Of a stretch of DNA of 64,000 nt, positions 1 to 64,000 are shown piece after piece. The notes beneath the pieces are model-generated. The model made no database searches. It had not been told where the DNA came from and saw only the letters and a list, made by a program, of their open reading frames with translations. The DNA comes from Escherichia coli (GTDB lineage: Bacteria; Pseudomonadota; Gammaproteobacteria; Enterobacterales; Enterobacteriaceae): the NCBI RefSeq assembly GCF_017348835.2, contig NZ_CP071375.1; one strand, given 5' to 3'. The translations under genes and the position numbers were made by a program. How positions within the stretch are numbered: the first letter of the stretch is position 1; every line of letters begins with the position of its first letter.

Positions 1-432
1 AGATGCCAGATAATCCACCAGTTGCTGCACGCTTTGCGGGTCGTGGCTGTTTAGCTCGAAAATCGGCTCTTCGAAGCCCGTCTCAAGCAATAACTTTCGC
101 GTTGCGGCGACGTCAGCATCTGGCATGTCCGTTTTACTGATGACGGCGATTTGCCGTTTGCTGACGCCAATATCCAGCAACCCGGCAGGCAACCGACTTT
201 CCGGGTCATTCGCGCCGTGGACATAGATCAGCATGTCCACATCCTGTAGCGTGGTAATTAAGGCGTGATACCAGCGGGGATGGCTAAAATATTCACCCGG
301 CGTATCAATATCGCCCTTATCATTAAATTCCACGGCCTGTGTTTTTCTGGCGAGGGTATAATTCCCCTGCAACGCATTAAATAACGTTGTTTTTCCTGCC
401 CCGACGGTACCCACAAACGCAATTCGTTTCAT
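1..432 (-). CDS. eutP: Ethanolamine utilisation protein EutP (N-terminal part; 3' end lies before the window start)
   Basis: Reverse translation from the CAT at 430-432 gives MKRIAFVGTVGAGKTTLFNAL..., a P-loop GTPase N-terminus matching EutP; position upstream of eutS-maeB fits K-12 order. Confidence 0.85.
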   Translation of the reverse strand, partial: MKRIAFVGTVGAGKTTLFNALQGNYTLARKTQAVEFNDKGDIDTPGEYFSHPRWYHALITTLQDVDMLIYVHGANDPESRLPAGLLDIGVSKRQIAVISKTDMPDADVAATRKLLLETGFEEPIFELNSHDPQSVQQLVDYLAS

Positions 433-444
433 GAATGCCTCGTA

Positions 445-780
445 TTAACTTTTGGTCATTTCACAAAGCGTATAATTTAATAAGCGACCTAAACCGCTGA
501 CGGTTTGTGATAACGCTTCTTCTACTGCGCCCACCGAGCCATAAATCACCAATGCACCACTGAAGCGGTCGAGAAAACCGATATGCACATCAGCGGCTTT
601 CAATGCTAAATCACCGGCGATCATCGCCGTTTCGCCAGGAGTTAGCGTCATAATGCCAATTGCGCCCGCATCCGGAACGCCGATTTTCTTCGCCAGTTCC
701 TCGCCGGGATGCGCGATGAGATGCGCCAGCGTGACCTGTTTGCCGGGCACAAATTCCTGAATGATGCGTTCTTTATCCAT
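445..780 (-). CDS. eutS: Ethanolamine microcompartment shell protein EutS
   Basis: ORF 445..852; the 111-aa product starting [10 protein letters not shown] matches K-12 EutS, so the start is placed at 780 rather than the upstream Met. Confidence 0.85.
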
Positions 781-1072
781 GAGTCGCCGCCTGTGAAAAA
801 CTTTCGTGTATCGTGACAATTTTTCGTCAGAGTAAATAACAAAATTCGGCAAGCGCGTTTAAAAGGTGAGGTAGATCACTAAGAATGGAGAGATATTCGC
901 TGTGGTGCATAAACTTTCATATACAACGCATGAATATAAATAAAATAATATCGAGATATTATATAGACTGCTTTTTTTATTATTCGCAAACTCAGTAATA
1001 AGCTTTACTAATATATTGCAGCCAAACCGCTTACCCTGAATATTCAGGGTAAGCGTGAGAGTTAAAAAAGAA

Positions 1073-3352
1073 TTACAGCGGTTGGGTTTGCGCTTCAACC
1101 ACGGCCAGCGCCACCATGTTGACGATACGACGCACCGATGCGATCGGCGTTAACACATGAACCGGTTTCGCCACGCCCATCAGCACCGGACCGACAGTCA
1201 CACCTTCCGAGCTGGAAACGCGCAGTAAGTTGTAACTAATGCGGGCAGCTTCCATGTTCGGCATCACCAGAATATTGGCAGAACCTTTCAAAGGGCTGTC
1301 CGGCATACGGTCGTTGCGAATCGCTTCCACCAGCGCTGCATCGCCGTGCATTTCACCATCAATCATCAGTTCTGGTGCACGTTCCCTGACCAGTTCCAGC
1401 GCCTGACGCATTTTGCTCGACGACGGGCAGTCAGAAGAACCAAAGTTGGAGTGCGACAACAAAGCAACGCGCGGCTCAATACCAAAACGACGGACAGTTT
1501 CTGCCGCCATCAAGGTGATCTCCGCCAGCTCTTCTGCGTCTGGTTCGTCATTGACGTAGGTATCGGCAATAAAGGTGTTACCACTCGGCAGCAGCAGCGC
1601 GTTCATTGCACCTGCGGTGTGAACGCCATCGTGATAACCAAAGACATTTTTCACCACGCTAAAATGTTCATGATAATCACCCACCGTACCGCAAATCATT
1701 GCATCGGCTTCGCCACGCTGAACCATGATCGCGCCGATCACTGTCGGGTTACTGATCAGCGCCCGCTGCGCCTGTTCCTGAGTGACGCCGCGACGCTTCA
1801 TGATCTGGAAGTATTCGGTCCAGTACTCTTTAAAGCGCGGATCGGATTCGTTATTGACGATCTCAAAATCAACGCCCGCTTTGATCTGCAAGCCCAGTTT
1901 CTGAATGCGCATTTCGATCACGTTCGGACGACCGATAAGGATCGGTTTCGCCAGTCCCAGCGTTACCAGTTCCTGAGTGGCATGCAGAACGCGCGCCTCT
2001 TCCCCTTCCGGCAGAACTACGCGCTTCGGCGCTTTGCGAGCCTGGGAGAAAATCGGCTTCATAAACAGGTTGGTTTTGTAAACGAACTCAGTCAGCTTGT
2101 CGATGTAGACGTCGAAATCAGCAATCGGACGCGTCGCCACGCCCGACTCCATCGCCGCTTTCGCGACCGCAGGAGCGATCTTAACGATCAAGCGCGGATC
2201 AAACGGTTTTGGAATGATGTATTCCGGACCAAAGCTCAGATCCTGATCGCCATACGCTGAAGCCACCACTTCGCTCTGTTCCGCATGGGCCAGTTCTGCA
2301 ATCGCGCGTACCGCCGCCAGTTTCATCTCTTCGTTGATGGCGGTTGCGCCAACGTCCAGCGCGCCACGGAAGATAAACGGGAAGCACAGGACGTTGTTCA
2401 CCTGGTTCGGGTAGTCGGAACGGCCGGTACAGATGATGGCATCCGGACGCACTTCTTTCGCCAGCGGCGGCAGAATTTCCGGTTCCGGGTTCGCCAGCGC
2501 CAGGATCATTGGTGCCCGAGCCATTTTCTTCACCATTTCCTGGGTCAGCACTTTCGGGCCGGAACAGCCGAGGAAAATATCCGCACCTTCAATCACATCA
2601 TCGAGGGTACGTTTGCCGTCATCCACCACCGCATATGCGGCTTTGGTTTCCGCCATGTTTGGCTCACGGCCCTGATAGATAACGCCTTTTGAATCGCAAA
2701 CCACGATGTTATGTTTTTGCAGACCCAACGCTACCAGCAGGTTCATACAGGCGATTGCTGCAGCACCCGCGCCGGAAACCACCATACGCACGTCAGAGAT
2801 GTTTTTCTCCACCACGCGCAAGCCGTTGAGGATGGCGGCAGTGCTGATGATTGCCGTGCCGTGCTGATCGTCGTGGAATACCGGAATATTCATCCGCTCG
2901 CGCAGTTTCTGTTCAATATAGAAACATTCTGGCGCTTTAATGTCTTCGAGGTTGATTCCGCCGAAGGTCGGTTCGAGCGCAGCGACGACTTCAATAAATT
3001 TGTCCGGGTCGAGTTCATCAACTTCAATGTCAAATACATCAATTCCGGCGAATTTCTTAAACAGAACGCCCTTGCCTTCCATCACCGGTTTGCCCGCCAG
3101 CGCGCCAATGTTGCCTAACCCCAGCACCGCCGTACCGTTAGAGATCACCGCCACCAGGTTACCGCGCGCGGTATATTTGTAGGCTTTTAACGGGTCTTTT
3201 TCGATTTCAAGACAAGGTGCGGCAACGCCTGGTGAGTAGGCCAGCGCCAGATCGCGCTGCGTTGCCAGAGGCTTGGTTGGAGAAACCTGGATTTTCCCTG
3301 GAACTGGAAATTCATGGAAATCAAGTGCACTTTGTTTTAACTGGTCATCCAT
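1073..3352 (-). CDS. maeB: NADP-dependent malic enzyme with C-terminal phosphotransacetylase-like domain
   Basis: 759-aa ORF, same length as K-12 MaeB; malic enzyme N-terminal and PTA-like C-terminal regions recognisable. Confidence 0.95.
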
Positions 3353-3640
3353 TTGGTTGTTCCTTTCACGTAACGTTCACAAATAAAGTGTGTGGGCAAC
3401 AGCCCCTGCCCACAACGTGGCGCACATTATTACCCTGCCGGAGTCTACAGACTTTGAGCAAGTCCAAACTCTCACCATTAATATAATGTTTTGGTAATAA
3501 TCCTATAACACTGATGTTACCTGCTTAATCCAGCAATACCATGCCTGTCTGCTATGCTTTTTTGATGCGTTTAGCGAAATTTCTCAGAAGTGTGAATTAA
3601 CGCACTCATCTAACACTTTACTTTTCAAGGAGTATTTCCT

Positions 3641-4591
3641 ATGAACGAGTTAGACGGCATCAAACAGTTCACCACTGTCGTGGCAGACAGCGGCGATATT
3701 GAGTCCATTCGCCATTATCATCCCCAGGATGCCACCACCAATCCTTCGCTGTTGCTCAAGGCTGCCGGATTATCACAATATGAGCATTTAATAGACGATG
3801 CTATCGCCTGGGGTAAAAAAAATGGCAAGACCCAGGAACAACAGGTGGTCGCAGCGTGTGACAAACTGGCGGTCAATTTCGGTGCTGAAATCCTCAAAAT
3901 CGTACCCGGTCGCGTGTCAACAGAAGTTGATGCACGCCTCTCTTTTGATAAAGAAAAGAGTATTGAGAAGGCGCGCCATCTGGTGGACTTGTATCAGCAA
4001 CAAGGCGTTGAGAAATCACGCATTCTGATCAAACTGGCTTCGACCTGGGAAGGAATTCGCGCGGCAGAAGAGCTGGAAAAAGAAGGTATTAACTGCAACC
4101 TGACGCTGCTGTTTTCTTTTGCACAGGCGCGGGCCTGTGCAGAAGCGGGCGTTTTTCTGATTTCGCCGTTTGTCGGGCGTATTTATGACTGGTATCAGGC
4201 ACGCAAGCCGATGGACCCGTATGTGGTGGAAGAAGATCCAGGCGTTAAATCAGTACGCAATATCTACGACTACTATAAGCAACACCACTATGAAACCATT
4301 GTGATGGGCGCGAGCTTCCGTCGCACCGAACAAATCCTCGCCTTAACCGGCTGCGATCGACTGACTATCGCACCGAATTTGCTGAAGGAGCTGCAGGAAA
4401 AAGTTTCGCCAGTGGTACGTAAATTAATCCCACCTTCTCAGACGTTCCCACGCCCAGCTCCCATGAGCGAAGCGGAGTTCCGTTGGGAGCACAATCAGGA
4501 TGCGATGGCGGTAGAAAAACTGTCTGAAGGCATTCGTCTATTCGCCGTTGATCAACGCAAACTGGAAGATCTTCTTGCCGCCAAACTATAA
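3641..4591 (+). CDS. talA: Transaldolase A
   Basis: 316-aa ORF with transaldolase motifs; sits between maeB and tktB as in K-12. Confidence 0.95.
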
Positions 4592-4610
4592 ACCAGCCAC
4601 GGAGTGTTAT

Positions 4611-6614
4611 ATGTCCCGAAAAGACCTTGCCAATGCGATTCGCGCACTCAGTATGGATGCGGTACAAAAAGCCAATTCTGGTCATCCCGGCGCGCCGATG
4701 GGCATGGCTGATATTGCCGAAGTGCTGTGGAACGATTTTCTTAAACATAACCCTACCGACCCAACCTGGTATGATCGCGACCGCTTTATTCTTTCCAACG
4801 GTCACGCGTCGATGCTGCTCTACAGTTTGCTGCATCTGACCGGTTACGACCTGCCGCTGGAAGAGCTGAAGAACTTTCGTCAACTGCATTCGAAAACCCC
4901 TGGCCACCCGGAAATCGGCTATACGCCCGGAGTTGAAACCACCACCGGTCCTCTTGGACAAGGTTTGGCGAACGCCGTCGGGCTGGCGATAGCGGAACGT
5001 ACGCTGGCTGCACAGTTTAACCAGCCAGACCATGAGATCGTCGATCACTTCACCTATGTGTTTATGGGCGACGGCTGCCTGATGGAAGGTATTTCCCACG
5101 AAGTCTGTTCGCTGGCGGGCACGCTGGGACTGGGCAAGCTGATTGGTTTTTACGATCACAACGGTATTTCGATTGATGGAGAAACCGAAGGCTGGTTTAC
5201 CGACGATACGGCAAAACGTTTTGAAGCCTATCACTGGCATGTGATCCATGAAATCGACGGTCACGATCCGCAGGCGGTGAAGGAAGCGATCCTTGAAGCG
5301 CAAAGCGTGAAAGATAAGCCGTCGCTGATTATCTGTCGTACGGTGATTGGCTTTGGATCGCCGAATAAAGCAGGTAAGGAAGAGGCGCACGGCGCACCGC
5401 TGGGGGAAGAAGAAGTGGCGCTGGCACGGCAAAAACTGGGCTGGCACCATCCGCCATTTGAGATCCCTAAAGATATTTATCACGCCTGGGATGCCCGCGA
5501 AAAAGGCGAAAAAGCGCAGCAGAGCTGGAATGAGAAGTTTGCCGCCTATAAAAAGGCTCATCCGCAACTGGCAGAAGAGTTTACCCGTCGGATGAGCGGT
5601 GGTTTACCGAAGGACTGGGAGAAAACGACTCAGAAATATATCAATGAGTTACAGGCAAATCCGGCGAAAATCGCTACCCGTAAGGCTTCGCAAAATACGC
5701 TTAACGCTTACGGGCCGATGCTACCGGAGCTGCTCGGCGGTTCGGCGGATCTGGCTCCCAGCAACCTGACCATCTGGAAAGGTTCTGTTTCGCTGAAGGA
5801 AGATCCGGCGGGCAACTACATTCACTACGGGGTGCGTGAATTTGGCATGACCGCTATCGCCAACGGCATTGCGCACCACGGCGGCTTTGTGCCGTATACC
5901 GCAACGTTCCTGATGTTTGTTGAATACGCCCGTAACGCCGCGCGGATGGCGGCACTGATGAAAGCGCGGCAGATTATGGTTTATACCCACGACTCAATTG
6001 GTCTGGGCGAAGATGGTCCGACGCACCAGGCTGTTGAGCAACTGGCCAGTCTGCGCTTAACGCCAAATTTCAGCACCTGGCGACCGTGCGATCAGGTGGA
6101 AGCAGCGGTGGGCTGGAAGCTGGCGGTTGAGCGCCACAACGGACCGACGGCACTGATCCTCTCCAGGCAGAATCTGGCCCAGGTGGAACGTACGCCGGAT
6201 CAGGTTAAAGAGATTGCTCGTGGCGGTTATGTGCTGAAAGACAGCGGCGGTAAGCCAGATATTATTTTGATTGCTACCGGTTCAGAGATGGAAATCACCC
6301 TGCAAGCTGCGGAGAAATTAGCAGGAGAAGGTCGCAATGTTCGCGTGGTTTCCCTGCCCTCGACCGATATTTTCGACGCCCAGGATGAGGAATATCGGGA
6401 GTCGGTGTTGCCTTCTAACGTTGCGGCTCGCGTGGCGGTGGAAGCAGGTATTGCCGATTACTGGTACAAGTATGTTGGTCTGAAAGGGGCAATTGTCGGG
6501 ATGACGGGTTATGGGGAATCTGCTCCGGCGGATAAGCTGTTCCCGTTCTTTGGCTTTACCGCCGAGAATATTGTGGCAAAAGCGCATAAGGTGCTGGGAG
6601 TGAAAGGTGCCTGA
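4611..6614 (+). CDS. tktB: Transketolase 2
   Basis: ORF 4548..6614; product from [31 protein letters not shown] is the 667-aa transketolase, so the start is placed at 4611. Confidence 0.95.
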
Positions 6615-6720
6615 TGGTGATCGCCGGACGCTGATCGCCGGATGCTGATTGCCGGATGCGACGCTGACGCGTCTTATCCGGCCTACAGCGTCTTATCCGG
6701 TCTACATGTCCCCGCTATTT
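6615..6720. repeat. Cluster of REP (repetitive extragenic palindromic) units
   Basis: Reiterated gccggatgcgacgc / cgtcttatccggcctaca motifs typical of E. coli REP/BIME elements, in the tktB-ypfG spacer. Confidence 0.8.
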
Positions 6721-6723
6721 TGT

Positions 6724-7767
6724 TTAACGGGTGATCCACAACGTGGGCCAGGCGTCTGGCCCATGCCAGTTATCGCAGGTGGGTTCTGCGGCGTAACGCA
6801 CCAGGCGAAAACGCTGACCGTCAAAGCGCCAGCGCGCCTGAATGCCACAATCGCTTAATCCGCGCCCTTTCGCTAAGGTCACCAGCTCACGCGATTTCTC
6901 ATCAAATGTTGCGTTCATCAGTTCCAGTTCATTTGTCTCCTGCCCGTTGTTGAACGGCAAACGCAACCGAACCGGACGCGAGGCTAGTGGCTTTTTACGC
7001 GACACAATCCATGCCAAATCAATGGTGTTATAGGCCCCTGCCTCACAGCTAATCATCATCAGCGCTTTATCATCAGTCAGCGCAGTGACATTCACCTCAC
7101 GACGCAATGGATCAAGCGAGCAGCGCAGACCATTCATCCGCCAGTTTCCATAATCCAGCAAATCGTTGCGTTCTTCGAGTGAGAGTGGCGTCGGCGTTGG
7201 GTTAACCACCACGACCTCTTTCAGCGCAGGCGCGGGCGGTACGCTGAGCGGCGGTTCGTCCCCTTTCTTGATCCACGCGTTTTCACTGCCAACGCGCTTT
7301 TGCTGAGCATCAATAAACAACAACGCCGCTTTTAAGCCACTCAGAGAAATGGTCTGATTGCCGTCGCGTAAGGTGATCGCCTTCCCTTCCTGAATCATCT
7401 GCAAAAACGCGGTGATGGTTGCCGTATCATCGGTTACTAATAACCATGGTGAAATCCGCCACTTGTCACCACTTAACGCCAACGGCTCGCCATCTAACAG
7501 CAGCCGTGGCGCAATTTCCCCTTCAGACGCATCCGGCGACTTCAACCCGCCGCGCTCAATACGTAAAACGGCATCGGTATGCGCCCCGGCGCTGCGGCTC
7601 AGGGTCATCACCAGTCCATTATGATCGCCCGTATTACGCGCCACGCAGAAGTTTTGGTTATTACAGGTGACCTGCCAGTCGGAAAACGCCCGTTGCGCTG
7701 GTGCCGCCCACACCAAAGACGTCGGCAACAAAGCGAAAAAAAAGAGAAGGAAAATGCGATAGCGCAT
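6724..7767 (-). CDS. ypfG: DUF1176 periplasmic protein YpfG
   Basis: 347-aa ORF with N-terminal signal peptide; length and position match K-12 ypfG. Confidence 0.85.
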   Translation of the reverse strand: MRYRIFLLFFFALLPTSLVWAAPAQRAFSDWQVTCNNQNFCVARNTGDHNGLVMTLSRSAGAHTDAVLRIERGGLKSPDASEGEIAPRLLLDGEPLALSGDKWRISPWLLVTDDTATITAFLQMIQEGKAITLRDGNQTISLSGLKAALLFIDAQQKRVGSENAWIKKGDEPPLSVPPAPALKEVVVVNPTPTPLSLEERNDLLDYGNWRMNGLRCSLDPLRREVNVTALTDDKALMMISCEAGAYNTIDLAWIVSRKKPLASRPVRLRLPFNNGQETNELELMNATFDEKSRELVTLAKGRGLSDCGIQARWRFDGQRFRLVRYAAEPTCDNWHGPDAWPTLWITR

Positions 7768-7892
7768 GGACGGTACGACCCCAGAAGTTCAAACAAACAG
7801 CACAAGTCGTATCTTCGTTGCGCAGGTAGCGCGGCTCAATCGGATTTGTCGGATTGAGCCAACAATAAACAACGAAATATTATTGTTATTTT

Positions 7893-8468
7893 TCAGTCCA
7901 TTAAATGTGACGTTTGCAAATAGTTAAGCAATAACACCGTCTTACCGTCACGTATCTCGCCGGTTTTGATCATCTCCAGCGCCTGGCTGAACGGCAGCTC
8001 GAGCACTTCAATATCTTCATCTTCGACACCGCCACCGGCGTTAGCGCGCTGATTGTCACTGTATTCGGCGATAAAAAAGTGGATTAGCTCAGTCACACCG
8101 CCTGGCGACATATACAGTTCAAATAATTTGCGCACTTCACCCACTTCATAGCCCGTCTCTTCAATCGCTTCTTTGCGAATGCACACTTCCGGTTCGTCGT
8201 TATCCAGCAGCCCGGCGCAGGTTTCAATCAGCTGCCCGCTTTCATTGCCATTAACCCAGGTAGCGACACGGAACTGACGAATCAGAACCACGGTCTTTTT
8301 CTTCGCGTTGTACAGGAGGATCGTCGCACCATTACCGCGATCGTAAACTTCACGTTTATGGCGGATAACTTCGCCATCTTTGCGCGTGAGATCGTAAGTA
8401 ATGTTGTGCAGGGTGAAATAGTTATCGGAGAGAATTTTGTCTTTAATGAGGGTGATTTGTTGCGTCAT
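7893..8468 (-). CDS. nudK: GDP-mannose pyrophosphatase (Nudix hydrolase) NudK
   Basis: ORF 7893..8495; the 191-aa product from [11 protein letters not shown] carries a Nudix box ([14 protein letters not shown] region). Start choice follows K-12. Confidence 0.9.
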
Positions 8469-8535
8469 ACCGACTCCACAGCGCGAAATGAACAATTATC
8501 TTACGCTGTGAAGTCGGGTTTGTCTGCGCAGGCTA

Positions 8536-10515
8536 TCAGTGAGATTTGACTGATTTTACCCCCAGCCAGTCAATAATCCCCTGTGCCGCATGACGTCCTT
8601 CTGCCATTGCGGTAACCACCAGATCCGCACCACGCACGGCGTCACCACCAGCGAAGATTTTCGGATTGGTGGTCTGGTAACGGTACTGGCTTTCCACATC
8701 CGCGATGATGCGGCCCCATTTGTCTACCGTTACACCGTGCGACTCCAGCCACGGCATCCCATGCGGATTGAAGCCAAACGCCATAATCACCGCGTCGGCT
8801 GGCATGACAAATTCACTGCCTTCCACCGGTACTGGACGCCGACGCCCCTGGGCATCCGGCTCGCCAAGACGCGTGCGCAGGAAACGAATCCCGCAGACGT
8901 GACCTTGTTCATTCAGCTCAAGCGCCACCGGCTGGACGTTAAATTCGAAGTTGGCCCCCTCTTCGCGGGCGTTCTTCACCTCTTTCTTCGAGCCTGGCAT
9001 GTTAGCTTCATCACGACGATAAGCGCAGGTGACGTTACTCGCGCCGTGGCGCAGCGCAGTACGCACACAGTCCATCGCGGTGTCGCCGCCGCCCAGTACC
9101 ACGACGTTGAGTCCGGCGGTATTGATAAACGGCTCTTCCGGTAGCTCTTCGAGCCCCATCACCTGTTTAGTGTTGGCGATGAGGAACGGCAGCGCGTCAT
9201 AAACGCCCGGCGCATCTTCATTGGGTAAACCCGCTTTCATGGAACGGTAAGTGCCTACGCCAACGAAGACCGCGTCGTATTGTTCCAAAAGCGAATCCAA
9301 AGAGACATCTTTACCCACTTCACAATTGAGTTCGAAGTGAATCCCCATCGCGCTGAAGATTTCCCGACGACGTGCCAGCAGGGATTTATCCAGTTTGAAA
9401 GAAGGAATGCCGAAAGTGAGCAAGCCACCGATTTCTGGATGGCGATCGTACACCGTCACCGCCACGCCATTGCGGGTCAGAACATCCGCACAGGCCAGCC
9501 CTGCCGGACCTGCACCGATAATCGCCACCCGCTTGTCCACTTTGGTGACATGGCTTAAGTCAGGACGCCAACCTTTCGCCAACGCCTGATCTGAAATGTA
9601 GCGTTCAATGTTGCCGATAGTTACCGCACCGTGCTCATCGCGAATAGTACAGGCACCTTCACACAAACGGTCTTGCGGACAAACGCGTCCGGTAATTTCC
9701 GGCAGGGTGTTGGTCAGGTGAGAAAGCTCGACGGCGGCGTCGATGTTTCCGGCTTTCACCAGTTCAATCCACTGCGGTATATGGTTATGCAGCGGGCAGG
9801 TCCATTCACAAACGCTGTGCTCGCCGCATTTAAGGCAGCGCGAGGCTTCCCGTTGTGCCTGATCGGCACGGAATGGCAGATAAATTTCATCAAAACCGGT
9901 TTTGCGCGCTTCAATCGCCAGTTTATCCGGCTCGCCACGCGCGGGCGTTGCCTGCATTTGCTCGACTTTACTCATTACCGGCATTTCTTGCGCCGCGGTA
10001 CTGGCATGCCACGGTTGATGTTCCTGACGTGCGGTACGCAAGCGACGGGATTTCGCCATGCCTGAGAGTGCGGCGTCAGTGACCAGCTGCAGCGCGTCCG
10101 CCGGGCAATTCTCGACACAGGCAGGACCGTTTTCGCGCCCTGCACAAAGGTCGCATTTATGCGCCGTGGCTTTAACTTTGCCCGCTGCGACGGGTGTCAG
10201 GACGATTTGCATCGTACCAAACGGACAGGCCACCACGCAGGATTTACAGCCAATACACTTTTGCTGATTGACCTGAATGCTGTCATCAACGTGGCTGATT
10301 GCGCCATTAGGGCAGCTACGGGCGCAGGGCGCATCTTCACAATGGTGACAGGTCACTGCACTACGTTGCTGCTGATGTTTGATAACCGTAATTCGGGGAT
10401 GAAAATGATGTTGGCTCAGGACATGTTGCTCATCATTGTGAGCCATGACACAAGCGATTTCACAAGCATGACAACCCAGACATTGCTGACTGTTGGCCAT
10501 AATAAAACGATTCAT
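8536..10515 (-). CDS. aegA: Putative Fe-S/FAD oxidoreductase, glutamate synthase small-subunit-like, AegA
   Basis: 659-aa ORF with several CxxCxxCxxxCP ferredoxin motifs at the N-terminus and a GltD-like FAD/NAD(P)-binding C-terminal part. Confidence 0.9.
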   Translation of the reverse strand: MNRFIMANSQQCLGCHACEIACVMAHNDEQHVLSQHHFHPRITVIKHQQQRSAVTCHHCEDAPCARSCPNGAISHVDDSIQVNQQKCIGCKSCVVACPFGTMQIVLTPVAAGKVKATAHKCDLCAGRENGPACVENCPADALQLVTDAALSGMAKSRRLRTARQEHQPWHASTAAQEMPVMSKVEQMQATPARGEPDKLAIEARKTGFDEIYLPFRADQAQREASRCLKCGEHSVCEWTCPLHNHIPQWIELVKAGNIDAAVELSHLTNTLPEITGRVCPQDRLCEGACTIRDEHGAVTIGNIERYISDQALAKGWRPDLSHVTKVDKRVAIIGAGPAGLACADVLTRNGVAVTVYDRHPEIGGLLTFGIPSFKLDKSLLARRREIFSAMGIHFELNCEVGKDVSLDSLLEQYDAVFVGVGTYRSMKAGLPNEDAPGVYDALPFLIANTKQVMGLEELPEEPFINTAGLNVVVLGGGDTAMDCVRTALRHGASNVTCAYRRDEANMPGSKKEVKNAREEGANFEFNVQPVALELNEQGHVCGIRFLRTRLGEPDAQGRRRPVPVEGSEFVMPADAVIMAFGFNPHGMPWLESHGVTVDKWGRIIADVESQYRYQTTNPKIFAGGDAVRGADLVVTAMAEGRHAAQGIIDWLGVKSVKSH

Positions 10516-10720
10516 AACGACCTTCTTTTTTGGTTGTAAAAACCTTATTCTTTATATGAGTGTTGTTATTACCCGACTTACAGGGGAATCGGCAATGTTC
10601 ATGTGCCCAGAATAAGTAACTATTTCGCTATAAACTGTGGCAGATCAAATAATCCCATCACTGACTAAATTGCGTTTCAGCGAACTGGAACATTAATGAT
10701 TTTTTGTGGAGAAGACGCGT

Positions 10721-12421
10721 GTGATTGTTAAACGACCCGTCTCGGCCAGTCTGGCCCGGGCCTTTTTTTACATTGTGCTGCTGTCGATTCTTTCCACGGG
10801 TATCGCTCTGCTAACTCTGGCGAGCAGTTTGCGCGACGCTGAGGCTATCAATATTGCCGGATCGCTGCGTATGCAGAGTTACCGCCTGGGCTACGACTTG
10901 CAAAGTGGCAGTCCACAACTCAATGCACATCGCCAGTTATTTCAGCAGGCACTGCATTCACCGGTATTAACCAACCTCAACGTCTGGTATGTGCCAGAAG
11001 CAGTAAAAACTCGCTATGCGCATCTGAATGCAAACTGGCTGGAGATGAATAATCGGCTCAGCAAGGGCGATTTGCCGTGGTATCAGGCCAATATTAATAA
11101 TTATGTTAATCAGATAGACCTGTTCGTGCTGGCTTTACAGCACTACGCTGAACGCAAAATGCTGCTGGTGGTGGCGATTTCCCTGGCTGGCGGTATCGGT
11201 ATTTTCACGCTGGTCTTTTTTACTTTGCGCCGCATACGCCATCAGGTGGTTGCCCCGCTGAATCAGCTGGTTACCGCCAGTCAGCGTATTGAACACGGAC
11301 AGTTCGACTCGCCGCCGCTGGATACCAGTCTGCCGAATGAGCTTGGTCTGCTTGCAAAAACCTTTAACCAGATGTCGAGCGAGCTGCATAAATTGTACCT
11401 TTCGCTGGAGGCGTCAGTAGAAGAAAAGACCCGCGATCTCCACGAGGCCAAGCGTCGTCTGGAGGTGTTGTATCAGTGTTCGCAGGCGCTGAACACCAGC
11501 CAGATTGATGTGCATTGTTTCCGCCATATTTTGCAGATTGTTCGCGACAATGAAGCGGCTGAATATCTGGAGCTGAACGTTGGGGATAACTGGCGGATTA
11601 GCGAAGGGCAACCAAACCCGGAATTGCCGATGCAGATTTTACCGGTGACAATGCAAGAGACGGTTTACGGCGAACTGCACTGGCAAAATAGTCACGTTTC
11701 ATCATCAGAACCGCTGCTTAACAGCGTTTCGTCGATGCTGGGACGCGGTTTGTACTTTAATCAGGCGCAGAAGCATTTTCAGCAGTTATTGTTGATGGAA
11801 GAACGTGCGACCATCGCCCGCGAATTGCACGACTCGCTGGCTCAGGTGCTTTCTTACTTACGTATCCAGTTGACGTTACTTAAGCGTTCGATACCGGAAG
11901 ATAACGCCACCGCACAAAGTATCATGGCCGATTTTTCCCAGGCGTTGAATGATGCTTATCGGCAGTTACGCGAGCTGTTGACTACTTTCCGCCTGACGCT
12001 GCAGCAGGCGGATCTCCCCTCCGCGTTGAGGGAAATGCTGGATACGTTACAAAATCAAACCAGCGCCAAACTGACCCTCGACTGCCGTCTGCCAACCCTG
12101 GCACTGGATGCGCAAATGCAGGTGCATTTGTTGCAAATTATTCGCGAAGCGGTGCTGAATGCGATGAAGCACGCCAACGCCAGCGAAATCGCCGTCAGTT
12201 GCGTCACCGCGCCGGACGGCAATCACACGGTTTATATCCGTGATAACGGGATTGGTATCGGTGAACCGAAAGAGCCCGAAGGTCATTATGGACTGAATAT
12301 CATGCGCGAACGCGCGGAACGGCTGGGCGGGACGCTGACTTTTTCACAACCTTCCGGCGGCGGCACGTTAGTGAGTATTAGCTTTCGCTCCGCGGAGGGT
12401 GAGGAAAGTCAGCTGATGTAA
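10721..12421 (+). CDS. narQ: Nitrate/nitrite sensor histidine kinase NarQ
   Basis: Two transmembrane segments, HAMP, H-box (ELHDSLAQ) and ATPase domain; GTG start at 10721 chosen to give the 566-aa K-12 product (the ORF track starts at 10706). Confidence 0.9.
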   Translation: MIVKRPVSASLARAFFYIVLLSILSTGIALLTLASSLRDAEAINIAGSLRMQSYRLGYDLQSGSPQLNAHRQLFQQALHSPVLTNLNVWYVPEAVKTRYAHLNANWLEMNNRLSKGDLPWYQANINNYVNQIDLFVLALQHYAERKMLLVVAISLAGGIGIFTLVFFTLRRIRHQVVAPLNQLVTASQRIEHGQFDSPPLDTSLPNELGLLAKTFNQMSSELHKLYLSLEASVEEKTRDLHEAKRRLEVLYQCSQALNTSQIDVHCFRHILQIVRDNEAAEYLELNVGDNWRISEGQPNPELPMQILPVTMQETVYGELHWQNSHVSSSEPLLNSVSSMLGRGLYFNQAQKHFQQLLLMEERATIARELHDSLAQVLSYLRIQLTLLKRSIPEDNATAQSIMADFSQALNDAYRQLRELLTTFRLTLQQADLPSALREMLDTLQNQTSAKLTLDCRLPTLALDAQMQVHLLQIIREAVLNAMKHANASEIAVSCVTAPDGNHTVYIRDNGIGIGEPKEPEGHYGLNIMRERAERLGGTLTFSQPSGGGTLVSISFRSAEGEESQLM

Positions 12422-12584
12422 TGCCTCCTACTGACCAAAGAATACTTGCACTTAAGGTTCAGTATAAAAGGGCATGATAATTTACATTAACTCCTTTTTT
12501 TCTCCACGATTGGCTCGTACCTTGCCGCTACAGTGAAGCAAGTCAAGCCTACAACGATACGCAGAAACACGAGGTCCTCTTTTA

Positions 12585-15500
12585 ATGGCGAATTTCTTTA
12601 TTGATCGCCCCATTTTTGCCTGGGTGCTGGCAATCCTGTTGTGTCTGACAGGTACCCTGGCGATTTTTTCATTGCCCGTTGAACAATACCCCGATCTCGC
12701 GCCACCGAATGTGCGAGTGACCGCTAACTATCCCGGCGCATCGGCCCAGACGCTGGAAAACACCGTGACCCAGGTTATCGAGCAAAATATGACCGGCCTC
12801 GATAATCTCATGTATATGTCATCTCAGAGCAGTGGCACCGGTCAGGCATCTGTCACTTTAAGTTTTAAAGCAGGCACCGATCCGGACGAAGCCGTGCAGC
12901 AAGTACAAAACCAGCTGCAATCAGCCATGCGAAAGTTACCGCAGGCGGTGCAAAATCAGGGCGTGACGGTGCGTAAAACCGGCGATACCAATATTCTGAC
13001 CATTGCTTTCGTCTCTACCGATGGTTCGATGGATAAACAGGATATTGCTGATTATGTTGCCAGTAATATTCAGGATCCGTTAAGCCGCGTGAATGGCGTC
13101 GGGGATATCGATGCCTATGGTTCGCAATATTCCATGCGTATCTGGCTGGACCCGGCGAAACTCAACAGTTTCCAGATGACAGCTAAAGATGTCACTGATG
13201 CCATTGAGTCACAGAACGCGCAGATTGCGGTTGGGCAACTTGGGGGTACACCTTCCGTCGATAAGCAGGCGCTCAACGCCACCATTAACGCCCAGTCACT
13301 GCTGCAAACACCAGAACAGTTCCGCGATATCACCTTGCGGGTGAATCAGGACGGCTCAGAAGTAAGGCTGGGCGATGTCGCCACCGTCGAAATGGGGGCG
13401 GAGAAATACGATTATCTTAGCCGCTTCAATGGTAAGCCAGCCTCCGGGTTGGGGGTAAAACTGGCCTCCGGCGCAAACGAAATGGCGACAGCGGAGCTGG
13501 TGCTCAATCGTCTCAACGAGCTGGCGCAGTATTTCCCGCATGGACTGGAATACAAGGTGGCGTATGAAACCACCTCGTTTGTTAAAGCCTCCATTGAAGA
13601 CGTGGTGAAAACGCTGCTGGAAGCTATCGCTCTGGTTTTCCTCGTTATGTATCTGTTCCTGCAAAACTTCCGCGCCACGCTGATACCCACTATCGCCGTG
13701 CCGGTGGTGTTGATGGGAACCTTCTCCGTACTTTACGCCTTCGGTTACAGCGTCAACACCTTAACCATGTTCGCGATGGTGCTGGCGATCGGTCTGCTGG
13801 TGGATGACGCCATCGTGGTGGTGGAAAACGTCGAACGTATTATGAGTGAGGAAGGACTCACTCCTCGCGAAGCCACACGTAAATCGATGGGGCAGATCCA
13901 GGGGGCACTGGTCGGGATTGCGATGGTGCTTTCGGCGGTATTTGTACCAATGGCCTTCTTCGGCGGCACCACCGGTGCCATCTATCGCCAGTTCTCTATT
14001 ACCATTGTTGCGGCGATGGTGCTGTCAGTACTGGTAGCGATGATCCTCACTCCGGCTCTGTGTGCCACGCTACTTAAGCCACTGAAAAAAGGTGAGCATC
14101 ACGGGCAAAAAGGCTTTTTTGCCTGGTTTAACCAGATGTTTAACCGCAACGCCGAACGCTACGAAAAAGGGGTGGCGAAAATTCTCCACCGTAGCCTGCG
14201 CTGGATTGTGATTTATGTCCTGCTGCTTGGCGGCATGGTGTTCCTGTTCCTGCGTTTGCCGACGTCGTTCTTACCGCTGGAAGACCGGGGCATGTTTACT
14301 ACCTCGGTACAATTGCCCAGCGGTTCAACCCAACAACAGACCCTGAAAGTCGTTGAGCAAATCGAGAAATATTACTTCACCCATGAAAAAGACAACATCA
14401 TGTCGGTGTTTGCCACCGTTGGCTCTGGCCCTGGGGGCAACGGGCAAAACGTGGCGCGAATGTTTATCCGCCTGAAAGACTGGAGCGAACGCGACAGTAA
14501 GACCGGCACCTCATTTGCCATTATCGAGCGTGCAACGAAGGCGTTTAACAAGATTAAAGAAGCTCGCGTTATCGCCAGCAGCCCGCCAGCAATTAGCGGT
14601 CTTGGTAGTTCTGCGGGTTTTGATATGGAGTTGCAGGACCACGCTGGAGCAGGTCACGATGCGCTGATGGCAGCACGTAACCAGTTGCTGGCGCTGGCGG
14701 CGGAAAACCCGGAGCTAACCCGTGTGCGCCATAACGGCCTCGATGACAGTCCGCAGTTGCAGATTGATATCGACCAGCGTAAAGCTCAGGCGCTGGGCGT
14801 TGCTATCGACGATATTAACGACACACTGCAAACCGCCTGGGGTTCGAGCTATGTGAATGACTTTATGGATCGCGGTCGCGTGAAGAAAGTCTATGTGCAG
14901 GCAGCTGCGCCGTATCGCATGCTGCCAGATGACATCAATCTCTGGTATGTCCGAAATAAAGATGGCGGCATGGTGCCCTTCTCTGCTTTCGCGACCTCAC
15001 GCTGGGAGACAGGCTCGCCGCGTCTGGAACGCTATAACGGTTATTCTGCGGTTGAGATTGTTGGGGAAGCCGCACCGGGGGTCAGTACCGGTACGGCGAT
15101 GGATATTATGGAATCGTTAGTGAAGCAGTTGCCAAACGGCTTTGGTCTGGAGTGGACGGCGATGTCGTATCAGGAGCGGCTTTCCGGCGCGCAGGCTCCG
15201 GCGCTGTACGCTATTTCCTTGCTGGTGGTATTCCTGTGTCTGGCTGCATTGTATGAAAGCTGGTCGGTACCGTTCTCGGTAATGCTGGTCGTGCCGCTGG
15301 GGGTTATCGGCGCGCTGCTGGCAACCTGGATGCGGGGGCTGGAAAACGACGTTTACTTCCAGGTGGGCCTGTTAACGGTCATTGGTTTATCGGCGAAAAA
15401 CGCCATCCTGATCGTCGAGTTTGCTAACGAGATGAACCAAAAAGGCCACGACCTGTTTGAAGCGACGCTCCACGCCTGCCGTCAGCGTTTACGCCCGATT

Positions 15501-15698
15501 CTGATGACCTCGCTGGCATTTATCTTCGGCGTATTGCCAATGGCAACCAGCACGGGTGCCGGTTCCGGTGGTCAGCATGCGGTGGGTACTGGCGTAATGG
15601 GCGGGATGATTTCAGCTACTATTCTGGCTATTTACTTCGTGCCGCTGTTCTTTGTGCTGGTGCGCCGCCGCTTCCCGCTGAAGCCGCGCCCGGAATAA
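12585..15698 (+). CDS. acrD: RND-family aminoglycoside efflux pump AcrD
   Basis: 1037-aa ORF with 12-TM RND transporter architecture ([15 protein letters not shown]-terminus). Confidence 0.95.
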
Positions 15699-15703
15699 GC
15701 AAT

Positions 15704-15737
15704 AAAAAAGGCGACATGCCAATGTGTCGCCTTTTTC
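15704..15737. terminator. Rho-independent terminator, probably bidirectional (acrD and ypfM)
   Basis: A-run, stem ggcgaca (15710-16) / tgtcgcc (15725-31), then T-run 15732-36. Confidence 0.7.
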
Positions 15738-15786
15738 AACTTTCCGATTAAGAACTTGCTCAGCAGGTTCTTGCTGTTTGTACTTT

Positions 15787-15846
15787 GTCTCAGGAATTAC
15801 TTACGAAGCATAACTTCAATAAAGTCTTTCCAGTTCCCCAGTTCAC
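15787..15846 (-). CDS. ypfM: Very small protein YpfM (19 aa)
   Basis: Reverse translation gives MIERELGNWKDFIEVMLRK*, matching my recollection of K-12 YpfM; too short for the ORF track. Confidence 0.6.
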
Positions 15847-16218
15847 GTTCAATCATAACAACCTCTCTTATAATTATGGGTATTCTACGGAAACAATATA
15901 CCGTGGTGAAGCTAATTTACTCGATTGCTGCGATGACTACCTCCGGGGGACAAACCTTATGTAAATACTATGGTCCTGCGGTGATGATTTGTATGTGATA
16001 CACAGCAACATTTCGAGATATTCATACGGCATCTAATACTGATTTAATTCTGGTTAAAATACAGACAGATAACAAGATGAATATTCTTAATGTTTACGTT
16101 AAAAATGTTTAATATTATTTAATAGTTGTTAATTTGAATACTTCGATAATGTTATATTTCCTGATAATCATTTGCAGGCAAAATGTTTTCACCCTTAAAT
16201 GAGTATTTATTCTCATAA

Positions 16219-16593
<375 letters not shown>

Positions 16594-16596
16594 TCT

Positions 16597-17724
16597 ATGT
16601 CGTGCCCGGTTATTGAGCTGACACAACAGCTTATTCGCCGCCCTTCCCTGAGTCCTGATGACGCAGGATGCCAGGCTTTGTTGATTGAACGTTTGCAGGC
16701 GATCGGTTTTACCGTTGAACGCATGGACTTTGCCGATACGCAGAATTTTTGGGCATGGCGTGGGCAAGGTGAAACATTGGCCTTTGCCGGGCATACCGAC
16801 GTGGTGCCGCCTGGCGACGCCGATCGTTGGATCAATCCGCCGTTTGAACCAACCATTCGTGACGGCATGTTATTCGGGCGCGGTGCGGCAGATATGAAAG
16901 GCTCGCTGGCGGCGATGGTGGTAGCTGCAGAACGTTTTGTCGCACAACATCCCAACCATACGGGGCGACTGGCATTTCTGATCACCTCTGATGAAGAAGC
17001 CAGTGCACACAATGGTACGGTAAAAGTCGTCGAAGCGTTAATGGCACGTAATGAGCGTCTCGATTACTGCCTGGTCGGCGAACCGTCGAGTATCGAAGTG
17101 GTAGGTGATGTAGTGAAAAATGGTCGTCGCGGATCGTTAACCTGCAACCTAACCATTCATGGCGTTCAGGGGCATGTTGCCTACCCACATCTGGCTGACA
17201 ATCCGGTACATCGCGCAGCACCTTTCCTTAATGAATTAGTGGCTATTGAGTGGGATCAGGGCAATGAATTCTTCCCGGCGACCAGTATGCAGATTGCCAA
17301 TATTCAGGCGGGAACAGGCAGTAACAACGTTATTCCGGGTGAACTGTTTGTGCAGTTTAACTTCCGCTTCAGCACCGAACTGACTGATGAGATGATCAAA
17401 GCGCAGGTGCTTGCCCTGCTTGAAAAACATCAACTGCGCTATACGGTGGATTGGTGGCTTTCCGGGCAGCCATTTTTGACCGCGCGCGGTAAACTGGTGG
17501 ATGCGGTCGTTAACGCGGTTGAGCACTATAATGAAATTAAACCGCAGCTACTGACCACAGGCGGAACGTCCGACGGGCGCTTTATTGCCCGCATGGGGGC
17601 GCAGGTGGTGGAACTCGGGCCGGTCAATGCCACTATTCATAAAATTAATGAATGTGTGAACGCTGCCGACCTGCAGCTACTTGCCCGTATGTATCAACGT
17701 ATCATGGAACAGCTCGTCGCGTGA
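16597..17724 (+). CDS. dapE: Succinyl-diaminopimelate desuccinylase
   Basis: 375-aa M20 peptidase-family ORF ([15 protein letters not shown] motifs). Confidence 0.95.
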
Positions 17725-17751
17725 TGAGTGGTTCTGCAAGAGGAAATAAGC

Positions 17752-17952
17752 ATGGACTGGCTGGCTAAATATTGGTGGATTCTGGTGATTGTCTTTTTGG
17801 TAGGCGTCCTGCTGAACGTGATTAAAGATCTCAAGCGCGTCGACCATAAGAAATTTCTCGCCAACAAGCCGGAGCTTCCCCCGCATCGTGATTTCAACGA
17901 TAAGTGGGACGATGACGACGACTGGCCGAAAAAGGATCAACCGAAGAAGTAA
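17752..17952 (+). CDS. ypfN: Small membrane protein YpfN
   Basis: ORF 17728..17952; the 66-aa product from [17 protein letters not shown] has one TM helix and an acidic tail. Confidence 0.8.
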
Positions 17953-17954
17953 GC

Positions 17955-18050
17955 TAAGTGGCCGGATAAGGCGTTAACGCCGCATCCGGCAATGGTGAAC
18001 GATGCCTGATACGACGCATCACGCGTCTTATCAGGCCTGGTAATCTGTCT
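17955..18050. repeat. REP element pair
   Basis: ggccggataaggcgttaacgccgcatccggca ... cgtcttatcaggcctgg; typical REP palindromes. Confidence 0.75.
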
Positions 18051-18051
18051 T

Positions 18052-18750
18052 TTACATCATTTCAATCACATCATCATCGCCAGGCTTACCGCCACTTAGC
18101 GCTTCGTCGAAATAATGTTTCGGAATGGTATAACGCAAGTGATCCAGGGCAAATTGCATACTGCGATTGTCGATCGCATGGCCTAAATCCTCCACGATAT
18201 CCAGCGTCACGTCACCACCGGCACTGATTAACGCTTCCTGCGCCGCAACCGCATGCGCCAGATCGATAACCGGATCTTCACCGCCATGAATCAGGTGAAT
18301 TGTCGTTGCTGTAGACGCGGTTTCCGGCAGGCTCGCATAGCGTCCGTTAAAGGCAATGACGCGCGAAGCAAGGCCCGGTTCGGCTTTAATGCTCTCCAGC
18401 GCCATAATCGCGCCTTGTGAGAAACCAATTAGCGCCGTGGCGTTAGCCCCTACTCCGCTCTGTTTCTGCCAGTAGCGCACCGTCTCAATAAACGTCGGCA
18501 TGATGGCATCCACACGCGCCTGGCGATTATCTTCCGTAATACCCTGCACCGAAAACCACTGACGCCCCGCCGGATTACCGCTCGGCTCCGCGCCTCCGAC
18601 ACTCACCACCAGCGCATCCGGGAACAACGGTGCAAACCAACTGCCAATCTCCCCCATCGCTACTGGGTTATCACCGACGCCGTGAAAAAGCAGCAATAAC
18701 TGTTGCGCAGGTTTATCCGGGCTTTGAACAACAAAATGGTCATGTTTCAT
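18052..18750 (-). CDS. ypfH: Alpha/beta-hydrolase esterase YpfH
   Basis: ORF 18052..18774; 232-aa product from MKHDHFVV with a GFSQG serine-hydrolase nucleophile elbow. Confidence 0.9.
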   Translation of the reverse strand: MKHDHFVVQSPDKPAQQLLLLFHGVGDNPVAMGEIGSWFAPLFPDALVVSVGGAEPSGNPAGRQWFSVQGITEDNRQARVDAIMPTFIETVRYWQKQSGVGANATALIGFSQGAIMALESIKAEPGLASRVIAFNGRYASLPETASTATTIHLIHGGEDPVIDLAHAVAAQEALISAGGDVTLDIVEDLGHAIDNRSMQFALDHLRYTIPKHYFDEALSGGKPGDDDVIEMM

Positions 18751-18823
18751 GGCGAACTCCTTAACTGATGTCATTAATTTTACGCCGCTGACTCACAATG
18801 ACCATGGGAGAAAATTGAAGGAG

Positions 18824-20839
18824 TCAGTGAAAAAATTGCCATTGCGTTATGCGATCGCGCAGACGCTCAGTGCGAACCTCATTAAGTGCGAACAGCGCCT
18901 GTGCGGCCTCTTCCCGCTGACGGACCAGTAACATCTTGCGGCCTGAAAGTTTAAGTGTGGTACATAACTGCGCATCACTGGCGTTTTTCTGTAAACGCCC
19001 ACGCAGCGCCGGTAATGCCAGTTCACTGGTTTGTAGCAGACGCAATAAGCAACCTAACGACGTTAATAGCGGACGATGAGCGAAAGCAAAACCGGCCAGT
19101 TCAAGCCAGTCGTCGTCAGAAAGCACGATATCGTTTAGTGGATCAACAGGAAGCATTTCGCCATTCCACTGCGCGAGAGCTTGCGCATCGCGACGTAAAC
19201 GGTAATGCTCACGTTCAGCCAGCTGTTTACCCGCATCACTCATCGGTAACAGCGCCATCGCCGTATAGCAACCGCTGCTGGCTTCACGATGATTACCCAT
19301 TCGCACCAGCACAAAACCGCAGCGTTGCCAGAAACGCCATAACTCCCCGGTGTAACCAAAACTCACCGAAAGATAGTCGAGGCCAGGCCTATATTGCAAA
19401 GCGCTGGCAATGAGCTGTTGCCCAACGCCTTCGCGCTGACGCGCCGGATGGACTGCAATCCGGCTGACCCGCCGTCCACGCAATGTCGCCGCCAGTGGAT
19501 TGCTGCCGTGCGCCGCCAGCGACTGGGCCACCAGATTACCCCGCGGGCGACGAAAACCTGCCCATACCGCCTGACTGAGTTCTTGAGATAATCCACCCTC
19601 ATCCACCAGCCACAGCGCTCCGGCAATCTCGTTTTCGCCAGCCGCCTGTAAAAAATGTTGCCCTGGTGCATCCATCATCCGGCGTAAATCCAGCGGCGAA
19701 GTCCGGTAGTGCGCACCAGACAATAACTGATAAACCTTTAACGGCGTTTCTGGCTCGATTCGCCATAACGTCTGTTCAAATGCGGAAATGACAATATTGC
19801 CTTGTGGTGTATGGGTGAAGTTTTCATCGTCAAAAACCAGTGCATTACTAACCATTTTTTCCAGCGGGCATCCCTGTGCCCAGCGGATCGGCTGTTGTAG
19901 TTCAAAACGGTGTAAATGCGGAAAGCGAGCGCAAAATTTCAGCAAAAAACCACGTCCGGTGCCTTCGTAGCCCTGCACCGTAGTGGTTAACAACGTTCGA
20001 GGAAAACGCGATACCAGTTGATGCAACAACGGCGCAGGTATGGCTGCGGCTTCGTCGACCACCAGCCAGTCGGCTTGCTCATCGCTGGCTAACAAGGCAT
20101 CCGGCGCAATAAAGCGAAACTTCTCGCCCGCAAATTGTGCCAGTACATCCGTTGCCGCTTTTGCGGGCGCAGTGACAATCGCACTACCCGCAATACGAGA
20201 AATGAGTTGCCCTGCCAGCGCCGATTTACCGCGCCCACGCGCAGCAGTTACCGCTGCCACGCCCGACGGCATGGTCAGTAGCTGCTGTAAGAGTTGCTGT
20301 TGTTCTGGTTGTGGTGCGCCGGTCGCGGGGTGCCAGTCAGTACGGGGAGTAAAATGCGCCAACGAGAACGGCTGGTTTTGCCGCCAGAGGATAGCGTCGT
20401 TATCCGCCGTAAGTACGCGTTTGAAATGCTGGACAAAATGCGGCGTCGCAATAGGGTCAGGGCAATCACTCCAGCGCAGCGAGTCGGCATCAGGTTGGTT
20501 TTCCCACTCTTCCCATACAGGGAGTAACAAAACCAGCCAGCTTCCCGCTTTCAACGTTCCGCTAAGTGCGGCAAAGGCAGCGGCATCAAAGCCGTGGCGG
20601 GCGTCGAATACCGCATGCCGGAACTCGCGCCCAAGTAAAGTTTGTAGTGCCGAGGGAGAACAGTGGTTTTCAGCGACTGGCTGCGGCGAAATCCACAGCC
20701 AGTCGCCAGGTAAGGCATCACGCAACTTAAGCGCATGATCAAAACACCAACCCTCTTCCCCGCTCAACACCAGCAAGCGGCGGATCCCTTCACGTTTCAT
20801 TTGCGCTGTTAATGTGTGAAGCGCAGTCAGTTCAGCCAT
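18824..20839 (-). CDS. tmcA: tRNA(Met) cytidine acetyltransferase TmcA
   Basis: 671-aa ORF with Walker A (TAARGRGKS) helicase-like domain and C-terminal GNAT domain. Confidence 0.9.
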   Translation of the reverse strand: MAELTALHTLTAQMKREGIRRLLVLSGEEGWCFDHALKLRDALPGDWLWISPQPVAENHCSPSALQTLLGREFRHAVFDARHGFDAAAFAALSGTLKAGSWLVLLLPVWEEWENQPDADSLRWSDCPDPIATPHFVQHFKRVLTADNDAILWRQNQPFSLAHFTPRTDWHPATGAPQPEQQQLLQQLLTMPSGVAAVTAARGRGKSALAGQLISRIAGSAIVTAPAKAATDVLAQFAGEKFRFIAPDALLASDEQADWLVVDEAAAIPAPLLHQLVSRFPRTLLTTTVQGYEGTGRGFLLKFCARFPHLHRFELQQPIRWAQGCPLEKMVSNALVFDDENFTHTPQGNIVISAFEQTLWRIEPETPLKVYQLLSGAHYRTSPLDLRRMMDAPGQHFLQAAGENEIAGALWLVDEGGLSQELSQAVWAGFRRPRGNLVAQSLAAHGSNPLAATLRGRRVSRIAVHPARQREGVGQQLIASALQYRPGLDYLSVSFGYTGELWRFWQRCGFVLVRMGNHREASSGCYTAMALLPMSDAGKQLAEREHYRLRRDAQALAQWNGEMLPVDPLNDIVLSDDDWLELAGFAFAHRPLLTSLGCLLRLLQTSELALPALRGRLQKNASDAQLCTTLKLSGRKMLLVRQREEAAQALFALNEVRTERLRDRITQWQFFH

Positions 20840-20853
20840 CCCTGCCCCGGAAG

Positions 20854-21717
20854 TTAAATGCTTTTACCAAAAGTATTGCATTGTGCCGGATCGCCGCTGT
20901 CGAAACCACGTTTAAACCAGCTGTAGCGTTGCTGAGAAGTGCCATGAGTGAAACTGTCTGGTACTACTCGCCCCTGACTTTGTTGTTGTAAACGGTCATC
21001 GCCGATGGCCTGCGCCGCGTTCAGCGCCTCTTCCAGATCGCCGGTTTCCAGAACGCCTTGCTGCTGCATACTATGCCCCCAGACACCGGCAAAACAGTCG
21101 GCCTGGAGTTCCATACGCACAGATAAGCGGTTCACTTCCGCCTGCGTCGCGTTTTGTTGCAGTTGACGAACTTTCGGCTCGATGCCTAACAGTTTCTGCA
21201 CATGATGACCGACTTCATGGGCGATAACGTACCCCTGGGCAAAATCGCCATCCGCGCCAAGTTTGTCTTTCATGTCATCATAGAAGGAGAGATCGATATA
21301 AACCGTGCCATCCGCCGGGCAATAGAACGGCCCCATTATGGACTGGCCCGCCCCGCATCCGGTACGCGTCATTCCACGGTACATGACCAGCTTCGGTTGC
21401 TGATAGGTCTTACCCATCTTCTCGAATTGTTGTCCCCAGGTGTCTTCCGTGGTTGCCAGAATCACCGAGGTGAATTTTGCGGCTTCGTCTTCATTTGGGC
21501 TAATTGACCGCGTTGATTGCTGTTGAGAAACCGGCTGCCCGGTCATCAACCCGGTTAAATCAACGCCATAGTAGCCTGCAACCAGCACGACTATCAGTAA
21601 AATCAGCCCGCCTTTACCGCTCGGCAGACGGAAACCGGGACCGCCCATTGACGGACCGCCGGAGCTATTGCGCCTGTCTTCAACATTGTCACTTTCACGT
21701 CGCCCTTGCCAACGCAT
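20854..21717 (-). CDS. ypfJ: Putative zinc metalloprotease YpfJ
   Basis: 287-aa ORF with HEVGHH zinc-binding motif and one N-terminal TM segment. Confidence 0.9.
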
Positions 21718-21884
21718 AGATACCTCAACAATATATTCATTATAGAAATGATCGTAGGTGGTTCAGAGGAAGATTACCACAGGAAAGCGGGATGAAATGG
21801 CGGAGGAATGAGCGTTCAATGCACATCTTACGAGAATGGTTGTCTTGCCGTGTCAGCAGCACGGCAAGATGATGAACAGAAAAA

Positions 21885-22598
21885 TCAGTCCAGCTGTACA
21901 CCCAGGCGGCGGGCGACGGCTTCATAGGCTTCGATCAGGCCACCGAGGCTCTGGCGGAAACGGTCTTTGTCCATTTTCTCCAGCGTTTCTTTGTCCCACA
22001 GGCGGCTACCGTCCGGGGAGAACTCATCACCCAGTACCACTTCGCCTTTGTACAGACCAAATTCCAGCTTGAAGTCGACCAGAATCAGACCAGCATCATC
22101 GAACAGTTTTTTCAGCACGTCGTTCGCTTTGTAGGTCAGCTCTTTCATACGCGCCAGATTCTCTTTGCTTACCCAGCCAAAGGTTTCGCAGTAAGATTCG
22201 TTGACCATCGGATCGTGCATGGCGTCGTTTTTCAGGAACAGATCGAACAGCGGCGGGTTCAGCTCAATACCTTCTTCGATTCCAAGACGTTTCACCAGAG
22301 AGCCCGCAGCACGGTTACGCACGACACACTCAACCGGCACCATATCCAGCTTTTTCACCAGACATTCGGTATCGGAGAGCAGACGCTCCATTTGAGTCGG
22401 GATACCCGCTTCAGCCAGTTTGCTCATAATGAAGTAGTTGAACTTGTTGTTCACCATACCTTTGCGATCAAACTGCTCAATGCGCGCGCCATCCCCTGCT
22501 GACGTATCATTGCGGAATTCGAGCACCAACAGGTCCGGGTTTTCCGTGCTGTATACGGTTTTCGCTTTACCACGATACAACTCAGCTTGCTTTTGCAT
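21885..22598 (-). CDS. purC: Phosphoribosylaminoimidazole-succinocarboxamide synthase
   Basis: ORF 21885..22607; 237-aa product from [16 protein letters not shown] is a SAICAR synthetase. Confidence 0.95.
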
Positions 22599-22661
22599 CT
22601 TTATCACTCCTGGGTGTGAATTAACGTTTTAAAATCTTTTGCTGTCTGGTGTGCCGGATGT

Positions 22662-22693
<32 letters not shown>

Positions 22694-22751
22694 ACGACGT
22701 CCGACAAACAAATTTCGTGCGAATTACCGCTAAAATCGCGTTTTCCTGCCG

Positions 22752-22767
22752 ACGCACACGTTTGCGT
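22752..22767. promoter_or_regulatory. PurR operator (pur box) upstream of purC
   Basis: acgcacacgtttgcgt on the top strand, reverse complement ACGCAAACGTGTGCGT, matching the PurR box consensus aCGCAAACGTTTGCGT. Confidence 0.7.
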
Positions 22768-22810
22768 ATCATATCAGAAAAAAGGGCCGGATGACTCCAG
22801 CCCTGTATTT

Positions 22811-23845
22811 TTACTTGCTAAACGCAGCCTGGAAGACAGCTACCAGCGCGTCGTTCTGACTCTGAGTCAGAGTATGACCTTTCGGATCGATGAACTGTAG
22901 GCTGCTGCGGTTATCTAAATCGCCAACCTGCAGTTTATAGTCACCGGATGCCAGACCTGGATCGCTCGCGCCCAGTTCCTGCCAGTCGCTGTCAGACAGC
23001 GGCTTATAAGTTACGGCCATGTTGCCCTGCGAACGGGTGCTGTCGGTCACTTTCATGCCCACTTTTTCCAGCGCCGCTGGCAGACGTTGCCAAACCACAT
23101 TGAACGGCCCGCGTACGACCAGCATTGGTAAACCGGTGTCATCAGCTGCACTTTGTACGTCCATAGTGGTGGAGGCACGATTTTGCGCAGCGTTCGCGGC
23201 GTCAGTGGCAGATTTATCCAGACCGGCGGAAATAACGTTCATCATCTCCGTGCTGTAACGCTGCATGGAAGCCGCGTCTGCAACCGGTTTGCCCGCCTGT
23301 TCCAGGTTCAGCAGTTTAACCGTAACCGCCTGCTGATAACCCTGCGGCTTAACAGAGATTTGATAACGACCACGATACTGCTCGTCTTCGTCCAGACGGT
23401 TCCATTGTACCCAATCGGTGGTCAGTGTCTGACCAGCATCATCACGTTGGGTGATGGTGTAGTTTTTCGCCTGCAGCACGCTAACCACCTGCGGCCACAG
23501 AGTATTGCCACGGCCATTTTCCACCAGCAATGAAGCGGTATCGCCCGTGAACTGGGTACGCGCGCCAGAAACCAGTGCCAGCGGCTGGGCTGGTGGACGA
23601 ATGTCCAGCGCCTTACCGACAGCACCACTACCGTTGGTCACCGGGATTGCATAATCACCGGAGGTCACCGGCAAAATCATTCCAGCCGGGGCATGAAGCT
23701 CCGCAAGCGGTGCCGCTTCCAGGTAGGCTTCATCACCACTGACCTGACGCTTATAGCGTGAGTCAGAACTACAGGCAGCGAGTAATAAAACAAGCGAAAC
23801 ACCCGCAACCTTTGCCAGGCGCGACTTTTGAACAGAGTAAGCCAT
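22811..23845 (-). CDS. bamC: Outer-membrane assembly lipoprotein BamC
   Basis: 344-aa product from [25 protein letters not shown] with a lipobox (LLAAC). Confidence 0.95.
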
Positions 23846-23861
23846 CAAATCTCCCTAAACT

Positions 23862-24740
23862 TTACAGCAAACCGGCATGCTTAAGCGCCGCTCTGACCGT
23901 CTCACGACCACTGTCGGTGATTGGTGTCATTGGCAGGCGCAGCGTATCGGTCGCCACAAGACCCAGTTCCTTACATGCCCATTTCACCGGGATTGGATTG
24001 GGTTCGACAAATAGTTTGTTGTGTAATGGCATCAGACGCTGATTAATAACGCGTGCCTCGGCAAAATGCCCTTCTGCTGCCAGTTTGCACATCTGGGCCA
24101 TATCACGCGCTGCGACGTTAGCCGTAACGGAAATAACCCCATGACCGCCTAATTGCATGAAGTCCAGCGCGCTCGCATCATCGCCGCTCAGCAGAACAAA
24201 ATCATCTGAAACCAGCTCTTTGATCTGGTTTACACGCGTTAAGTTCCCTGTTGCCTCTTTGATTCCGATAATATTTTTTACTTTCGCCAGACGGCCCACC
24301 GTTTCCGGGAGCAGATCGCAGCCAGTACGGGACGGCACATTATACAGAATTTGCGGCAGGTCAGTATGCTCAGCGATGGCTTTGAAATGCTGATACAAAC
24401 CTTCTTGCGACGGACGATTGTAGTAAGGGGTTACCGTCAGGCAGCCGACGATACCACTGTCATTGAAGCGCTGCGTCAGGCTAATGGCTTCCGCAGTAGC
24501 GTTAGCACCAGTCCCGGCAATCACCGGAATGCGCCCGTCAGCCAGCTCCAGCGTCATCATCACCACATCAGCATGTTCGTCATGATTTAAGGTAGCGGAC
24601 TCGCCAGTGGTGCCAACAGAAACGATCGCCGAAGTACCGCTGGCGACATGATAATCAATCAGTTTTTTCAAGCTAGCCCGACAGACATTACCTTTTTCAT
24701 CCATCGGAGTAACAATCGCGACAATACTTCCCGTGAACAT
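23862..24740 (-). CDS. dapA: 4-hydroxy-tetrahydrodipicolinate synthase
   Basis: ORF 23862..24758; 292-aa product from [13 protein letters not shown] is a DapA-family aldolase. Confidence 0.95.
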
Positions 24741-24885
24741 GGGCCATCCTCTGTGCAAACAAGTGTCTCAATGGTACGTTTGGTATGGCATTAAAAGCAA
24801 GCAGACAGAACCGTTCTGATTGTTGTATGCATGTTTTTTTTATGCTTTCCTTAAGAACAACTCACCCCTTAAAGGAATAACCAGT

Positions 24886-25458
24886 TTGACACTGTCATCG
24901 CAACATTATCTGGTGATCACTGCGTTGGGTGCCGATCGCCCTGGAATTGTGAACACCATCACCCGTCATGTCAGTAGTTGCGGCTGTAATATTGAAGACA
25001 GTCGCCTGGCGATGCTGGGAGAAGAGTTCACGTTTATCATGCTGCTTTCCGGTTCATGGAATGCCATCACTCTGATTGAATCAACGTTACCGTTGAAAGG
25101 TGCCGAACTGGATCTTTTAATCGTGATGAAGCGCACGACGGCGCGTCCGCGTCCGCCAATGCCAGCATCTGTCTGGGTTCAGGTCGATGTGGCAGACTCC
25201 CCGCATTTAATTGAACGCTTCACAGCACTTTTCGACGCGCATCATATGAACATTGCGGAGCTGGTGTCGCGCACGCAACCTGCTGAAAATGAACGGGCTG
25301 CGCAGTTGCATATTCAGATAACCGCCCACAGCCCCGCATCTGCGGACGCAGCAAATATTGAGCAAGCGTTCAAAGCCCTATGTACAGAACTCAATGCACA
25401 AGGCAGTATTAACGTCGTCAATTATTCCCAACATGATGAACAGGATGGAGTTAAGTAA
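24886..25458 (+). CDS. gcvR: Glycine cleavage system transcriptional repressor GcvR
   Basis: ACT-domain protein; TTG start at 24886 gives the 190-aa product MTLSSQHYLVITALGADRPGIV (the ORF track begins at an upstream Met). Confidence 0.85.
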   Translation: MTLSSQHYLVITALGADRPGIVNTITRHVSSCGCNIEDSRLAMLGEEFTFIMLLSGSWNAITLIESTLPLKGAELDLLIVMKRTTARPRPPMPASVWVQVDVADSPHLIERFTALFDAHHMNIAELVSRTQPAENERAAQLHIQITAHSPASADAANIEQAFKALCTELNAQGSINVVNYSQHDEQDGVK

Positions 25459-25928
25459 TGAATCCACTGAAAGCCGGTGATATCGCACCGAAATTTAGCT
25501 TGCCGGATCAAGACGGAGAACAAGTTAATTTGACCGACTTCCAGGGACAGCGTGTTCTGGTTTATTTCTACCCGAAAGCCATGACCCCCGGCTGTACCGT
25601 ACAGGCCTGCGGCTTACGCGATAACATGGATGAGTTGAAAAAAGCGGGCGTTGATGTGCTGGGTATCAGCACCGATAAACCCGAAAAACTCTCCCGTTTT
25701 GCGGAAAAAGAGCTGCTTAACTTCACGCTCCTGTCTGATGAGGACCACCAGGTGTGCGAGCAATTCGGCGTCTGGGGGGAAAAGTCCTTCATGGGCAAAA
25801 CCTACGATGGTATTCATCGCATCAGCTTCCTGATTGACGCTGATGGCAAAATCGAACATGTCTTTGACGATTTCAAAACCAGCAATCACCACGACGTTGT
25901 GCTGAACTGGCTGAAAGAACACGCCTGA
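25458..25928 (+). CDS. bcp: Thiol peroxidase (peroxiredoxin) Bcp
   Basis: 156-aa ORF with peroxiredoxin motif FYPKAMTPGCT. Confidence 0.95.
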   Translation: MNPLKAGDIAPKFSLPDQDGEQVNLTDFQGQRVLVYFYPKAMTPGCTVQACGLRDNMDELKKAGVDVLGISTDKPEKLSRFAEKELLNFTLLSDEDHQVCEQFGVWGEKSFMGKTYDGIHRISFLIDADGKIEHVFDDFKTSNHHDVVLNWLKEHA

Positions 25929-26123
25929 TTACTTTGCTCCATTCCGTGCTGGCTGCGCTTGTGGTCAGCACACCTCACTTCTCGTGACCAAGATCACATT
26001 CTCACTTTCCCCTGCGACACGGGTGTCGAATCCATTTTTTGCTGAACGTTAATGACCATCATTTTTGTACCGTTCAGAATCCAGTTAATTCATAACTTAT
26101 TGAATATATTAAATTAATAAGAC

Positions 26124-26139
26124 TGGCATCCTTTATGCA
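26124..26139 (+). promoter_or_regulatory. Sigma-54 (-24/-12) promoter of the hyf operon
   Basis: TGGCATCCTTTATGCA: GG and GC elements at the canonical spacing, about 45 bp upstream of the hyfA start. Confidence 0.7.
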
Positions 26140-26180
26140 ATATGAAATGTAATGTTTCATATCATTTTCAAGGAGCCGAC

Positions 26181-26798
26181 ATGAACCGCTTTGTGGTGGC
26201 CGAACCAATGTGGTGTACAGGATGTAATACCTGTCTCGCTGCCTGTTCGGACGTGCATAAAACGCAAGGTTTACAGCAACACCCGCGCCTGGCCCTGGCG
26301 AAGACGTCAACACTCACTGCCCCTGTCGTGTGTCATCACTGTGAGGAAGCCCCTTGCCTGCAGGTCTGCCCGGTCAATGCCATCTCCCAGAGGGATGATG
26401 CGATCCAACTCAACGAAAGCCTCTGTATTGGCTGCAAGCTTTGCGCCGTGGTCTGCCCATTTGGCGCAATCAGCGCTTCAGGAAGCCGTCCGGTGAATGC
26501 CCCTGCGCAATATGTTTTTCAGGCTGAAGGCTCACTCAAAGACGGCGAAGAAAACGCGCCAACACAACATGCTTTGCTGCGCTGGGAACCGGGTGTCCAG
26601 ACCGTCGCGGTGAAATGCGACCTGTGTGATTTCTTGCCAGAAGGTCCGGCCTGCGTTCGCGCTTGCCCGAATCAGGCGTTACGGCTGATCACCGACGATA
26701 GCCTGCAACGTCAGATGAAAGAAAAACAGCGCCTTGCCGCAAGCTGGTTTGCCAATGGCGGGGAGGATCCCCTTTCCCTCACTCAGGAGCAACGCTAA
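26181..26798 (+). CDS. hyfA: Hydrogenase-4 ferredoxin-type subunit HyfA
   Basis: ORF 26142..26798; product from MNRFVVAEPMWCTGCNTCLAAC has several 4Fe-4S cysteine clusters. Confidence 0.9.
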   Translation: MNRFVVAEPMWCTGCNTCLAACSDVHKTQGLQQHPRLALAKTSTLTAPVVCHHCEEAPCLQVCPVNAISQRDDAIQLNESLCIGCKLCAVVCPFGAISASGSRPVNAPAQYVFQAEGSLKDGEENAPTQHALLRWEPGVQTVAVKCDLCDFLPEGPACVRACPNQALRLITDDSLQRQMKEKQRLAASWFANGGEDPLSLTQEQR

Positions 26799-28816
26799 TG
26801 GATGCCCTGCAATTATTAACCTGGTCGCTGATCCTCTATCTGTTTGCCAGTCTGGCTTCGCTGTTTTTACTCGGTCTGGACAGACTGGCTATTAAGCTTT
26901 CCGGCATCACATCGCTGGTGGGCGGCGTGATTGGCATTATCAGCGGAATTACGCAATTACATGCAGGCGTAACTTTAGTCGCCCGTTTTGCCACCCCTTT
27001 TGACTTTGCCGATTTAACCCTGCGAATGGATAGCCTCTCGGCATTTATGGTGCTGGTTATCTCCTTGCTGGTGGTGGTTTGTTCGCTCTATTCATTGACT
27101 TACATGCGCGAATACGAGGGCAAAGGCGCGGCGGCGATGGGCTTCTTTATGAATATTTTCATCGCATCGATGGTTGCCCTGCTGGTGATGGACAACGCTT
27201 TTTGGTTCATCGTGCTGTTTGAAATGATGTCACTGTCTTCCTGGTTTCTGGTCATTGCCAGGCAGGATAAAACGTCGATCAACGCTGGCATGCTCTACTT
27301 TTTTATCGCCCACGCCGGATCGGTGCTGATTATGATCGCCTTCTTGCTGATGGGACGCGAAAGCGGCAGCCTCGATTTTGCCAGTTTCCGCACGCTTTCA
27401 CTTTCTCCGGGGCTGGCGTCGGCGGTGTTCCTGCTGGCCTTTTTCGGTTTTGGCGCGAAAGCCGGAATGATGCCGTTGCACAGCTGGTTGCCGCGCGCTC
27501 ACCCTGCCGCACCATCGCACGCTTCGGCGTTGATGTCTGGCGTAATGGTCAAAATCGGTATTTTCGGCATCCTGAAAGTAGCGATGGATCTGCTGGCGCA
27601 AACGGGTTTGCCGCTGTGGTGGGGCATTCTGGTGATGGCGATCGGCGCAATCTCCGCGCTCCTGGGCGTGCTATATGCGCTGGCGGAACAGGATATCAAA
27701 CGGCTGCTGGCCTGGAGTACCGTCGAAAACGTCGGCATTATTTTGCTGGCAGTCGGTGTGGCGATGGTCGGTCTGTCACTGCACGACCCGCTGCTCACCG
27801 TGGTTGGACTGCTCGGCGCACTGTTTCATCTGCTCAACCATGCGCTGTTCAAAGGGCTGCTATTTCTCGGCGCGGGTGCGATTATTTCGCGTTTGCATAC
27901 CCACGACATGGAAAAAATGGGGGCACTGGCAAAACGGATGCCGTGGACAGCCGCAGCATGCCTGATTGGTTGCCTCGCGATATCAGCCCTTCCTCCGCTG
28001 AATGGTTTTATCAGCGAATGGTACACCTGGCAGTCGCTGTTCTCACTAAGTCGTGTGGAAGCCGTAGCGCTACAACTTGCGGGTCCTATTGCTATGGTAA
28101 TGCTGGCAGTCACTGGTGGGCTGGCAGTAATGTGCTTCGTAAAAATGTACGGTATTACTTTCTGTGGTGCGCCGCGCAGTACACACGCTGAAGAGGCACA
28201 GGAAGTGCCAAATACGATGATCGTCGCCATGCTACTGCTCGCGGCACTCTGCGTATTAATTGCGCTTAGTGCCAGTTGGCTGGCACCGAAGATAATGCAT
28301 ATTGCCCATGCGTTTACCAATACCCCTCCCGTCACTGTCGCCAGCGGAATAGCACTTGTACCCGGCACGTTTCATACACAGGTCACCCCCTCATTACTGT
28401 TGCTGTTACTACTGGCGATGCCTTTGCTGCCTGGCCTTTACTGGCTGTGGTGTCGTTCGCGCCGCGCAGCGTTTCGTCGCACAGGAGATGCCTGGGCATG
28501 CGGCTACAGCTGGGAAAACGCGATGGCTCCGTCAGGCAATGGCGTGATGCAGCCGCTGCGTGTGGTCTTCTCTGCGTTATTTCGTCTACGACAACAGCTC
28601 GACCCTACGCTGAGGCTAAATAAAGGTCTTGCGCACGTCACCGCCAGGGCTCAGAGCACAGAACCCTTCTGGGATGAGCGGGTGATCCGCCCCATCGTGA
28701 GCGCCACCCAACGGCTGGCCAAAGAAATACAGCATCTGCAAAGCGGCGACTTTCGTCTCTATTGCCTGTATGTGGTCGCCGCACTGGTTGTGCTGCTAAT
28801 CGCTATTGCCGTCTAA
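26798..28816 (+). CDS. hyfB: Hydrogenase-4 membrane subunit HyfB (NuoL/antiporter-like)
   Basis: 672-aa polytopic membrane protein with the proton-pumping antiporter-like signature WLPRAHPAAPS. Confidence 0.9.
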   Translation: MDALQLLTWSLILYLFASLASLFLLGLDRLAIKLSGITSLVGGVIGIISGITQLHAGVTLVARFATPFDFADLTLRMDSLSAFMVLVISLLVVVCSLYSLTYMREYEGKGAAAMGFFMNIFIASMVALLVMDNAFWFIVLFEMMSLSSWFLVIARQDKTSINAGMLYFFIAHAGSVLIMIAFLLMGRESGSLDFASFRTLSLSPGLASAVFLLAFFGFGAKAGMMPLHSWLPRAHPAAPSHASALMSGVMVKIGIFGILKVAMDLLAQTGLPLWWGILVMAIGAISALLGVLYALAEQDIKRLLAWSTVENVGIILLAVGVAMVGLSLHDPLLTVVGLLGALFHLLNHALFKGLLFLGAGAIISRLHTHDMEKMGALAKRMPWTAAACLIGCLAISALPPLNGFISEWYTWQSLFSLSRVEAVALQLAGPIAMVMLAVTGGLAVMCFVKMYGITFCGAPRSTHAEEAQEVPNTMIVAMLLLAALCVLIALSASWLAPKIMHIAHAFTNTPPVTVASGIALVPGTFHTQVTPSLLLLLLLAMPLLPGLYWLWCRSRRAAFRRTGDAWACGYSWENAMAPSGNGVMQPLRVVFSALFRLRQQLDPTLRLNKGLAHVTARAQSTEPFWDERVIRPIVSATQRLAKEIQHLQSGDFRLYCLYVVAALVVLLIAIAV

Positions 28817-28826
28817 GGAAATCACC

Positions 28827-29774
28827 ATGAGACAAACTCTTTGCGACGGATATCTGGTCATTTTTGCGTTAGCACAGGCCGTGATTCTGCTGATGCTAAC
28901 CCCACTTTTTACGGGTATTTCCCGGCAGATACGCGCGCGTATGCACTCCCGCCGCGGGCCTGGGATCTGGCAGGATTATCGCGATATCCACAAACTGTTT
29001 AAACGCCAGGAAGTTGCGCCGACATCTTCAGGTCTGATGTTCCGCCTGATGCCGTGGGTATTAATCAGCAGCATGCTGGTGCTGGCGATGGCCCTACCAC
29101 TATTTATTACCGTTTCCCCTTTTGCGGGCGGCGGCGATCTGATCACCCTTATCTATCTTCTTGCCCTGTTTCGTTTTTTCTTTGCTCTTTCAGGGCTGGA
29201 TACCGGAAGCCCGTTTGCGGGAGTCGGTGCCAGTCGCGAGTTGACGCTCGGCATTCTGGTCGAACCCATGCTCATTCTCTCACTGCTGGTATTGGCGCTG
29301 ATAGCGGATTCCACGCATATCGAGATGATCAGCAATACGCTGGCGATGGGCTGGAACTCGCCGCTAACCACCGTACTGGCGTTACTGGCCTGTGGTTTTG
29401 CCTGCTTCATTGAGATGGGAAAAATTCCCTTTGATGTTGCTGAAGCAGAACAGGAATTACAGGAAGGCCCGCTGACCGAATATTCCGGTGCCGGGCTGGC
29501 GCTGGCGAAATGGGGGCTGGGGCTGAAACAGGTCGTGATGGCAGCACTGTTTGTGGCCCTGTTTCTGCCCTTTGGGCGCGCGCAAGAACTTTCTCTCGCC
29601 TGCCTGCTGACTTCACTTGTCGTTACGCTGCTCAAGGTTTTGCTGATTTTTGTACTGGCCTCAATCGCAGAAAACACGCTGGCACGCGGGCGTTTTTTAC
29701 TCATTCACCATGTGACCTGGCTTGGCTTCAGCCTTGCTGCGCTTGCATGGGTCTTCTGGTTAACCGGTCTGTAA
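28827..29774 (+). CDS. hyfC: Hydrogenase-4 membrane subunit HyfC (NuoH-like)
   Basis: ORF 28806..29774; 315-aa membrane protein from MRQTLCDGYLVIFALAQ. Confidence 0.9.
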   Translation: MRQTLCDGYLVIFALAQAVILLMLTPLFTGISRQIRARMHSRRGPGIWQDYRDIHKLFKRQEVAPTSSGLMFRLMPWVLISSMLVLAMALPLFITVSPFAGGGDLITLIYLLALFRFFFALSGLDTGSPFAGVGASRELTLGILVEPMLILSLLVLALIADSTHIEMISNTLAMGWNSPLTTVLALLACGFACFIEMGKIPFDVAEAEQELQEGPLTEYSGAGLALAKWGLGLKQVVMAALFVALFLPFGRAQELSLACLLTSLVVTLLKVLLIFVLASIAENTLARGRFLLIHHVTWLGFSLAALAWVFWLTGL

Positions 29775-29790
29775 GGAGCACTGACGGAAT

Positions 29791-31230
29791 ATGGAAAATC
29801 TTGCTCTGACGACGTTAATGCTGCCTTTTATCGGCGCACTGGTCGTTTCGTTTTCGCCACAACGTCGGGCCGCCGAATGGGGGGTTTTGTTCGCCGCGCT
29901 GACCACGCTGTGCATGTTGTCGCTGATCTCCGCGTTTTATCAGGCCGATAAAGTTGCCGTCACGTTGACGTTGGTCAACGTGGGGGATGTGGCATTGTTT
30001 GGCCTGCTCATTGATCGCGTGAGTACGCTGATTCTGTTTGTGGTGGTGTTTCTCGGTTTGCTGGTCACGATCTACTCCACGGGTTATCTGACGGATAAAA
30101 ATCGCGAACACCCGCATAACGGCACGAATCGTTATTACGCATTTTTGCTGGTGTTTATCGGCGCGATGGCGGGACTGGTACTCTCCTCGACGCTGCTCGG
30201 TCAGTTGTTGTTTTTTGAAATTACGGGCGGCTGCTCCTGGGCGTTGATCAGTTATTATCAGAGCGATAAAGCGCAGCGTTCAGCACTAAAAGCGTTGCTT
30301 ATCACCCATATCGGTTCGTTGGGGTTGTATCTTGCCGCCGCCACGCTGTTTTTGCAGACCGGAACGTTTGCGCTTAGCGCGATGAGCGAGTTACACGGCG
30401 ACGCACGTTATCTGGTTTATGGCGGCATCCTGTTTGCCGCGTGGGGGAAATCGGCCCAGCTACCGATGCAAGCGTGGCTACCGGACGCAATGGAAGCGCC
30501 AACACCGATCAGCGCCTATCTCCACGCCGCATCGATGGTGAAAGTGGGCGTTTACATTTTTGCCCGCGCCATTATCGACGGCGGCAATATCCCGCATGTG
30601 ATTGGCGGTGTTGGCATGGTCATGGCCCTGGTCACCATTCTTTATGGCTTCCTGATGTATTTGCCACAGCAGGATATGAAGCGGTTGCTGGCCTGGTCGA
30701 CCATCACTCAACTTGGCTGGATGTTCTTCGGCTTGTCGCTCTCCATCTTCGGCTCGCGGCTGGCGCTGGAGGGTAGCATCGCCTACATCGTCAACCACGC
30801 GTTCGCTAAAAGCCTGTTTTTCCTTGTAGCAGGTGCGCTGAGTTACAGCTGCGGCACGCGCTTGTTGCCGCGTCTGCGTGGCGTATTGCACACCCTGCCG
30901 TTGCCAGGCGTGGGTTTCTGCGTAGCAGCGCTGGCGATTACCGGTGTGCCGCCGTTCAACGGCTTCTTCAGTAAATTCCCGCTGTTTGCCGCCGGTTTTG
31001 CGTTGTCAGTGGAGTACTGGATCCTGCTGCCCGCCATGATTCTGCTGATGATTGAATCGGTCGCCAGTTTCGCCTGGTTTATTCGCTGGTTTGGTCGCGT
31101 CGTGCCGGGCAAACCGAGCGAGGCCGTCGCCGATGCCGCACCGCTGCCAGGGTCAATGCGCCTGGTGTTGATTGTACTGATTGTGATGTCGCTGATTTCC
31201 AGCGTAATCGCCGCGACCTGGTTGCAGTAA
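29791..31230 (+). CDS. hyfD: Hydrogenase-4 membrane subunit HyfD (antiporter-like)
   Basis: 479-aa polytopic membrane protein with WLPDAMEAPTPISAYLHAA motif. Confidence 0.9.
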   Translation: MENLALTTLMLPFIGALVVSFSPQRRAAEWGVLFAALTTLCMLSLISAFYQADKVAVTLTLVNVGDVALFGLLIDRVSTLILFVVVFLGLLVTIYSTGYLTDKNREHPHNGTNRYYAFLLVFIGAMAGLVLSSTLLGQLLFFEITGGCSWALISYYQSDKAQRSALKALLITHIGSLGLYLAAATLFLQTGTFALSAMSELHGDARYLVYGGILFAAWGKSAQLPMQAWLPDAMEAPTPISAYLHAASMVKVGVYIFARAIIDGGNIPHVIGGVGMVMALVTILYGFLMYLPQQDMKRLLAWSTITQLGWMFFGLSLSIFGSRLALEGSIAYIVNHAFAKSLFFLVAGALSYSCGTRLLPRLRGVLHTLPLPGVGFCVAALAITGVPPFNGFFSKFPLFAAGFALSVEYWILLPAMILLMIESVASFAWFIRWFGRVVPGKPSEAVADAAPLPGSMRLVLIVLIVMSLISSVIAATWLQ

Positions 31231-31241
31231 GGAGATGATGA

Positions 31242-31892
31242 ATGACCGGTTCTATGATCGTAAATAATCTGGCGGGACTGATGATGCTGACATCGCTGTT
31301 TGTGATTAGCGTCAAAAGCTATCGCCTGTCATGCGGATTTTACGCCTGCCAGTCGCTGGTGCTGGTGTCTATTTTCGCCACTCTCTCGTGCCTGTTCGCC
31401 GCAGAGCAACTGCTGATCTGGTCTGCCAGCGCCTTTATCACCAAAGTGCTGCTGGTACCGTTAATCATGACTTACGCTGCACGAAATATTCCCCAGAACA
31501 TCCCGGAAAAAGCGTTATTCGGTCCGGCAATGATGGCACTGCTCGCGGCGTTAATTGTCCTGCTTTGCGCATTTGTCGTTCAGCCCGTGAAGCTACCGAT
31601 GGCTACCGGGCTGAAACCGGCGCTGGCGGTAGCGTTAGGTCATTTTCTGCTTGGCCTGCTGTGCATTGTCAGCCAGCGCAATATCCTGCGGCAAATTTTT
31701 GGTTACTGCCTGATGGAAAACGGCTCCCATCTGGTGCTGGCGCTTCTTGCCTGGCGAGCACCGGAACTGGTGGAAATAGGTATCGCTACCGACGCCATCT
31801 TCGCCGTCATTGTGATGGTGTTACTGGCAAGAAAAACATGGCGTACCCACGGCACGCTGGACGTGAACAACTTGACCGCGCTGAAGGGATAA
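31242..31892 (+). CDS. hyfE: Hydrogenase-4 membrane subunit HyfE
   Basis: 216-aa hydrophobic ORF in the operon position. Confidence 0.85.
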
Positions 31893-31896
31893 TGAG

Positions 31897-33477
31897 ATGA
31901 GTTATTCTGTGATGTTCGCTTTACTCCTGCTCACGCCGCTGCTTTTTTCGCTGCTCTGTTTTGCCTGCCGGAAACGGGGGCACTCTGCGACTCGCGCGGT
32001 GACAGTATTACATAGCTTAGGGATCACACTACTGCTGATTCTGGCACTCTGGGTGGTCCAAACCGCCGCTGATGCGGGAGAAATATTCGCTGCGGGACTG
32101 TGGCTTCATATTGATGGTCTGGGCGGTTTGTTCCTCGCCATTCTTGGTGTGATTGGCTTTCTTACCGGTGTTTACTCGATTGGCTACATGCGTCATGAAG
32201 TGGAGCACGGCGAGCTTTCACCCGTTACGCTGTGCGATTACTACGGTTTCTTCCATCTGTTTTTGTTCACCATGCTGCTGGTTGTTACCAGCAATAACCT
32301 GATTGTGATGTGGGCGGCGATCGAAGCCACCACCTTAAGCTCGGCGTTTCTGGTAGGCATTTACGGTCAGCGTTCATCGCTGGAAGCTGCATGGAAGTAC
32401 ATCATTATTTGTACTGTTGGTGTCGCTTTTGGTCTGTTCGGTACCGTGCTGGTATACGCCAACGCCGCCAGCGTTATGCCGCAGGCAGAAATGGCGATAT
32501 TCTGGAGCGAGGTTCTTAAGCAATCGTCCTTGCTTGATCCAACATTAATGCTGTTGGCCTTTGTGTTTGTGCTAATTGGCTTTGGTACCAAAACCGGGCT
32601 ATTTCCCATGCACGCCTGGCTGCCGGATGCTCACAGTGAAGCGCCGAGTCCGGTCAGCGCCCTACTCTCCGCCGTATTGCTGAACTGCGCGCTGTTGGTG
32701 CTGATTCGCTATTACATCATTATTTGCCAGGCCATCGGCAGCGATTTCCCCAACCGGTTGTTGCTCATCTTCGGCATGTTGTCGATTGCCGTGGCGGCAT
32801 TTTTCATTCTGGTACAGCGGGACATTAAGCGTCTGCTGGCGTACTCCAGCGTGGAGAACATGGGACTGGTCGCGGTGGCGCTAGGCATTGGCGGGCCGCT
32901 GGGAATTTTTGCCGCGCTGCTGCACACCTTAAACCACAGTCTAGCAAAAACGCTGCTGTTCTGCGGTTCCGGCAATGTACTGCTCAAGTACGGCACGCGC
33001 GATCTCAACGTCGTCTGTGGGATGCTCAAAATCATGCCATTTACCGCCGTGCTGTTTGGCGGCGGTGCGCTGGCGCTGGCAGGGATGCCGCCCTTCAACA
33101 TTTTTCTTAGCGAATTTATGACCGTTACCGCCGGACTGGCACGTAATCACCTGCTGATTATCGTCCTGCTGTTATTGCTGTTAACGCTGGTGCTGGCGGG
33201 CCTGGTACGGATGGCTGCGCGGGTGTTAATGGCGAAACCGCCGCAGGCCGTTAACCGGGGTGATCTCGGCTGGTTGACCACCTCGCCAATGGTGATTCTG
33301 CTGGTCATGATGCTGGCGATGGGAACGCATATTCCACAACCTGTCATCAGGATCCTGGCGGGCGCTTCCACTATAGTCCTCTCAGGGACGCACGACCTGC
33401 CTGCACAACGTAGTACCTGGCATGATTTTTTGCCTTCAGGCACCGCATCTGTTTCGGAGAAACACAGTGAACGTTAA
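31897..33477 (+). CDS. hyfF: Hydrogenase-4 membrane subunit HyfF (antiporter-like)
   Basis: 526-aa polytopic membrane protein with [19 protein letters not shown] motif. Confidence 0.9.
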
Positions 33478-35182
33478 TTCATCGTCAAATCGTGGCGAAG
33501 CGATTCTCGCCGCCCTGAAAACGCAGTTCCCCGGCGCGGTGCTGGATGAAGAGCGACAAACGCCTGAACAGGTCACCATTACGGTGAAAATCAATCTGCT
33601 GCCTGACGTTGTGCATTATCTTTATTATCAACATGATGGCTGGCTTCCGGTCCTGTTTGGCAACGACGAGCGGACACTTAACGGTCATTACGCGGTTTAT
33701 TATGCCCTTTCTATGGAAGGGGCCGAAAAATGCTGGATCGTGGTGAAGGCACTGGTCGATGCCGACAGTCGGGAGTTTCCGTCAGTCACACCGCGCGTCC
33801 CTGCCGCGGTCTGGGGCGAGCGAGAAATTCGCGATATGTACGGGCTGATTCCGGTTGGCCTGCCGGATCAGCGTCGCCTGGTGTTGCCCGATGACTGGCC
33901 GGAAGATATGCATCCGCTACGCAAAGATGCGATGGATTATCGACTGCGCCCTGAACCGACGACTGATTCCGAAACGTATCCGTTTATCAATGAGGGCAAC
34001 AGCGATGCGCGGGTGATCCCTGTCGGCCCGCTGCATATCACCTCCGATGAACCGGGTCACTTCCGCTTGTTTGTGGATGGCGAGCAAATTGTCGATGCTG
34101 ATTACCGCCTGTTTTATGTCCATCGCGGCATGGAGAAACTGGCAGAAACGCGGATGGGCTACAACGAAGTGACTTTCTTATCGGACCGCGTGTGTGGGAT
34201 TTGCGGTTTTGCCCACAGTGTGGCCTATACCAACTCGGTTGAAAATGCACTGGGGATTGAGGTGCCGCAACGAGCGCATACCATTCGCTCGATTCTGCTG
34301 GAAGTCGAACGGCTACACAGTCATTTGCTCAACCTTGGCCTCTCCTGCCATTTTGTTGGATTTGATACCGGCTTTATGCAATTTTTCCGCGTGCGGGAAA
34401 AGTCAATGACAATGGCGGAATTGCTGACCGGGTCGCGTAAAACCTACGGTCTGAATCTGATTGGTGGTGTTCGCCGCGATATTCTCAAAGAGCAACGTCT
34501 GCAAACGCTGAAACTGGTGCGCGAGATGCGCGCCGACGTGTCGGAGCTGGTAGAAATGCTGCTTGCCACGCCGAATATGGAACAACGCACTCAGGGCATT
34601 GGCATTCTCGACCGACAAATCGCCCGTGATTATAGCCCTGTAGGGCCGCTGATCCGCGGCAGTGGTTTTGCCCGTGATTTGCGCTTTGATCACCCCTACG
34701 CCGACTACGGCAATATTCCAAAAACACTGTTTACCTTTACTGGCGGCGATGTCTTCTCCCGCGTGATGGTCCGTGTCAAAGAGACGTTTGATTCGCTGGC
34801 AATGCTGGAATTTGCCCTCGACAACATGCCGGATACCCCACTGCTGACCGAAGGCTTTAGCTATAAACCTCACGCATTCGCGCTGGGCTTTGTTGAAGCG
34901 CCACGCGGTGAAGACGTGCACTGGAGCATGCTCGGTGATAACCAAAAATTGTTCCGCTGGCGCTGTCGTGCCGCCACCTACGCCAACTGGCCGGTGCTGC
35001 GTTACATGCTACGCGGCAATACCGTTTCTGACGCACCGCTGATTATCGGTAGCCTTGATCCCTGCTACTCCTGTACCGACCGTGTGACGCTGGTAGATGT
35101 GCGCAAGCGCCAGTCAAAAACCGTGCCGTATAAAGAGATCGAACGCTACGGCATTGATCGTAACCGTTCGCCGCTGAAGTAA
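33467..35182 (+). CDS. hyfG: Hydrogenase-4 large (NiFe) subunit HyfG
   Basis: NuoCD/HycE-like ORF; the ORF track starts at 33422 inside hyfF; I place the start at the GTG at 33467 ([14 protein letters not shown]), which is uncertain. Confidence 0.85.
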
Positions 35183-35191
35183 GGACAGAAG

Positions 35192-35737
35192 ATGCTGAAG
35201 TTACTGAAAACTATTATGCGCGCCGGAACCGCGACGGTGAAATATCCCTTCGCGCCACTGGAGGTCAGCCCAGGCTTTCGCGGGAAACCGGACCTGATGC
35301 CCAGCCAATGTATTGCCTGCGGTGCCTGCGCCTGTGCTTGTCCGGCAAATGCGCTGACTATCCAGACCGACGACCAGCAAAATTCGCGCACCTGGCAGCT
35401 CTATCTGGGGCGTTGTATTTACTGCGGACGTTGTGAAGAAGTGTGCCCGACCAGAGCCATTCAGCTTACCGATAACTTTGAACTGACCGTCACCAATAAA
35501 GCCGATCTCTATACCCGCGCGACGTTCCATCTACAACGTTGCAACCGTTGCGAACGCCCGTTTGCCCCGCAAAAAACCGTCGCACTGGCTGCTGAATTGT
35601 TGGCACAGCAACAAAATGCGCCACAAAACCGCGAAATGTTGCGGGCGCAAGCGAGCGTCTGCCCGGAGTGCAAACAACGCGCGACGCTGATCAACGACGA
35701 TACAGATGTACCGCTGGTGGCTAAGGAGCAGCTATGA
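35192..35737 (+). CDS. hyfH: Hydrogenase-4 ferredoxin subunit HyfH
   Basis: 181-aa ORF with two CxxCxxCxxxCP motifs. Confidence 0.9.
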
Positions 35738-36492
35738 GTCCAGTGCTTACACAACATGTCAGCCAGCCCATCACGCTGGACGAGCAAACGCAAAAGATGA
35801 AGCGGCATTTGCTACAGGATATCCGTCGCTCGGCTTACGTTTATCGCGTCGATTGCGGCGGCTGCAACGCCTGTGAAATCGAAATTTTTGCCGCCATCAC
35901 ACCCTTATTCGACGCAGAACGTTTTGGCATTAAGGTTGTTTCATCACCGCGTCACGCCGATATTTTGTTATTTACTGGCGCAGTCACCCGGGCGATGCGT
36001 ATGCCTGCACTTCGGGCGTATGAGTCTGCCCCCGATCATAAAATCTGTGTTTCCTACGGCGCGTGCGGTGTCGGCGGCGGTATTTTCCACGATCTCTACA
36101 GCGTCTGGGGCGGCAGCGACACCATTGTCCCCATTGATGTTTGGATCCCCGGCTGCCCGCCAACACCGGCCGCCACCATTCACGGTTTCGCCGTGGCGCT
36201 CGGTTTGCTGCAACAGAAGATTCACGCGGTGGATTATCGCGATCCCACCGGGGTGACTATGCAACCGTTGTGGCCGCAGATCCCGCCATCACAGCGTATC
36301 GCCATTGAGCGAGAAGCGCGGCGGCTGGCGGGCTATCGTCAGGGGCGAGAAATTTGCGATCGGCTCCTGCGCCATTTAAGCGACGATCCTACAGGAAATC
36401 GGGTTAACACCTGGTTGCGCGATGCCGACGATCCACGTCTCAATAGTATCGTTCAGCAACTCTTTCGCGTACTCCGGGGGTTACATGACTGA
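35734..36492 (+). CDS. hyfI: Hydrogenase-4 small subunit HyfI (NuoB-like)
   Basis: 252-aa ORF with NuoB-like cysteine pattern ([10 protein letters not shown] ... GCPP). Confidence 0.9.
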
Positions 36493-36898
36493 AGAGTGCG
36501 GGGAAATTGTTTTCTGGACGCTGCGAAAAAAGTTTGTCGCCAGTAGCGACGAGATGCCGGAACACAGCTCTCAGGTAATGTATTACTCGCTAGCTATCGG
36601 CCATCACGTTGGCGTGATTGATTGTCTGAATGTCGCCTTCCGCTGCCCACTGACGGAATACGAAGATTGGCTTGCACTGGTCGAAGAGGAGCAAGCCCGA
36701 CGTAAGATGCTGGGGGTGATGACTTTTGGTGAGATTGTTATTGACACCAGCCACACCGCCCTGTTGACCCGGGCATTCGCGCCACTGGCGGATGACGCGA
36801 CGTCTGTGTGGCAGGCGCGTAGCATTCAATTCATTCATCTGTTGGATGAAATTGTGCAGGAACCGGCCATCTATCTGATGGCCAGAAAAATTGCGTGA
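36485..36898 (+). CDS. hyfJ: Hydrogenase-4 maturation/accessory protein HyfJ
   Basis: ORF 36422..36898; 137-aa product from [16 protein letters not shown]. Confidence 0.85.
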
Positions 36899-36924
36899 GA
36901 AGGATTTCTCATTAATAAGGACTG

Positions 36925-51721: not shown

Positions 51722-53965
51722 TCAGGCACTTTCGCGAATGGGTTCGATTTCATTCAGCGTATCAATTAACGGTTGCGGCTTACCAATAAGATAACCCTGC
51801 ATATAATCGATCCCCAAAGAGAGCACTGCCTCGCGGATCTCTTCGTTTTCAACGTACTCTGCCACTACCAGCATTTTCTTCATTCGCGCCAGGTGGCAAA
51901 TCGATGCCACTATCTGATAATCCAGACTATTTGACACAATATTGCGGATAAAACTGCCGTCAATTTTAAGCAGATCGGCATTCACATTTTTAAGCCGCGC
52001 ATAGCTGGCGTAGCCGGTGCCGAAATCATCAATCGCAATCTGGCAGCCTAATTCCTGAAGATGCTGCAAGGTGATTTGCGCCTGCTTAACATTGGTCAGA
52101 GCATTACTTTCGGTGACTTCAAAAATAAGTTGCCACGCTTCAATCTGATATTTAGCCAGCAACTGACTGACTTCAACAGGAAAACGAGCCTGACATACCG
52201 AGGTTGGAGACAGATTAATAGCAAAACGGTGAGCGGGCATCTTCGCTCTGTTTTCAGCCATAAATTGCAGCGTATGCTCAATGACCCACATGTCGATACT
52301 CGACGATAAACCAAATTCGTGCGCGACCGGCAAGAAGCTATCGGGGCTGATCAGTTCATCATTCTCACCTTTCATGCGCAGAAGAATTTCATGGTAAACA
52401 TCACCACGCATACCGGTAATTGGCTGGGCCATCAGGAAAAAATGGTTGTGTTCCAGCGCCTGCTGTAGTCGATTCATCATCGCGACTTTATCTTTCAATT
52501 CGCGTTGCAAATACATTGCCCCGCGACGCTGCATATTTTCCGGGGCGTTGGTCACGATGGAAAGTTCGGCGACCGTATTTAGCTCTCCCAGCAGCAGGTA
52601 GATATAATTCACTGGCGAGCGCACATAGCAGTAACTGACGCCAATCTGCGGTTGCATCGGCATGCCATCCCAAAAGAAACGAAATTGCTTGAGATGGCTA
52701 TCCAGTGCGGTAATGCGCTCCTGGTGCGATTCTGTATTCAGTCGCAGCGCGAGATCGTTACCCGAAAGCTGATAAACATCTTCACCCGGTTCCAGCAATG
52801 GTGACAGCCAGTGAGAAAGTTTTTGCTTGTATTGAATCCGCAGCATGATGCCATAGTTTTTAACCAGCATTTCCATGCCAGGGATGCGTAAATAACAAAG
52901 CGCAGACCAGGGGGCATCACGCAACGCGCGATTCAGGGCGCGAACATTTGGCAGATGAACCACCGGGTCCACATACGCAAGCCGCTGAATGCGTCTGACT
53001 ACCGTTCTCTGACGGGTTGCCAGTACAGCCATATAATTGACAATAAAAGAGAATACCAGATAACTGGAGGAGGTTATGGTCAGCTGCGTGGTATAGCCGG
53101 GATAAATGGGAATGTAATTTTGATAGCTGTGGATGCTGATCATCAACACGACCGCCCAGAGCAGTGAAATCAGCTTATAACCATAGCGCATCGCTCCCCA
53201 CATCATCAGGGGCAGCAATAATGACAAGGTATAATTGGTGCTAAAAATTGTGCTTTTTTCATTTAACGGCATGCATAACAGCAACAGTAAAGCACCTAAT
53301 GCCAGTAGCCAGAGTGCGAACTCTTTTTTGGTGACTTTGACATCAACCTGCTGTTTTAATTGCGAATAATAACTACGTAAATAAAACGGATTTCGAACTA
53401 CCCGAATGATGAAGTAGCACAGCGGGACACCAATCAGATTGCCCACCAGTAAGGCCTGATAATTGATTAAAGTCCCGAGGTTAAAAGGCATGACACCGAC
53501 CAGATTTTCTCTGCTCGCCAGTAATCCTACAAATGCAGCAAACTGGAAAAGTATCAGAAACAGCGTTGCAGGAAACACAATCTGCCAGAATATACGCTGG
53601 GAAATTAAACGGGTATCACCATGTGAAACGTTGTTACGCCGGGGAGTAAAGACCCTGTAACCGCCCCAACAGAGAATGATAATGATGATAAAATTAGCCG
53701 TTAATGAGAGCGTTTCGTAAAAACCCAGCTCTGCATATTTGCGGACAAAAATCCCTAAGGCGATCCCTGGCAATGCCGCCCAGCTGAAAAACATCATCAT
53801 GCTGATCATCAGTGCCAAAGGCAGATAAAAGAGAAAAACCTCACCGGAAGAAATATGCGCGAAAGTATTAATGTGGGCGAAAATAGGCAAGATTAAAGAA
53901 GGCAGGAACAGCGGAAGCCCCCACCATTTATCACGTATTTTTATATAAGTTGCATTCAGTTTCAT
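51722..53965 (-). CDS. pdeF: Membrane-anchored cyclic-di-GMP phosphodiesterase (degenerate GGDEF plus EAL domain) YfgF/PdeF
   Basis: 747-aa ORF with an N-terminal multi-TM region and a C-terminal EAL domain (EVTES ... DDFGTGYAS). Confidence 0.9.
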   Translation of the reverse strand: MKLNATYIKIRDKWWGLPLFLPSLILPIFAHINTFAHISSGEVFLFYLPLALMISMMMFFSWAALPGIALGIFVRKYAELGFYETLSLTANFIIIIILCWGGYRVFTPRRNNVSHGDTRLISQRIFWQIVFPATLFLILFQFAAFVGLLASRENLVGVMPFNLGTLINYQALLVGNLIGVPLCYFIIRVVRNPFYLRSYYSQLKQQVDVKVTKKEFALWLLALGALLLLLCMPLNEKSTIFSTNYTLSLLLPLMMWGAMRYGYKLISLLWAVVLMISIHSYQNYIPIYPGYTTQLTITSSSYLVFSFIVNYMAVLATRQRTVVRRIQRLAYVDPVVHLPNVRALNRALRDAPWSALCYLRIPGMEMLVKNYGIMLRIQYKQKLSHWLSPLLEPGEDVYQLSGNDLALRLNTESHQERITALDSHLKQFRFFWDGMPMQPQIGVSYCYVRSPVNYIYLLLGELNTVAELSIVTNAPENMQRRGAMYLQRELKDKVAMMNRLQQALEHNHFFLMAQPITGMRGDVYHEILLRMKGENDELISPDSFLPVAHEFGLSSSIDMWVIEHTLQFMAENRAKMPAHRFAINLSPTSVCQARFPVEVSQLLAKYQIEAWQLIFEVTESNALTNVKQAQITLQHLQELGCQIAIDDFGTGYASYARLKNVNADLLKIDGSFIRNIVSNSLDYQIVASICHLARMKKMLVVAEYVENEEIREAVLSLGIDYMQGYLIGKPQPLIDTLNEIEPIRESA

Positions 53966-54316
53966 AGATGCTCAGCAGAATCCCCCACATCCTGAAGGAG
54001 GTGTATTCAGACAGGCATCCCACCTGACTTCGAATGATGATTATTCATCACTATAGAGAGCATTGATTCTAAGTGTCATATGAAAGTTCCAATTGATATA
54101 TATCAAACAAAATAACCCTGATTAATGAATTATTACGTTTATCATGTTAATTCATCATTATTACATCATCATTGTAAATAATTAAATTAACTTCCATAAC
54201 ATTAAAATATGTATCCACTGACGCTTTTTTACATAACGAAGAATTGACCATTTTGTCCTGTTGTGCCTTAATGTAAGTACCGTCCACAGCGTGGGACATA
54301 CTTCAAGGAACCTTTT

Positions 54317-54508
54317 GTGAGTCAGGCAACCAGTATGCGAAAACGACACCGATTTAACAGTCGCATGACCCGTATCGTACTGCTCATCAGCTTTATCTTC
54401 TTCTTTGGCCGTTTTATCTACTCGTCCGTCGGTGCCTGGCAGCACCATCAGAGCAAAAAAGAAGCTCAGCAATCCACACTCTCCGTCGAATCACCGGTAC
54501 AACGTTAG
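54317..54508 (+). CDS. yfgG: Small protein YfgG
   Basis: 63-aa ORF with one hydrophobic segment, divergent from yfgF as in K-12; last backbone gene before the IS element. Confidence 0.7.
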   Translation: MSQATSMRKRHRFNSRMTRIVLLISFIFFFGRFIYSSVGAWQHHQSKKEAQQSTLSVESPVQR

Positions 54509-54601
54509 CGGTTACCTTCTCCACTTTCACAGAACATAACGGCACTTTGAACCGCCCCGGAAATCCTGGAGACTAAACTCCCTGAGAAAGAGGTAAACAG
54601 G

Positions 54602-54928
54602 ATGACTAAAAATACTCGTTTTTCCCCCGAAGTCCGTCAGCGGGCGATTCGTATGGTTCTGGAAAGTCAGGATGAATATGACTCACAGTGGGCGGCAATT
54701 TGTTCCATTGCCCCAAAGATTGGCTGTACGCCGGAGACTCTGCGTGTCTGGGTTCGCCAGCATGAGCGGGATACCGGGAGTGGTGATGGTGGACTCACCA
54801 CCGCTGAACGTCAGCGTCTGAAAGAGCTGGAACGTGAAAATCGTGAACTGCGCCGCAGTAACGATATCCTTCGCCAGGCTTCCGCTTATTTTGCGAAGGC
54901 GGAGTTCGACCGCCTCTGGAAAAAATAA
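54602..54928 (+). CDS. IS3-family transposase OrfA (HTH DNA-binding part)
   Basis: 108-aa [33 protein letters not shown]... with a leucine-zipper-like C-terminus; A-rich slippery run (ggaaaaaataatg) at its 3' end. Confidence 0.85.
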
Positions 54929-55815
54929 TGCCACTGCTGGATAAGCTGCGTGAGCAGTACGGGGTCGGACCGGTATGCAGCGAACTGCATATTGCCCCGT
55001 CAACGTATTACCATTGTCAGCAACAGCGACATCATCCGGATAAACGCAGTGCCCGTGCGCAGCACGATGACTGGCTGAAGAAAGAGATACAGCGCGTATA
55101 CGATGAAAATCACCAGGTATACGGTGTGCGTAAAGTCTGGCGTCAGTTGTTACGGGAAGGTATCAGAGTGGCCAGATGCACTGTGGCACGTCTCATGGCA
55201 GTTATGGGACTTGCCGGTGTTCTCCGGGGTAAAAAGGTCCGCACTACCGTCAGCCGGAAAGCCGTTGCCGCATGCGACCGCGTAAACCGTCAGTTCGTGG
55301 CAGAACGTCCAGACCAGTTGTGGGTGGCTGATTTTACCTGGGTAAGCACATGGCAGGGCTTCGTTTATGTGGCGTTCATCATTGATGTGTTCGCCGGATA
55401 CATCGTGGGATGGCAGGTCTCATCATCCATGGAAACAACATTCGTGCTGGATGCACTGGAGCAGGCGTTGTGGGCCCGTCGGCCGTCCGGCACAATCCAT
55501 CACAGTGATAAAGGTTCTCAGTATGTATCGCTGGCCTACACGCAGCGGCTTAAGGAAGCCGGATTACTGGCATCAACAGGGAGTACTGGCGACTCGTATG
55601 ACAACGCGATGGCTGAGAGCATCAATGGTCTTTACAAAGCGGAGGTAATACACCGTAAGAGCTGGAAAAACCGGACAGAAGTGGAACTGGCCACACTAAC
55701 GTGGGTGGACTGGTATAACAATCGACGATTGCTGGAAAGGCTGGGCCATATTCCTCCGGCAGAAGCAGAAAAAGCTTATTATGCTTCCATCGGAAATAAT
55801 GATCTGGCAGCCTGA
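54928..55815 (+). CDS. IS3-family transposase OrfB (DDE integrase catalytic domain)
   Basis: 295-aa ORF in the -1 frame relative to OrfA; rve/DDE core recognisable (WVADFTWVST ... DKGSQYVS ... DNAMAES). Confidence 0.85.
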   Translation: MPLLDKLREQYGVGPVCSELHIAPSTYYHCQQQRHHPDKRSARAQHDDWLKKEIQRVYDENHQVYGVRKVWRQLLREGIRVARCTVARLMAVMGLAGVLRGKKVRTTVSRKAVAACDRVNRQFVAERPDQLWVADFTWVSTWQGFVYVAFIIDVFAGYIVGWQVSSSMETTFVLDALEQALWARRPSGTIHHSDKGSQYVSLAYTQRLKEAGLLASTGSTGDSYDNAMAESINGLYKAEVIHRKSWKNRTEVELATLTWVDWYNNRRLLERLGHIPPAEAEKAYYASIGNNDLAA

Positions 55816-56045
55816 GTTCACAGATAAAACACTCTCCAGGAAACCCGGGGCGGTTCAAACTCGTACAGTGGCGTACCACTGGGGTCCATTCCTTCAAGTC
55901 TCAGGGAAGCCTCTGCTTTGCGGAAGCCCTCAATGCGTAACCGTGTATAGGGAGTCCTAGACATGTTTTTCCTTTGAGTTGCAGGAGTGAGGTTCGCTCA
56001 GTGAAAGCGTCAGCTCACGCAACCTCGTTAACTGACGCGCGTGAT

Positions 56046-57446
56046 TCAAGATTTATTATTACCCGATAAGCTATCACCGGCAAAATCATCATGTTCGCGG
56101 TTATCCCGACGAGTAGCTGTTTGTTTACTTATCTGAGTCGCCAACTCCTCTCCAATAGTTTGTTGGGCACGAGAAGAACTGCTACTTCGCTTCATTCTCT
56201 GGTACTCAGCAGCTCCGTTAGCCATGCTGCTTCCCATATGGCTTGCCATGCGGCCAGCACGCGAGAATGAAGCAAACCCCTGACTTCCTCCACTGGCGCT
56301 ACCTGAACTGCTCCCTGCAGACGAACCACTGTAACCGCCTGAGGTTTGGCCTCCAGAAGTATCTACAGAACCGGTATCTTCCCCGCCGCCAAATCCTCCA
56401 CCGGAACCGCCTCCGCTGCCTGAACCAGATTCTTCGTCCATGGCAGCTTGCGCAGACTCGAATGCTGCCTTTAATGCTGAAGCTCCGCCGCTGACTTGAG
56501 CTGATGCCCCCATTGCCATTGCTCCAGCACCGCTGATGGCAGTAGCGGCTGCGCCGGTAATCATACCCGCCCCAAATCCACCAATCCCTTGTAAAGAAGC
56601 CCCTCCTACAACACCTGATAACAACAGTGGTAGCTTATTAGTTAATACTAACAGGATAATTGACGCCAGAAGCAAAACTATAAGACTATTAAGATCAGGA
56701 ACATCATCTTTAATAAGAGAAAAATATTGATCTATAAATGATTGTCCAATCCCAATAATTAATGTCATCGTGAATAATTGAATGCCAATCGATAAAACAG
56801 TTCGTAAGTAATTAATTGCTATATCAGAGGTCCATTTCGAACCACCAAACCCAAGCAATATAACTCCTGCATAACATAACACCCATGCAGAAACCAACAT
56901 GATTAGCATATTTATCGCTATAAGGGACATCACTACCAAAACGATTATCGCGACTGTTATCATAATGGTGGATATCATTGGCGACCAAATTGATGCGGCT
57001 GAACTGATCTTGGTTAATATCGCAAACGCCATATCAACTATGCTTGAGGGAGAAATACCAATACTTATTTCTAAAGCGTTTGCTGCAAGTTGTCTCATTG
57101 AATTAATTATGGATTGCGATATGGATGGACCGTTGATTAAAAGATAATAAAAAAAACCAATGACGGCAAAAAAGCGAACTATTTCAGCAAGTACCCCTGT
57201 CAACCCTTCCCCTTGCATCGCCATCATACCAAATGTCCAAACCATACTTATTAATACCAGCCCCCAGAAGAGCCAATTTGCATAGTCAGCAATTACTGCT
57301 GTCCATGTACTGGCTACTTGTTGAAACTTATCTAATAAAGTATCAAGTAGCCCGCTACTATCTAATTGACCAGCATAGGCATTAATAGAAAAGAAAAGTA
57401 TGATACCTAAAAAGGTGAGCTTACTTACTATTTTCATGATTACCAT
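56046..57446 (-). CDS. trbL: TrbL/VirB6-family conjugative transfer membrane protein
   Basis: 466-aa ORF with signal peptide, several TM helices and a long Gly/Ser-rich hydrophilic C-terminal tail, the TrbL/VirB6 architecture; synteny with trbJ and a small lipoprotein gene upstream. Confidence 0.65.
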   Translation of the reverse strand: MVIMKIVSKLTFLGIILFFSINAYAGQLDSSGLLDTLLDKFQQVASTWTAVIADYANWLFWGLVLISMVWTFGMMAMQGEGLTGVLAEIVRFFAVIGFFYYLLINGPSISQSIINSMRQLAANALEISIGISPSSIVDMAFAILTKISSAASIWSPMISTIMITVAIIVLVVMSLIAINMLIMLVSAWVLCYAGVILLGFGGSKWTSDIAINYLRTVLSIGIQLFTMTLIIGIGQSFIDQYFSLIKDDVPDLNSLIVLLLASIILLVLTNKLPLLLSGVVGGASLQGIGGFGAGMITGAAATAISGAGAMAMGASAQVSGGASALKAAFESAQAAMDEESGSGSGGGSGGGFGGGEDTGSVDTSGGQTSGGYSGSSAGSSSGSASGGSQGFASFSRAGRMASHMGSSMANGAAEYQRMKRSSSSSRAQQTIGEELATQISKQTATRRDNREHDDFAGDSLSGNNKS

Positions 57447-57631
57447 TCTCGTTTAGGGCTTGGTTTATTATTACTCCGTAGAGCACATTTATCGTATTTA
57501 TGTTCATCAAATTTATTATCTGGCATCGATAAACAATCTTTATCATTTTTATCGCAAGAACATATGGCCAATAAACTGATCAGAATAAATACAATCAAAA
57601 AATTATCTTTCATTCTGCGTTTCCTCACCAA
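57440..57631 (-). CDS. Small lipoprotein in the TrbK (IncP entry-exclusion) position
   Basis: 63-aa ORF with a hydrophobic leader and Cys-containing lipobox-like motif (LLAICSCDK); overlaps the trbJ stop and trbL start, as trbJ-trbK-trbL does in IncP plasmids. Confidence 0.45.
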   Translation of the reverse strand: MVRKRRMKDNFLIVFILISLLAICSCDKNDKDCLSMPDNKFDEHKYDKCALRSNNKPSPKREW

Positions 57632-58419
57632 ATTCGCTTCGGGCTTGGTGTATTCTCTCCAGCTAACGCTTTTTCATCAGCGGCTATCTGTTGTGATTCT
57701 TTATCTGCCTGAGCCTGTGCCAGTGTTGCTGCAGCGTTTTGTTGGGCTACCAGAAGTGAGCGGATTTGCAGTAACTGATTTGTCTGTGCACTGGCAAGCT
57801 GGTTTGCCGCCTGAATAGCTTCCATTTGCCCTTGTGCGCCGCTTGCCTGAGTTTGTAATTCGGCAAGATTATCAGCATCGCTCTGCAGGGTGTTCTGCTG
57901 CTCGTCAATTACCTTAAATACTGCGTCATTGGCCTTTTTACGCGCCCCTGAGCTATTCTGTTCAGCTTCACGCAGTGCACTAATTTCAGACGCGGTACAT
58001 TCAACATTGCTGTTAAAGCAAGACGATGTCCTGTAGTAGTTAACATCCTGATAGCGTTTCAGGTACGCATCGAGACTCCCGGCCTGATTCTTGTAGTAAT
58101 TAAGGGTATCCTGCACCTGCAACAATTTATTAATTGTTGAATTTGCCTGGTCCCAGATATAGGCCGCAGGAGCTACGGTGTTCTGCAGCATGTTTTCATA
58201 CTGCTGCAGCTGCGTCTGGTACTGCTGGATTTGTTTAGTCACAGCCTGAACGTTGTTAACTGCGCTGATTGTGGTCTGAACCACATTAGTGCCATCAATA
58301 ACGGGAATTCCGGCCTTCACCGGTAATGCCATGACGGACGCCACGAAAGGAACTATTAAAGCTTTTTTAGCGGCTAAAATCCCTCTTTGTGATGAAACCA
58401 CTCGGAACTTTAAATTCAT
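57625..58419 (-). CDS. trbJ: TrbJ/VirB5-family conjugative transfer protein
   Basis: 264-aa ORF with signal peptide and Gln/Ala-rich coiled-coil stretches typical of TrbJ/VirB5 minor pilus/adhesin proteins. Confidence 0.6.
   Translation of the reverse strand: MNLKFRVVSSQRGILAAKKALIVPFVASVMALPVKAGIPVIDGTNVVQTTISAVNNVQAVTKQIQQYQTQLQQYENMLQNTVAPAAYIWDQANSTINKLLQVQDTLNYYKNQAGSLDAYLKRYQDVNYYRTSSCFNSNVECTASEISALREAEQNSSGARKKANDAVFKVIDEQQNTLQSDADNLAELQTQASGAQGQMEAIQAANQLASAQTNQLLQIRSLLVAQQNAAATLAQAQADKESQQIAADEKALAGENTPSPKRIW
58365..58379. promoter_or_regulatory. KorB-operator-like palindrome TTTTAGCGGCTAAAA (copy 1, inside the 5' end of trbJ)
   Basis: Perfect inverted repeat containing TTTAGCGGCTAAA, identical to the IncP-1 KorB operator consensus TTTAGC(G/C)GCTAAA. 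Confidence 0.6.
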
Positions 58420-58499
58420 TTGCTCACCTCTTTTTCAACAGATTAGTAATATTTAACACTCTGTCTGTTAACAGACGCAGGTATATAGGAAACCACACA

Positions 58500-58865
58500 T
58501 TATTTATCCAAGATTTTATCCATAATGTTCCTTAGTTCTTGCCGAGTTGATTCTATTTTCGCAAGCAAGGTTCTTATCAGTGTGGGTGAAAAATCAACTG
58601 TTCGAGGATCATTTGCGAGCCATAATTTAAGTAATCCGCCAAGTCTTCCAAGATCAGCATTTACTCGGCTAAGTTCATTAACCTGTTTTATATCTACGAT
58701 AGAATCAACCTGATAACCCATTGCAACTCTACGAACAAAACAGGCAACACTTAATCCAGATGCTTCTGCATTTTCTTGGATGAGAATTTTTTCTTCGGGT
58801 AAACAATAAACTTTTATTGGCGTACTATTTTTTCTAGTCTGAGTAACTTTCATATAGCTCTCCAT
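58500..58865 (-). CDS. MobC-family relaxosome accessory protein (ribbon-helix-helix)
   Basis: 121-aa ORF; VYCLPEEKILIQENAEASGLSVACFVRRVAMG ... LSRVNADLGRLGGLLKLW fits the MobC-family pattern; lies directly beside a candidate oriT region. Confidence 0.55.
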   Translation of the reverse strand: MESYMKVTQTRKNSTPIKVYCLPEEKILIQENAEASGLSVACFVRRVAMGYQVDSIVDIKQVNELSRVNADLGRLGGLLKLWLANDPRTVDFSPTLIRTLLAKIESTRQELRNIMDKILDK

Positions 58866-58939
58866 ACAGGCGGTAGCCTGGCAGCCTCGCAGAGCAGGAC
58901 GCCCTTGAGCCGCGATGCGGCGAATAGGGAGTGGTAAAG

Positions 58940-58995
58940 TTGGAACACCGTAGCGGTGGGCCCACTTTACATGTCCTGCCCTGCAGTTGCCGTTG
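58940..58995. promoter_or_regulatory. Candidate origin of transfer (oriT-like region)
   Basis: 10-bp perfect palindrome GTGGGCCCAC (58956-58965) immediately followed by CTTTACATGTCCTGCCCTGCAG, which resembles my recollection of the IncP nic region (core TCCTGCCC); adjacent to the MobC-like gene. Confidence 0.35.
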
Positions 58996-59252
58996 TATAT
59001 CTGTGCACGACAATGTGTATTTCAGTGTACAGGATGTGTTTTCTTAGCGTATTAATATAGGATTACTGGAGTAAATTTCTGCAGCAAATGTGTTTTTTGC
59101 AAGGAAACTATATTTCTCCCTTTTGAAAATGACCTTTAGTAGTTATAAATGGACGTCCACCAACTGTATTTATGTTTCGATATATTGTAAGAAGTCTTTC
59201 ATTTTCCGATGCACTTTTTTACTTACCTTGTCAGAGCATGTGCATTGCAGAT

Positions 59253-59265
59253 TTTAGCGGCTAAA
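59253..59265. promoter_or_regulatory. KorB-operator-like palindrome (copy 2)
   Basis: aTTTTAGCGGCTAAAATc; exact match to the IncP-1 KorB operator core, in the 675-bp intergenic region. Confidence 0.6.
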
Positions 59266-59501
59266 ATCTGCCTCCCTATGCCTAAAGCTAGGGGCGTACC
59301 TCATATGTCATAAAATCTACCTCAAGTGTCAATATACCAAACGTGTAAGTAATCTCTTCTTCTGGCGTACAACCATCGGTCTTTGGCCGATTCTAGATTT
59401 GAAAGCGCCTGCTCAGGCAGGTGATTTCAAAGCCTGAATATACTGGTTGATCCTGAATAACCTGCAAAGGAGTTAAAAAATCAGGCCTCTGTAGCACACT
59501 G

Positions 59502-59562
59502 GCGGGCCGTTACAGCACATCACCGGGCCGTAACGACACGTTACCGGGCCGTTGTAGCTCGT
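59502..59562. repeat. Three direct iteron-like repeats with 21-bp periodicity
   Basis: CGGGCCGT recurs at 59503, 59524 and 59545 with similar flanks (..TACAGCACAT / ..AACGACACGT / ..TGTAGCTCG); the third overlaps the stop codon of the putative initiator gene. Confidence 0.5.
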
Positions 59563-60314
59563 TTTATCCTAGAATTTTGTATCTCAATGCCAATCGCTAG
59601 AAATTGTTTGCTATCTTCTTTTAATCTCCGCCGATAGTTACGTAATGTCATATTATTGGTACCTTCACCACTGACAGCTAAAATTAATGTATCAATATGC
59701 CAGCCGCCTTTAGGATCGTGCTTATGTGTTAATATATGACGTGCAACTGCTTGGCTAATACCATGCTGGAGACGAGCAATAGGACCTGGATCATGATGAA
59801 AATGCAAATCTCGCTTCAACAACATTACCAATGCAACACCCAAGCGTACTCTCCATAGGTTACGTTCACCACCAGTTAGAGGATTACGCCTAGTCATTGG
59901 TGAGGGTACGACATGGTCAATTAAACCGCCTAGAATGCAATAACCGTTTTTTTCTAAATCTGGCGTTACTATTTCAACAGTTGCCACACGTAGATCAACG
60001 AGTAGTTTTTTAATTCGATCATAACTGTATTGTGCATCGGATAGAGTTCGGCGTACTTTCGCTGGATCTACTAATAACTCGATTCCTCCATCAGAAATTT
60101 CTCGACGTTTCTCGGCCACATAGAGCATTGTTTCCACAATATCCGCATGACGTTGTCCTAGTCTTCCGGTAACTCGACAACGACCAAAACTAGTCTCCAT
60201 CCACTGCCCCTTCAGCGCCAAGGGACGTTGACTTGGTTGGTACAGAATGACTCTAGCCTGCAGAGCTGTGCTAGTAGGTGTAACTTTATTACCAGTTATC
60301 ATTTTCTGCACCAC
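59541..60314 (-). CDS. Hypothetical protein, possible replication initiator (RepC-like by position)
   Basis: 257-aa basic protein directly downstream of the RepA-like helicase gene and ending in the iteron-like repeats; assignment rests on gene order, not on recognised motifs. Confidence 0.35.
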   Translation of the reverse strand: MVQKMITGNKVTPTSTALQARVILYQPSQRPLALKGQWMETSFGRCRVTGRLGQRHADIVETMLYVAEKRREISDGGIELLVDPAKVRRTLSDAQYSYDRIKKLLVDLRVATVEIVTPDLEKNGYCILGGLIDHVVPSPMTRRNPLTGGERNLWRVRLGVALVMLLKRDLHFHHDPGPIARLQHGISQAVARHILTHKHDPKGGWHIDTLILAVSGEGTNNMTLRNYRRRLKEDSKQFLAIGIEIQNSRIKRATTAR

Positions 60315-60330
60315 TCAATGAAGACATACA

Positions 60331-61146
60331 TTATTTTGCTATTTGTTTTTTATTCTTCGATTTGAGTTGCGTTATCCTTAATACTCCTCCCTCATGTCTC
60401 TGTAACCAACGTTCTGGCGTACGTTCTCCATAATTTGCTTTATTTATTCCAAATCTAACAAATTGACCTCGAACATCATCAGAAATATCATACGTCTTCG
60501 CTTCTAAGGCGGTCATGCCCGCCAGATAAGATTGCCACCGTATATTATCAACCAGGACGCTACTACCCCTGCTTGCCTGCTGTATATCACCAACTCCCAT
60601 CGTGGCAGAGCCTTTGTTTGAATGGTGTAGAAATATAATCGAACACCCTGTATCAGCAGCAATACCTTCTAGCTTTCCAATGACTTTGGACATTGCTCCG
60701 CTATTATTTTCATCTTCCTGGTGGAAACGGCGAAGAGTATCCAAAATTATTAACCGTCTACTTTTTGAAATCTCATTAATCAAGTTGCTCCAACCTGGCG
60801 AGAAAATATTTGGACACTTCCCTACCAAAGGTTCGACAAGTAGCTTATCAGCAACAATCTGCTGCTGACGTGCTGTTAGATATTTTCCCAAAGCATATAG
60901 ACGATGGTGAATGATGGTTGCAGAGTCCTCCACAGGTAAATATGCCACTAACCCCGTTGGATATTCACCAAAGTTTAAAAGATCTACACCACAAGTAATC
61001 TGCACAGCCAGTTGCAATGCCAGCATTGACTTTCCAACGCCTCCCGGAGAAACAATCGCTCCGATAGTACCAATAGCCAAATTAGGCAAGACGTAATCAA
61101 TTGGTTGCGGCTTAGCTTCAAATGCTTCCATTATGTTCAATGACAT
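60331..61146 (-). CDS. RecA-fold AAA_25 ATPase, RSF1010 RepA-like replicative helicase
   Basis: 271-aa ORF with Walker A (SPGGVGKSMLALQLA) and Walker B-like (RLIILDTL) motifs; size and motif layout as in IncQ RepA. Confidence 0.6.
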   Translation of the reverse strand: MSLNIMEAFEAKPQPIDYVLPNLAIGTIGAIVSPGGVGKSMLALQLAVQITCGVDLLNFGEYPTGLVAYLPVEDSATIIHHRLYALGKYLTARQQQIVADKLLVEPLVGKCPNIFSPGWSNLINEISKSRRLIILDTLRRFHQEDENNSGAMSKVIGKLEGIAADTGCSIIFLHHSNKGSATMGVGDIQQASRGSSVLVDNIRWQSYLAGMTALEAKTYDISDDVRGQFVRFGINKANYGERTPERWLQRHEGGVLRITQLKSKNKKQIAK

Positions 61147-61151
61147 TGCTG

Positions 61152-61403
61152 TTACCTACCTAAAACAATACCGGGTCTGGCTGCTTTAAACATTGCTGAT
61201 TTACGATCCGCAATCCACTGTTCCACTTCGGATAACTGCCATGCAACATTTCGGCTCGTAAGTGCTATACGGCGAGGAAACTCGCCTCGCTGTTCAAGGT
61301 TATAAATAGTGCGGGCTGACAATGGGATCATTTCCAGAAGTGTTTTTCTGTTAATGAGCGTGCTATGTGCCTTTGTTTGCATCTGCCTTCCTCCTGTTTC
61401 CAA
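61152..61403 (-). CDS. alpA: AlpA-family prophage/island transcriptional regulator (excisionase-like)
   Basis: 83-aa ORF with the AlpA HTH signature (LSARTIYNLEQRGEFPRRIALTSRNVAWQLSEVEQWI). Confidence 0.7.
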   Translation of the reverse strand: METGGRQMQTKAHSTLINRKTLLEMIPLSARTIYNLEQRGEFPRRIALTSRNVAWQLSEVEQWIADRKSAMFKAARPGIVLGR

Positions 61404-61459
61404 TCAGGCCTATACAATGCCAAGCATTACCACTTGCTAAAACCTATTCATTGGCTAAA

Positions 61460-62431
61460 ATGGTTGACATGAAAATTACTATCTGGGAAGGCTGTGACCT
61501 CACAGTTGCAGCTGCAATTAAATTATTTGTAGAGCGTAGTTCTCCGTACTCCATATTTTCACGGAGGTATCCAATACTGCGTCTCATACAGGAAGTTATT
61601 GATCCAGCAGTAGCTGATTATGTAAATTCCCTGCCACCAAGTCATAAAGACTACATTTCTGGAGTAAATCTAGGATTTAGTGAAGTACTTAAAAAATTGG
61701 GTTTAAACGTCGTAGTACAGGCACAAAGACTTCTTTTGCGTAATTTCGTTCTGACTTTAGATCAACAAACTTCTCTTGATAAATGCTTTACCGCTACGAT
61801 TGAGTCTCTTATTGAATTAGTCAGTGAATGCGCATCCAAGCGGCCGAAGAAATCCTCTCCTGCAAAAGGAGTAACTATAAATTCACAGCGTAAGCTCGGT
61901 TATTGCGAGTTCTGCGGTAATCTAACCGAATTTTCCAAGTTGATCAGTGAGATATCAGAATTTGTTGCTAACGATAATGAGTTCCCCGTTCATGAAAAAC
62001 AGGTCCTTAGTCATCGATATTGTTCTGACCATAGGCCCAAACTCACCAATGGTCTATGGAATCCCAAATACAGACAAGGAAAGCGGTCTCTCGAACAGTT
62101 CAATAAAGAATTAATAAGGCTTAGACGGCAATGCGCTAAACCTCATAAAGCTAACGCAAACACAGGGGATATATTGATTGATACATATTTTCATGAGTGG
62201 ATGCAGGGTCAAACTTTAACCCCAGCAGATCTAGATAAACTTAGGAATATCGCCAGACGAATGGTTGACTCCAAATTCACTGATACTAAGAAAAAAATAA
62301 TCATATTAAAACACCAAGGTTTTAACCAGTTTGAAACCGCACAGGTTTTAGAAAAAAATCACTACACAACTATGACAAAGCAGGCTGTGTCCAAGGCCTT
62401 AGCGTCTGTGAGGAAAGAATTTTATATTTAA
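61460..62431 (+). CDS. Hypothetical protein with Cys/His cluster and C-terminal helix-turn-helix
   Basis: ORF track starts at 61367, overlapping alpA; a more plausible start is the ATG at 61460 (MVDMKITIW). Contains CEFCGN ... HRYCSDH and a C-terminal HTH-like segment; no family recognised. Confidence 0.45.
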   Translation: MVDMKITIWEGCDLTVAAAIKLFVERSSPYSIFSRRYPILRLIQEVIDPAVADYVNSLPPSHKDYISGVNLGFSEVLKKLGLNVVVQAQRLLLRNFVLTLDQQTSLDKCFTATIESLIELVSECASKRPKKSSPAKGVTINSQRKLGYCEFCGNLTEFSKLISEISEFVANDNEFPVHEKQVLSHRYCSDHRPKLTNGLWNPKYRQGKRSLEQFNKELIRLRRQCAKPHKANANTGDILIDTYFHEWMQGQTLTPADLDKLRNIARRMVDSKFTDTKKKIIILKHQGFNQFETAQVLEKNHYTTMTKQAVSKALASVRKEFYI

Positions 62432-62856
62432 AATAGTATATCCACGAGCTATTATGGTGGCAGTTTAAGTCTTAATACCATCCACTTTATTGAATTATAA
62501 CCAGCCACTTACGAAGGTTTTTCGCGATTACCCTGCTTCAAATTGATGATTTTGAAAATACAGTATTATAGTTTATTGTTTGTAGCGCAGCTGTAAGCGT
62601 TATGCAAAATGGATCACAGTGATACGACCTCACCAGTAAATCACTGAAGCCGATCTGTAATGACATAGAACGAATTGGTTTTATGGTTATGCAATGGCTC
62701 ATCCCCTTACTTGTCCCTGACCATAAAAAGCATTCGCTTTCCTGAAAGCAAGTCTAAGCCAAGGGGCGTTTACAGTTGTCTTATCTTGACTCATTAGGTA
62801 CTGGCTTAATGATTAGAATCATGTCGGTGGCATTTAGGTCCAAATATGCCCAAAAT

Positions 62857-62869
62857 TTTAGCAGCTAAA
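62857..62869. promoter_or_regulatory. KorB-operator-like palindrome (copy 3, central A variant)
   Basis: aTTTTAGCAGCTAAAATt; same arms with a central A instead of G/C. Confidence 0.5.
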
Positions 62870-62900
62870 ATTCGTCTTCTCATGTAGGGTCAAGAAGCTT

Positions 62901-63098
62901 ATGACTAAACCTATTGATTATGTGAATTACCTTGTGAGTAATACTCGTAGGATGGAATCTTCCAAAACTCTGACAATTCACTCTGAATGCATGGTAACAA
63001 AGAACAGTTTAAACCATGGTCTGTTCAGCGTTAAATTTCTCAAGATAGACTTCCATTTCGCGAGTCCACCTAGGGGTAGGTACCGAGGTGATCATTAG
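62901..63098 (+). CDS. Small hypothetical ORF (65 aa), doubtful
   Basis: Begins about 30 bp after KorB-like copy 3 but overlaps the 3' end of the convergent 209-aa ORF; weak ribosome-binding site. Confidence 0.2.
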   Translation: MTKPIDYVNYLVSNTRRMESSKTLTIHSECMVTKNSLNHGLFSVKFLKIDFHFASPPRGRYRGDH

Positions 63099-63638
63099 CC
63101 AAGGAAACCACCATACAAGCATGAAGAGTAACATAAGCGGTGCGATCATTTCGGCCGAAGAATGAGAAACTATATACATAATGAATAATATTAGTAGAAC
63201 TGTGTTTACAATCTGACCTACCAGAAAAAGACGCCAGCGAAAACAATGCCATTTCCTGTTGAACACAATCCGTCCATCCCGTTCTTCGAGCCAGTTACGC
63301 CACGGCTTGAGATAACCAGCCCGCAACCCATAACGATCACACATTATTACAGCCAAATCCTGCAGCCGATAATTATACAAGCCTGTGAGCCGATAAAGGC
63401 TGCGCTGACGAAGCTCACGCTTTGCCAGACGGACCGCATTTTTATTCAAATATGGCTGTGTCAGCATTTGCTCTAGCCGGCGCTTCCTAAGATTGAGTAG
63501 TCCACGAAATACACTTCCAGATTCAGCATTAATTACTCTGTGACGAACTACACCGAGTGCAATATAGATACACAGCAATAGCCAGCCGGTCTTAGGGTAT
63601 TGATTCATCCATTGTATAATTACAGACAACTCAGGCAC
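63009..63638 (-). CDS. Hypothetical membrane protein (209 aa)
   Basis: Two to three predicted TM helices separated by an Arg-rich loop; KorB-like copy 4 lies about 55 bp upstream of its start; no family recognised. Confidence 0.5.
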   Translation of the reverse strand: MPELSVIIQWMNQYPKTGWLLLCIYIALGVVRHRVINAESGSVFRGLLNLRKRRLEQMLTQPYLNKNAVRLAKRELRQRSLYRLTGLYNYRLQDLAVIMCDRYGLRAGYLKPWRNWLEERDGRIVFNRKWHCFRWRLFLVGQIVNTVLLILFIMYIVSHSSAEMIAPLMLLFMLVWWFPWLMITSVPTPRWTREMEVYLEKFNAEQTMV

Positions 63639-63692
63639 TTTTATTTTTCCTTTTTATGCAATCCAGATAAAACCAGTAAAGATTCAGTAAAT

Positions 63693-63705
63693 TTTAGCGG
63701 CTAAA
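63693..63705. promoter_or_regulatory. KorB-operator-like palindrome (copy 4)
   Basis: aTTTTAGCGGCTAAAATt, between the 209-aa membrane protein gene and the integrase gene. Confidence 0.6.
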
Positions 63706-63761
63706 ATTGCTCTCCTGGCGTAGAAAAAAGAAGCACACCAACTTAACTTACTGATTATTAA

Positions 63762-64000
63762 CTACTTACTAGTCCATTCATCAATCATATTCGCCCAATC
63801 TTGTAGCATCTCAGCCCTCTGCTCACGATATTCTGCCTTGTTATAAACAGCTCGTACCCCTTTTTGTTCATGGGCAAGGCTCTTCTCAATCCAGTCAGTA
63901 TTGTACCCGGCCTCATGTAGCAAGGTGCTGGCTGTACGCCGTAAGTCATGGGGACCAAACTTAGGCAACAACTCCCCTTCTTTCTGAGCCAGGCGATACG
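63762..64000 (-). CDS. int: Tyrosine recombinase (P4-type integrase), C-terminal part; the gene continues past the window end
   Basis: Frame open to the window edge; C-terminal sequence ...GPHDLRRTASTLLHEAGYNTDWIEKSLAHEQKGVRAVYNKAEYREQRAEML contains the catalytic H-x-x-R and Tyr region of phage-type integrases. Confidence 0.75.
   Translation of the reverse strand, partial: YRLAQKEGELLPKFGPHDLRRTASTLLHEAGYNTDWIEKSLAHEQKGVRAVYNKAEYREQRAEMLQDWANMIDEWTSK

Follow-up and report, generated by a model that had tools for sequence, protein, structure and literature searches.

Integrative mobilizable elements of the PIME1 type were described in a January 2026 preprint by Perta et al. (bioRxiv 10.64898/2026.01.12.698999), which presents PIME1EcRHB23-C07 and PIME1MmNCTC12028. 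IncP helper plasmids are reported there to induce the excision of both. With pB10 as the helper, PIME1Mm is amplified eight-fold, and this amplification is lost in a repA deletion. According to the same preprint, a repA-oriV clone of PIME1MmNCTC12028 is both sufficient and required for replication: a ts vector replicates only if its repA-oriV is intact. Four iterons downstream of the rep genes are also described for PIME1, as is a reduced amplification of the helper. The main text of the preprint credits 'repA' as the replicase, and contains no discussion of the 257-aa protein, the missing primase or the KorB operators that are the subject of much of what follows.

Other elements that target guaA, namely GIsul2 and the IncP islands, share with the present locus a tyrosine integrase that is positioned at the 3' end of guaA. 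Their maintenance genes are listed as including RepA, alone or accompanied by RepC, and they carry TrbJ, TrbK and TrbL from IncP plasmids but no full T4SS (PMC5704250).

SGI1, an IncA/C-dependent integrative mobilizable element, follows the same course of helper-induced excision and then transient replication. [quoted passage not shown] The proteins are unrelated however. The SGI1 replication protein is placed in the Rep_3 initiator superfamily (IME review, PMC5704250), and the helper group is IncC for SGI1 and IncP here. SGI1 also reduces cotransfer with its helper, which by the preprint's account PIME1Mm does not (bioRxiv 10.64898/2026.01.12.698999).

A third group of relatives is formed by the IncQ plasmids, which replicate autonomously. 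Those used for comparison were pP35D, as the representative of IncQ1, and pRAS3.3; a plasmid of the IncP-1-like type, pJJ1886_4, was used as well. Within IncQ-3, the cluster III plasmids pUL3AT and pJF-707 have been reported to be without repC (PMC7557826).

The window, meaning the whole stretch of 64,000 nucleotides of Escherichia coli DNA that was analysed, ends inside an int gene. In the identical genome PE164 this gene adjoins guaA. The island inserted there carries int, a luxR-like gene, alpA, repA, a putative initiator gene, oriV, an IncP-type oriT, traJ, trbJ and trbL, the last two as annotated by PGAP. The preprint describes PIME1 with the same insertion site and with int, luxR-like, alpA, repA, traJ, trbJ and trbL genes, an IncP-type oriT with a 17-bp inverted repeat, and an iteron-bearing oriV downstream of the rep genes. 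By insertion site and gene set, the element fits the PIME1 family. Strain RHB23-C07 itself is not among the best 60 E. coli matches listed. It is very probable that the region studied serves a PIME1-type element at the guaA 3' end as its vegetative replication module, and that it works by the mechanism proposed further on.

Three genes of the module lie head to tail on the minus strand. The string is headed by a gene for an AlpA-like regulator or excisionase (61152..61403), which PGAP annotates as a helix-turn-helix regulator. It is followed by repA (60331..61146) and by the gene for a 257-aa protein (59541..60314). From this order, the three may well be co-transcribed as an operon. Divergent from alpA, on the plus strand, a 354-aa ORF (61367-62431) is a LuxR family regulator according to PGAP; its product has no significant Pfam match and no hidden primase domain. 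Both alpA and the LuxR-like gene are conserved in related loci. alpA stands upstream of repA in 38 of them, and its homologue in the Morganella locus matches Pfam Phage_AlpA.

An earlier description, made from the sequence alone, had likened the 271-aa Walker-A ATPase to the RepA helicase of RSF1010. This likeness is confirmed. The protein matches Pfam AAA_25 (1.2e-28) and has the Walker A motif GGVGKS. BLASTP aligns it along its full length (266 aa) with RepA of the IncQ1 plasmid pP35D, at 61% identity (E 1e-129). In nearly all related loci, repA is found directly upstream of the initiator gene, and in IncQ-1 plasmids too the initiator gene comes directly after repA.

The 257-aa protein is counted from a GTG start, while PGAP starts the ORF at an ATG at 60302, which gives 253 aa. 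Members of this family are currently auto-named 'ABC transporter ATPase'. The protein had been described as basic and of unknown family, and both parts hold: the pI is 10.3, and it matches no Pfam or NCBIfam model. The RepC model PF06504 was matched by none of the 46 members of the family, and on the full-length protein the RepC HMM fails just as Pfam and NCBIfam do. Rep3_N gave a weak match in a single one of the 46 (E 0.09), and the family was not recognised as Pfam Rep_3 (PF01051).

There may nevertheless be a remote relation to RepC. BLASTP against IncQ1 RepC aligns just 39 aa (E 0.003). Comparing the family to RepC with hhalign yields a collinear match with a probability of 63% and an E of 6.8e-5, confined to the last 56 or so columns at the C-terminus (about 50 residues). 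HMM cross-searches between the two families also return collinear matches, of 1e-6 to 1e-3.

The structure model of the 257-aa protein is confident, and has the two-winged-helix (WH1-WH2) fold of iteron-binding initiators such as Pi and RctB. These two are also the top PDB neighbours that it has in common with the model of IncQ RepC, for which the pLDDT is only 72.5. The tandem winged-helix fold may be a further likeness to IncQ-1. Outside its own family, Foldseek against AFDB50 finds Rep_3 WH1 initiators and TrfA. The protein is the positional equivalent of IncQ RepC, and probably a very distant evolutionary one as well. Since it has no sequence-family assignment, it is the fold and the position of the protein that point to iteron binding.

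The repeats that such a protein would bind are at the 3' end of its own gene. Three of them had been noted before, at 59503, 59524 and 59545. The positions and the spacing were right: CGGGCCGT cores occupy 59503-59510, 59524-59531 and 59545-59552 on the plus strand, exactly 21 bp apart. The number was not, since a degenerate fourth repeat unit starts at 59482. Phased on the family consensus GTGGCACAGCCGCCCGATAGC, the array consists of four 21-bp units on the minus strand, running from 59560 down to 59477. Read on the coding strand these are GAGCTACAACGGCCCGGTAAC, GTGTCGTTACGGCCCGGTGAT, GTGCTGTAACGGCCCGCCAGT and GTGCTACAGAGGCCTGATTTT, where the last has the degenerate core AGGCCTG. The 257-aa ORF ends within the array, which covers its stop codon and the codons just before it.

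The CGGGCCGT 8-mer occurs only five times in the 64-kb window, three of these in the array. With Tandem Repeats Finder, 59503-59553 comes out as an array of period 21, one of only three window-wide that score at least 50.

A search for related loci, seeded with 16 closer homologue sequences, bears out the reading of these repeats as iterons. Of 73 related loci, 66 have a 21-bp array of about four copies that starts no more than about 60 bp from the stop codon of the initiator gene. Elsewhere in the same 73 loci, the background for such arrays is 0.0046 per 300 bp. The GCCCG core of the consensus is kept at 90% or more. The Morganella homologue locus has the same gene order and the same four 21-bp units as found here.

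IncQ-1 plasmids likewise have a short array beside the initiator gene, of 3.5 to 4 direct repeats of roughly 21-22 bp. The period is 22 bp there however, with 3.5 copies in IncQ1 and 4 in pRAS3, and the iteron sequence is unrelated. In pUL3AT, pJF-707 and the related pSMBC31-5K, the gene for a homologue of the 257-aa protein (62-65% identical) directly follows repA, and comes with homologous 21-bp iterons, AGCGTGGCACAsCsGCCCGAT, and then CAGGATATT repeats. In pUL3AT, pSMBC31-5K and a 5.2-kb Citrobacter plasmid, homologues of 62-65% and 40% identity sit between repA and a 21-bp array of 3.4-3.9 copies. Classical IncQ-3 iterons are absent from pUL3AT. The presence of the family in pUL3AT-type plasmids would resolve why some IncQ-3 plasmids seemed to be without repC. 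The 257-aa gene represents a distinct, unannotated family of putative initiators with its own 21-bp iterons, which can be swapped into IncQ backbones.

The overlap of the repeats with the 3' end of the gene would also suit a transcriptional regulator. The repeats would then be an operator, for autoregulation or for traJ, and not an origin, and replication would proceed through RepA and some other site. Autoregulation is also common among iteron-binding initiators, for example pPS10 RepA and RepE. Several observations go against a regulator. Full-length matches over both domains are obtained only with the initiators Pi and RctB (190-194 residues aligned), while regulators match over a single domain at much lower Z. 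Plasmids of 5-9 kb have no candidate for an initiator other than this protein, and no iteron-like array other than its repeats. In the preprint, moreover, replication was lost when the oriV locus, which lies downstream of the rep genes, was mutated (bioRxiv 10.64898/2026.01.12.698999). A regulator with its operator is extremely unlikely, and the protein is treated below as an initiator.

Directly after the iterons, on the minus strand, follow a T-run and two to three CAGGATATT-like repeats of about 10 bp (59432..59476), a candidate opening region. This block is kept across gamma- and betaproteobacterial relatives in an alignment of their origins (A4). It also stands after the iterons of pSMBC31-5K and pUL3AT.

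Beyond it are two hairpins. Hairpin A (59398..59431; inverted repeat I1) has a 15-bp stem and a 4-nt loop, and is conserved. Hairpin B, ATCGGCC-NNN-GGCCGAT followed by GGTTGWACGCCAG (59359..59392, minus strand), may be a site of priming or of single-strand initiation. Across 9 relatives, compensatory changes are seen in 6 of the 15 pairs of hairpin A, and in one pair of hairpin B. The covariation score observed for the two hairpins together was reached by none of 500 shuffles, and 91% of cells are paired, against 32-44% in slid controls. The hairpin B block is the most conserved one outside of the iterons, and is near-invariant in alignment A4. In 15 loci its exact motif is found some 170-190 bp beyond the stop codon of the initiator gene; the RepB-bearing plasmids compared do not have it.

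Further on, two copies of TGACAyxTGAGGTA are found 21 bp apart (59297..59331; direct repeat D2), as a candidate promoter or regulator site. On the other strand this motif reads TTGACAyTTGAGG, which resembles a -35 element, and it recurs in relatives, sometimes three to four times (alignment A4). A scan for sigma-70 promoters and terminators showed no enrichment over shuffles. With up to one mismatch allowed, 58866-59600 contains no DnaA box, and this is the one hint in the sequence on independence from host DnaA, DnaB, DnaC and DnaG.

With these parts, the locus might be taken for a complete classical IncQ strand-displacement replicon, in which RepC binds the iterons, RepA does the unwinding, and RepB' primes at ssiA and ssiB, all independent of host initiation proteins. 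The 61% identical RepA is of the RSF1010 type. The order of repA, initiator and iterons is that of IncQ1 and IncQ2 plasmids with their 22-bp arrays of 3.5 to 4 copies, and in pP35D the array comes directly after repC. There are also two hairpins near the iterons.

What is missing is the primase. The window has no tblastn match (E >0.7) to any of three types: IncQ1 RepB, the RepB-like protein of pUL3AT, and a Citrobacter toprim relaxase-primase. Nor does any one of the 38 AlpA-positive loci have a primase within 6 kb. pUL3AT, pJF-707 and pSMBC31-5K do keep a RepB-like protein, along with GC-rich ssi-type palindromes; here these palindromes are replaced by the different, conserved and covarying hairpin block some 50-200 bp from the iterons. 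The failure of the initiator to match PF06504 also goes against a classical replicon, which is highly improbable.

Because the window and the AlpA-positive loci contain no primase, the IncQ mechanism cannot be transferred unchanged to a PIME1-type module, and because the element has no RepB-type primase, priming must be provided by the host or in some other way. The element further differs from IncQ-1 in having no MobA/B/C, and in being integrated and helper-induced where IncQ-1 is autonomous. pUL3AT, pJF-707 and pSMBC31-5K replicate autonomously too, and have MOBP-type mobilization genes instead of int, alpA and trb.

On its far side, the origin borders on the transfer region. The preliminary description had an AT-rich stretch beside the repeats. 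The stretch (59040..59240) is real, with 32% GC against 51% window-wide, and less than 1% of 201-bp windows are as low. It is about 240 bp away from the repeats however, between the oriV core and oriT, and it adjoins the latter. The conserved hairpins and a palindrome with a KorB operator lie in between. In alignment A4 its sequence is unconserved among relatives, yet an AT-rich segment is present in the same place.

This palindrome is a perfect one of 12+12 (59247..59271). At 59253-59265 it contains the exact core of the IncP KorB operator O_B, TTTAGCGGCTAAA, as given in PMC11790492. Dickeya, Phytobacter, Lonsdalea and Falsochrobactrum loci also have an O_B site in this position, about 275 bp beyond the end of the initiator gene. 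In the window, KorB sites are placed at 58366, 59253 and 63693. Across guaA islands, exact IncP KorB operators stand at stereotyped positions, of which one is between oriV and oriT. The KorA operator O_A was looked for as well, and is absent.

The IncP-type oriT (58934..58981, plus strand) is made up of a 17-bp inverted repeat, I2 (58934-58950 and 58954-58970), and a nic-like GTCCTG|CCC at 58973-58981. The pattern occurs once in the window. Its nic block, GGGCAGGAT...GTGAAGT, is conserved in alignment A4, and PIME1Ec too has an inverted repeat of 17 bp according to the preprint (bioRxiv 10.64898/2026.01.12.698999). An ATCCTG at around 59450, beside I1, was considered as an IncP nic site and rejected in favour of this block; it is part of the oriV CAGGATATT repeats, and these are also present in IncQ-family plasmids. 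Next to oriT is traJ (58500..58865, minus strand), for an oriT-binding relaxosome accessory protein of 121 aa. It matches NCBIfam PRK13877 TraJ at 2.6e-47, above the curated cutoff.

Taken as a whole, the proposal that helicase, initiator, iterons and AT-rich DNA amount to an oriV is supported by the IncQ1-like RepA, the family-wide 21-bp array, and the functional repA-oriV of a relative. In intact relatives, the module would fire only after an IncP helper triggers the Int-, AlpA- and LuxR-dependent excision. The initiator would then bind the four iterons, and this binding would open the adjacent T-rich segment with its CAGGATATT repeats. RepA, as a hexameric helicase, would be loaded at the opened segment, and the two hairpins are candidates for the sites where DNA synthesis starts. 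Firing would raise the copy number before transfer from the neighbouring oriT.

The preliminary description also expected the excised island to replicate with a helper, as SGI1 does. For the relative PIME1MmNCTC12028 this has been shown, but the copy studied here is truncated. An intact relative has a 15-bp att core, AAATCATTCCCACTC, that overlaps with the stop codon of guaA. This core is not found in the window, even with two mismatches allowed. In a related locus (L089), positions 4945-17459 hold attR, the cargo region and the flanking genes yfgH and yfgI; here an IS3-family element stands in place of that stretch. Through the insertion of this element and a deletion, both the cargo region and the distal att site have been lost. 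With attR lost, an excised island probably cannot form from this copy. The module, though seemingly intact, is probably left stranded in the chromosome.

One could suppose that it is active all the same, firing in place on entry of an IncP helper and over-replicating the surrounding chromosome. Neither ORF is shortened and both closely resemble those of intact relatives, other E. coli copies match the rep-oriV DNA at 97.8-99.9% identity, and three of the four iterons retain a perfect core. The preprint however found no amplification in excision-defective deletion mutants of int, luxR and alpA (bioRxiv 10.64898/2026.01.12.698999), and the fourth iteron is degenerate in the present lineage when set against an 88.7% E. 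coli variant. Firing in place is most improbable.

A wider picture can be sketched only tentatively. PIME replicons may derive from IncQ replicons and lack their primase, with an unrecognised tandem winged-helix family in the place of RepC, this family also being the missing initiator of the IncQ-3 plasmids reported to be without repC, and the O_B sites may couple the island to the KorB of the helper. The hijacking of IncC parS sites by SGI1 is a precedent for such a coupling. It could run through gene regulation, through hitch-hiking on IncC-KorB partition, or through titration of KorB. Titration, if true, would explain the reduced helper amplification in the preprint.

Replication after excision is already published for close relatives, and to that the present locus adds one truncated copy. 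The distinct family of putative initiators, the lack of a primase and the helper's KorB operators on islands did not appear in the literature searched. The module explains how the widespread guaA islands, whose cargo is often anti-phage defence, are amplified after IncP-triggered excision. As island replicons without a RepB-type primase, they cannot work exactly as IncQ plasmids do. And islands that carry the consensus KorB operators of their helper offer a testable handle on how island and helper sense or interfere with one another.

The DNA is chromosomal E. coli sequence, with 100% identity to strain PE164 along the stretch tested. Between guaA and yfgG it carries a genomic island, with the genes in the order int, a 209-aa open reading frame, a LuxR-family regulator, alpA, a 'helicase RepA family protein', a hypothetical protein, traJ, trbJ and trbL; an IS3-family element comes next. 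On the minus strand, alpA is at 61152-61403, the 271-aa helicase frame at 60331-61146 and the 257-aa frame at 59541-60314. After a 675-bp intergenic region comes traJ (58500-58865), and trbJ lies at 57625-58419. The chromosomal portion of the window also has two short tandem arrays at 6609-6706 (14-bp x 3.6 and 19-bp x 2), which may be REP-type intergenic repeats. The PE164 annotation of that part (L001 1-540 and 13323-15566) has hyfR frameshifted and pdeF with an internal stop codon.

Islands of this kind are not new. For GIsul2 and IncP islands at guaA, RepA, accompanied or not by RepC, and TrbJ/K/L had been recorded earlier (PMC5704250). A preprint of January 2026 (Perta et al., bioRxiv 10.64898/2026.01.12.698999) defines PIMEs, among them the PIME1 family at guaA. 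There, PIME1EcRHB23-C07 (PIME1Ec) measures 22.2 kb, sits at guaA and carries int, alpA, luxR, repA, traJ, trbJ and trbL. Excision is induced by the IncP helpers pB10 and pKJK5. PIME1MmNCTC12028 (PIME1Mm) is amplified up to eight-fold, and this is strongly reduced by deletion of repA. An oriV with four iterons lies downstream of repA, a ts vector replicates only with an intact repA-oriV, and RSF1010 homologues of repA are noted. Replication competence has been demonstrated by others, for relatives. The Morganella homologue locus matches in gene order and likewise has four 21-bp units. Given the published PIME1 replication and this likeness, the preliminary description, which read helicase, initiator and iterons as an oriV-like replication module, was correct, and essentially already in print. 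The system is already known, and the copy in the window is truncated.

An intact relative of ~20 kb is found in strain 2017.20.01CC (locus L089). It is bounded at both ends by the 15-bp direct repeat AAATCATTCCCACTC, one copy of which overlaps the guaA stop codon. Its cargo is defence-like, with DUF262 proteins and a UvrD-like helicase with an ATP-dependent endonuclease. The counterpart of L089 4945-17459 (~12.5 kb with yfgH, yfgI, attR and the cargo region) is missing from the window, and the IS3-family element at 54548-55858 stands in its place. The break is inside higA, adjoining trbL. The att core does not occur in the 64-kb window, even with two mismatches permitted. Because the attR and cargo stretch is replaced and the att core is absent, this copy is a truncated remnant, on which excision by site-specific recombination should not work. 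This means that the earlier suggestion of an excised island replicating with a helper holds for the relative PIME1Mm, but is unlikely to hold for the copy in the window.

The likeness of the 271-aa ATPase to the RSF1010 RepA helicase is borne out. The protein is 61% identical to RepA of the IncQ1 plasmid pP35D over 266 residues (E 1e-129), and the family check against Pfam returns AAA_25 at 1.2e-28. With tblastn, the helicase finds 817 plasmid records, mainly IncQ1 replicons or repA-repC fragments thereof.

The next gene had been described as encoding a basic protein of unknown family. The protein is indeed basic (pI 10.3), and it has zero matches in Pfam and NCBIfam searches. Its own family comprises 371 clusters at 50% identity, and none of 46 diverse members of it matches the RepC family PF06504. 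The AlphaFold model is confident (pLDDT 94.9, pTM 0.91) and has a two-winged-helix fold, for which Foldseek against AFDB50 returns the protein's own family first, and then Rep_3 WH1 initiators and TrfA. Relatives (P0008, P0009, P0011 and others) are publicly named 'ABC transporter ATPase' or hypothetical. The former name looks like an annotation error, since Pfam and NCBIfam give no ATPase match and the predicted structure shows two winged helices.

The sequence similarity to RepC is confined to the C-terminus. BLASTP against IncQ1 RepC aligns 39 C-terminal residues and no more (E 0.003). With hhalign, a 46-sequence profile of the family matches an 18-sequence RepC profile over the last 56 columns (probability 63%, E 6.8e-5), and reciprocal HMM searches give collinear C-terminal matches at 1e-6 to 1e-3. 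The protein is probably a very distant relative of RepC. Our conclusion is that it is a tandem winged-helix, iteron-type initiator, in RepC's position yet outside PF06504, with predicted iteron binding.

Small plasmids provide natural experiments here. The 257-aa protein finds eight plasmid records with tblastn, and in the five closest (62-65% identity, plasmids of 5.7-9.0 kb) the homologue directly follows repA. The homologue in pSMBC31-5K (L002 2158-2991) is 65% identical, and that of pUL3AT and the pJF-707-type 8.3-kb plasmids 62%. MOB-suite types the latter as IncQ2, the literature as IncQ-3 cluster III. A 5.2-kb Citrobacter plasmid also has a 40%-identical homologue after repA. Piotrowska et al. 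described pUL3AT, pJF-707 and p435_c4 as having no repC, and raised the idea that this gene may be dispensable (PMC7557826). In pUL3AT (L003 8249-8995 and 1-71), however, the homologue is present and is followed by 21-bp iterons, and a search there for classical IncQ-3 iterons found none. The three plasmids pUL3AT, pSMBC31-5K and the 5.2-kb Citrobacter one share this layout of gene and then 21-bp array; the unit sequences differ. The homologue is the only candidate initiator in these plasmids, and in pUL3AT and pSMBC31-5K the cassette of initiator and iterons has apparently been exchanged.

Three repeats at an exact 21-bp spacing had been described, and the 8-mer CGGGCCGT is found at 59503, 59524 and 59545, out of five occurrences in the whole 64 kb. 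Tandem Repeats Finder reports a period-21 array here, one of three arrays in the window with a score of at least 50. Phased on the family consensus, four units run from 59560 down to 59477, the fourth with the degenerate core AGGCCTG. An E. coli variant of 88.7% identity has all four cores intact in an unchanged register.

Scanning a single genome for each species gave 79 related loci, in which RepA is nearly always directly upstream of the initiator gene; AlpA precedes RepA in 38. Where the 3' end is complete, the array starts -20 to +55 from the stop codon in 66 of 73 loci, mostly with 3.5-4 copies, against a background for comparable arrays elsewhere in these loci of 0.0046 per 300 bp. The consensus is GTGGCACAGCCGCCCGATAGC, with the core GCCCG conserved at 90% or above and variable flanks.

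The remaining origin anatomy was read from an alignment of nine Gamma- and Betaproteobacteria relatives. Downstream of the iterons come a T-run and then CAGGATATT-like repeats, two to three in number, which recur in pUL3AT and pSMBC31. Next is a hairpin with a 15-bp stem and compensatory changes, then a small, almost invariant hairpin, and then GGTTGWACGCCAG. Taken jointly, the two hairpins have both sides changed in 7 of 22 pairs. Their covariation score is reached by none of 500 shuffles, and 91% of cells are paired, versus 32-44% in slid controls. The invariant hairpin block is present in 15 island loci and absent from RepB-bearing plasmids, which retain GC-rich IncQ-type palindromes in its place. 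The origin region contains no DnaA box with one mismatch or fewer. The AT-rich stretch at 59040-59240 is real (32% GC, among the lowest 1% of 201-bp windows), but it sits ~240 bp from the repeats and not next to them.

Most relatives also have a third small hairpin, situated between the two hairpins above (L015, L016, L018, L025, L033, L048; alignment columns ~187-212). Its arms vary by locus yet stay complementary, for example AAGTCC-TGAC-GGACTT. The elements of E. coli, Phytobacter and Morganella lack it.

Proximal to traJ is an IncP-type oriT, with an inverted repeat at 58934-58970 and GTCCTG|CCC at 58973-58981. The repeat is 17 bp, the length given for PIME1Ec in the preprint. Between oriV and oriT, a -35-like TTGACAyTTGAGG occurs in two to four copies, here at 59297-59331 and in several relatives (alignment columns ~270-520); it may be a promoter or regulator binding site. 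In some 80 other complete E. coli genomes the match is restricted to the 213-bp oriT-proximal segment 58866-59078; identity is 94%, and most have the segment at a similar place in the chromosome. Such matches suggest related elements with a common oriT region and a different replication module.

Three tblastn queries (IncQ1 RepB, the RepB-like protein of pUL3AT and a toprim relaxase-primase) have no hit in the window. Nor does a primase gene of these types occur within 6 kb in any of the 38 AlpA-positive loci; plasmid-like contigs alone have one. The island module therefore consists of RepA and initiator only, unlike IncQ. The identity and conservation of these parts are established here; the iteron-binding partner, opening site, priming and replication mode are what we infer. 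The initiator would bind the four iterons, the T-rich repeat segment beside them would open, and RepA would be loaded. The conserved hairpins or their surroundings would be where synthesis begins, primed by the host or by some other route. In intact elements, firing would come only once helper-induced excision has occurred.

The island also carries IncP KorB operators (O_B). Exact cores TTTAGCGGCTAAA, as given in PMC11790492, lie at 58366-58378, 59253-59265 and 63693-63705, with a one-mismatch near-match at 62857-62869. All four matches in the window fall within the island; ~0.1 such matches would be expected by chance. The 38 AlpA-positive loci hold 61 exact sites (~0.01 expected), and the other 43 loci one. 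The positions are stereotyped, at +41 in trbJ and ~40-60 bp beyond the stop codon of luxR. In some loci another falls between oriV and oriT, ~275 bp beyond the stop codon of the initiator gene. Over the 48 kb examined of the IncP-1-like plasmid pJJ1886_4 there are 12 sites, including one at the 5' end of a trbJ (L090 23220-23990) with 86% DNA identity to that of the island. The trbJ site is therefore probably inherited.

The same 86% identity is seen with trbJ of Enterobacterales IncP-1-like plasmids of ~41-94 kb (mostly ~50-60 kb), which carry TrfA, KorB/IncC, KorC and the trb operon. The collection's remaining IncP-type TrbJ proteins are far more distant from that of the island (~55-60% protein identity). 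These IncP-1-like plasmids are candidates for the natural helpers of PIME1Ec, which pB10 and pKJK5 failed to mobilise in the preprint.

KorB is not mentioned in the preprint's main text. The IncC parS mimics used by SGI1 are a precedent for the island sites, which may help in sensing the helper, in hitch-hiking on its partition or in titrating KorB. What is added here to the known system is the initiator family, the absence of a primase and the operators for KorB.

Follow-up and report, generated by a model that had tools for sequence, protein, structure and literature searches.

A conserved TTG-N9-GTTGAC element at the divergent alpA/luxR control region of a truncated PIME1 integrative mobilizable element in Escherichia coli

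The window, by which we mean the whole 64,000-nucleotide stretch of the E. coli contig NZ_CP071375.1 (assembly GCF_017348835.2) that was analysed, ends in a mobile element whose genes, by Pfam search and RefSeq annotation, run in the order int, a 209-aa membrane-protein gene, a luxR-family gene, alpA, a RepA-type helicase gene, a 257-aa gene, traJ, trbJ and trbL, after which the element is truncated by an IS3. A segment beside guaA in E. coli PE164 is 100% identical to the final 6.4 kb of the window, stretches 94-99% identical to the window element are found in about 30 other E. coli chromosomes, and strain RM10042 carries a full 22-kb relative with defence cargo. We take the definition of PIME1, a subfamily of Pseudomonadota integrative mobilizable elements that integrate at guaA, from a recent preprint (Perta et al., bioRxiv 2026, 10.64898/2026.01.12.698999). 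Searched with Pfam and read against the RefSeq annotation, the window element has int, alpA, a replicase, trbJ and trbL together, a luxR-family gene placed divergently beside alpA, and the guaA site; the final 6.4 kb of the window is a truncated PIME1 element inserted at guaA.

The same preprint (10.64898/2026.01.12.698999) names the divergent alpA/luxR pair as the hallmark of the subfamily and reports PIMEs from about 100 Pseudomonadota species, with defence and resistance genes as their cargo. Excision of PIME1 islands is induced by the IncP-1 plasmids pB10 and pKJK5, as shown with elements of E. coli RHB23-C07 and M. morganii rather than with the window copy, and int, luxR and alpA are each essential to excision and replication, there being no activity without induction. 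The route by which the helper is sensed and the roles of the two essential regulators are left open in that work, which makes no mention of KorB, of operators, or of a promoter or repeated cis-element in the alpA/luxR region.

The region between the two regulator genes, with the features that bear on its reading, is laid out as follows.

61152-61382, minus strand: alpA, 76 aa, Phage_AlpA family (PF05930, E=6e-13), a RefSeq CDS with its start codon (CAT) at 61380-61382
61383-61468: control region between alpA and the luxR-family gene
61390-61395, minus strand: Shine-Dalgarno sequence of alpA, AGGAGG, 7 nt before the ATG (CCTCC columns 0.94 conserved)
61408-61430, minus strand: block 1, the conserved promoter-proximal part of the alpA control region, with the family consensus GCATTGCnnGGCACCATnAGGCA in the direction of alpA
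61431-61442: CACTTGCTAAAA, holding the first GCTAAAA word (61436-61442)
61434-61439, plus strand: predicted -35 hexamer TTGCTA from the promoter scan, overlapping the first word
61444-61471, plus strand: block 2, the composite element CTATTCATTGGCTAAAATGGTTGAC(ATG), with the conserved parts TTG (61451-61453) and GTTGAC (61463-61468)
61449-61460: CATTGGCTAAAA, holding the second GCTAAAA word (61454-61460)
61456-61461, plus strand: predicted -10 hexamer TAAAAT from the promoter scan, overlapping the second word
61469-62431, plus strand: luxR-family regulator gene, 320 aa from the conserved ATG (RefSeq/PGAP start at 61460, 323 aa)
62857-62869: KorB-type operator TTTAGCAGCTAAA, the one nearest to the control region, 1.39 kb from 61469 and outside the promoter

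The alpA gene is the first of a leftward alpA-repA operon and the luxR-family gene is read to the right, so that the divergent arrangement described in the original prediction is borne out. The overlap of annotated 5'-ends that it described exists only between the longest mechanical open reading frames, which begin at TTG 61403 for alpA and at GTG 61367 for the helix-turn-helix (HTH) gene, and is an artefact of ORF calling. Among homologs of 43-98% identity the ATG at 61469 is the sole start that is kept, the ATG at 61460 being replaced in several relatives by ATA, AAA, CTG or TTT, and the protein that had been given as 324 aa is accordingly 320 aa from the conserved start, or 323 aa by PGAP. 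The intergenic gap measures 77 bp with the RefSeq starts and 86 bp with the conserved ATG 61469.

The product of the rightward gene has a putative C-terminal HTH and conserved CxxC...CxxH residues. It gave no Pfam or NCBIfam match, its N-terminal 250 aa fit no known family and the name 'luxR-family' rests on the NCBI annotation only; a PDB search gave only a weak HTH match, to 8hno (E=0.76), and some homologs match HTH_8, HTH_23 or Sigma70_r4_2. The AF2 model is poor (pLDDT 60) except for residues 270-320. When this protein, AlpA and the 209-aa protein (orf209) were compared with KorA, TrbA, KorB and KorC, no significant similarity was found.

Two direct copies of a supposed KorB-operator half-site had been singled out as the regulatory signal of this region. 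The sequences are present as claimed, by reading and by a repeat finder: the exact 7-mers GCTAAAA lie in direct orientation with 11 bp between them, 18 bp from start to start. An exact, non-overlapping direct 7-mer repeat no more than 30 bp apart arises, however, in 10.4% of dinucleotide shuffles of 61381-61470, and across this sequence 14.5% of the 90-bp windows, or 17.4% of the AT-rich ones, have such a repeat; the GCTAAAA repeat is no more than chance provides. The word itself occurs 18 times in the window against an expectation of 10.7 +/- 3.2, and eight of these 18 form the two arms of each of four full palindromes. Estimated post hoc from a Poisson distribution, two copies of GCTAAAA in 90 bp have a probability of about 1e-4, a figure that ignores the promoter-like makeup of the word (TTGCTA / TAAAAT).

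It is because the element holds four perfect KorB-type operators, TTTAGC(G/A)GCTAAA, that the word looked meaningful. They lie at 58366-58378, 59253-59265, 62857-62869 and 63693-63705, and they share their core exactly with the RK2 OB oligonucleotide of PMC11790492. Of 65 related loci, 59 have the full 13-bp operator without mismatch; perfect copies of OB lie either -5 to +27 bp or some 320-360 bp past the stop codon of luxR. When the 13-bp OB, TTTAGC-S-GCTAAA, was searched for with up to two mismatches, the four full sites and two chance sites elsewhere were returned, and none in 61381-61470. For the KorA operator, the 12-bp palindrome GTTTAGCTAAAC, there is no match within two mismatches in the element; by reading, the second GCTAAAA word agrees with it at 8 of 12 positions, and 64 of 66 related loci lack the OA core. 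An Rfam search gave traJ-II at 58883-58981 as its sole match, with no RNA element in 61381-61470.

For comparison, 61 alpha-, beta- and gammaproteobacterial loci that encode a homolog of the regulator were assembled; their upstream DNA, once aligned, gave 47 distinct sequences. Only two of the 47 have the first GCTAAAA word, one being the window and the other a Phytobacter locus 97% identical to it; the position of the word reads GATAAAA in the closest divergent relative and TTGATTAAG in most. The second is found in 11 of the 47, and its columns are conserved as those of a -10 hexamer are, with A at 0.89 and T at 0.83; the half-site's G and C reach only 0.55 and 0.66. Conservation in related islands, which the original prediction had itself set as the test that could refute it, thus fails for both words. 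By this alignment the two GCTAAAA words are a lineage-specific coincidence, lying on the predicted -35 and -10 hexamers.

Those hexamers, TTGCTA-16-TAAAAT, match the sigma-70 consensus at 9 of 12 positions, with only 4 of 6 in the -35 and with both A2 and T6 of the -10 present. The promoter scan returned four sites in 600 bp against 1.5 +/- 1.2 expected, so that a scan match alone is weak. In 36 of the 47 distinct relatives, however, the best plus-strand sigma-70 site of the 150-bp region falls at the same aligned position, and in 30 of those the -10 and the conserved ATG are exactly 7 nt apart (GGTTGAC). The TTG of the -35 is kept in relatives at a spacer of 16-17 nt, the remainder of the first GCTAAAA word being unconserved. 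Distinct copies of this sequence that are followed by luxR have a -10-like hexamer in 22 of 29 cases, those that are not in 1 of 18 (Fisher p=2e-6). Together these comparisons suggest that the luxR-family gene is read from the predicted sigma-70 promoter TTGCTA-16-TAAAAT.

Since the -10 ends 7 nt before ATG 61469, and no Shine-Dalgarno or GGAG-like sequence lies between them, the luxR-family mRNA is probably leaderless or nearly so. Leaderless messages are uncommon in enterobacteria, though regulator mRNAs of this kind are known, examples being lambda cI transcribed from PRM and tetR of Tn1721. Three relatives (L026, L046 and L050) have instead a perfect TATAAT 20 nt upstream, a position that implies a short leader for the predicted transcript there. 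The sequence TTGACA at 61464-61469 was considered as the -35 of a promoter serving a downstream start and was rejected: no -10 follows it, and residues 6-40 of the protein are conserved and hence must be translated.

What is conserved in the control region is a bipartite element, TTG-N9-GTTGAC, within block 2. The columns TT (61451-61452) and GTTG (61463-61466) are invariant (1.00) in all 47 sequences, with G 61453 and AC 61467-61468 above 0.9, and the columns neighbouring TT and GTTG carry less than 0.7 bit. Block 2 overlaps the second GCTAAAA word, the -10 of the promoter sitting in the spacer between TTG and GTTGAC; it is 81 nt from the ATG of alpA, upstream of that gene, and directly adjoins the ATG of luxR. 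An IHF site on the minus strand of GGTTGAC was also considered and was set aside for its two core mismatches and its loss from the second copy of the module described below.

A position weight matrix (PWM) built from the 25-mer at 61444-61468 was used to find further copies in the relatives, where they reach 16-31 bits; the highest background score on chromosomes is 1.8-14.3 bits per 10 kb. Relatives carry the element upstream of two or three operons, those of alpA, of repA and of trbJ/mob, and it always points away from the gene, with some 80-95 nt between it and that gene's start codon; for trbJ in locus L003 the distance is about 80 nt. Sixteen loci have a second copy 2.6-3.4 kb further left, immediately before trbJ or a DUF5338-traJ operon; it duplicates a whole module of 75-90 nt that comprises the leader and Shine-Dalgarno sequence of the leftward gene, block 1 and the 25-mer. 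A third copy, inverted and just past the luxR stop, is seen in a set of relatives that we call group B (Xanthomonas, Pseudomonas, Paraburkholderia and others), in which alpA lies between luxR and int, to the right of this copy, and has an upstream region that aligns with the alpA leader of the window (group A). Where no luxR follows the module, the -10 in the spacer is lost and usually the -35 too, and the TTG and GTTGAC stay. The same PWM finds no copy in GIsul2 loci, which lack luxR, or in the helper pKJK5, whose best score of 10.4 is below those of the PIME copies. Among the islands compared, the element is confined to those that encode the luxR-family protein. In the window element, where trbJ follows traJ, the PWM finds no second module copy and local alignments stay within background; because it has only the one copy, the argument for a regulon rests on the relatives, and these share ancestry, so that some of the conservation will be inherited rather than selected.

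On the leftward side, block 1 offers a -35-like TTGCnn with no canonical -10 after it, and a scan of eight sequences gave no consistent sigma-70 promoter for alpA and no recognisable -10. Block 1 also precedes alpA in the group-B relatives, whose alpA gene is on the opposite flank of luxR, and it precedes trbJ in the second module copy of group A. A sigma-54 reading of block 1 (TGGCAC-N5-TTGC) was rejected, since most relatives deviate by one base in the GG-GC spacing and the -12 element is poor.

We propose that TTG-N9-GTTGAC is where a regulator encoded by the island itself probably binds. This regulator, most probably the LuxR-family protein, would sit around positions -45 to -65 of weak leftward promoters and so turn on the genes for excision and replication together with those for transfer. 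The same binding would repress luxR itself, a step that we propose because the element covers the -10 and transcription start of that gene, and this would give a divergent activator/autorepressor logic. Taken as a whole, namely a truncated PIME1 element with a luxR promoter beneath the GCTAAAA words and a regulator-bound TTG-N9-GTTGAC serving as activator/autorepressor site, we regard this account as moderately probable. It fits the indispensability of both luxR and alpA and the inactivity of the islands without induction (10.64898/2026.01.12.698999). How the helper is sensed is left unexplained by it.

The region is a control hub of the island, being the alpA/luxR regulatory region of PIME1 whose two regulators are both essential to excision (10.64898/2026.01.12.698999), and the broader intuition behind the original prediction was sound. 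Its suggestion of one regulator site governing excision and cargo together survives in part. There is a conserved cis-element, found in relatives at the excision, replication and transfer operons, but it is not GCTAAAA, and the genes concerned belong to the core mobility functions rather than to the cargo.

Three other readings were weighed against this account. That the GCTAAAA words are half-sites for KorB, or for KorA, through which a protein of the IncP-1 helper directly controls alpA and the HTH gene, is highly improbable. The sequence GGCTAAAAT at the second word does match the right half and flank of three of the four full operators over 9 nt, IncP-1 plasmids do induce PIME1 islands (10.64898/2026.01.12.698999), the KorA and TrbA operators of RK2 typically overlap the -10, the OA-bearing promoters of pKJK5 match CATTGGCTAAAATGGTTGAC at 15 of 20 positions, and a reference cited in PMC11790492 is given there for the binding of parS-related half motifs by a ParB-family protein of P. 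aeruginosa. Neither word has a dyad partner, however, and direct repeats spaced at 18 bp misfit a dimer on a palindrome; no KorA operator exists within two mismatches; the G and C of the operator arm are poorly kept (0.55 and 0.66); and the 2 of 47 and 11 of 47 relatives in which the words occur contrast with the 59 of 65 loci in which the full operator is perfect. The claim that GCTAAAA here represents KorB-operator half-sites is therefore not upheld. A different part for KorB, in which the helper's protein loads at the operator past the luxR stop, slides some 1-1.4 kb and is captured at TTG...GTTGAC by a bound protein (the LuxR-family protein or AlpA), switching alpA/luxR to start excision, also seems to us quite unlikely. 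It would account for the constant location of a perfect operator behind luxR in most relatives, at about 1 kb from the control region; promoters as far off as 1.5 kb are within range of KorB clamps, which a protein bound at the -10 locks there, and the preprint leaves the route of helper sensing open (10.64898/2026.01.12.698999). KorB is known only as a repressor, whereas induction needs luxR and alpA; KorA operators are lacking; the LuxR-family protein, AlpA and orf209 are without detectable similarity to KorA or TrbA; and the operators may equally have been inherited with trbJ/traJ, having the same positions in pKJK5, or serve partition.

The remaining alternative grants the conservation of TTG...GTTGAC-ATG and takes it as merely the core promoter and leaderless start of luxR, with the other copies serving unannotated small genes or RNAs and with no regulator bound. 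The block ends at an ATG always in the first module copy and often in the second, 22-codon ORFs of conserved length are found at the second copy in, for example, L010, L011, L017 and L025, and a sigma-70 model accounts for the -35, the spacer, the -10 and the distance to the ATG. We nevertheless consider this unlikely. The second and third module copies lose the -10 and usually the -35, yet keep TTG and GTTGAC; the short ORFs vary between lineages in length (0-131 aa) and in sequence; and the orientation and distance of the copies follow the start codon of the opposite gene, which for alpA in the window is 81 nt away and for trbJ in L003 about 80 nt.

The PIME1 family itself was already known; the TTG...GTTGAC element is described here for the first time. 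Dropping the GCTAAAA idea removes a false lead, and in its place stand targets that can be tested: the 25-bp bipartite element, which is found at each of the promoters that must fire if the island is to excise, replicate and transfer, a regulator gene predicted to be self-repressed and leaderless, and conserved full KorB operators within sliding distance. Were the sliding of KorB from those operators to prove true, the island would be using its helper's global repressor as the signal for induction.

In its guaA site, its int/luxR-family/alpA/repA/traJ/trbJ/trbL gene set, its divergent alpA/luxR pair, its full length of about 22 kb and its E. coli host, the element resembles PIME1 as described, from which the window copy differs in being truncated by IS3 past trbL. 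GIsul2/PIME2 shares the attachment site, related int, alpA (76% DNA identity), repA, trbJ and trbL, and an OB inside the 5'-end of trbJ; it differs in having int directly beside alpA, no luxR-family gene and no TTG...GTTGAC element. With the IncP-1 operators OB (TTTAGCSGCTAAA) and OA (GTTTAGCTAAAC) the likeness is that GCTAAA(A) forms one arm of both, whereas the words at 61436 and 61454 have no second arm, are direct rather than inverted, are unconserved and lie on promoter hexamers.

For the proposed logic of control, the nearest arrangement is that of divergent activator/autorepressor promoters of the LysR type, in which the regulator gene is divergent from its target operon and the site lies over the regulator's own -10 or start. 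The region studied here has in common with these a candidate site upstream of the target promoter and over the regulator's -10 and start, with an ATG at the predicted transcription start; the luxR-family protein is not of the LysR type, there is no T-N11-A motif, and the layout is one read from sequence alone. As regards the distribution of the element, we compare the island with SGI1, drawing on the literature of that island, PMC5704250 included. In that helper-dependent island, too, one cis-element is repeated at the operons for excision, replication and transfer subunits, as AcaCD boxes at xis, rep and the T4SS-subunit genes. The activator of SGI1 is encoded by the helper and its box is found on the helper as well, whereas the element described here is absent from pKJK5 and co-occurs with a regulator encoded by the island.

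The island, a truncated PIME1 element at guaA, carries four perfect IncP-1 KorB operators (TTTAGC[G/A]GCTAAA) despite the absence of a korB gene from it. These operators, together with the genes and the RNA motif discussed below, lie in the window as follows:

57625-58419, minus strand, trbJ
58366-58378, perfect KorB operator, within the first codons of trbJ
58883-58981, minus strand, Rfam traJ-II RNA motif (RF01760; 86.9 bits, E=2e-16), in the leader of the island traJ
59253-59265, perfect KorB operator
62857-62869, perfect KorB operator
63009-63638, minus strand, gene for a 209-aa predicted membrane protein, between luxR and int
63693-63705, perfect KorB operator, 55 bp upstream of the start of the 209-aa protein

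The membrane-protein gene, whose product has no family match, is found at this place in the E. coli subgroup only. At its other end (the stretches 54602-55815 and 51722-53965 belong to this part), an IS3-family element truncates the island behind trbL, and the cargo half is lost; the adjacent pdeF carries a pseudogene annotation in PE164, the identical strain.

A perfect KorB operator is present in 59 of the 65 related loci, usually between the convergent luxR and int genes at -5 to +27 bp past the luxR stop, and the KorB operators of PIMEs go unmentioned in the preprint that describes these elements (10.64898/2026.01.12.698999). The island operators could be helper-sensing sites, or they could act in the manner of parS and hijack the IncC/KorB partition system, a role that would fit the preprint's observation of a reduced copy number of pB10. 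Some of them, on the other hand, may simply have been inherited along with IncP-1-derived genes, since trbJ of the helper plasmid pKJK5 carries an operator at the place homologous to 58366-58378 (+14 of trbJ) and a second pKJK5 operator lies between traJ and traI; the plasmid positions concerned are L067 11596 and 44380.

In the group-B relatives (L030, L012, L034, L037 and L042), the 25-bp element stands in inverted copies on both sides of luxR (L030 4977-5001, for example), alpA occupies the interval from luxR to int, and the divergent neighbour of luxR is an unrelated 84-aa ORF, the first of the repA operon; this layout indicates that the module (leader, promoter-proximal block and element) has been reshuffled between subgroups. 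Upstream of trbJ in L010, L011, L017 and L025, module copy 2, a duplicate, precedes an ORF that has a conserved length of 22 codons (MKKFKPITPTAAAGSLEEQDSR, with variants; e.g. L010 810-878). This ORF may be a genuine micro-ORF, or else what is left of the luxR start.

At three KorA-operator promoters of pKJK5 the sequence is AAAAAGTTTAGCTAAAACGCTTGAC (L067 75-99 and 48864-48888; L068, pKJK5 52543), which matches the window's CATTGGCTAAAATGGTTGAC at 15 of 20 positions, probably a promoter-like coincidence. The island TrbJ is 84-87% identical to that of about 110 enterobacterial IncP plasmids of 41-57 kb (e.g. KX377410, MF136778), as against only 57-59% for R751 and pKJK5. These enterobacterial plasmids may be the natural helpers, a possible reason for the preprint's finding that E. 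coli PIME1 is induced but not mobilized by pB10 and pKJK5 (10.64898/2026.01.12.698999).

Follow-up and report, generated by a model that had tools for sequence, protein, structure and literature searches.

Near one end of a 64-kb stretch of E. coli DNA (in the following called the window), two open reading frames lie between the regulatory genes and the integrase of a mobile island. The locus raises the question whether these genes belong to the mobility machinery or are carried as cargo, and what a KorB-like operator does beside them. Both ORFs are real and are situated where an earlier note on this DNA had placed them, with an AlpA-like HTH gene on one side and a tyrosine integrase gene on the other. 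They coincide with RefSeq coding sequences of an E. coli chromosome that is 100% identical: ORF 61460-62431 on the plus strand (323 aa) corresponds to WP_153645549, a ‘LuxR family transcriptional regulator’, and ORF 63009-63638 on the minus strand (209 aa) to WP_023308176, a ‘hypothetical protein’. The explanation that best accounts for all data together, and which we hold with moderate confidence, is that the locus is the junction between regulation and cargo of a PIME1 element, composed of a LuxR-type master regulator, a 209-aa cargo protein and orphan KorB operators.

The island in the window belongs to the PIME1-type integrative mobilizable elements; it is located at guaA and truncated by an IS3 element beyond trbL. 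PIMEs were introduced in a preprint of January 2026 as a family of approximately 1,100 elements in approximately 100 proteobacterial species, with a cargo that includes defence systems and resistance genes (bioRxiv 10.64898/2026.01.12.698999). Their excision, replication and transfer are induced by IncP helpers, the inducing helpers shown being IncP-1 plasmids, and the hallmark of PIME1 is a luxR-family gene that diverges from alpA within the regulatory region; how the elements detect the helper was left open (bioRxiv 10.64898/2026.01.12.698999). In the window, the PIME1 gene set is located entirely on the minus strand and comprises trbL (56046-57446), trbJ (57625-58419), traJ, a gene for a 257-aa protein, the RepA helicase gene (60331-61146), the alpA-like HTH gene for an excisionase or regulator (61152..61382) and the 3' end of the tyrosine integrase gene int (63762..64000), which runs past the window edge. 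The LuxR-like gene is divergent from alpA, a pairing that is the PIME1 hallmark. The island region is 100% identical to the chromosome of E. coli PE164, where the gene order is trbL-trbJ-traJ-hypothetical gene-RepA helicase-AlpA, LuxR, hypothetical gene, int and guaA; the window stops within int, and the position of guaA is read from this identical genome. Together with the divergent luxR and the guaA site, this order fits the PIME1 definition. The features shared with the PIME1 subfamily (PIME1EcRHB23-C07, PIME1MmNCTC12028) are the insertion at guaA, the location of int, alpA, the RepA helicase gene, traJ and trbJ-trbK-trbL on one strand, the divergence of luxR from alpA and an accessory slot that separates int from the regulators, to which the dependence of the subfamily on an IncP helper may be added.

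In contrast to the E. coli prototype with its 22.2 kb, the island copy in the window is only about 9.5 kb long; IS3 abuts trbL and the element lacks its accessory half. As this copy is truncated, nothing in it need be functional in this strain. One could go further and regard the whole region as a decaying remnant with both genes as functionless passengers, in line with the IS3 truncation and with a search for an att direct repeat of the island that found none. We consider this very unlikely, as both ORFs are intact, the module is 98-100% conserved across 32 E. coli genomes, and the 209-aa gene shows dN/dS values below 0.5 (0.29-0.46 in comparison to two orthologues), which indicate that this ORF is a real gene.

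The PIME1-type ‘LuxR-family’ regulator gene (61460..62431, plus strand, 323 aa as annotated) encodes a protein with an N-terminal helical domain, a metal-binding knuckle (C149-x2-C152...C188-x2-H191), a long helix and a C-terminal HTH. The Cys/His cluster and the HTH had been recognised from the sequence before, and both were corroborated: C149, C152, C188 and H191 are invariant among 35 homologues, down to 49% identity, and the HTH appears to be sigma-4/LuxR-like. The fold match is confined to this HTH, while the N-terminal ~250 aa (residues 1-250) matched no known fold and gave no Pfam or PDB sequence match. The protein thereby differs from the LuxR/FixJ (GerE-type) and sigma-70 region 4 regulators, as it combines this N-terminal region with a C3H metal knuckle, shows no Pfam match to GerE (PF00196) at E <= 10, and has neither a receiver nor an autoinducer-binding domain in its N-terminus according to Pfam, PDB sequence and fold searches. 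Searches against Pfam, NCBIfam, PHROGs and PADLOC revealed nothing significant, and a sequence-profile search of the PDB gave no matches. Precomputed Pfam matches exist for a few homologues and point to other HTH families, namely HTH_23, HTH_8 and Sigma70_r4_2. In total, 373 homologues were found; the relatives are spread over 63 loci in alpha-, beta- and gamma-proteobacteria, and a LuxR-like gene occurs on only one of 72,556 plasmids. The nearest family members in Proteus and Providencia are just 34-37% identical to the 323-aa protein.

Translation of the 323-aa protein probably starts at an invariant ATG at 61469. This codon is preceded by a promoter-like site on the plus strand (TTGCTA-16-TAAAAT, 61434..61461) and the sequence GGTTGAC. 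The arrangement TTGnnn-16/17-nAnAAT-GGTTGAC-ATG recurs in 43 of the 63 related loci, which suggests that the luxR mRNA is leaderless and starts at ATG 61469.

The function of this gene can be approached via a Morganella element: deletion of luxR in PIME1MmNCTC12028 abolished the IncP-induced excision, replication and transfer (bioRxiv 10.64898/2026.01.12.698999). We therefore read the 323-aa ORF as a core mobility regulator and not as an effector or cargo gene. Our assignment of the protein to the PIME1 hallmark luxR is based on gene arrangement and the RefSeq name. The note had listed the two ORFs as the only ones in the island without a mobility role, which does not apply to luxR in the light of the Morganella deletion; of its two suggestions for the protein, there counted as 324 aa, the regulator stands and the effector does not. 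The 323-aa protein would accordingly be a DNA-binding master regulator with zinc knuckle and HTH, probably translated from a leaderless mRNA. By analogy with PIME1MmNCTC12028, it would be needed for excision (together with AlpA and Int) and for replication whenever an IncP-1 helper is present.

The second gene (63009..63638, minus strand) encodes a 209-aa inner-membrane protein of a rare, uncharacterised family with 28 close homologues and 55 clusters among 1.84 billion proteins. The predicted layout comprises an N-terminal hydrophobic helix, an Arg-rich helical cytoplasmic domain with a beta-hairpin, a transmembrane hairpin and a C-terminal helix. Two strongly hydrophobic 19-mers are found at about 136-158 and 164-186 and a shorter hydrophobic helix at 19-31, and the 90-residue loop between the hydrophobic segments contains 15 Arg, in agreement with the two to three transmembrane helices and the Arg-rich loop described earlier. 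Within the family, conservation falls on the cytoplasmic domain and not on the transmembrane segments, and no conserved residues of catalytic appearance were found. Neither the protein nor 10 distant relatives gave a significant match in Pfam, NCBIfam, PHROGs or PADLOC, so that, as had been anticipated, neither of the two genes could be assigned to a family on this basis. The structure searches that had been proposed as a check were run on both proteins and yielded no confident family: for the 323-aa protein only the HTH was matched, and the model of the 209-aa protein matched only uncharacterised proteins in AFDB50. An identity as SLATT/DUF4231 was rejected, as the Foldseek E-values of about 0.02-0.03 are too weak.

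The distribution of the 209-aa gene is that of an accessory gene. It is present in just 3 of 64 luxR loci, and most PIME1 elements lack it, including an experimentally mobile one. Relatives are carried by plasmids and ICEs, often with a tyrosine recombinase gene immediately upstream, and every context that was examined for the family is on or beside mobile-element genes. We conclude that the gene is a single-gene cargo cassette in the slot between luxR and int and not part of the core. The slot itself was verified as a hotspot for defence and exclusion cargo of PIME1 elements, as the note had surmised for integrase-proximal positions: sister elements carry Gabija (locus L007), a type II CBASS (L052) or, in E. 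coli, the entry-exclusion lipoprotein EexN at this site, and an RM system occupies it in the Morganella element (bioRxiv 10.64898/2026.01.12.698999). In the window, two direct repeats of 57 nt bracket the 209-aa gene, copy 1 at 62842..62898 and copy 2 at 63678..63734. They are 72% identical and each contains one KorB operator (OB) or OB-like palindrome. These repeats represent duplicated junction sequence flanking the cargo cassette.

Since the gene occupies this slot and its family is restricted to mobile elements, an accessory function in exclusion or defence is our best guess for the 209-aa protein and the most likely one. The protein resembles small exclusion and abortive-infection proteins (TraS, SXT Eex, the TrbK/EexN lipoproteins and CBASS 2TM effectors) in its size, its membrane location, its occurrence as single-gene cargo on conjugative or mobilizable elements, its lack of database homologues and its position in a slot that holds EexN or defence systems in sister elements. 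This likeness is one of context only, as there is no similarity in sequence or profile; searches against the known entry-exclusion and anti-phage effector families (TrbK, EexN, and the PADLOC effectors including CBASS 2TM) gave no profile match. Alternatively, the protein may be a partner of tyrosine recombinases, for instance a membrane-tethered modulator of integration and excision or of the resolution of the excised circle. In the island the gene directly follows int, in the unrelated contexts of plasmids L073, L074 and L076 and the ICE-like L066 it lies 24-35 bp downstream of a small gene of the Phage_integrase family on the same strand, and conservation of the cytoplasmic domain instead of the transmembrane segments would fit protein-protein interaction. 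However, the small recombinases of L066 and L073-76 have very similar C-terminal sequences and may be one module, which leaves only about two independent associations. Moreover, the family members in L065, L067, L075, L077, L081 and L082 are far from any recombinase, and the absence from most PIME1 elements, among them the mobile one, is hard to reconcile with such a role. We thus regard a recombinase partner as rather improbable and retain exclusion or defence as the preferred function.

KorB is a regulator that only IncP plasmids produce and that is known as a repressor, and it is at the same time a CTP-dependent sliding clamp and the ParB protein of IncP-1 plasmids. The site TTTAGCGGCTAAA at 63693-63705 matches the OB core of RK2 at 13 of 13 positions, and its flanks are the ‘most favourable’ OB flanks (AATTTTAGCGGCTAAAA); reference core and favoured flanks were taken from PMC5577506 and further reference sequences from bioRxiv 10.64898/2026.05.27.728120. 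It is located in repeat copy 2, within the 123-bp spacer between int (stop codon at 63762) and the 209-aa gene (start codon at 63638), 55 bp upstream of this start codon. The 13-bp palindrome TTTAGC(G/C)GCTAAA occurs exactly at 58366, 59253 and 63693, and with a central A at 62857. The latter site (AATTTTAGCAGCTAAAATT, core 62857-62869) is the palindrome of repeat copy 1, which is found 139 bp past the 3' end of the 209-aa gene. These four matches are the only ones in the window and all lie within the island, whereas 0.14 would be expected. The exact OB at 59253..59265 occupies the gap that separates traJ/oriT from the replication genes, and at least 10 related loci have an OB at an equivalent distance from luxR. 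The exact OB at 58366..58378 is located in the 5' end of trbJ, as is the case on the enterobacterial IncP plasmid pPSS-04_3, and may simply have come along with DNA derived from a plasmid.

The note had placed a KorB-like operator in the promoter of the 209-aa gene. The operator is indeed an exact OB, but its placement in a promoter finds no support in a consensus scan, which gave no convincing sigma-70 site beside the junction OBs; the TAAAAT hexamers found there are part of the OB flanks. Nor is the operator a private feature of this gene, since an OB at the luxR/int junction is also present in elements that lack it. Outside PIME1, no OBs were found near genes of the 209-aa family. In the 63 related loci we detected 115 exact OBs in comparison to 0.05 expected, with at least one OB in 54 loci, a central G or C in 106 of the 115 sites, and core and flanks identical to the RK2 OB. 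An OB just downstream of luxR (within 1.4 kb) is found in 47 of 59 loci, and for the PIME1 family the OB of the luxR/int junction is an ancestral feature. Compared with the KorB-OB regulon of IncP-1 plasmids (RK2/RP4), the island shares the 13-bp operator with its preferred flanks, the presence of several copies per element and the OB in the 5' end of trbJ. It differs in that its operators are orphans without korB, incC, korA or KorA operators (no ParB/KorB gene was found in the island as annotated, and a search for a KorA operator was negative), and in that the conserved OB is placed where convergent genes face each other with their 3' ends and not upstream of a promoter. Neither the operators nor the 209-aa gene is mentioned in the preprint on PIME1 (bioRxiv 10.64898/2026.01.12.698999).

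The palindromes might also be operators of the LuxR-type protein of the element itself, acting alone or in competition with KorB, in which case their identity to IncP OBs would be mimicry or coincidence. The most conserved OB adjoins luxR, no other candidate binder is encoded on the island and the LuxR-like HTH has no known target. On the other hand, the sites agree exactly with the RK2 OB in the 12 symmetric positions, in the G/C centre and in the A/T flanks. Such sites are also present in 13 copies on an IncP plasmid from E. coli that carries korA/incC/korB but no LuxR-like gene, and whose TrbJ is about 86% identical to that of the island. Furthermore, the helpers that were shown to induce PIMEs are IncP-1 plasmids, and 9 of the 63 loci keep luxR without any OB; at the luxR 3' end of these loci, a search for alternative palindromes gave no consistent motif. 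Own operators of LuxR are hence improbable, and we treat the sites as KorB operators. A plasmid RepA search for luxR-less GIsul2-type elements, which might have revealed OBs without luxR, returned only IncQ-type repA.

With four OBs and no korB of its own, the island would be expected to be loaded with KorB of the helper. We infer such binding and its consequences from the sequence: loading would make transcription at the convergent luxR/int/cargo junction, and possibly also the partition of the excised circle, dependent on whether a helper is present. The OB array is thus a testable candidate for the sensing of IncP helpers by PIME1 elements. The sites could, however, be devoid of any regulatory role and act as centromere-like sites, at which the excised, replicating element is partitioned by IncC/KorB of the helper, and titration of KorB would then cause incompatibility with the helper. 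The function of KorB as ParB argues for this explanation. In addition, SGI1 hijacks the parABS system that its IncC helper encodes (PMC10954446), a lower copy number of pB10 and small colonies were observed only upon excision and replication of the PIME, and a repA-oriV mini-replicon segregates poorly (bioRxiv 10.64898/2026.01.12.698999). Partition alone leaves unexplained why the luxR/int-junction OB was retained across alpha-, beta- and gamma-proteobacterial elements and why two OBs bracket the slot cargo. We see it as a possible, though not the probable, sole role of the sites; it is compatible with a regulatory role and does not exclude one.

It may be speculated that the orphan OBs are the actual helper sensor of PIME1, acting through a double-negative luxR switch and combined with partition, KorB titration and a 209-aa protein that is switched off under the helper. 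Upon entry of an IncP-1 plasmid, KorB-CTP clamps would load at the OB between the convergent luxR and int/cargo units and stop transcription that opposes luxR, for example read-through or antisense transcription from the int/cargo side. With this transcription off, the zinc-knuckle/HTH regulator could accumulate and trigger excision, after which the same OBs might recruit IncC/KorB for partition of the circle and titrate KorB from the helper. The 209-aa protein would provide a new single-gene exclusion or defence function that is expressed only without the helper. We judge this full scheme unlikely as it stands. A point against any KorB-based sensor, also within the reading that we favour, is that IncP plasmids induce the excision of PIMEs, whereas KorB is known as a repressor; a double-negative step is therefore needed, and a component for this step was not found in our analysis.

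The junction reading that we favour has a parallel in SGI1 and its IncC helper, another integrative mobilizable element with sites for DNA-binding proteins of the helper, which time its excision, replication and stability (PMC10954446). SGI1 uses the helper activator AcaCD and parS-like sites of its own, while the sole helper protein with matching sites on the PIME1 island, as read from sequence alone, is the repressor/ParB KorB; the logic of induction would therefore have to differ. The elements lack korB but carry a conserved array of exact OBs, one of them fixed at the luxR/int junction; this provides a concrete link to the IncP helper at the molecular level that can be tested with existing reagents. 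If this link holds true, the hitchhiking element plugs into the repressor/ParB clamp of its helper rather than into an activator, and the interference with helper copy number that has been reported would then be explained as well. The 209-aa protein stands for a rare and uncharacterised family of membrane proteins, and its mobile-element contexts together with the defence/exclusion slot of PIME1 make it a reasonable candidate for functional screening.

Downstream of luxR, a non-coding segment at 62560..62800 is conserved as well. This 240-bp segment gave z-scores of -1.4 and +0.8 in a test for RNA structure and no Rfam match. It is 84% identical to an equally placed segment of a different guaA element that is present in approximately 57 E. 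coli genomes.

The window is chromosomal DNA of E. coli, and its interval 58400-64000 was 100% identical to E. coli strain PE164 in a sequence comparison. The annotated order in PE164 is yfgG, IS3, trbL, trbJ, traJ, a 253-aa hypothetical protein (257 aa in our ORF listing, from an upstream GTG start), a RepA-family helicase, an AlpA-like HTH gene, a 'LuxR family transcriptional regulator', a 209-aa hypothetical protein, a tyrosine integrase and guaA. The two proteins of the earlier note correspond to the reading frames 61460-62431 (+) and 63009-63638 (-), which coincide exactly with the LuxR-family and 209-aa coding sequences of PE164. This layout corresponds to that of the 'Pseudomonadota integrative mobilizable elements' of subfamily PIME1, which are inserted at guaA, have their core genes in the orientation of int and carry a luxR-family gene that diverges from alpA (bioRxiv 10.64898/2026.01.12.698999). 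G+C drops across the island from ~0.52 to ~0.41. The copy in the window spans only ~9.5 kb and lacks the accessory half: an IS3-family element (54602-55815) abuts trbL (56046), and the large accessory region of an intact PIME1 is absent. A search of the identical E. coli genome for an att direct repeat shared by the trbL/IS3 and int/guaA ends was negative, and the copy is probably an immobile remnant. The alpA-luxR-209aa module is present at 98-100% identity in 32 of 5,426 complete E. coli genomes.

Two further features were seen in the transfer region. The leader of the island traJ, adjoining the presumed oriT, contains a strong match to the Rfam traJ-II RNA motif (RF01760; 86.9 bits, E 2.8e-16) at 58883-58981 (-). 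Between trbJ and trbL, a 63-aa ORF with a lipobox-like LLAICSC (57440-57631, -), which carries no annotation in the identical RefSeq genome, occupies the slot of the entry-exclusion lipoprotein TrbK on IncP plasmids.

The 323-aa protein encoded at 61460-62431 had no family match in Pfam, NCBIfam, PADLOC or PHROG. Its own family is nevertheless large: a word-indexed search returned 373 homologues, many named 'LuxR family' by NCBI, and relatives were located at 63 genomic loci spanning alpha-, beta- and gammaproteobacteria. Only one of 72,556 plasmids carries a gene of this family, which identifies it as a protein of integrated elements. C149, C152, C188 and H191 as well as a WNP.YRQ.KRS motif are invariant among 35 homologues with identities down to 49%. 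The AlphaFold model is all-helical (pLDDT 78.8); its C-terminal HTH is predicted with confidence, and the C-x2-C…C-x2-H knuckle is poorly ordered. In PIME1MmNCTC12028, deletion of luxR, alpA or int abolished pB10-induced excision, circularisation, replication and transfer, with partial complementation in trans (bioRxiv 10.64898/2026.01.12.698999). As stand-ins for the tested Morganella LuxR itself, we compared family members from Proteus and Providencia, genera said to share the Morganella element; the closest were 34-37% identical to the 323-aa protein, so the phenotype would carry over by family membership and conserved position. The 323-aa protein is a PIME1 regulator, of a kind already known and new solely as a member.

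A promoter-like site, TTGCTA-16-TAAAAT, lies at 61434-61461, and the pattern TTGnnn-16/17-nAnAAT-GGTTGAC-ATG precedes the invariant Met4 of the LuxR-like protein in 43 of 63 loci. Because the -10 element ends 7 nt ahead of the ATG at 61469, the simplest reading of the sequence is that the luxR mRNA would be leaderless from this codon.

The KorB-like operator that had been suggested upstream of the 209-aa gene was substantiated: the palindrome AATTTTAGCGGCTAAAATT includes the 13-bp KorB operator (OB) of IncP-1 plasmids together with its preferred flanks, and core and flanks equal sequences from KorB biochemistry (PMC5577506; bioRxiv 10.64898/2026.05.27.728120). The window contains four matches to TTTAGCNGCTAAA, at 58366, 59253, 62857 and 63693 (0.14 expected), all inside the island, which as annotated holds no ParB/KorB gene and in which no KorA operator was found. 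Across the 63 related loci (871 kb) there are 115 exact OBs versus 0.05 expected, with at least one in 54 loci; 106 of the 115 have G or C at the centre, and the 13-mer is intact although the flanking DNA varies from AT-rich to GC-rich. An OB follows luxR within 1.4 kb in 47 of the 59 loci with enough downstream sequence, in 26 of these 47 within 60 nt, and a second recurrent OB lies between the replication genes and traJ/oriT. Xanthomonas-type elements have the order luxR-alpA-OB-int. In three loci (L014, Xanthomonas; L020, Diaphorobacter; L017, a betaproteobacterial MAG), alpA does not diverge from luxR: it reads in the same direction and lies behind it, with an OB and then int next in line, a rearranged regulatory module. 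The exact operator at 59253 stands ~240 bp from three tandem copies of a ~20-nt GGGCCGTTA/GGGCCGTAA-type repeat (59490-59560), just downstream of the 257-aa gene, which resemble IncQ/RSF1010-style iterons of oriV. We found no paper linking KorB to GIsul2, IncP islands or PIMEs in the open-access literature, of which coverage was incomplete, and no prior description of conserved orphan KorB operators in the searchable literature.

KorB is a ParB-type CTP-dependent clamp that loads at OB and slides; it represses together with KorA or TrbA and functions in partition with IncC (PMC11790492; bioRxiv 10.64898/2026.05.27.728120). The sequences themselves show the gene identities, the conservation, the cargo hotspot and the operator array; from these we infer that helper KorB binds the island OBs, with two plausible, non-exclusive consequences. 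First, KorB might act as a regulator at the junction where luxR converges with int and cargo. All four global regulators in the IncP-1 network have been described as repressors (PMC4889941), so a KorB-based sensor would work only if KorB silenced an antagonist of luxR or alpA expression; no such component was found, and we therefore consider a sensor at this junction unlikely. Second, the excised circle may be partitioned via KorB, with KorB titrated from the helper. Partition and titration would fit three published observations: a reduced copy number of pB10, small colonies, and a repA-oriV mini-replicon that segregated poorly (bioRxiv 10.64898/2026.01.12.698999). On this reading the island would be an integrative mobilizable element wired into the control proteins of its helper. 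SGI1 is a known case of such hijacking: it takes over the activator of its IncC helper and also the helper's parABS system (PMC10954446). The orphan operators make helper sensing by PIMEs a directly testable question.

PIME1 induction was specific to the IncP plasmids tested, pB10 and pKJK5, which induced the E. coli PIME1 and did not mobilise it (bioRxiv 10.64898/2026.01.12.698999). The OB sites of the island also occur on genuine IncP plasmids. The E. coli plasmid pPSS-04_3 (NZ_AP027669.1) encodes trfA, korA, incC, korB, korC, kle/kla/kfr, trb and tra, and has 13 exact OBs. Like the island, it carries an OB in the 5' end of trbJ, and its TrbJ, TraJ and TrbL are ~86%, 65% and 55% identical to the island proteins. 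Judged by sequence, plasmids of this type are candidate natural helpers, much closer than pB10 or pKJK5. The plasmid belongs to a clade of 45-63-kb enterobacterial IncP plasmids with TrbJ at ~86% identity; 110 plasmid records fall at 80-90%.

In most PIME1 relatives luxR and int are convergent, with stop codons ~40 bp apart. That integrase-proximal slots often hold defence or exclusion functions, as the earlier note had proposed, is supported by the insertions seen in this slot. Vibrio sp. MEBiC08052 has Gabija there (GajA 2e-239, GajB 6e-213), V. cincinnatiensis a type II CBASS whose effector is of the 2TM type, and the Morganella element a restriction-modification system (bioRxiv 10.64898/2026.01.12.698999). 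A second E. coli guaA element (~57 genomes) has an 83-aa protein and an entry-exclusion lipoprotein of the 'EexN family'. The 209-aa gene occurs in only 3 of 64 luxR loci (the 63 related loci plus the PE164 copy) and is thus cargo. This gene is bracketed by the two copies of a 57-nt direct repeat, which are 72% identical, lie 836 bp apart and contain the OBs at 62857 and 63693; the Lonsdalea orthologous element has the int-proximal copy only, and in the sister E. coli element OBs flank the 83-aa/EexN cargo on both sides. Arrival of the cassette seems to have gone along with a duplication of the junction sequence. Situated behind an OB and downstream of int, the gene would depend on read-through or a weak promoter for its expression, which KorB, when present, would dampen.

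A ~240-bp non-coding segment downstream of luxR (62560-62800), without Rfam match or RNA-fold signal, has a counterpart of 84% identity at the corresponding place in the second guaA element. That element has another RepA, a 344-aa LuxR-like protein and the EexN cargo, and the surrounding genes are too diverged for megablast.

The 209-aa ORF is under purifying selection (dN/dS 0.46 versus the Phytobacter and 0.29 versus the Lonsdalea orthologue). The N-terminal hydrophobic helix of the protein is short (residues 19-31). It is followed by a helical segment of 90 residues that is rich in Arg (15 Arg) and closes with a beta-hairpin, then by two strongly hydrophobic helices that form a hairpin (about 136-158 and 164-186), and by an amphipathic helix at the C terminus. 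Conservation is best in the cytoplasmic stretch (ELRQ…LTG…RLQ, then YL.PWR.WL), and the conserved positions include no invariants of catalytic appearance. The family is rare: it has 28 close homologues, all from Enterobacterales, and a search of 1.84 billion representatives gave 55 clusters at E ≤ 0.001. Even with distant members included it had no match in Pfam, NCBIfam, PHROGs or PADLOC, and Foldseek returned uncharacterised proteins only. What the earlier note observed is confirmed, and its interpretation is partly right. The 209-aa protein represents a genuine orphan family, sited in a defence hotspot. The sole evidence for a defence or exclusion role is positional, namely the slot. Exclusion or defence cargo is our preferred option, followed by a recombinase-associated role; lack of any function is the option we favour least.

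All inspected contexts of this family are mobile elements or have mobile-element genes nearby. On plasmids of Pantoea and Erwinia that encode Rep3/ParA, a relative follows a small tyrosine-recombinase gene at a distance of 24-35 bp. Relatives also occur in ICE-like transfer-gene clusters (TraG_N, TraU, TraC_F_IV, DtrJ-like), beside TraG_N/TraU, EcoRII or T4CP genes; on a plasmid with ParA and a KorB-type ParB; and in accessory regions of an IncI1 plasmid and of a Pantoea plasmid, in the latter beside Abi and AAA-ATPase genes. At four of these loci (L066, L073, L074 and L076; plasmids and an ICE-like contig), the gene 24-35 bp upstream encodes a 183-274-aa Phage_integrase-family protein, an arrangement that resembles a two-gene recombinase/membrane-protein module.

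Follow-up and report, generated by a model that had tools for sequence, protein, structure and literature searches.

Regulatory RNAs are known from mobile elements, among them the CI RNA of P4, which is roughly 80 nt long, and the sRNAs of Salmonella islands. The leading regions of conjugative plasmids carry another kind of structured signal, the ssDNA promoters of the Frpo type, in which a long hairpin carries paired -35 and -10 boxes. Among integrative mobilizable elements (IMEs), SGI1 hijacks the helper control and the parABS functions of IncC plasmids (PMC10954446). PIMEs were described only in 2026, and the available text of the preprint counts about a thousand of them across Pseudomonadota (bioRxiv 10.64898/2026.01.12.698999). 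According to the same text, a luxR-family gene is a hallmark of the PIME1 subfamily, whose members excise only when IncP-1 plasmids are present; the helper-derived inducer is explicitly said there to be unknown. The preprint covers the genes, the oriV downstream of repA and the oriT, and its available text contains no mention of a non-coding block or of KorB operators (bioRxiv 10.64898/2026.01.12.698999).

The sequence analysed here is a 64,000-nucleotide stretch of Escherichia coli DNA (the window). Its last ~8 kb are 100% identical to the E. coli PE164 sequence next to guaA. The genes of the island are arranged in the order trbL, trbJ, traJ, a 257-aa gene, an AAA_25 RepA-like gene, alpA, a luxR-family gene, a gap, a 209-aa gene, an integrase gene and guaA. 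Pfam matches support the AAA_25, AlpA and NikA-like assignments. The features used below are as follows.

57625-58419, - strand: trbJ, preceded by trbL in the island order
58500-58865, - strand: traJ
59541-60314, - strand: the 257-aa gene
60331-61146, - strand: AAA_25 RepA-like gene (Pfam)
61152-61403, - strand: alpA (Pfam AlpA)
61460-62431, + strand: luxR-family regulator gene (so annotated by RefSeq in E. coli PE164, where the locus is identical), the stop codon of which forms the left border of the gap
62432-63008, no strand: true intergenic gap between two convergent genes, with 62432-62900 as its ORF-free part
63009-63638, - strand: 209-aa gene for a predicted membrane protein, convergent with the luxR-family gene, its stop forming the right border of the gap; flanked by KorB operator (OB) copies 3 and 4
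from 63762, - strand: P4-type integrase gene, with guaA next

The island shares with the PIME1 subfamily the integrase gene by guaA, the divergent genes for the AlpA and LuxR-family regulators, a replicase, traJ/trbJ/trbL and an IncP-type oriT, and differs in that the window's copy is cut by an IS3 element beyond trbL. As judged from this gene content, it is a PIME1-type IME in truncated form. The protein encoded at 61460-62431 has 373 homologues, several of which are named LuxR family, and it matched no Pfam or NCBIfam model. Likewise, no Pfam or NCBIfam family was matched by the 209-aa protein, and no family match was obtained for a 65-codon ORF on the + strand at 62901-63098. The preprint strain RHB23-C07 was absent from the 45-60 E. 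coli records among the matches listed. Some further particularities of the island were noted. The IS3-family element abuts trbL, left of position 57600, and contains an ALIL frameshift pseudoknot (54883-54999, 120 bits). Compared with the related locus L004, the accessory region of the island and the chromosomal yfgH-yfgI are missing in this strain. At 59503-59558, at the 3′ end of the 257-aa gene, three CGGGCCGTTACAGC-like repeats occur with a 21-bp spacing; they look like iterons and make this position a candidate oriV.

The initial annotation had described 62432-62900 as a stretch without any ORF of more than 60 codons. This was confirmed by the ORF listing, which contains no ORF of at least 60 codons in any of the six frames (the longest are one of 54 aa on the - strand, 62538-62702, and one of 40 aa on the + strand, 62675-62797), and by a separate scan that recovered exactly the same coordinates. 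The run is the second longest ORF-free one in the window, after the oriT region (58866-59540). Because 46% of composition-matched random sequences (39% G+C) also lack ORFs of at least 60 codons, ORF-freeness is by itself weak evidence and unremarkable. RefSeq annotates nothing in the gap in 45 E. coli genomes among the matches listed. A scan for tRNA and tmRNA genes found none, and a distant blastn search of a plasmid collection with 62300-63000 gave no match. An attachment or recombination site, one of the contents previously considered for this stretch, found no support: the gap lies ~2 kb inside the element, whose integrase-side end is at guaA, and no core common to the gap and the int-guaA junction was found, the longest shared word being 11 nt.

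Related blocks were found at the same place in other elements, between the end of the luxR-family gene and the integrase gene, always as unannotated DNA. In a lower-stringency search, 57 E. coli genomes matched positions 62563-62798 at 84% identity, and in other E. coli genomes an alignment through 62880 showed 79%. Three lineages were distinguished, all within Enterobacterales. Lineage A comprises the window and Phytobacter, lineage B E. coli W5-6 and Citrobacter, and lineage C E. coli KFu022, Buttiauxella and Erwinia. The initial annotation had made its proposals depend on sequence conservation in related elements; such conservation exists, the core of the block (62582-62782) being 79-85% identical across the three lineages.

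Comparison of the whole elements revealed a mosaic. Between sister elements, the tra/oriT module is 92-98% identical (87-98% over a narrower segment) and the integrase module 93-95%, and the central module of the window's element cannot be aligned with theirs. The LuxR-family proteins encoded next to the block are only ~39% identical between lineages. In the related loci L002 and L003, the region ~59080-62560, with the 257-aa gene and the AAA_25 RepA, alpA and luxR module, is replaced by a module that contains a RepA_C replicase together with a luxR of 39% identity; over the same comparison, the tra and int modules remain at 88-98%. By these alignments, the block is retained at 79-85% identity despite the exchange of the whole neighbouring module. 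It also co-occurs perfectly with one type of oriT/tra module.

Of 5426 complete E. coli genomes, 91-98 (about 1.7-1.8%) carry the block. A Lonsdalea element (L006) whose luxR is 76% identical does not contain it, nor do most PIME1 loci, and it is therefore dispensable for the PIME1 family. No distant homologues were obtained with a covariance model on 76 related loci or with an nhmmer profile on all loci. A metagenome scan with an exact 24-base gapped pattern gave 10 loci, all belonging to the same three lineages. According to this distribution, the block belongs to one clade of enterobacterial PIME1 elements.

Structure prediction, which had been suggested as a check, gave a 13-bp closing helix with three arms and the same fold in the three lineages. 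Its parts are listed here.

62582-62782, + strand: structured core (covariance model R1, 236 bits; RNAalifold)
62587-62599 with 62767-62779, + strand: closing helix of 13 bp, 3 of them G·U (RNAalifold, seven sequences)
62600-62668, 62671-62736 and 62740-62766, + strand: arms P2, P3 and P4, enclosed by the closing helix
62560-62579, + strand: optional hairpin of 6 bp that precedes the core and overlaps the candidate -10, with two pairs changed on both sides between lineages

The RNAalifold consensus of the seven sequences, which was derived from the same sequences on which it was tested, contains 70 pairs, and 97.8% of the cells are paired. Eight pairs change on both sides, as compared to 0-1 such pairs in slid controls, where pairing only reached 33-46%. 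A comparison of lineages A, B and C under a 61-pair model showed variation at 19 pairs and only 2 broken cells. Two less circular checks were added. When the A-to-B and A-to-C substitutions were re-placed at random, 52±1.9 pairs were kept, as compared to the 60-61 observed (0/20000 trials); the same permutation applied to a structure predicted from the window sequence alone yielded p = 0.015 and 0.009. Within lineage A, pairing is kept or restored by all five independent polymorphisms that fall on paired sites, and one of these shows the single G-A mismatch to be private to the window. Only three lineages are available, so that the covariation rests on few independent events.

In the 61-pair model, each lineage has 10-13 G·U pairs versus at most 1 A·C, and the fold is therefore specific to the + strand. 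Consistently, the z-scores of the + strand folded as RNA were -2.23, -2.34 and -3.17 in the three lineages, and those of the - strand were not significant. A conserved fold, compensatory changes and restriction to one strand are the general marks of a structured ncRNA, and all three were found here. On the strength of this modelling, we estimate at about one in two the chance that the gap carries a previously undescribed structured ncRNA, on the + strand and with its core at 62582-62782. For the small RNA that had been among the earlier suggestions, the 200-nt conserved core with its strand-specific compensatory changes provides computational support.

Conservation of this kind might also be that of protein-binding or otherwise sequence-constrained DNA, or of a decaying remnant of recent common descent, the structure being incidental. 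Long invariant runs, TATGGTTATGCAATGGCT and CGTTTACAGTTG, are indeed possible binding sites for LuxR, AlpA or a host factor. However, outside P3 the two longest invariant runs form pairs with one another, and the strands of the closing helix are two of the most conserved runs of the block. Moreover, 10-13 strand-specific G·U positions would not be tolerable in palindromic protein sites, and the permutation test shows that substitutions avoid breaking pairs far beyond chance. A mere remnant would agree with the small number of lineages known for the block, and with its place in a cargo hotspot that measures from 54 bp to ~6 kb across PIME1 loci and in most of them lacks it; its retention across the exchange of the neighbouring module argues in the other direction. 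We regard an origin of the conservation in DNA-level constraint or common descent as improbable.

A single ORF, with its start inside P3, is open in all lineages.

62683-62745, + strand: short ORF MVMQWLIPLLVPDHKKHSLS, open in all seven sequences, with 17-24 codons

If this ORF were translated, the block would be the mRNA of a 17-24 aa protein (MVMQWLI...), possibly type I toxin-like, that is locked by the 5′-3′ closing helix and belongs to a toxin-antitoxin pair. Hok-type mRNAs are locked by 5′-3′ pairing, and the 13-bp end-joining helix recalls them; the start codon of the short ORF is sequestered inside a helix. However, the ORF has no Shine-Dalgarno sequence, and its hydrophobic stretch, only ~10 residues long, is too short for a membrane helix. 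Its C-terminus varies between lineages, as does its stop, giving lengths of 17, 20, 22 or 24 codons. No variation occurs in the first six codons, even at third positions, which indicates a constraint on the nucleic acid. A hand count in the alignment gave 3 synonymous versus 4 non-synonymous changes between lineages, in addition to the stop shifts; non-synonymous changes are thus at least as frequent as synonymous ones. A conserved antisense promoter was searched for and not found. A toxin mRNA is therefore very hard to credit, and the antitoxin RNA that had been envisaged for this stretch found no support in these results. Since the short ORF has no ribosome-binding site, its AUG lies in P3, its stop moves and the longer ORFs are broken, the short ORF was judged not coding and the block was treated as non-coding. 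As for the longer ORFs, those of 54 aa and 31 aa on the - strand have indels or lost starts in other lineages, and the 40-aa ORF on the + strand has a stop in lineage B.

The block and its surroundings were inspected for transcription signals, all of them on the + strand.

62543-62572, + strand: candidate sigma-70 promoter TTGATG-18-TATAGT (consensus scan), with the -10 TATAGT at 62567-62572 and a predicted start at ~62578-62584
62786-62791, + strand: TTGACT, specific to this E. coli variant
62829-62859, + strand: weak terminator-like hairpin GGCAT...ATGCC followed by CAAAATTTT, with 5 bp and a 12-nt loop here and 8 bp in lineage C

An extended -10, TGtTATGAT, aligns with the candidate -10 in lineages B and C; -10-like boxes are thus aligned in A, B and C. 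At this place the metagenomic variant L086 reads TAATGG and has lost the candidate promoter. The optional hairpin at 62560-62579 conflicts with a start site at ~62580. The TTGACT had previously been noted as a -35-like element: it is present at 62786-62791 but is not conserved, related copies having TTGGCT, TTTGCT or TCTGCT. The terminator-like hairpin is found in lineage A, where it is weak, and in lineage C, and in both its T-run continues into the KorB-like site. It was not called a terminator in a terminator scan of the window. In lineage B the hairpin is absent, and the core is followed on the + strand by the hyp84-eexN genes, which encode an 83-aa protein and an EexN-family lipoprotein.

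These signals can be accommodated in several ways. The putative structured RNA would be either an sRNA, the 3′-UTR of luxR or a leader element. When transcribed from its own promoter (-10 TATAGT at 62567-62572), it would measure ~200-280 nt and end near 62856. Alternatively, it would be the 3′ part of the luxR transcript. Speculatively, it could play a regulatory role in the life cycle of the element. In the window it might be idle, because the element is truncated by IS3.

Like the P4 CI RNA and the sRNAs of Salmonella islands, the candidate RNA is short and structured and lies in an acquired element with a P4-type integrase and an AlpA regulator. It differs from the CI RNA in being larger, ~200 nt, in its three-arm junction, in matching no Rfam sequence or structure and in having no target found. 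Indeed, a search of the whole window against Rfam 15 (4227 families) at gathering thresholds returned only ALIL, traJ-II and naRNA4, all outside the gap, and a permissive Rfam scan of 61300-64000 only gave sub-threshold eukaryotic snoRNA noise. An antisense target search in an IncP plasmid and in the element itself gave longest matches of 11-13 nt, at chance level. On the IncP plasmid, the covariance model with its filters off detected only trivial hairpins and nothing resembling the block. The naRNA4 (CssrE) match, at 17960-18037 on the + strand with 85.7 bits, is unrelated to the island.

The main rival of a structured RNA is that the fold acts as ssDNA, in single-strand initiation (priming) or as another ssDNA signal, in a recipient without the helper primase. 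The position of the block bears on this. In the oriT, GTCCTG|CCC follows an IncP-type inverted repeat (58934-58970) on the + strand (nic region to 58979). With traJ on one side of the oriT and the leading side on the other, the geometry is that of the IncP plasmid p14EC001a (traJ, oriT match, traK/L/M), the oriT of which is 81% identical. Relaxase-led transfer has an established polarity, the transferred strand entering 5′ first. From this polarity and the geometry of the oriT, the + strand is the T-strand and runs toward the block. It follows that the block lies downstream of nic on the transferred strand, at a distance of ~3.6 kb within the leading region, as an ssDNA signal of such a region would. 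In addition, alpA, repA and the 257-aa gene all use the + strand as template. The perfect co-occurrence with one oriT/tra module type also goes in this direction, and changes that are strand-specific and compatible with G·T agree with ssDNA no less than with RNA.

The predicted stability of the fold favors RNA. With DNA parameters, the window reached a z-score of -0.59 and lineage B one of -1.47, as compared to -2.2 to -3.2 as RNA; lineage C, with -2.07, comes closer to what a DNA fold would require. Likewise, the 61 pairs would include 10-13 G·T mismatches, partly in tandem, which are costly in DNA. Copying from a primer made at the block would be limited to the 3.6 kb that lead back to nic. 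Like the single-strand initiation signals and Frpo, the block is a strand-specific fold on the transferred strand in the leading region; it differs from them by its weak stability as DNA, by the absence of paired promoter hexamers and by a multi-arm junction in place of a single hairpin. Inspection of the arms revealed no long hairpin with paired -35 and -10 boxes as in the Frpo type, and upon inspection the flanks of the closing helix did not pair into a promoter duplex. We therefore consider a role as ssDNA unlikely. The oriT region gave one further observation. The Rfam traJ-II match (87 bits, 58883-58981 on the - strand) coincides with the oriT repeat and nic at 58934-58979 on the + strand (GTAAAGTTGGAACACCG tag CGGTGGGCCCACTTTAC ATGTCCTG|CCC), and the traJ-II motif could be a signature of oriT DNA, either instead of a traJ leader RNA or in addition to one.

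We then considered the candidate RNA together with the operators around it. KorB is the global repressor and the ParB of the IncP-1 helper plasmid. The ORF-free stretch had been reported to end in a third KorB-like site, and this holds.

62857-62869, no strand: OB-like palindrome TTTAGCAGCTAAA, copy 3, with one mismatch to TTTAGCSGCTAAA, at the centre
63693-63705, no strand: KorB operator copy 4, perfect, between the start of the 209-aa gene and the stop of the integrase gene

Both 6-bp arms of copy 3 are exact, and its central non-palindromic base is A, not G or C as in the consensus TTTAGC-S-GCTAAA. The central A is common to the lineage-A copies L005, L085, L089 and L091. Altogether the window contains 4 OB-type sites (58366, 59253, 62857 and 63693), as compared to 0.11 expected. 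As a check of the consensus, 13 perfect sites were found on the IncP plasmid p14EC001a, which has a related oriT. Lineage C has an operator on either side of the block and lineage B a single one, upstream; the window retains only the downstream operator.

The minimal luxR-integrase junction measures 54-58 bp and is essentially the operator, and elsewhere the junction reaches up to ~6 kb; the block is thus one insert in an operator-marked cargo hotspot. The 209-aa gene is a cargo cassette between OB copies 3 and 4. It is bracketed by direct repeats (62850-62900 and 63686-63735) that consist of a KorB operator and ~30 nt of its right flank; in the Phytobacter copy, this repeat of operator plus flank is 73.5% identical over 68 nt. 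From these sequences it looks as if cargo cassettes were exchanged by recombination at operator-bearing module borders. In some PIME1 loci an operator lies ~370 bp after luxR; there the intervening space is the alpA gene, and an analogous RNA was rejected.

Silencing by KorB can reach promoters as far as 1.5 kb away from the operator (PMC11790492), and with such a range, control of the candidate RNA by the KorB of the helper is plausible by analogy. More broadly, the operator sequences suggest that PIME1 elements may be wired to the KorB of the helper, for regulation or for partition. Speculatively, KorB of the helper bound to the flanking operators could modulate the synthesis of the RNA or the read-through toward the convergent integrase gene. 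A stronger version is that the RNA is part of how the PIME1 clade reads the presence of an IncP-1 helper: KorB at the flanking operators would silence the RNA promoter or block read-through into the integrase gene, and the element would pass from quiescence to excision. We give this version little credence.

SGI1 and the element studied here are both IMEs that carry DNA sites or circuits of their helper, which are here the predicted operator arms for KorB (ParB) of IncP-1. SGI1 differs by its helper family, IncC as opposed to IncP-1, and it is not known to have a counterpart of the structured block (PMC10954446). A structured RNA located between a regulator and the integrase, beside operators for the master repressor of the helper, would be a candidate component of the crosstalk between PIMEs and their helpers. 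Even if the block were only a stabilising 3′-UTR or an ssDNA priming signal, it would be a new, unannotated functional element.

Operators of the helper type were also counted in the related loci. Among 89 of these PIME1-type loci (984 kb), which come from many Proteobacteria, 159 perfect TTTAGCSGCTAAA sites were found, distributed over 79/89 loci. The luxR stop is followed at 11-53 bp by a perfect OB in 33 loci, and in 20 loci such a site follows luxR-alpA. B/C-type elements also contain GTTTAGCTAAAC, a perfect KorA operator (at 7153 in L003, at 4266 in L057/L058 and at 4269 in L059), which is absent from the window's A-type element. The KorA operator lies between traJ and repA, ~100 bp from a KorB operator, and this pairing of KorA and KorB operators resembles the korA/korB co-regulated promoters of IncP-1 plasmids.
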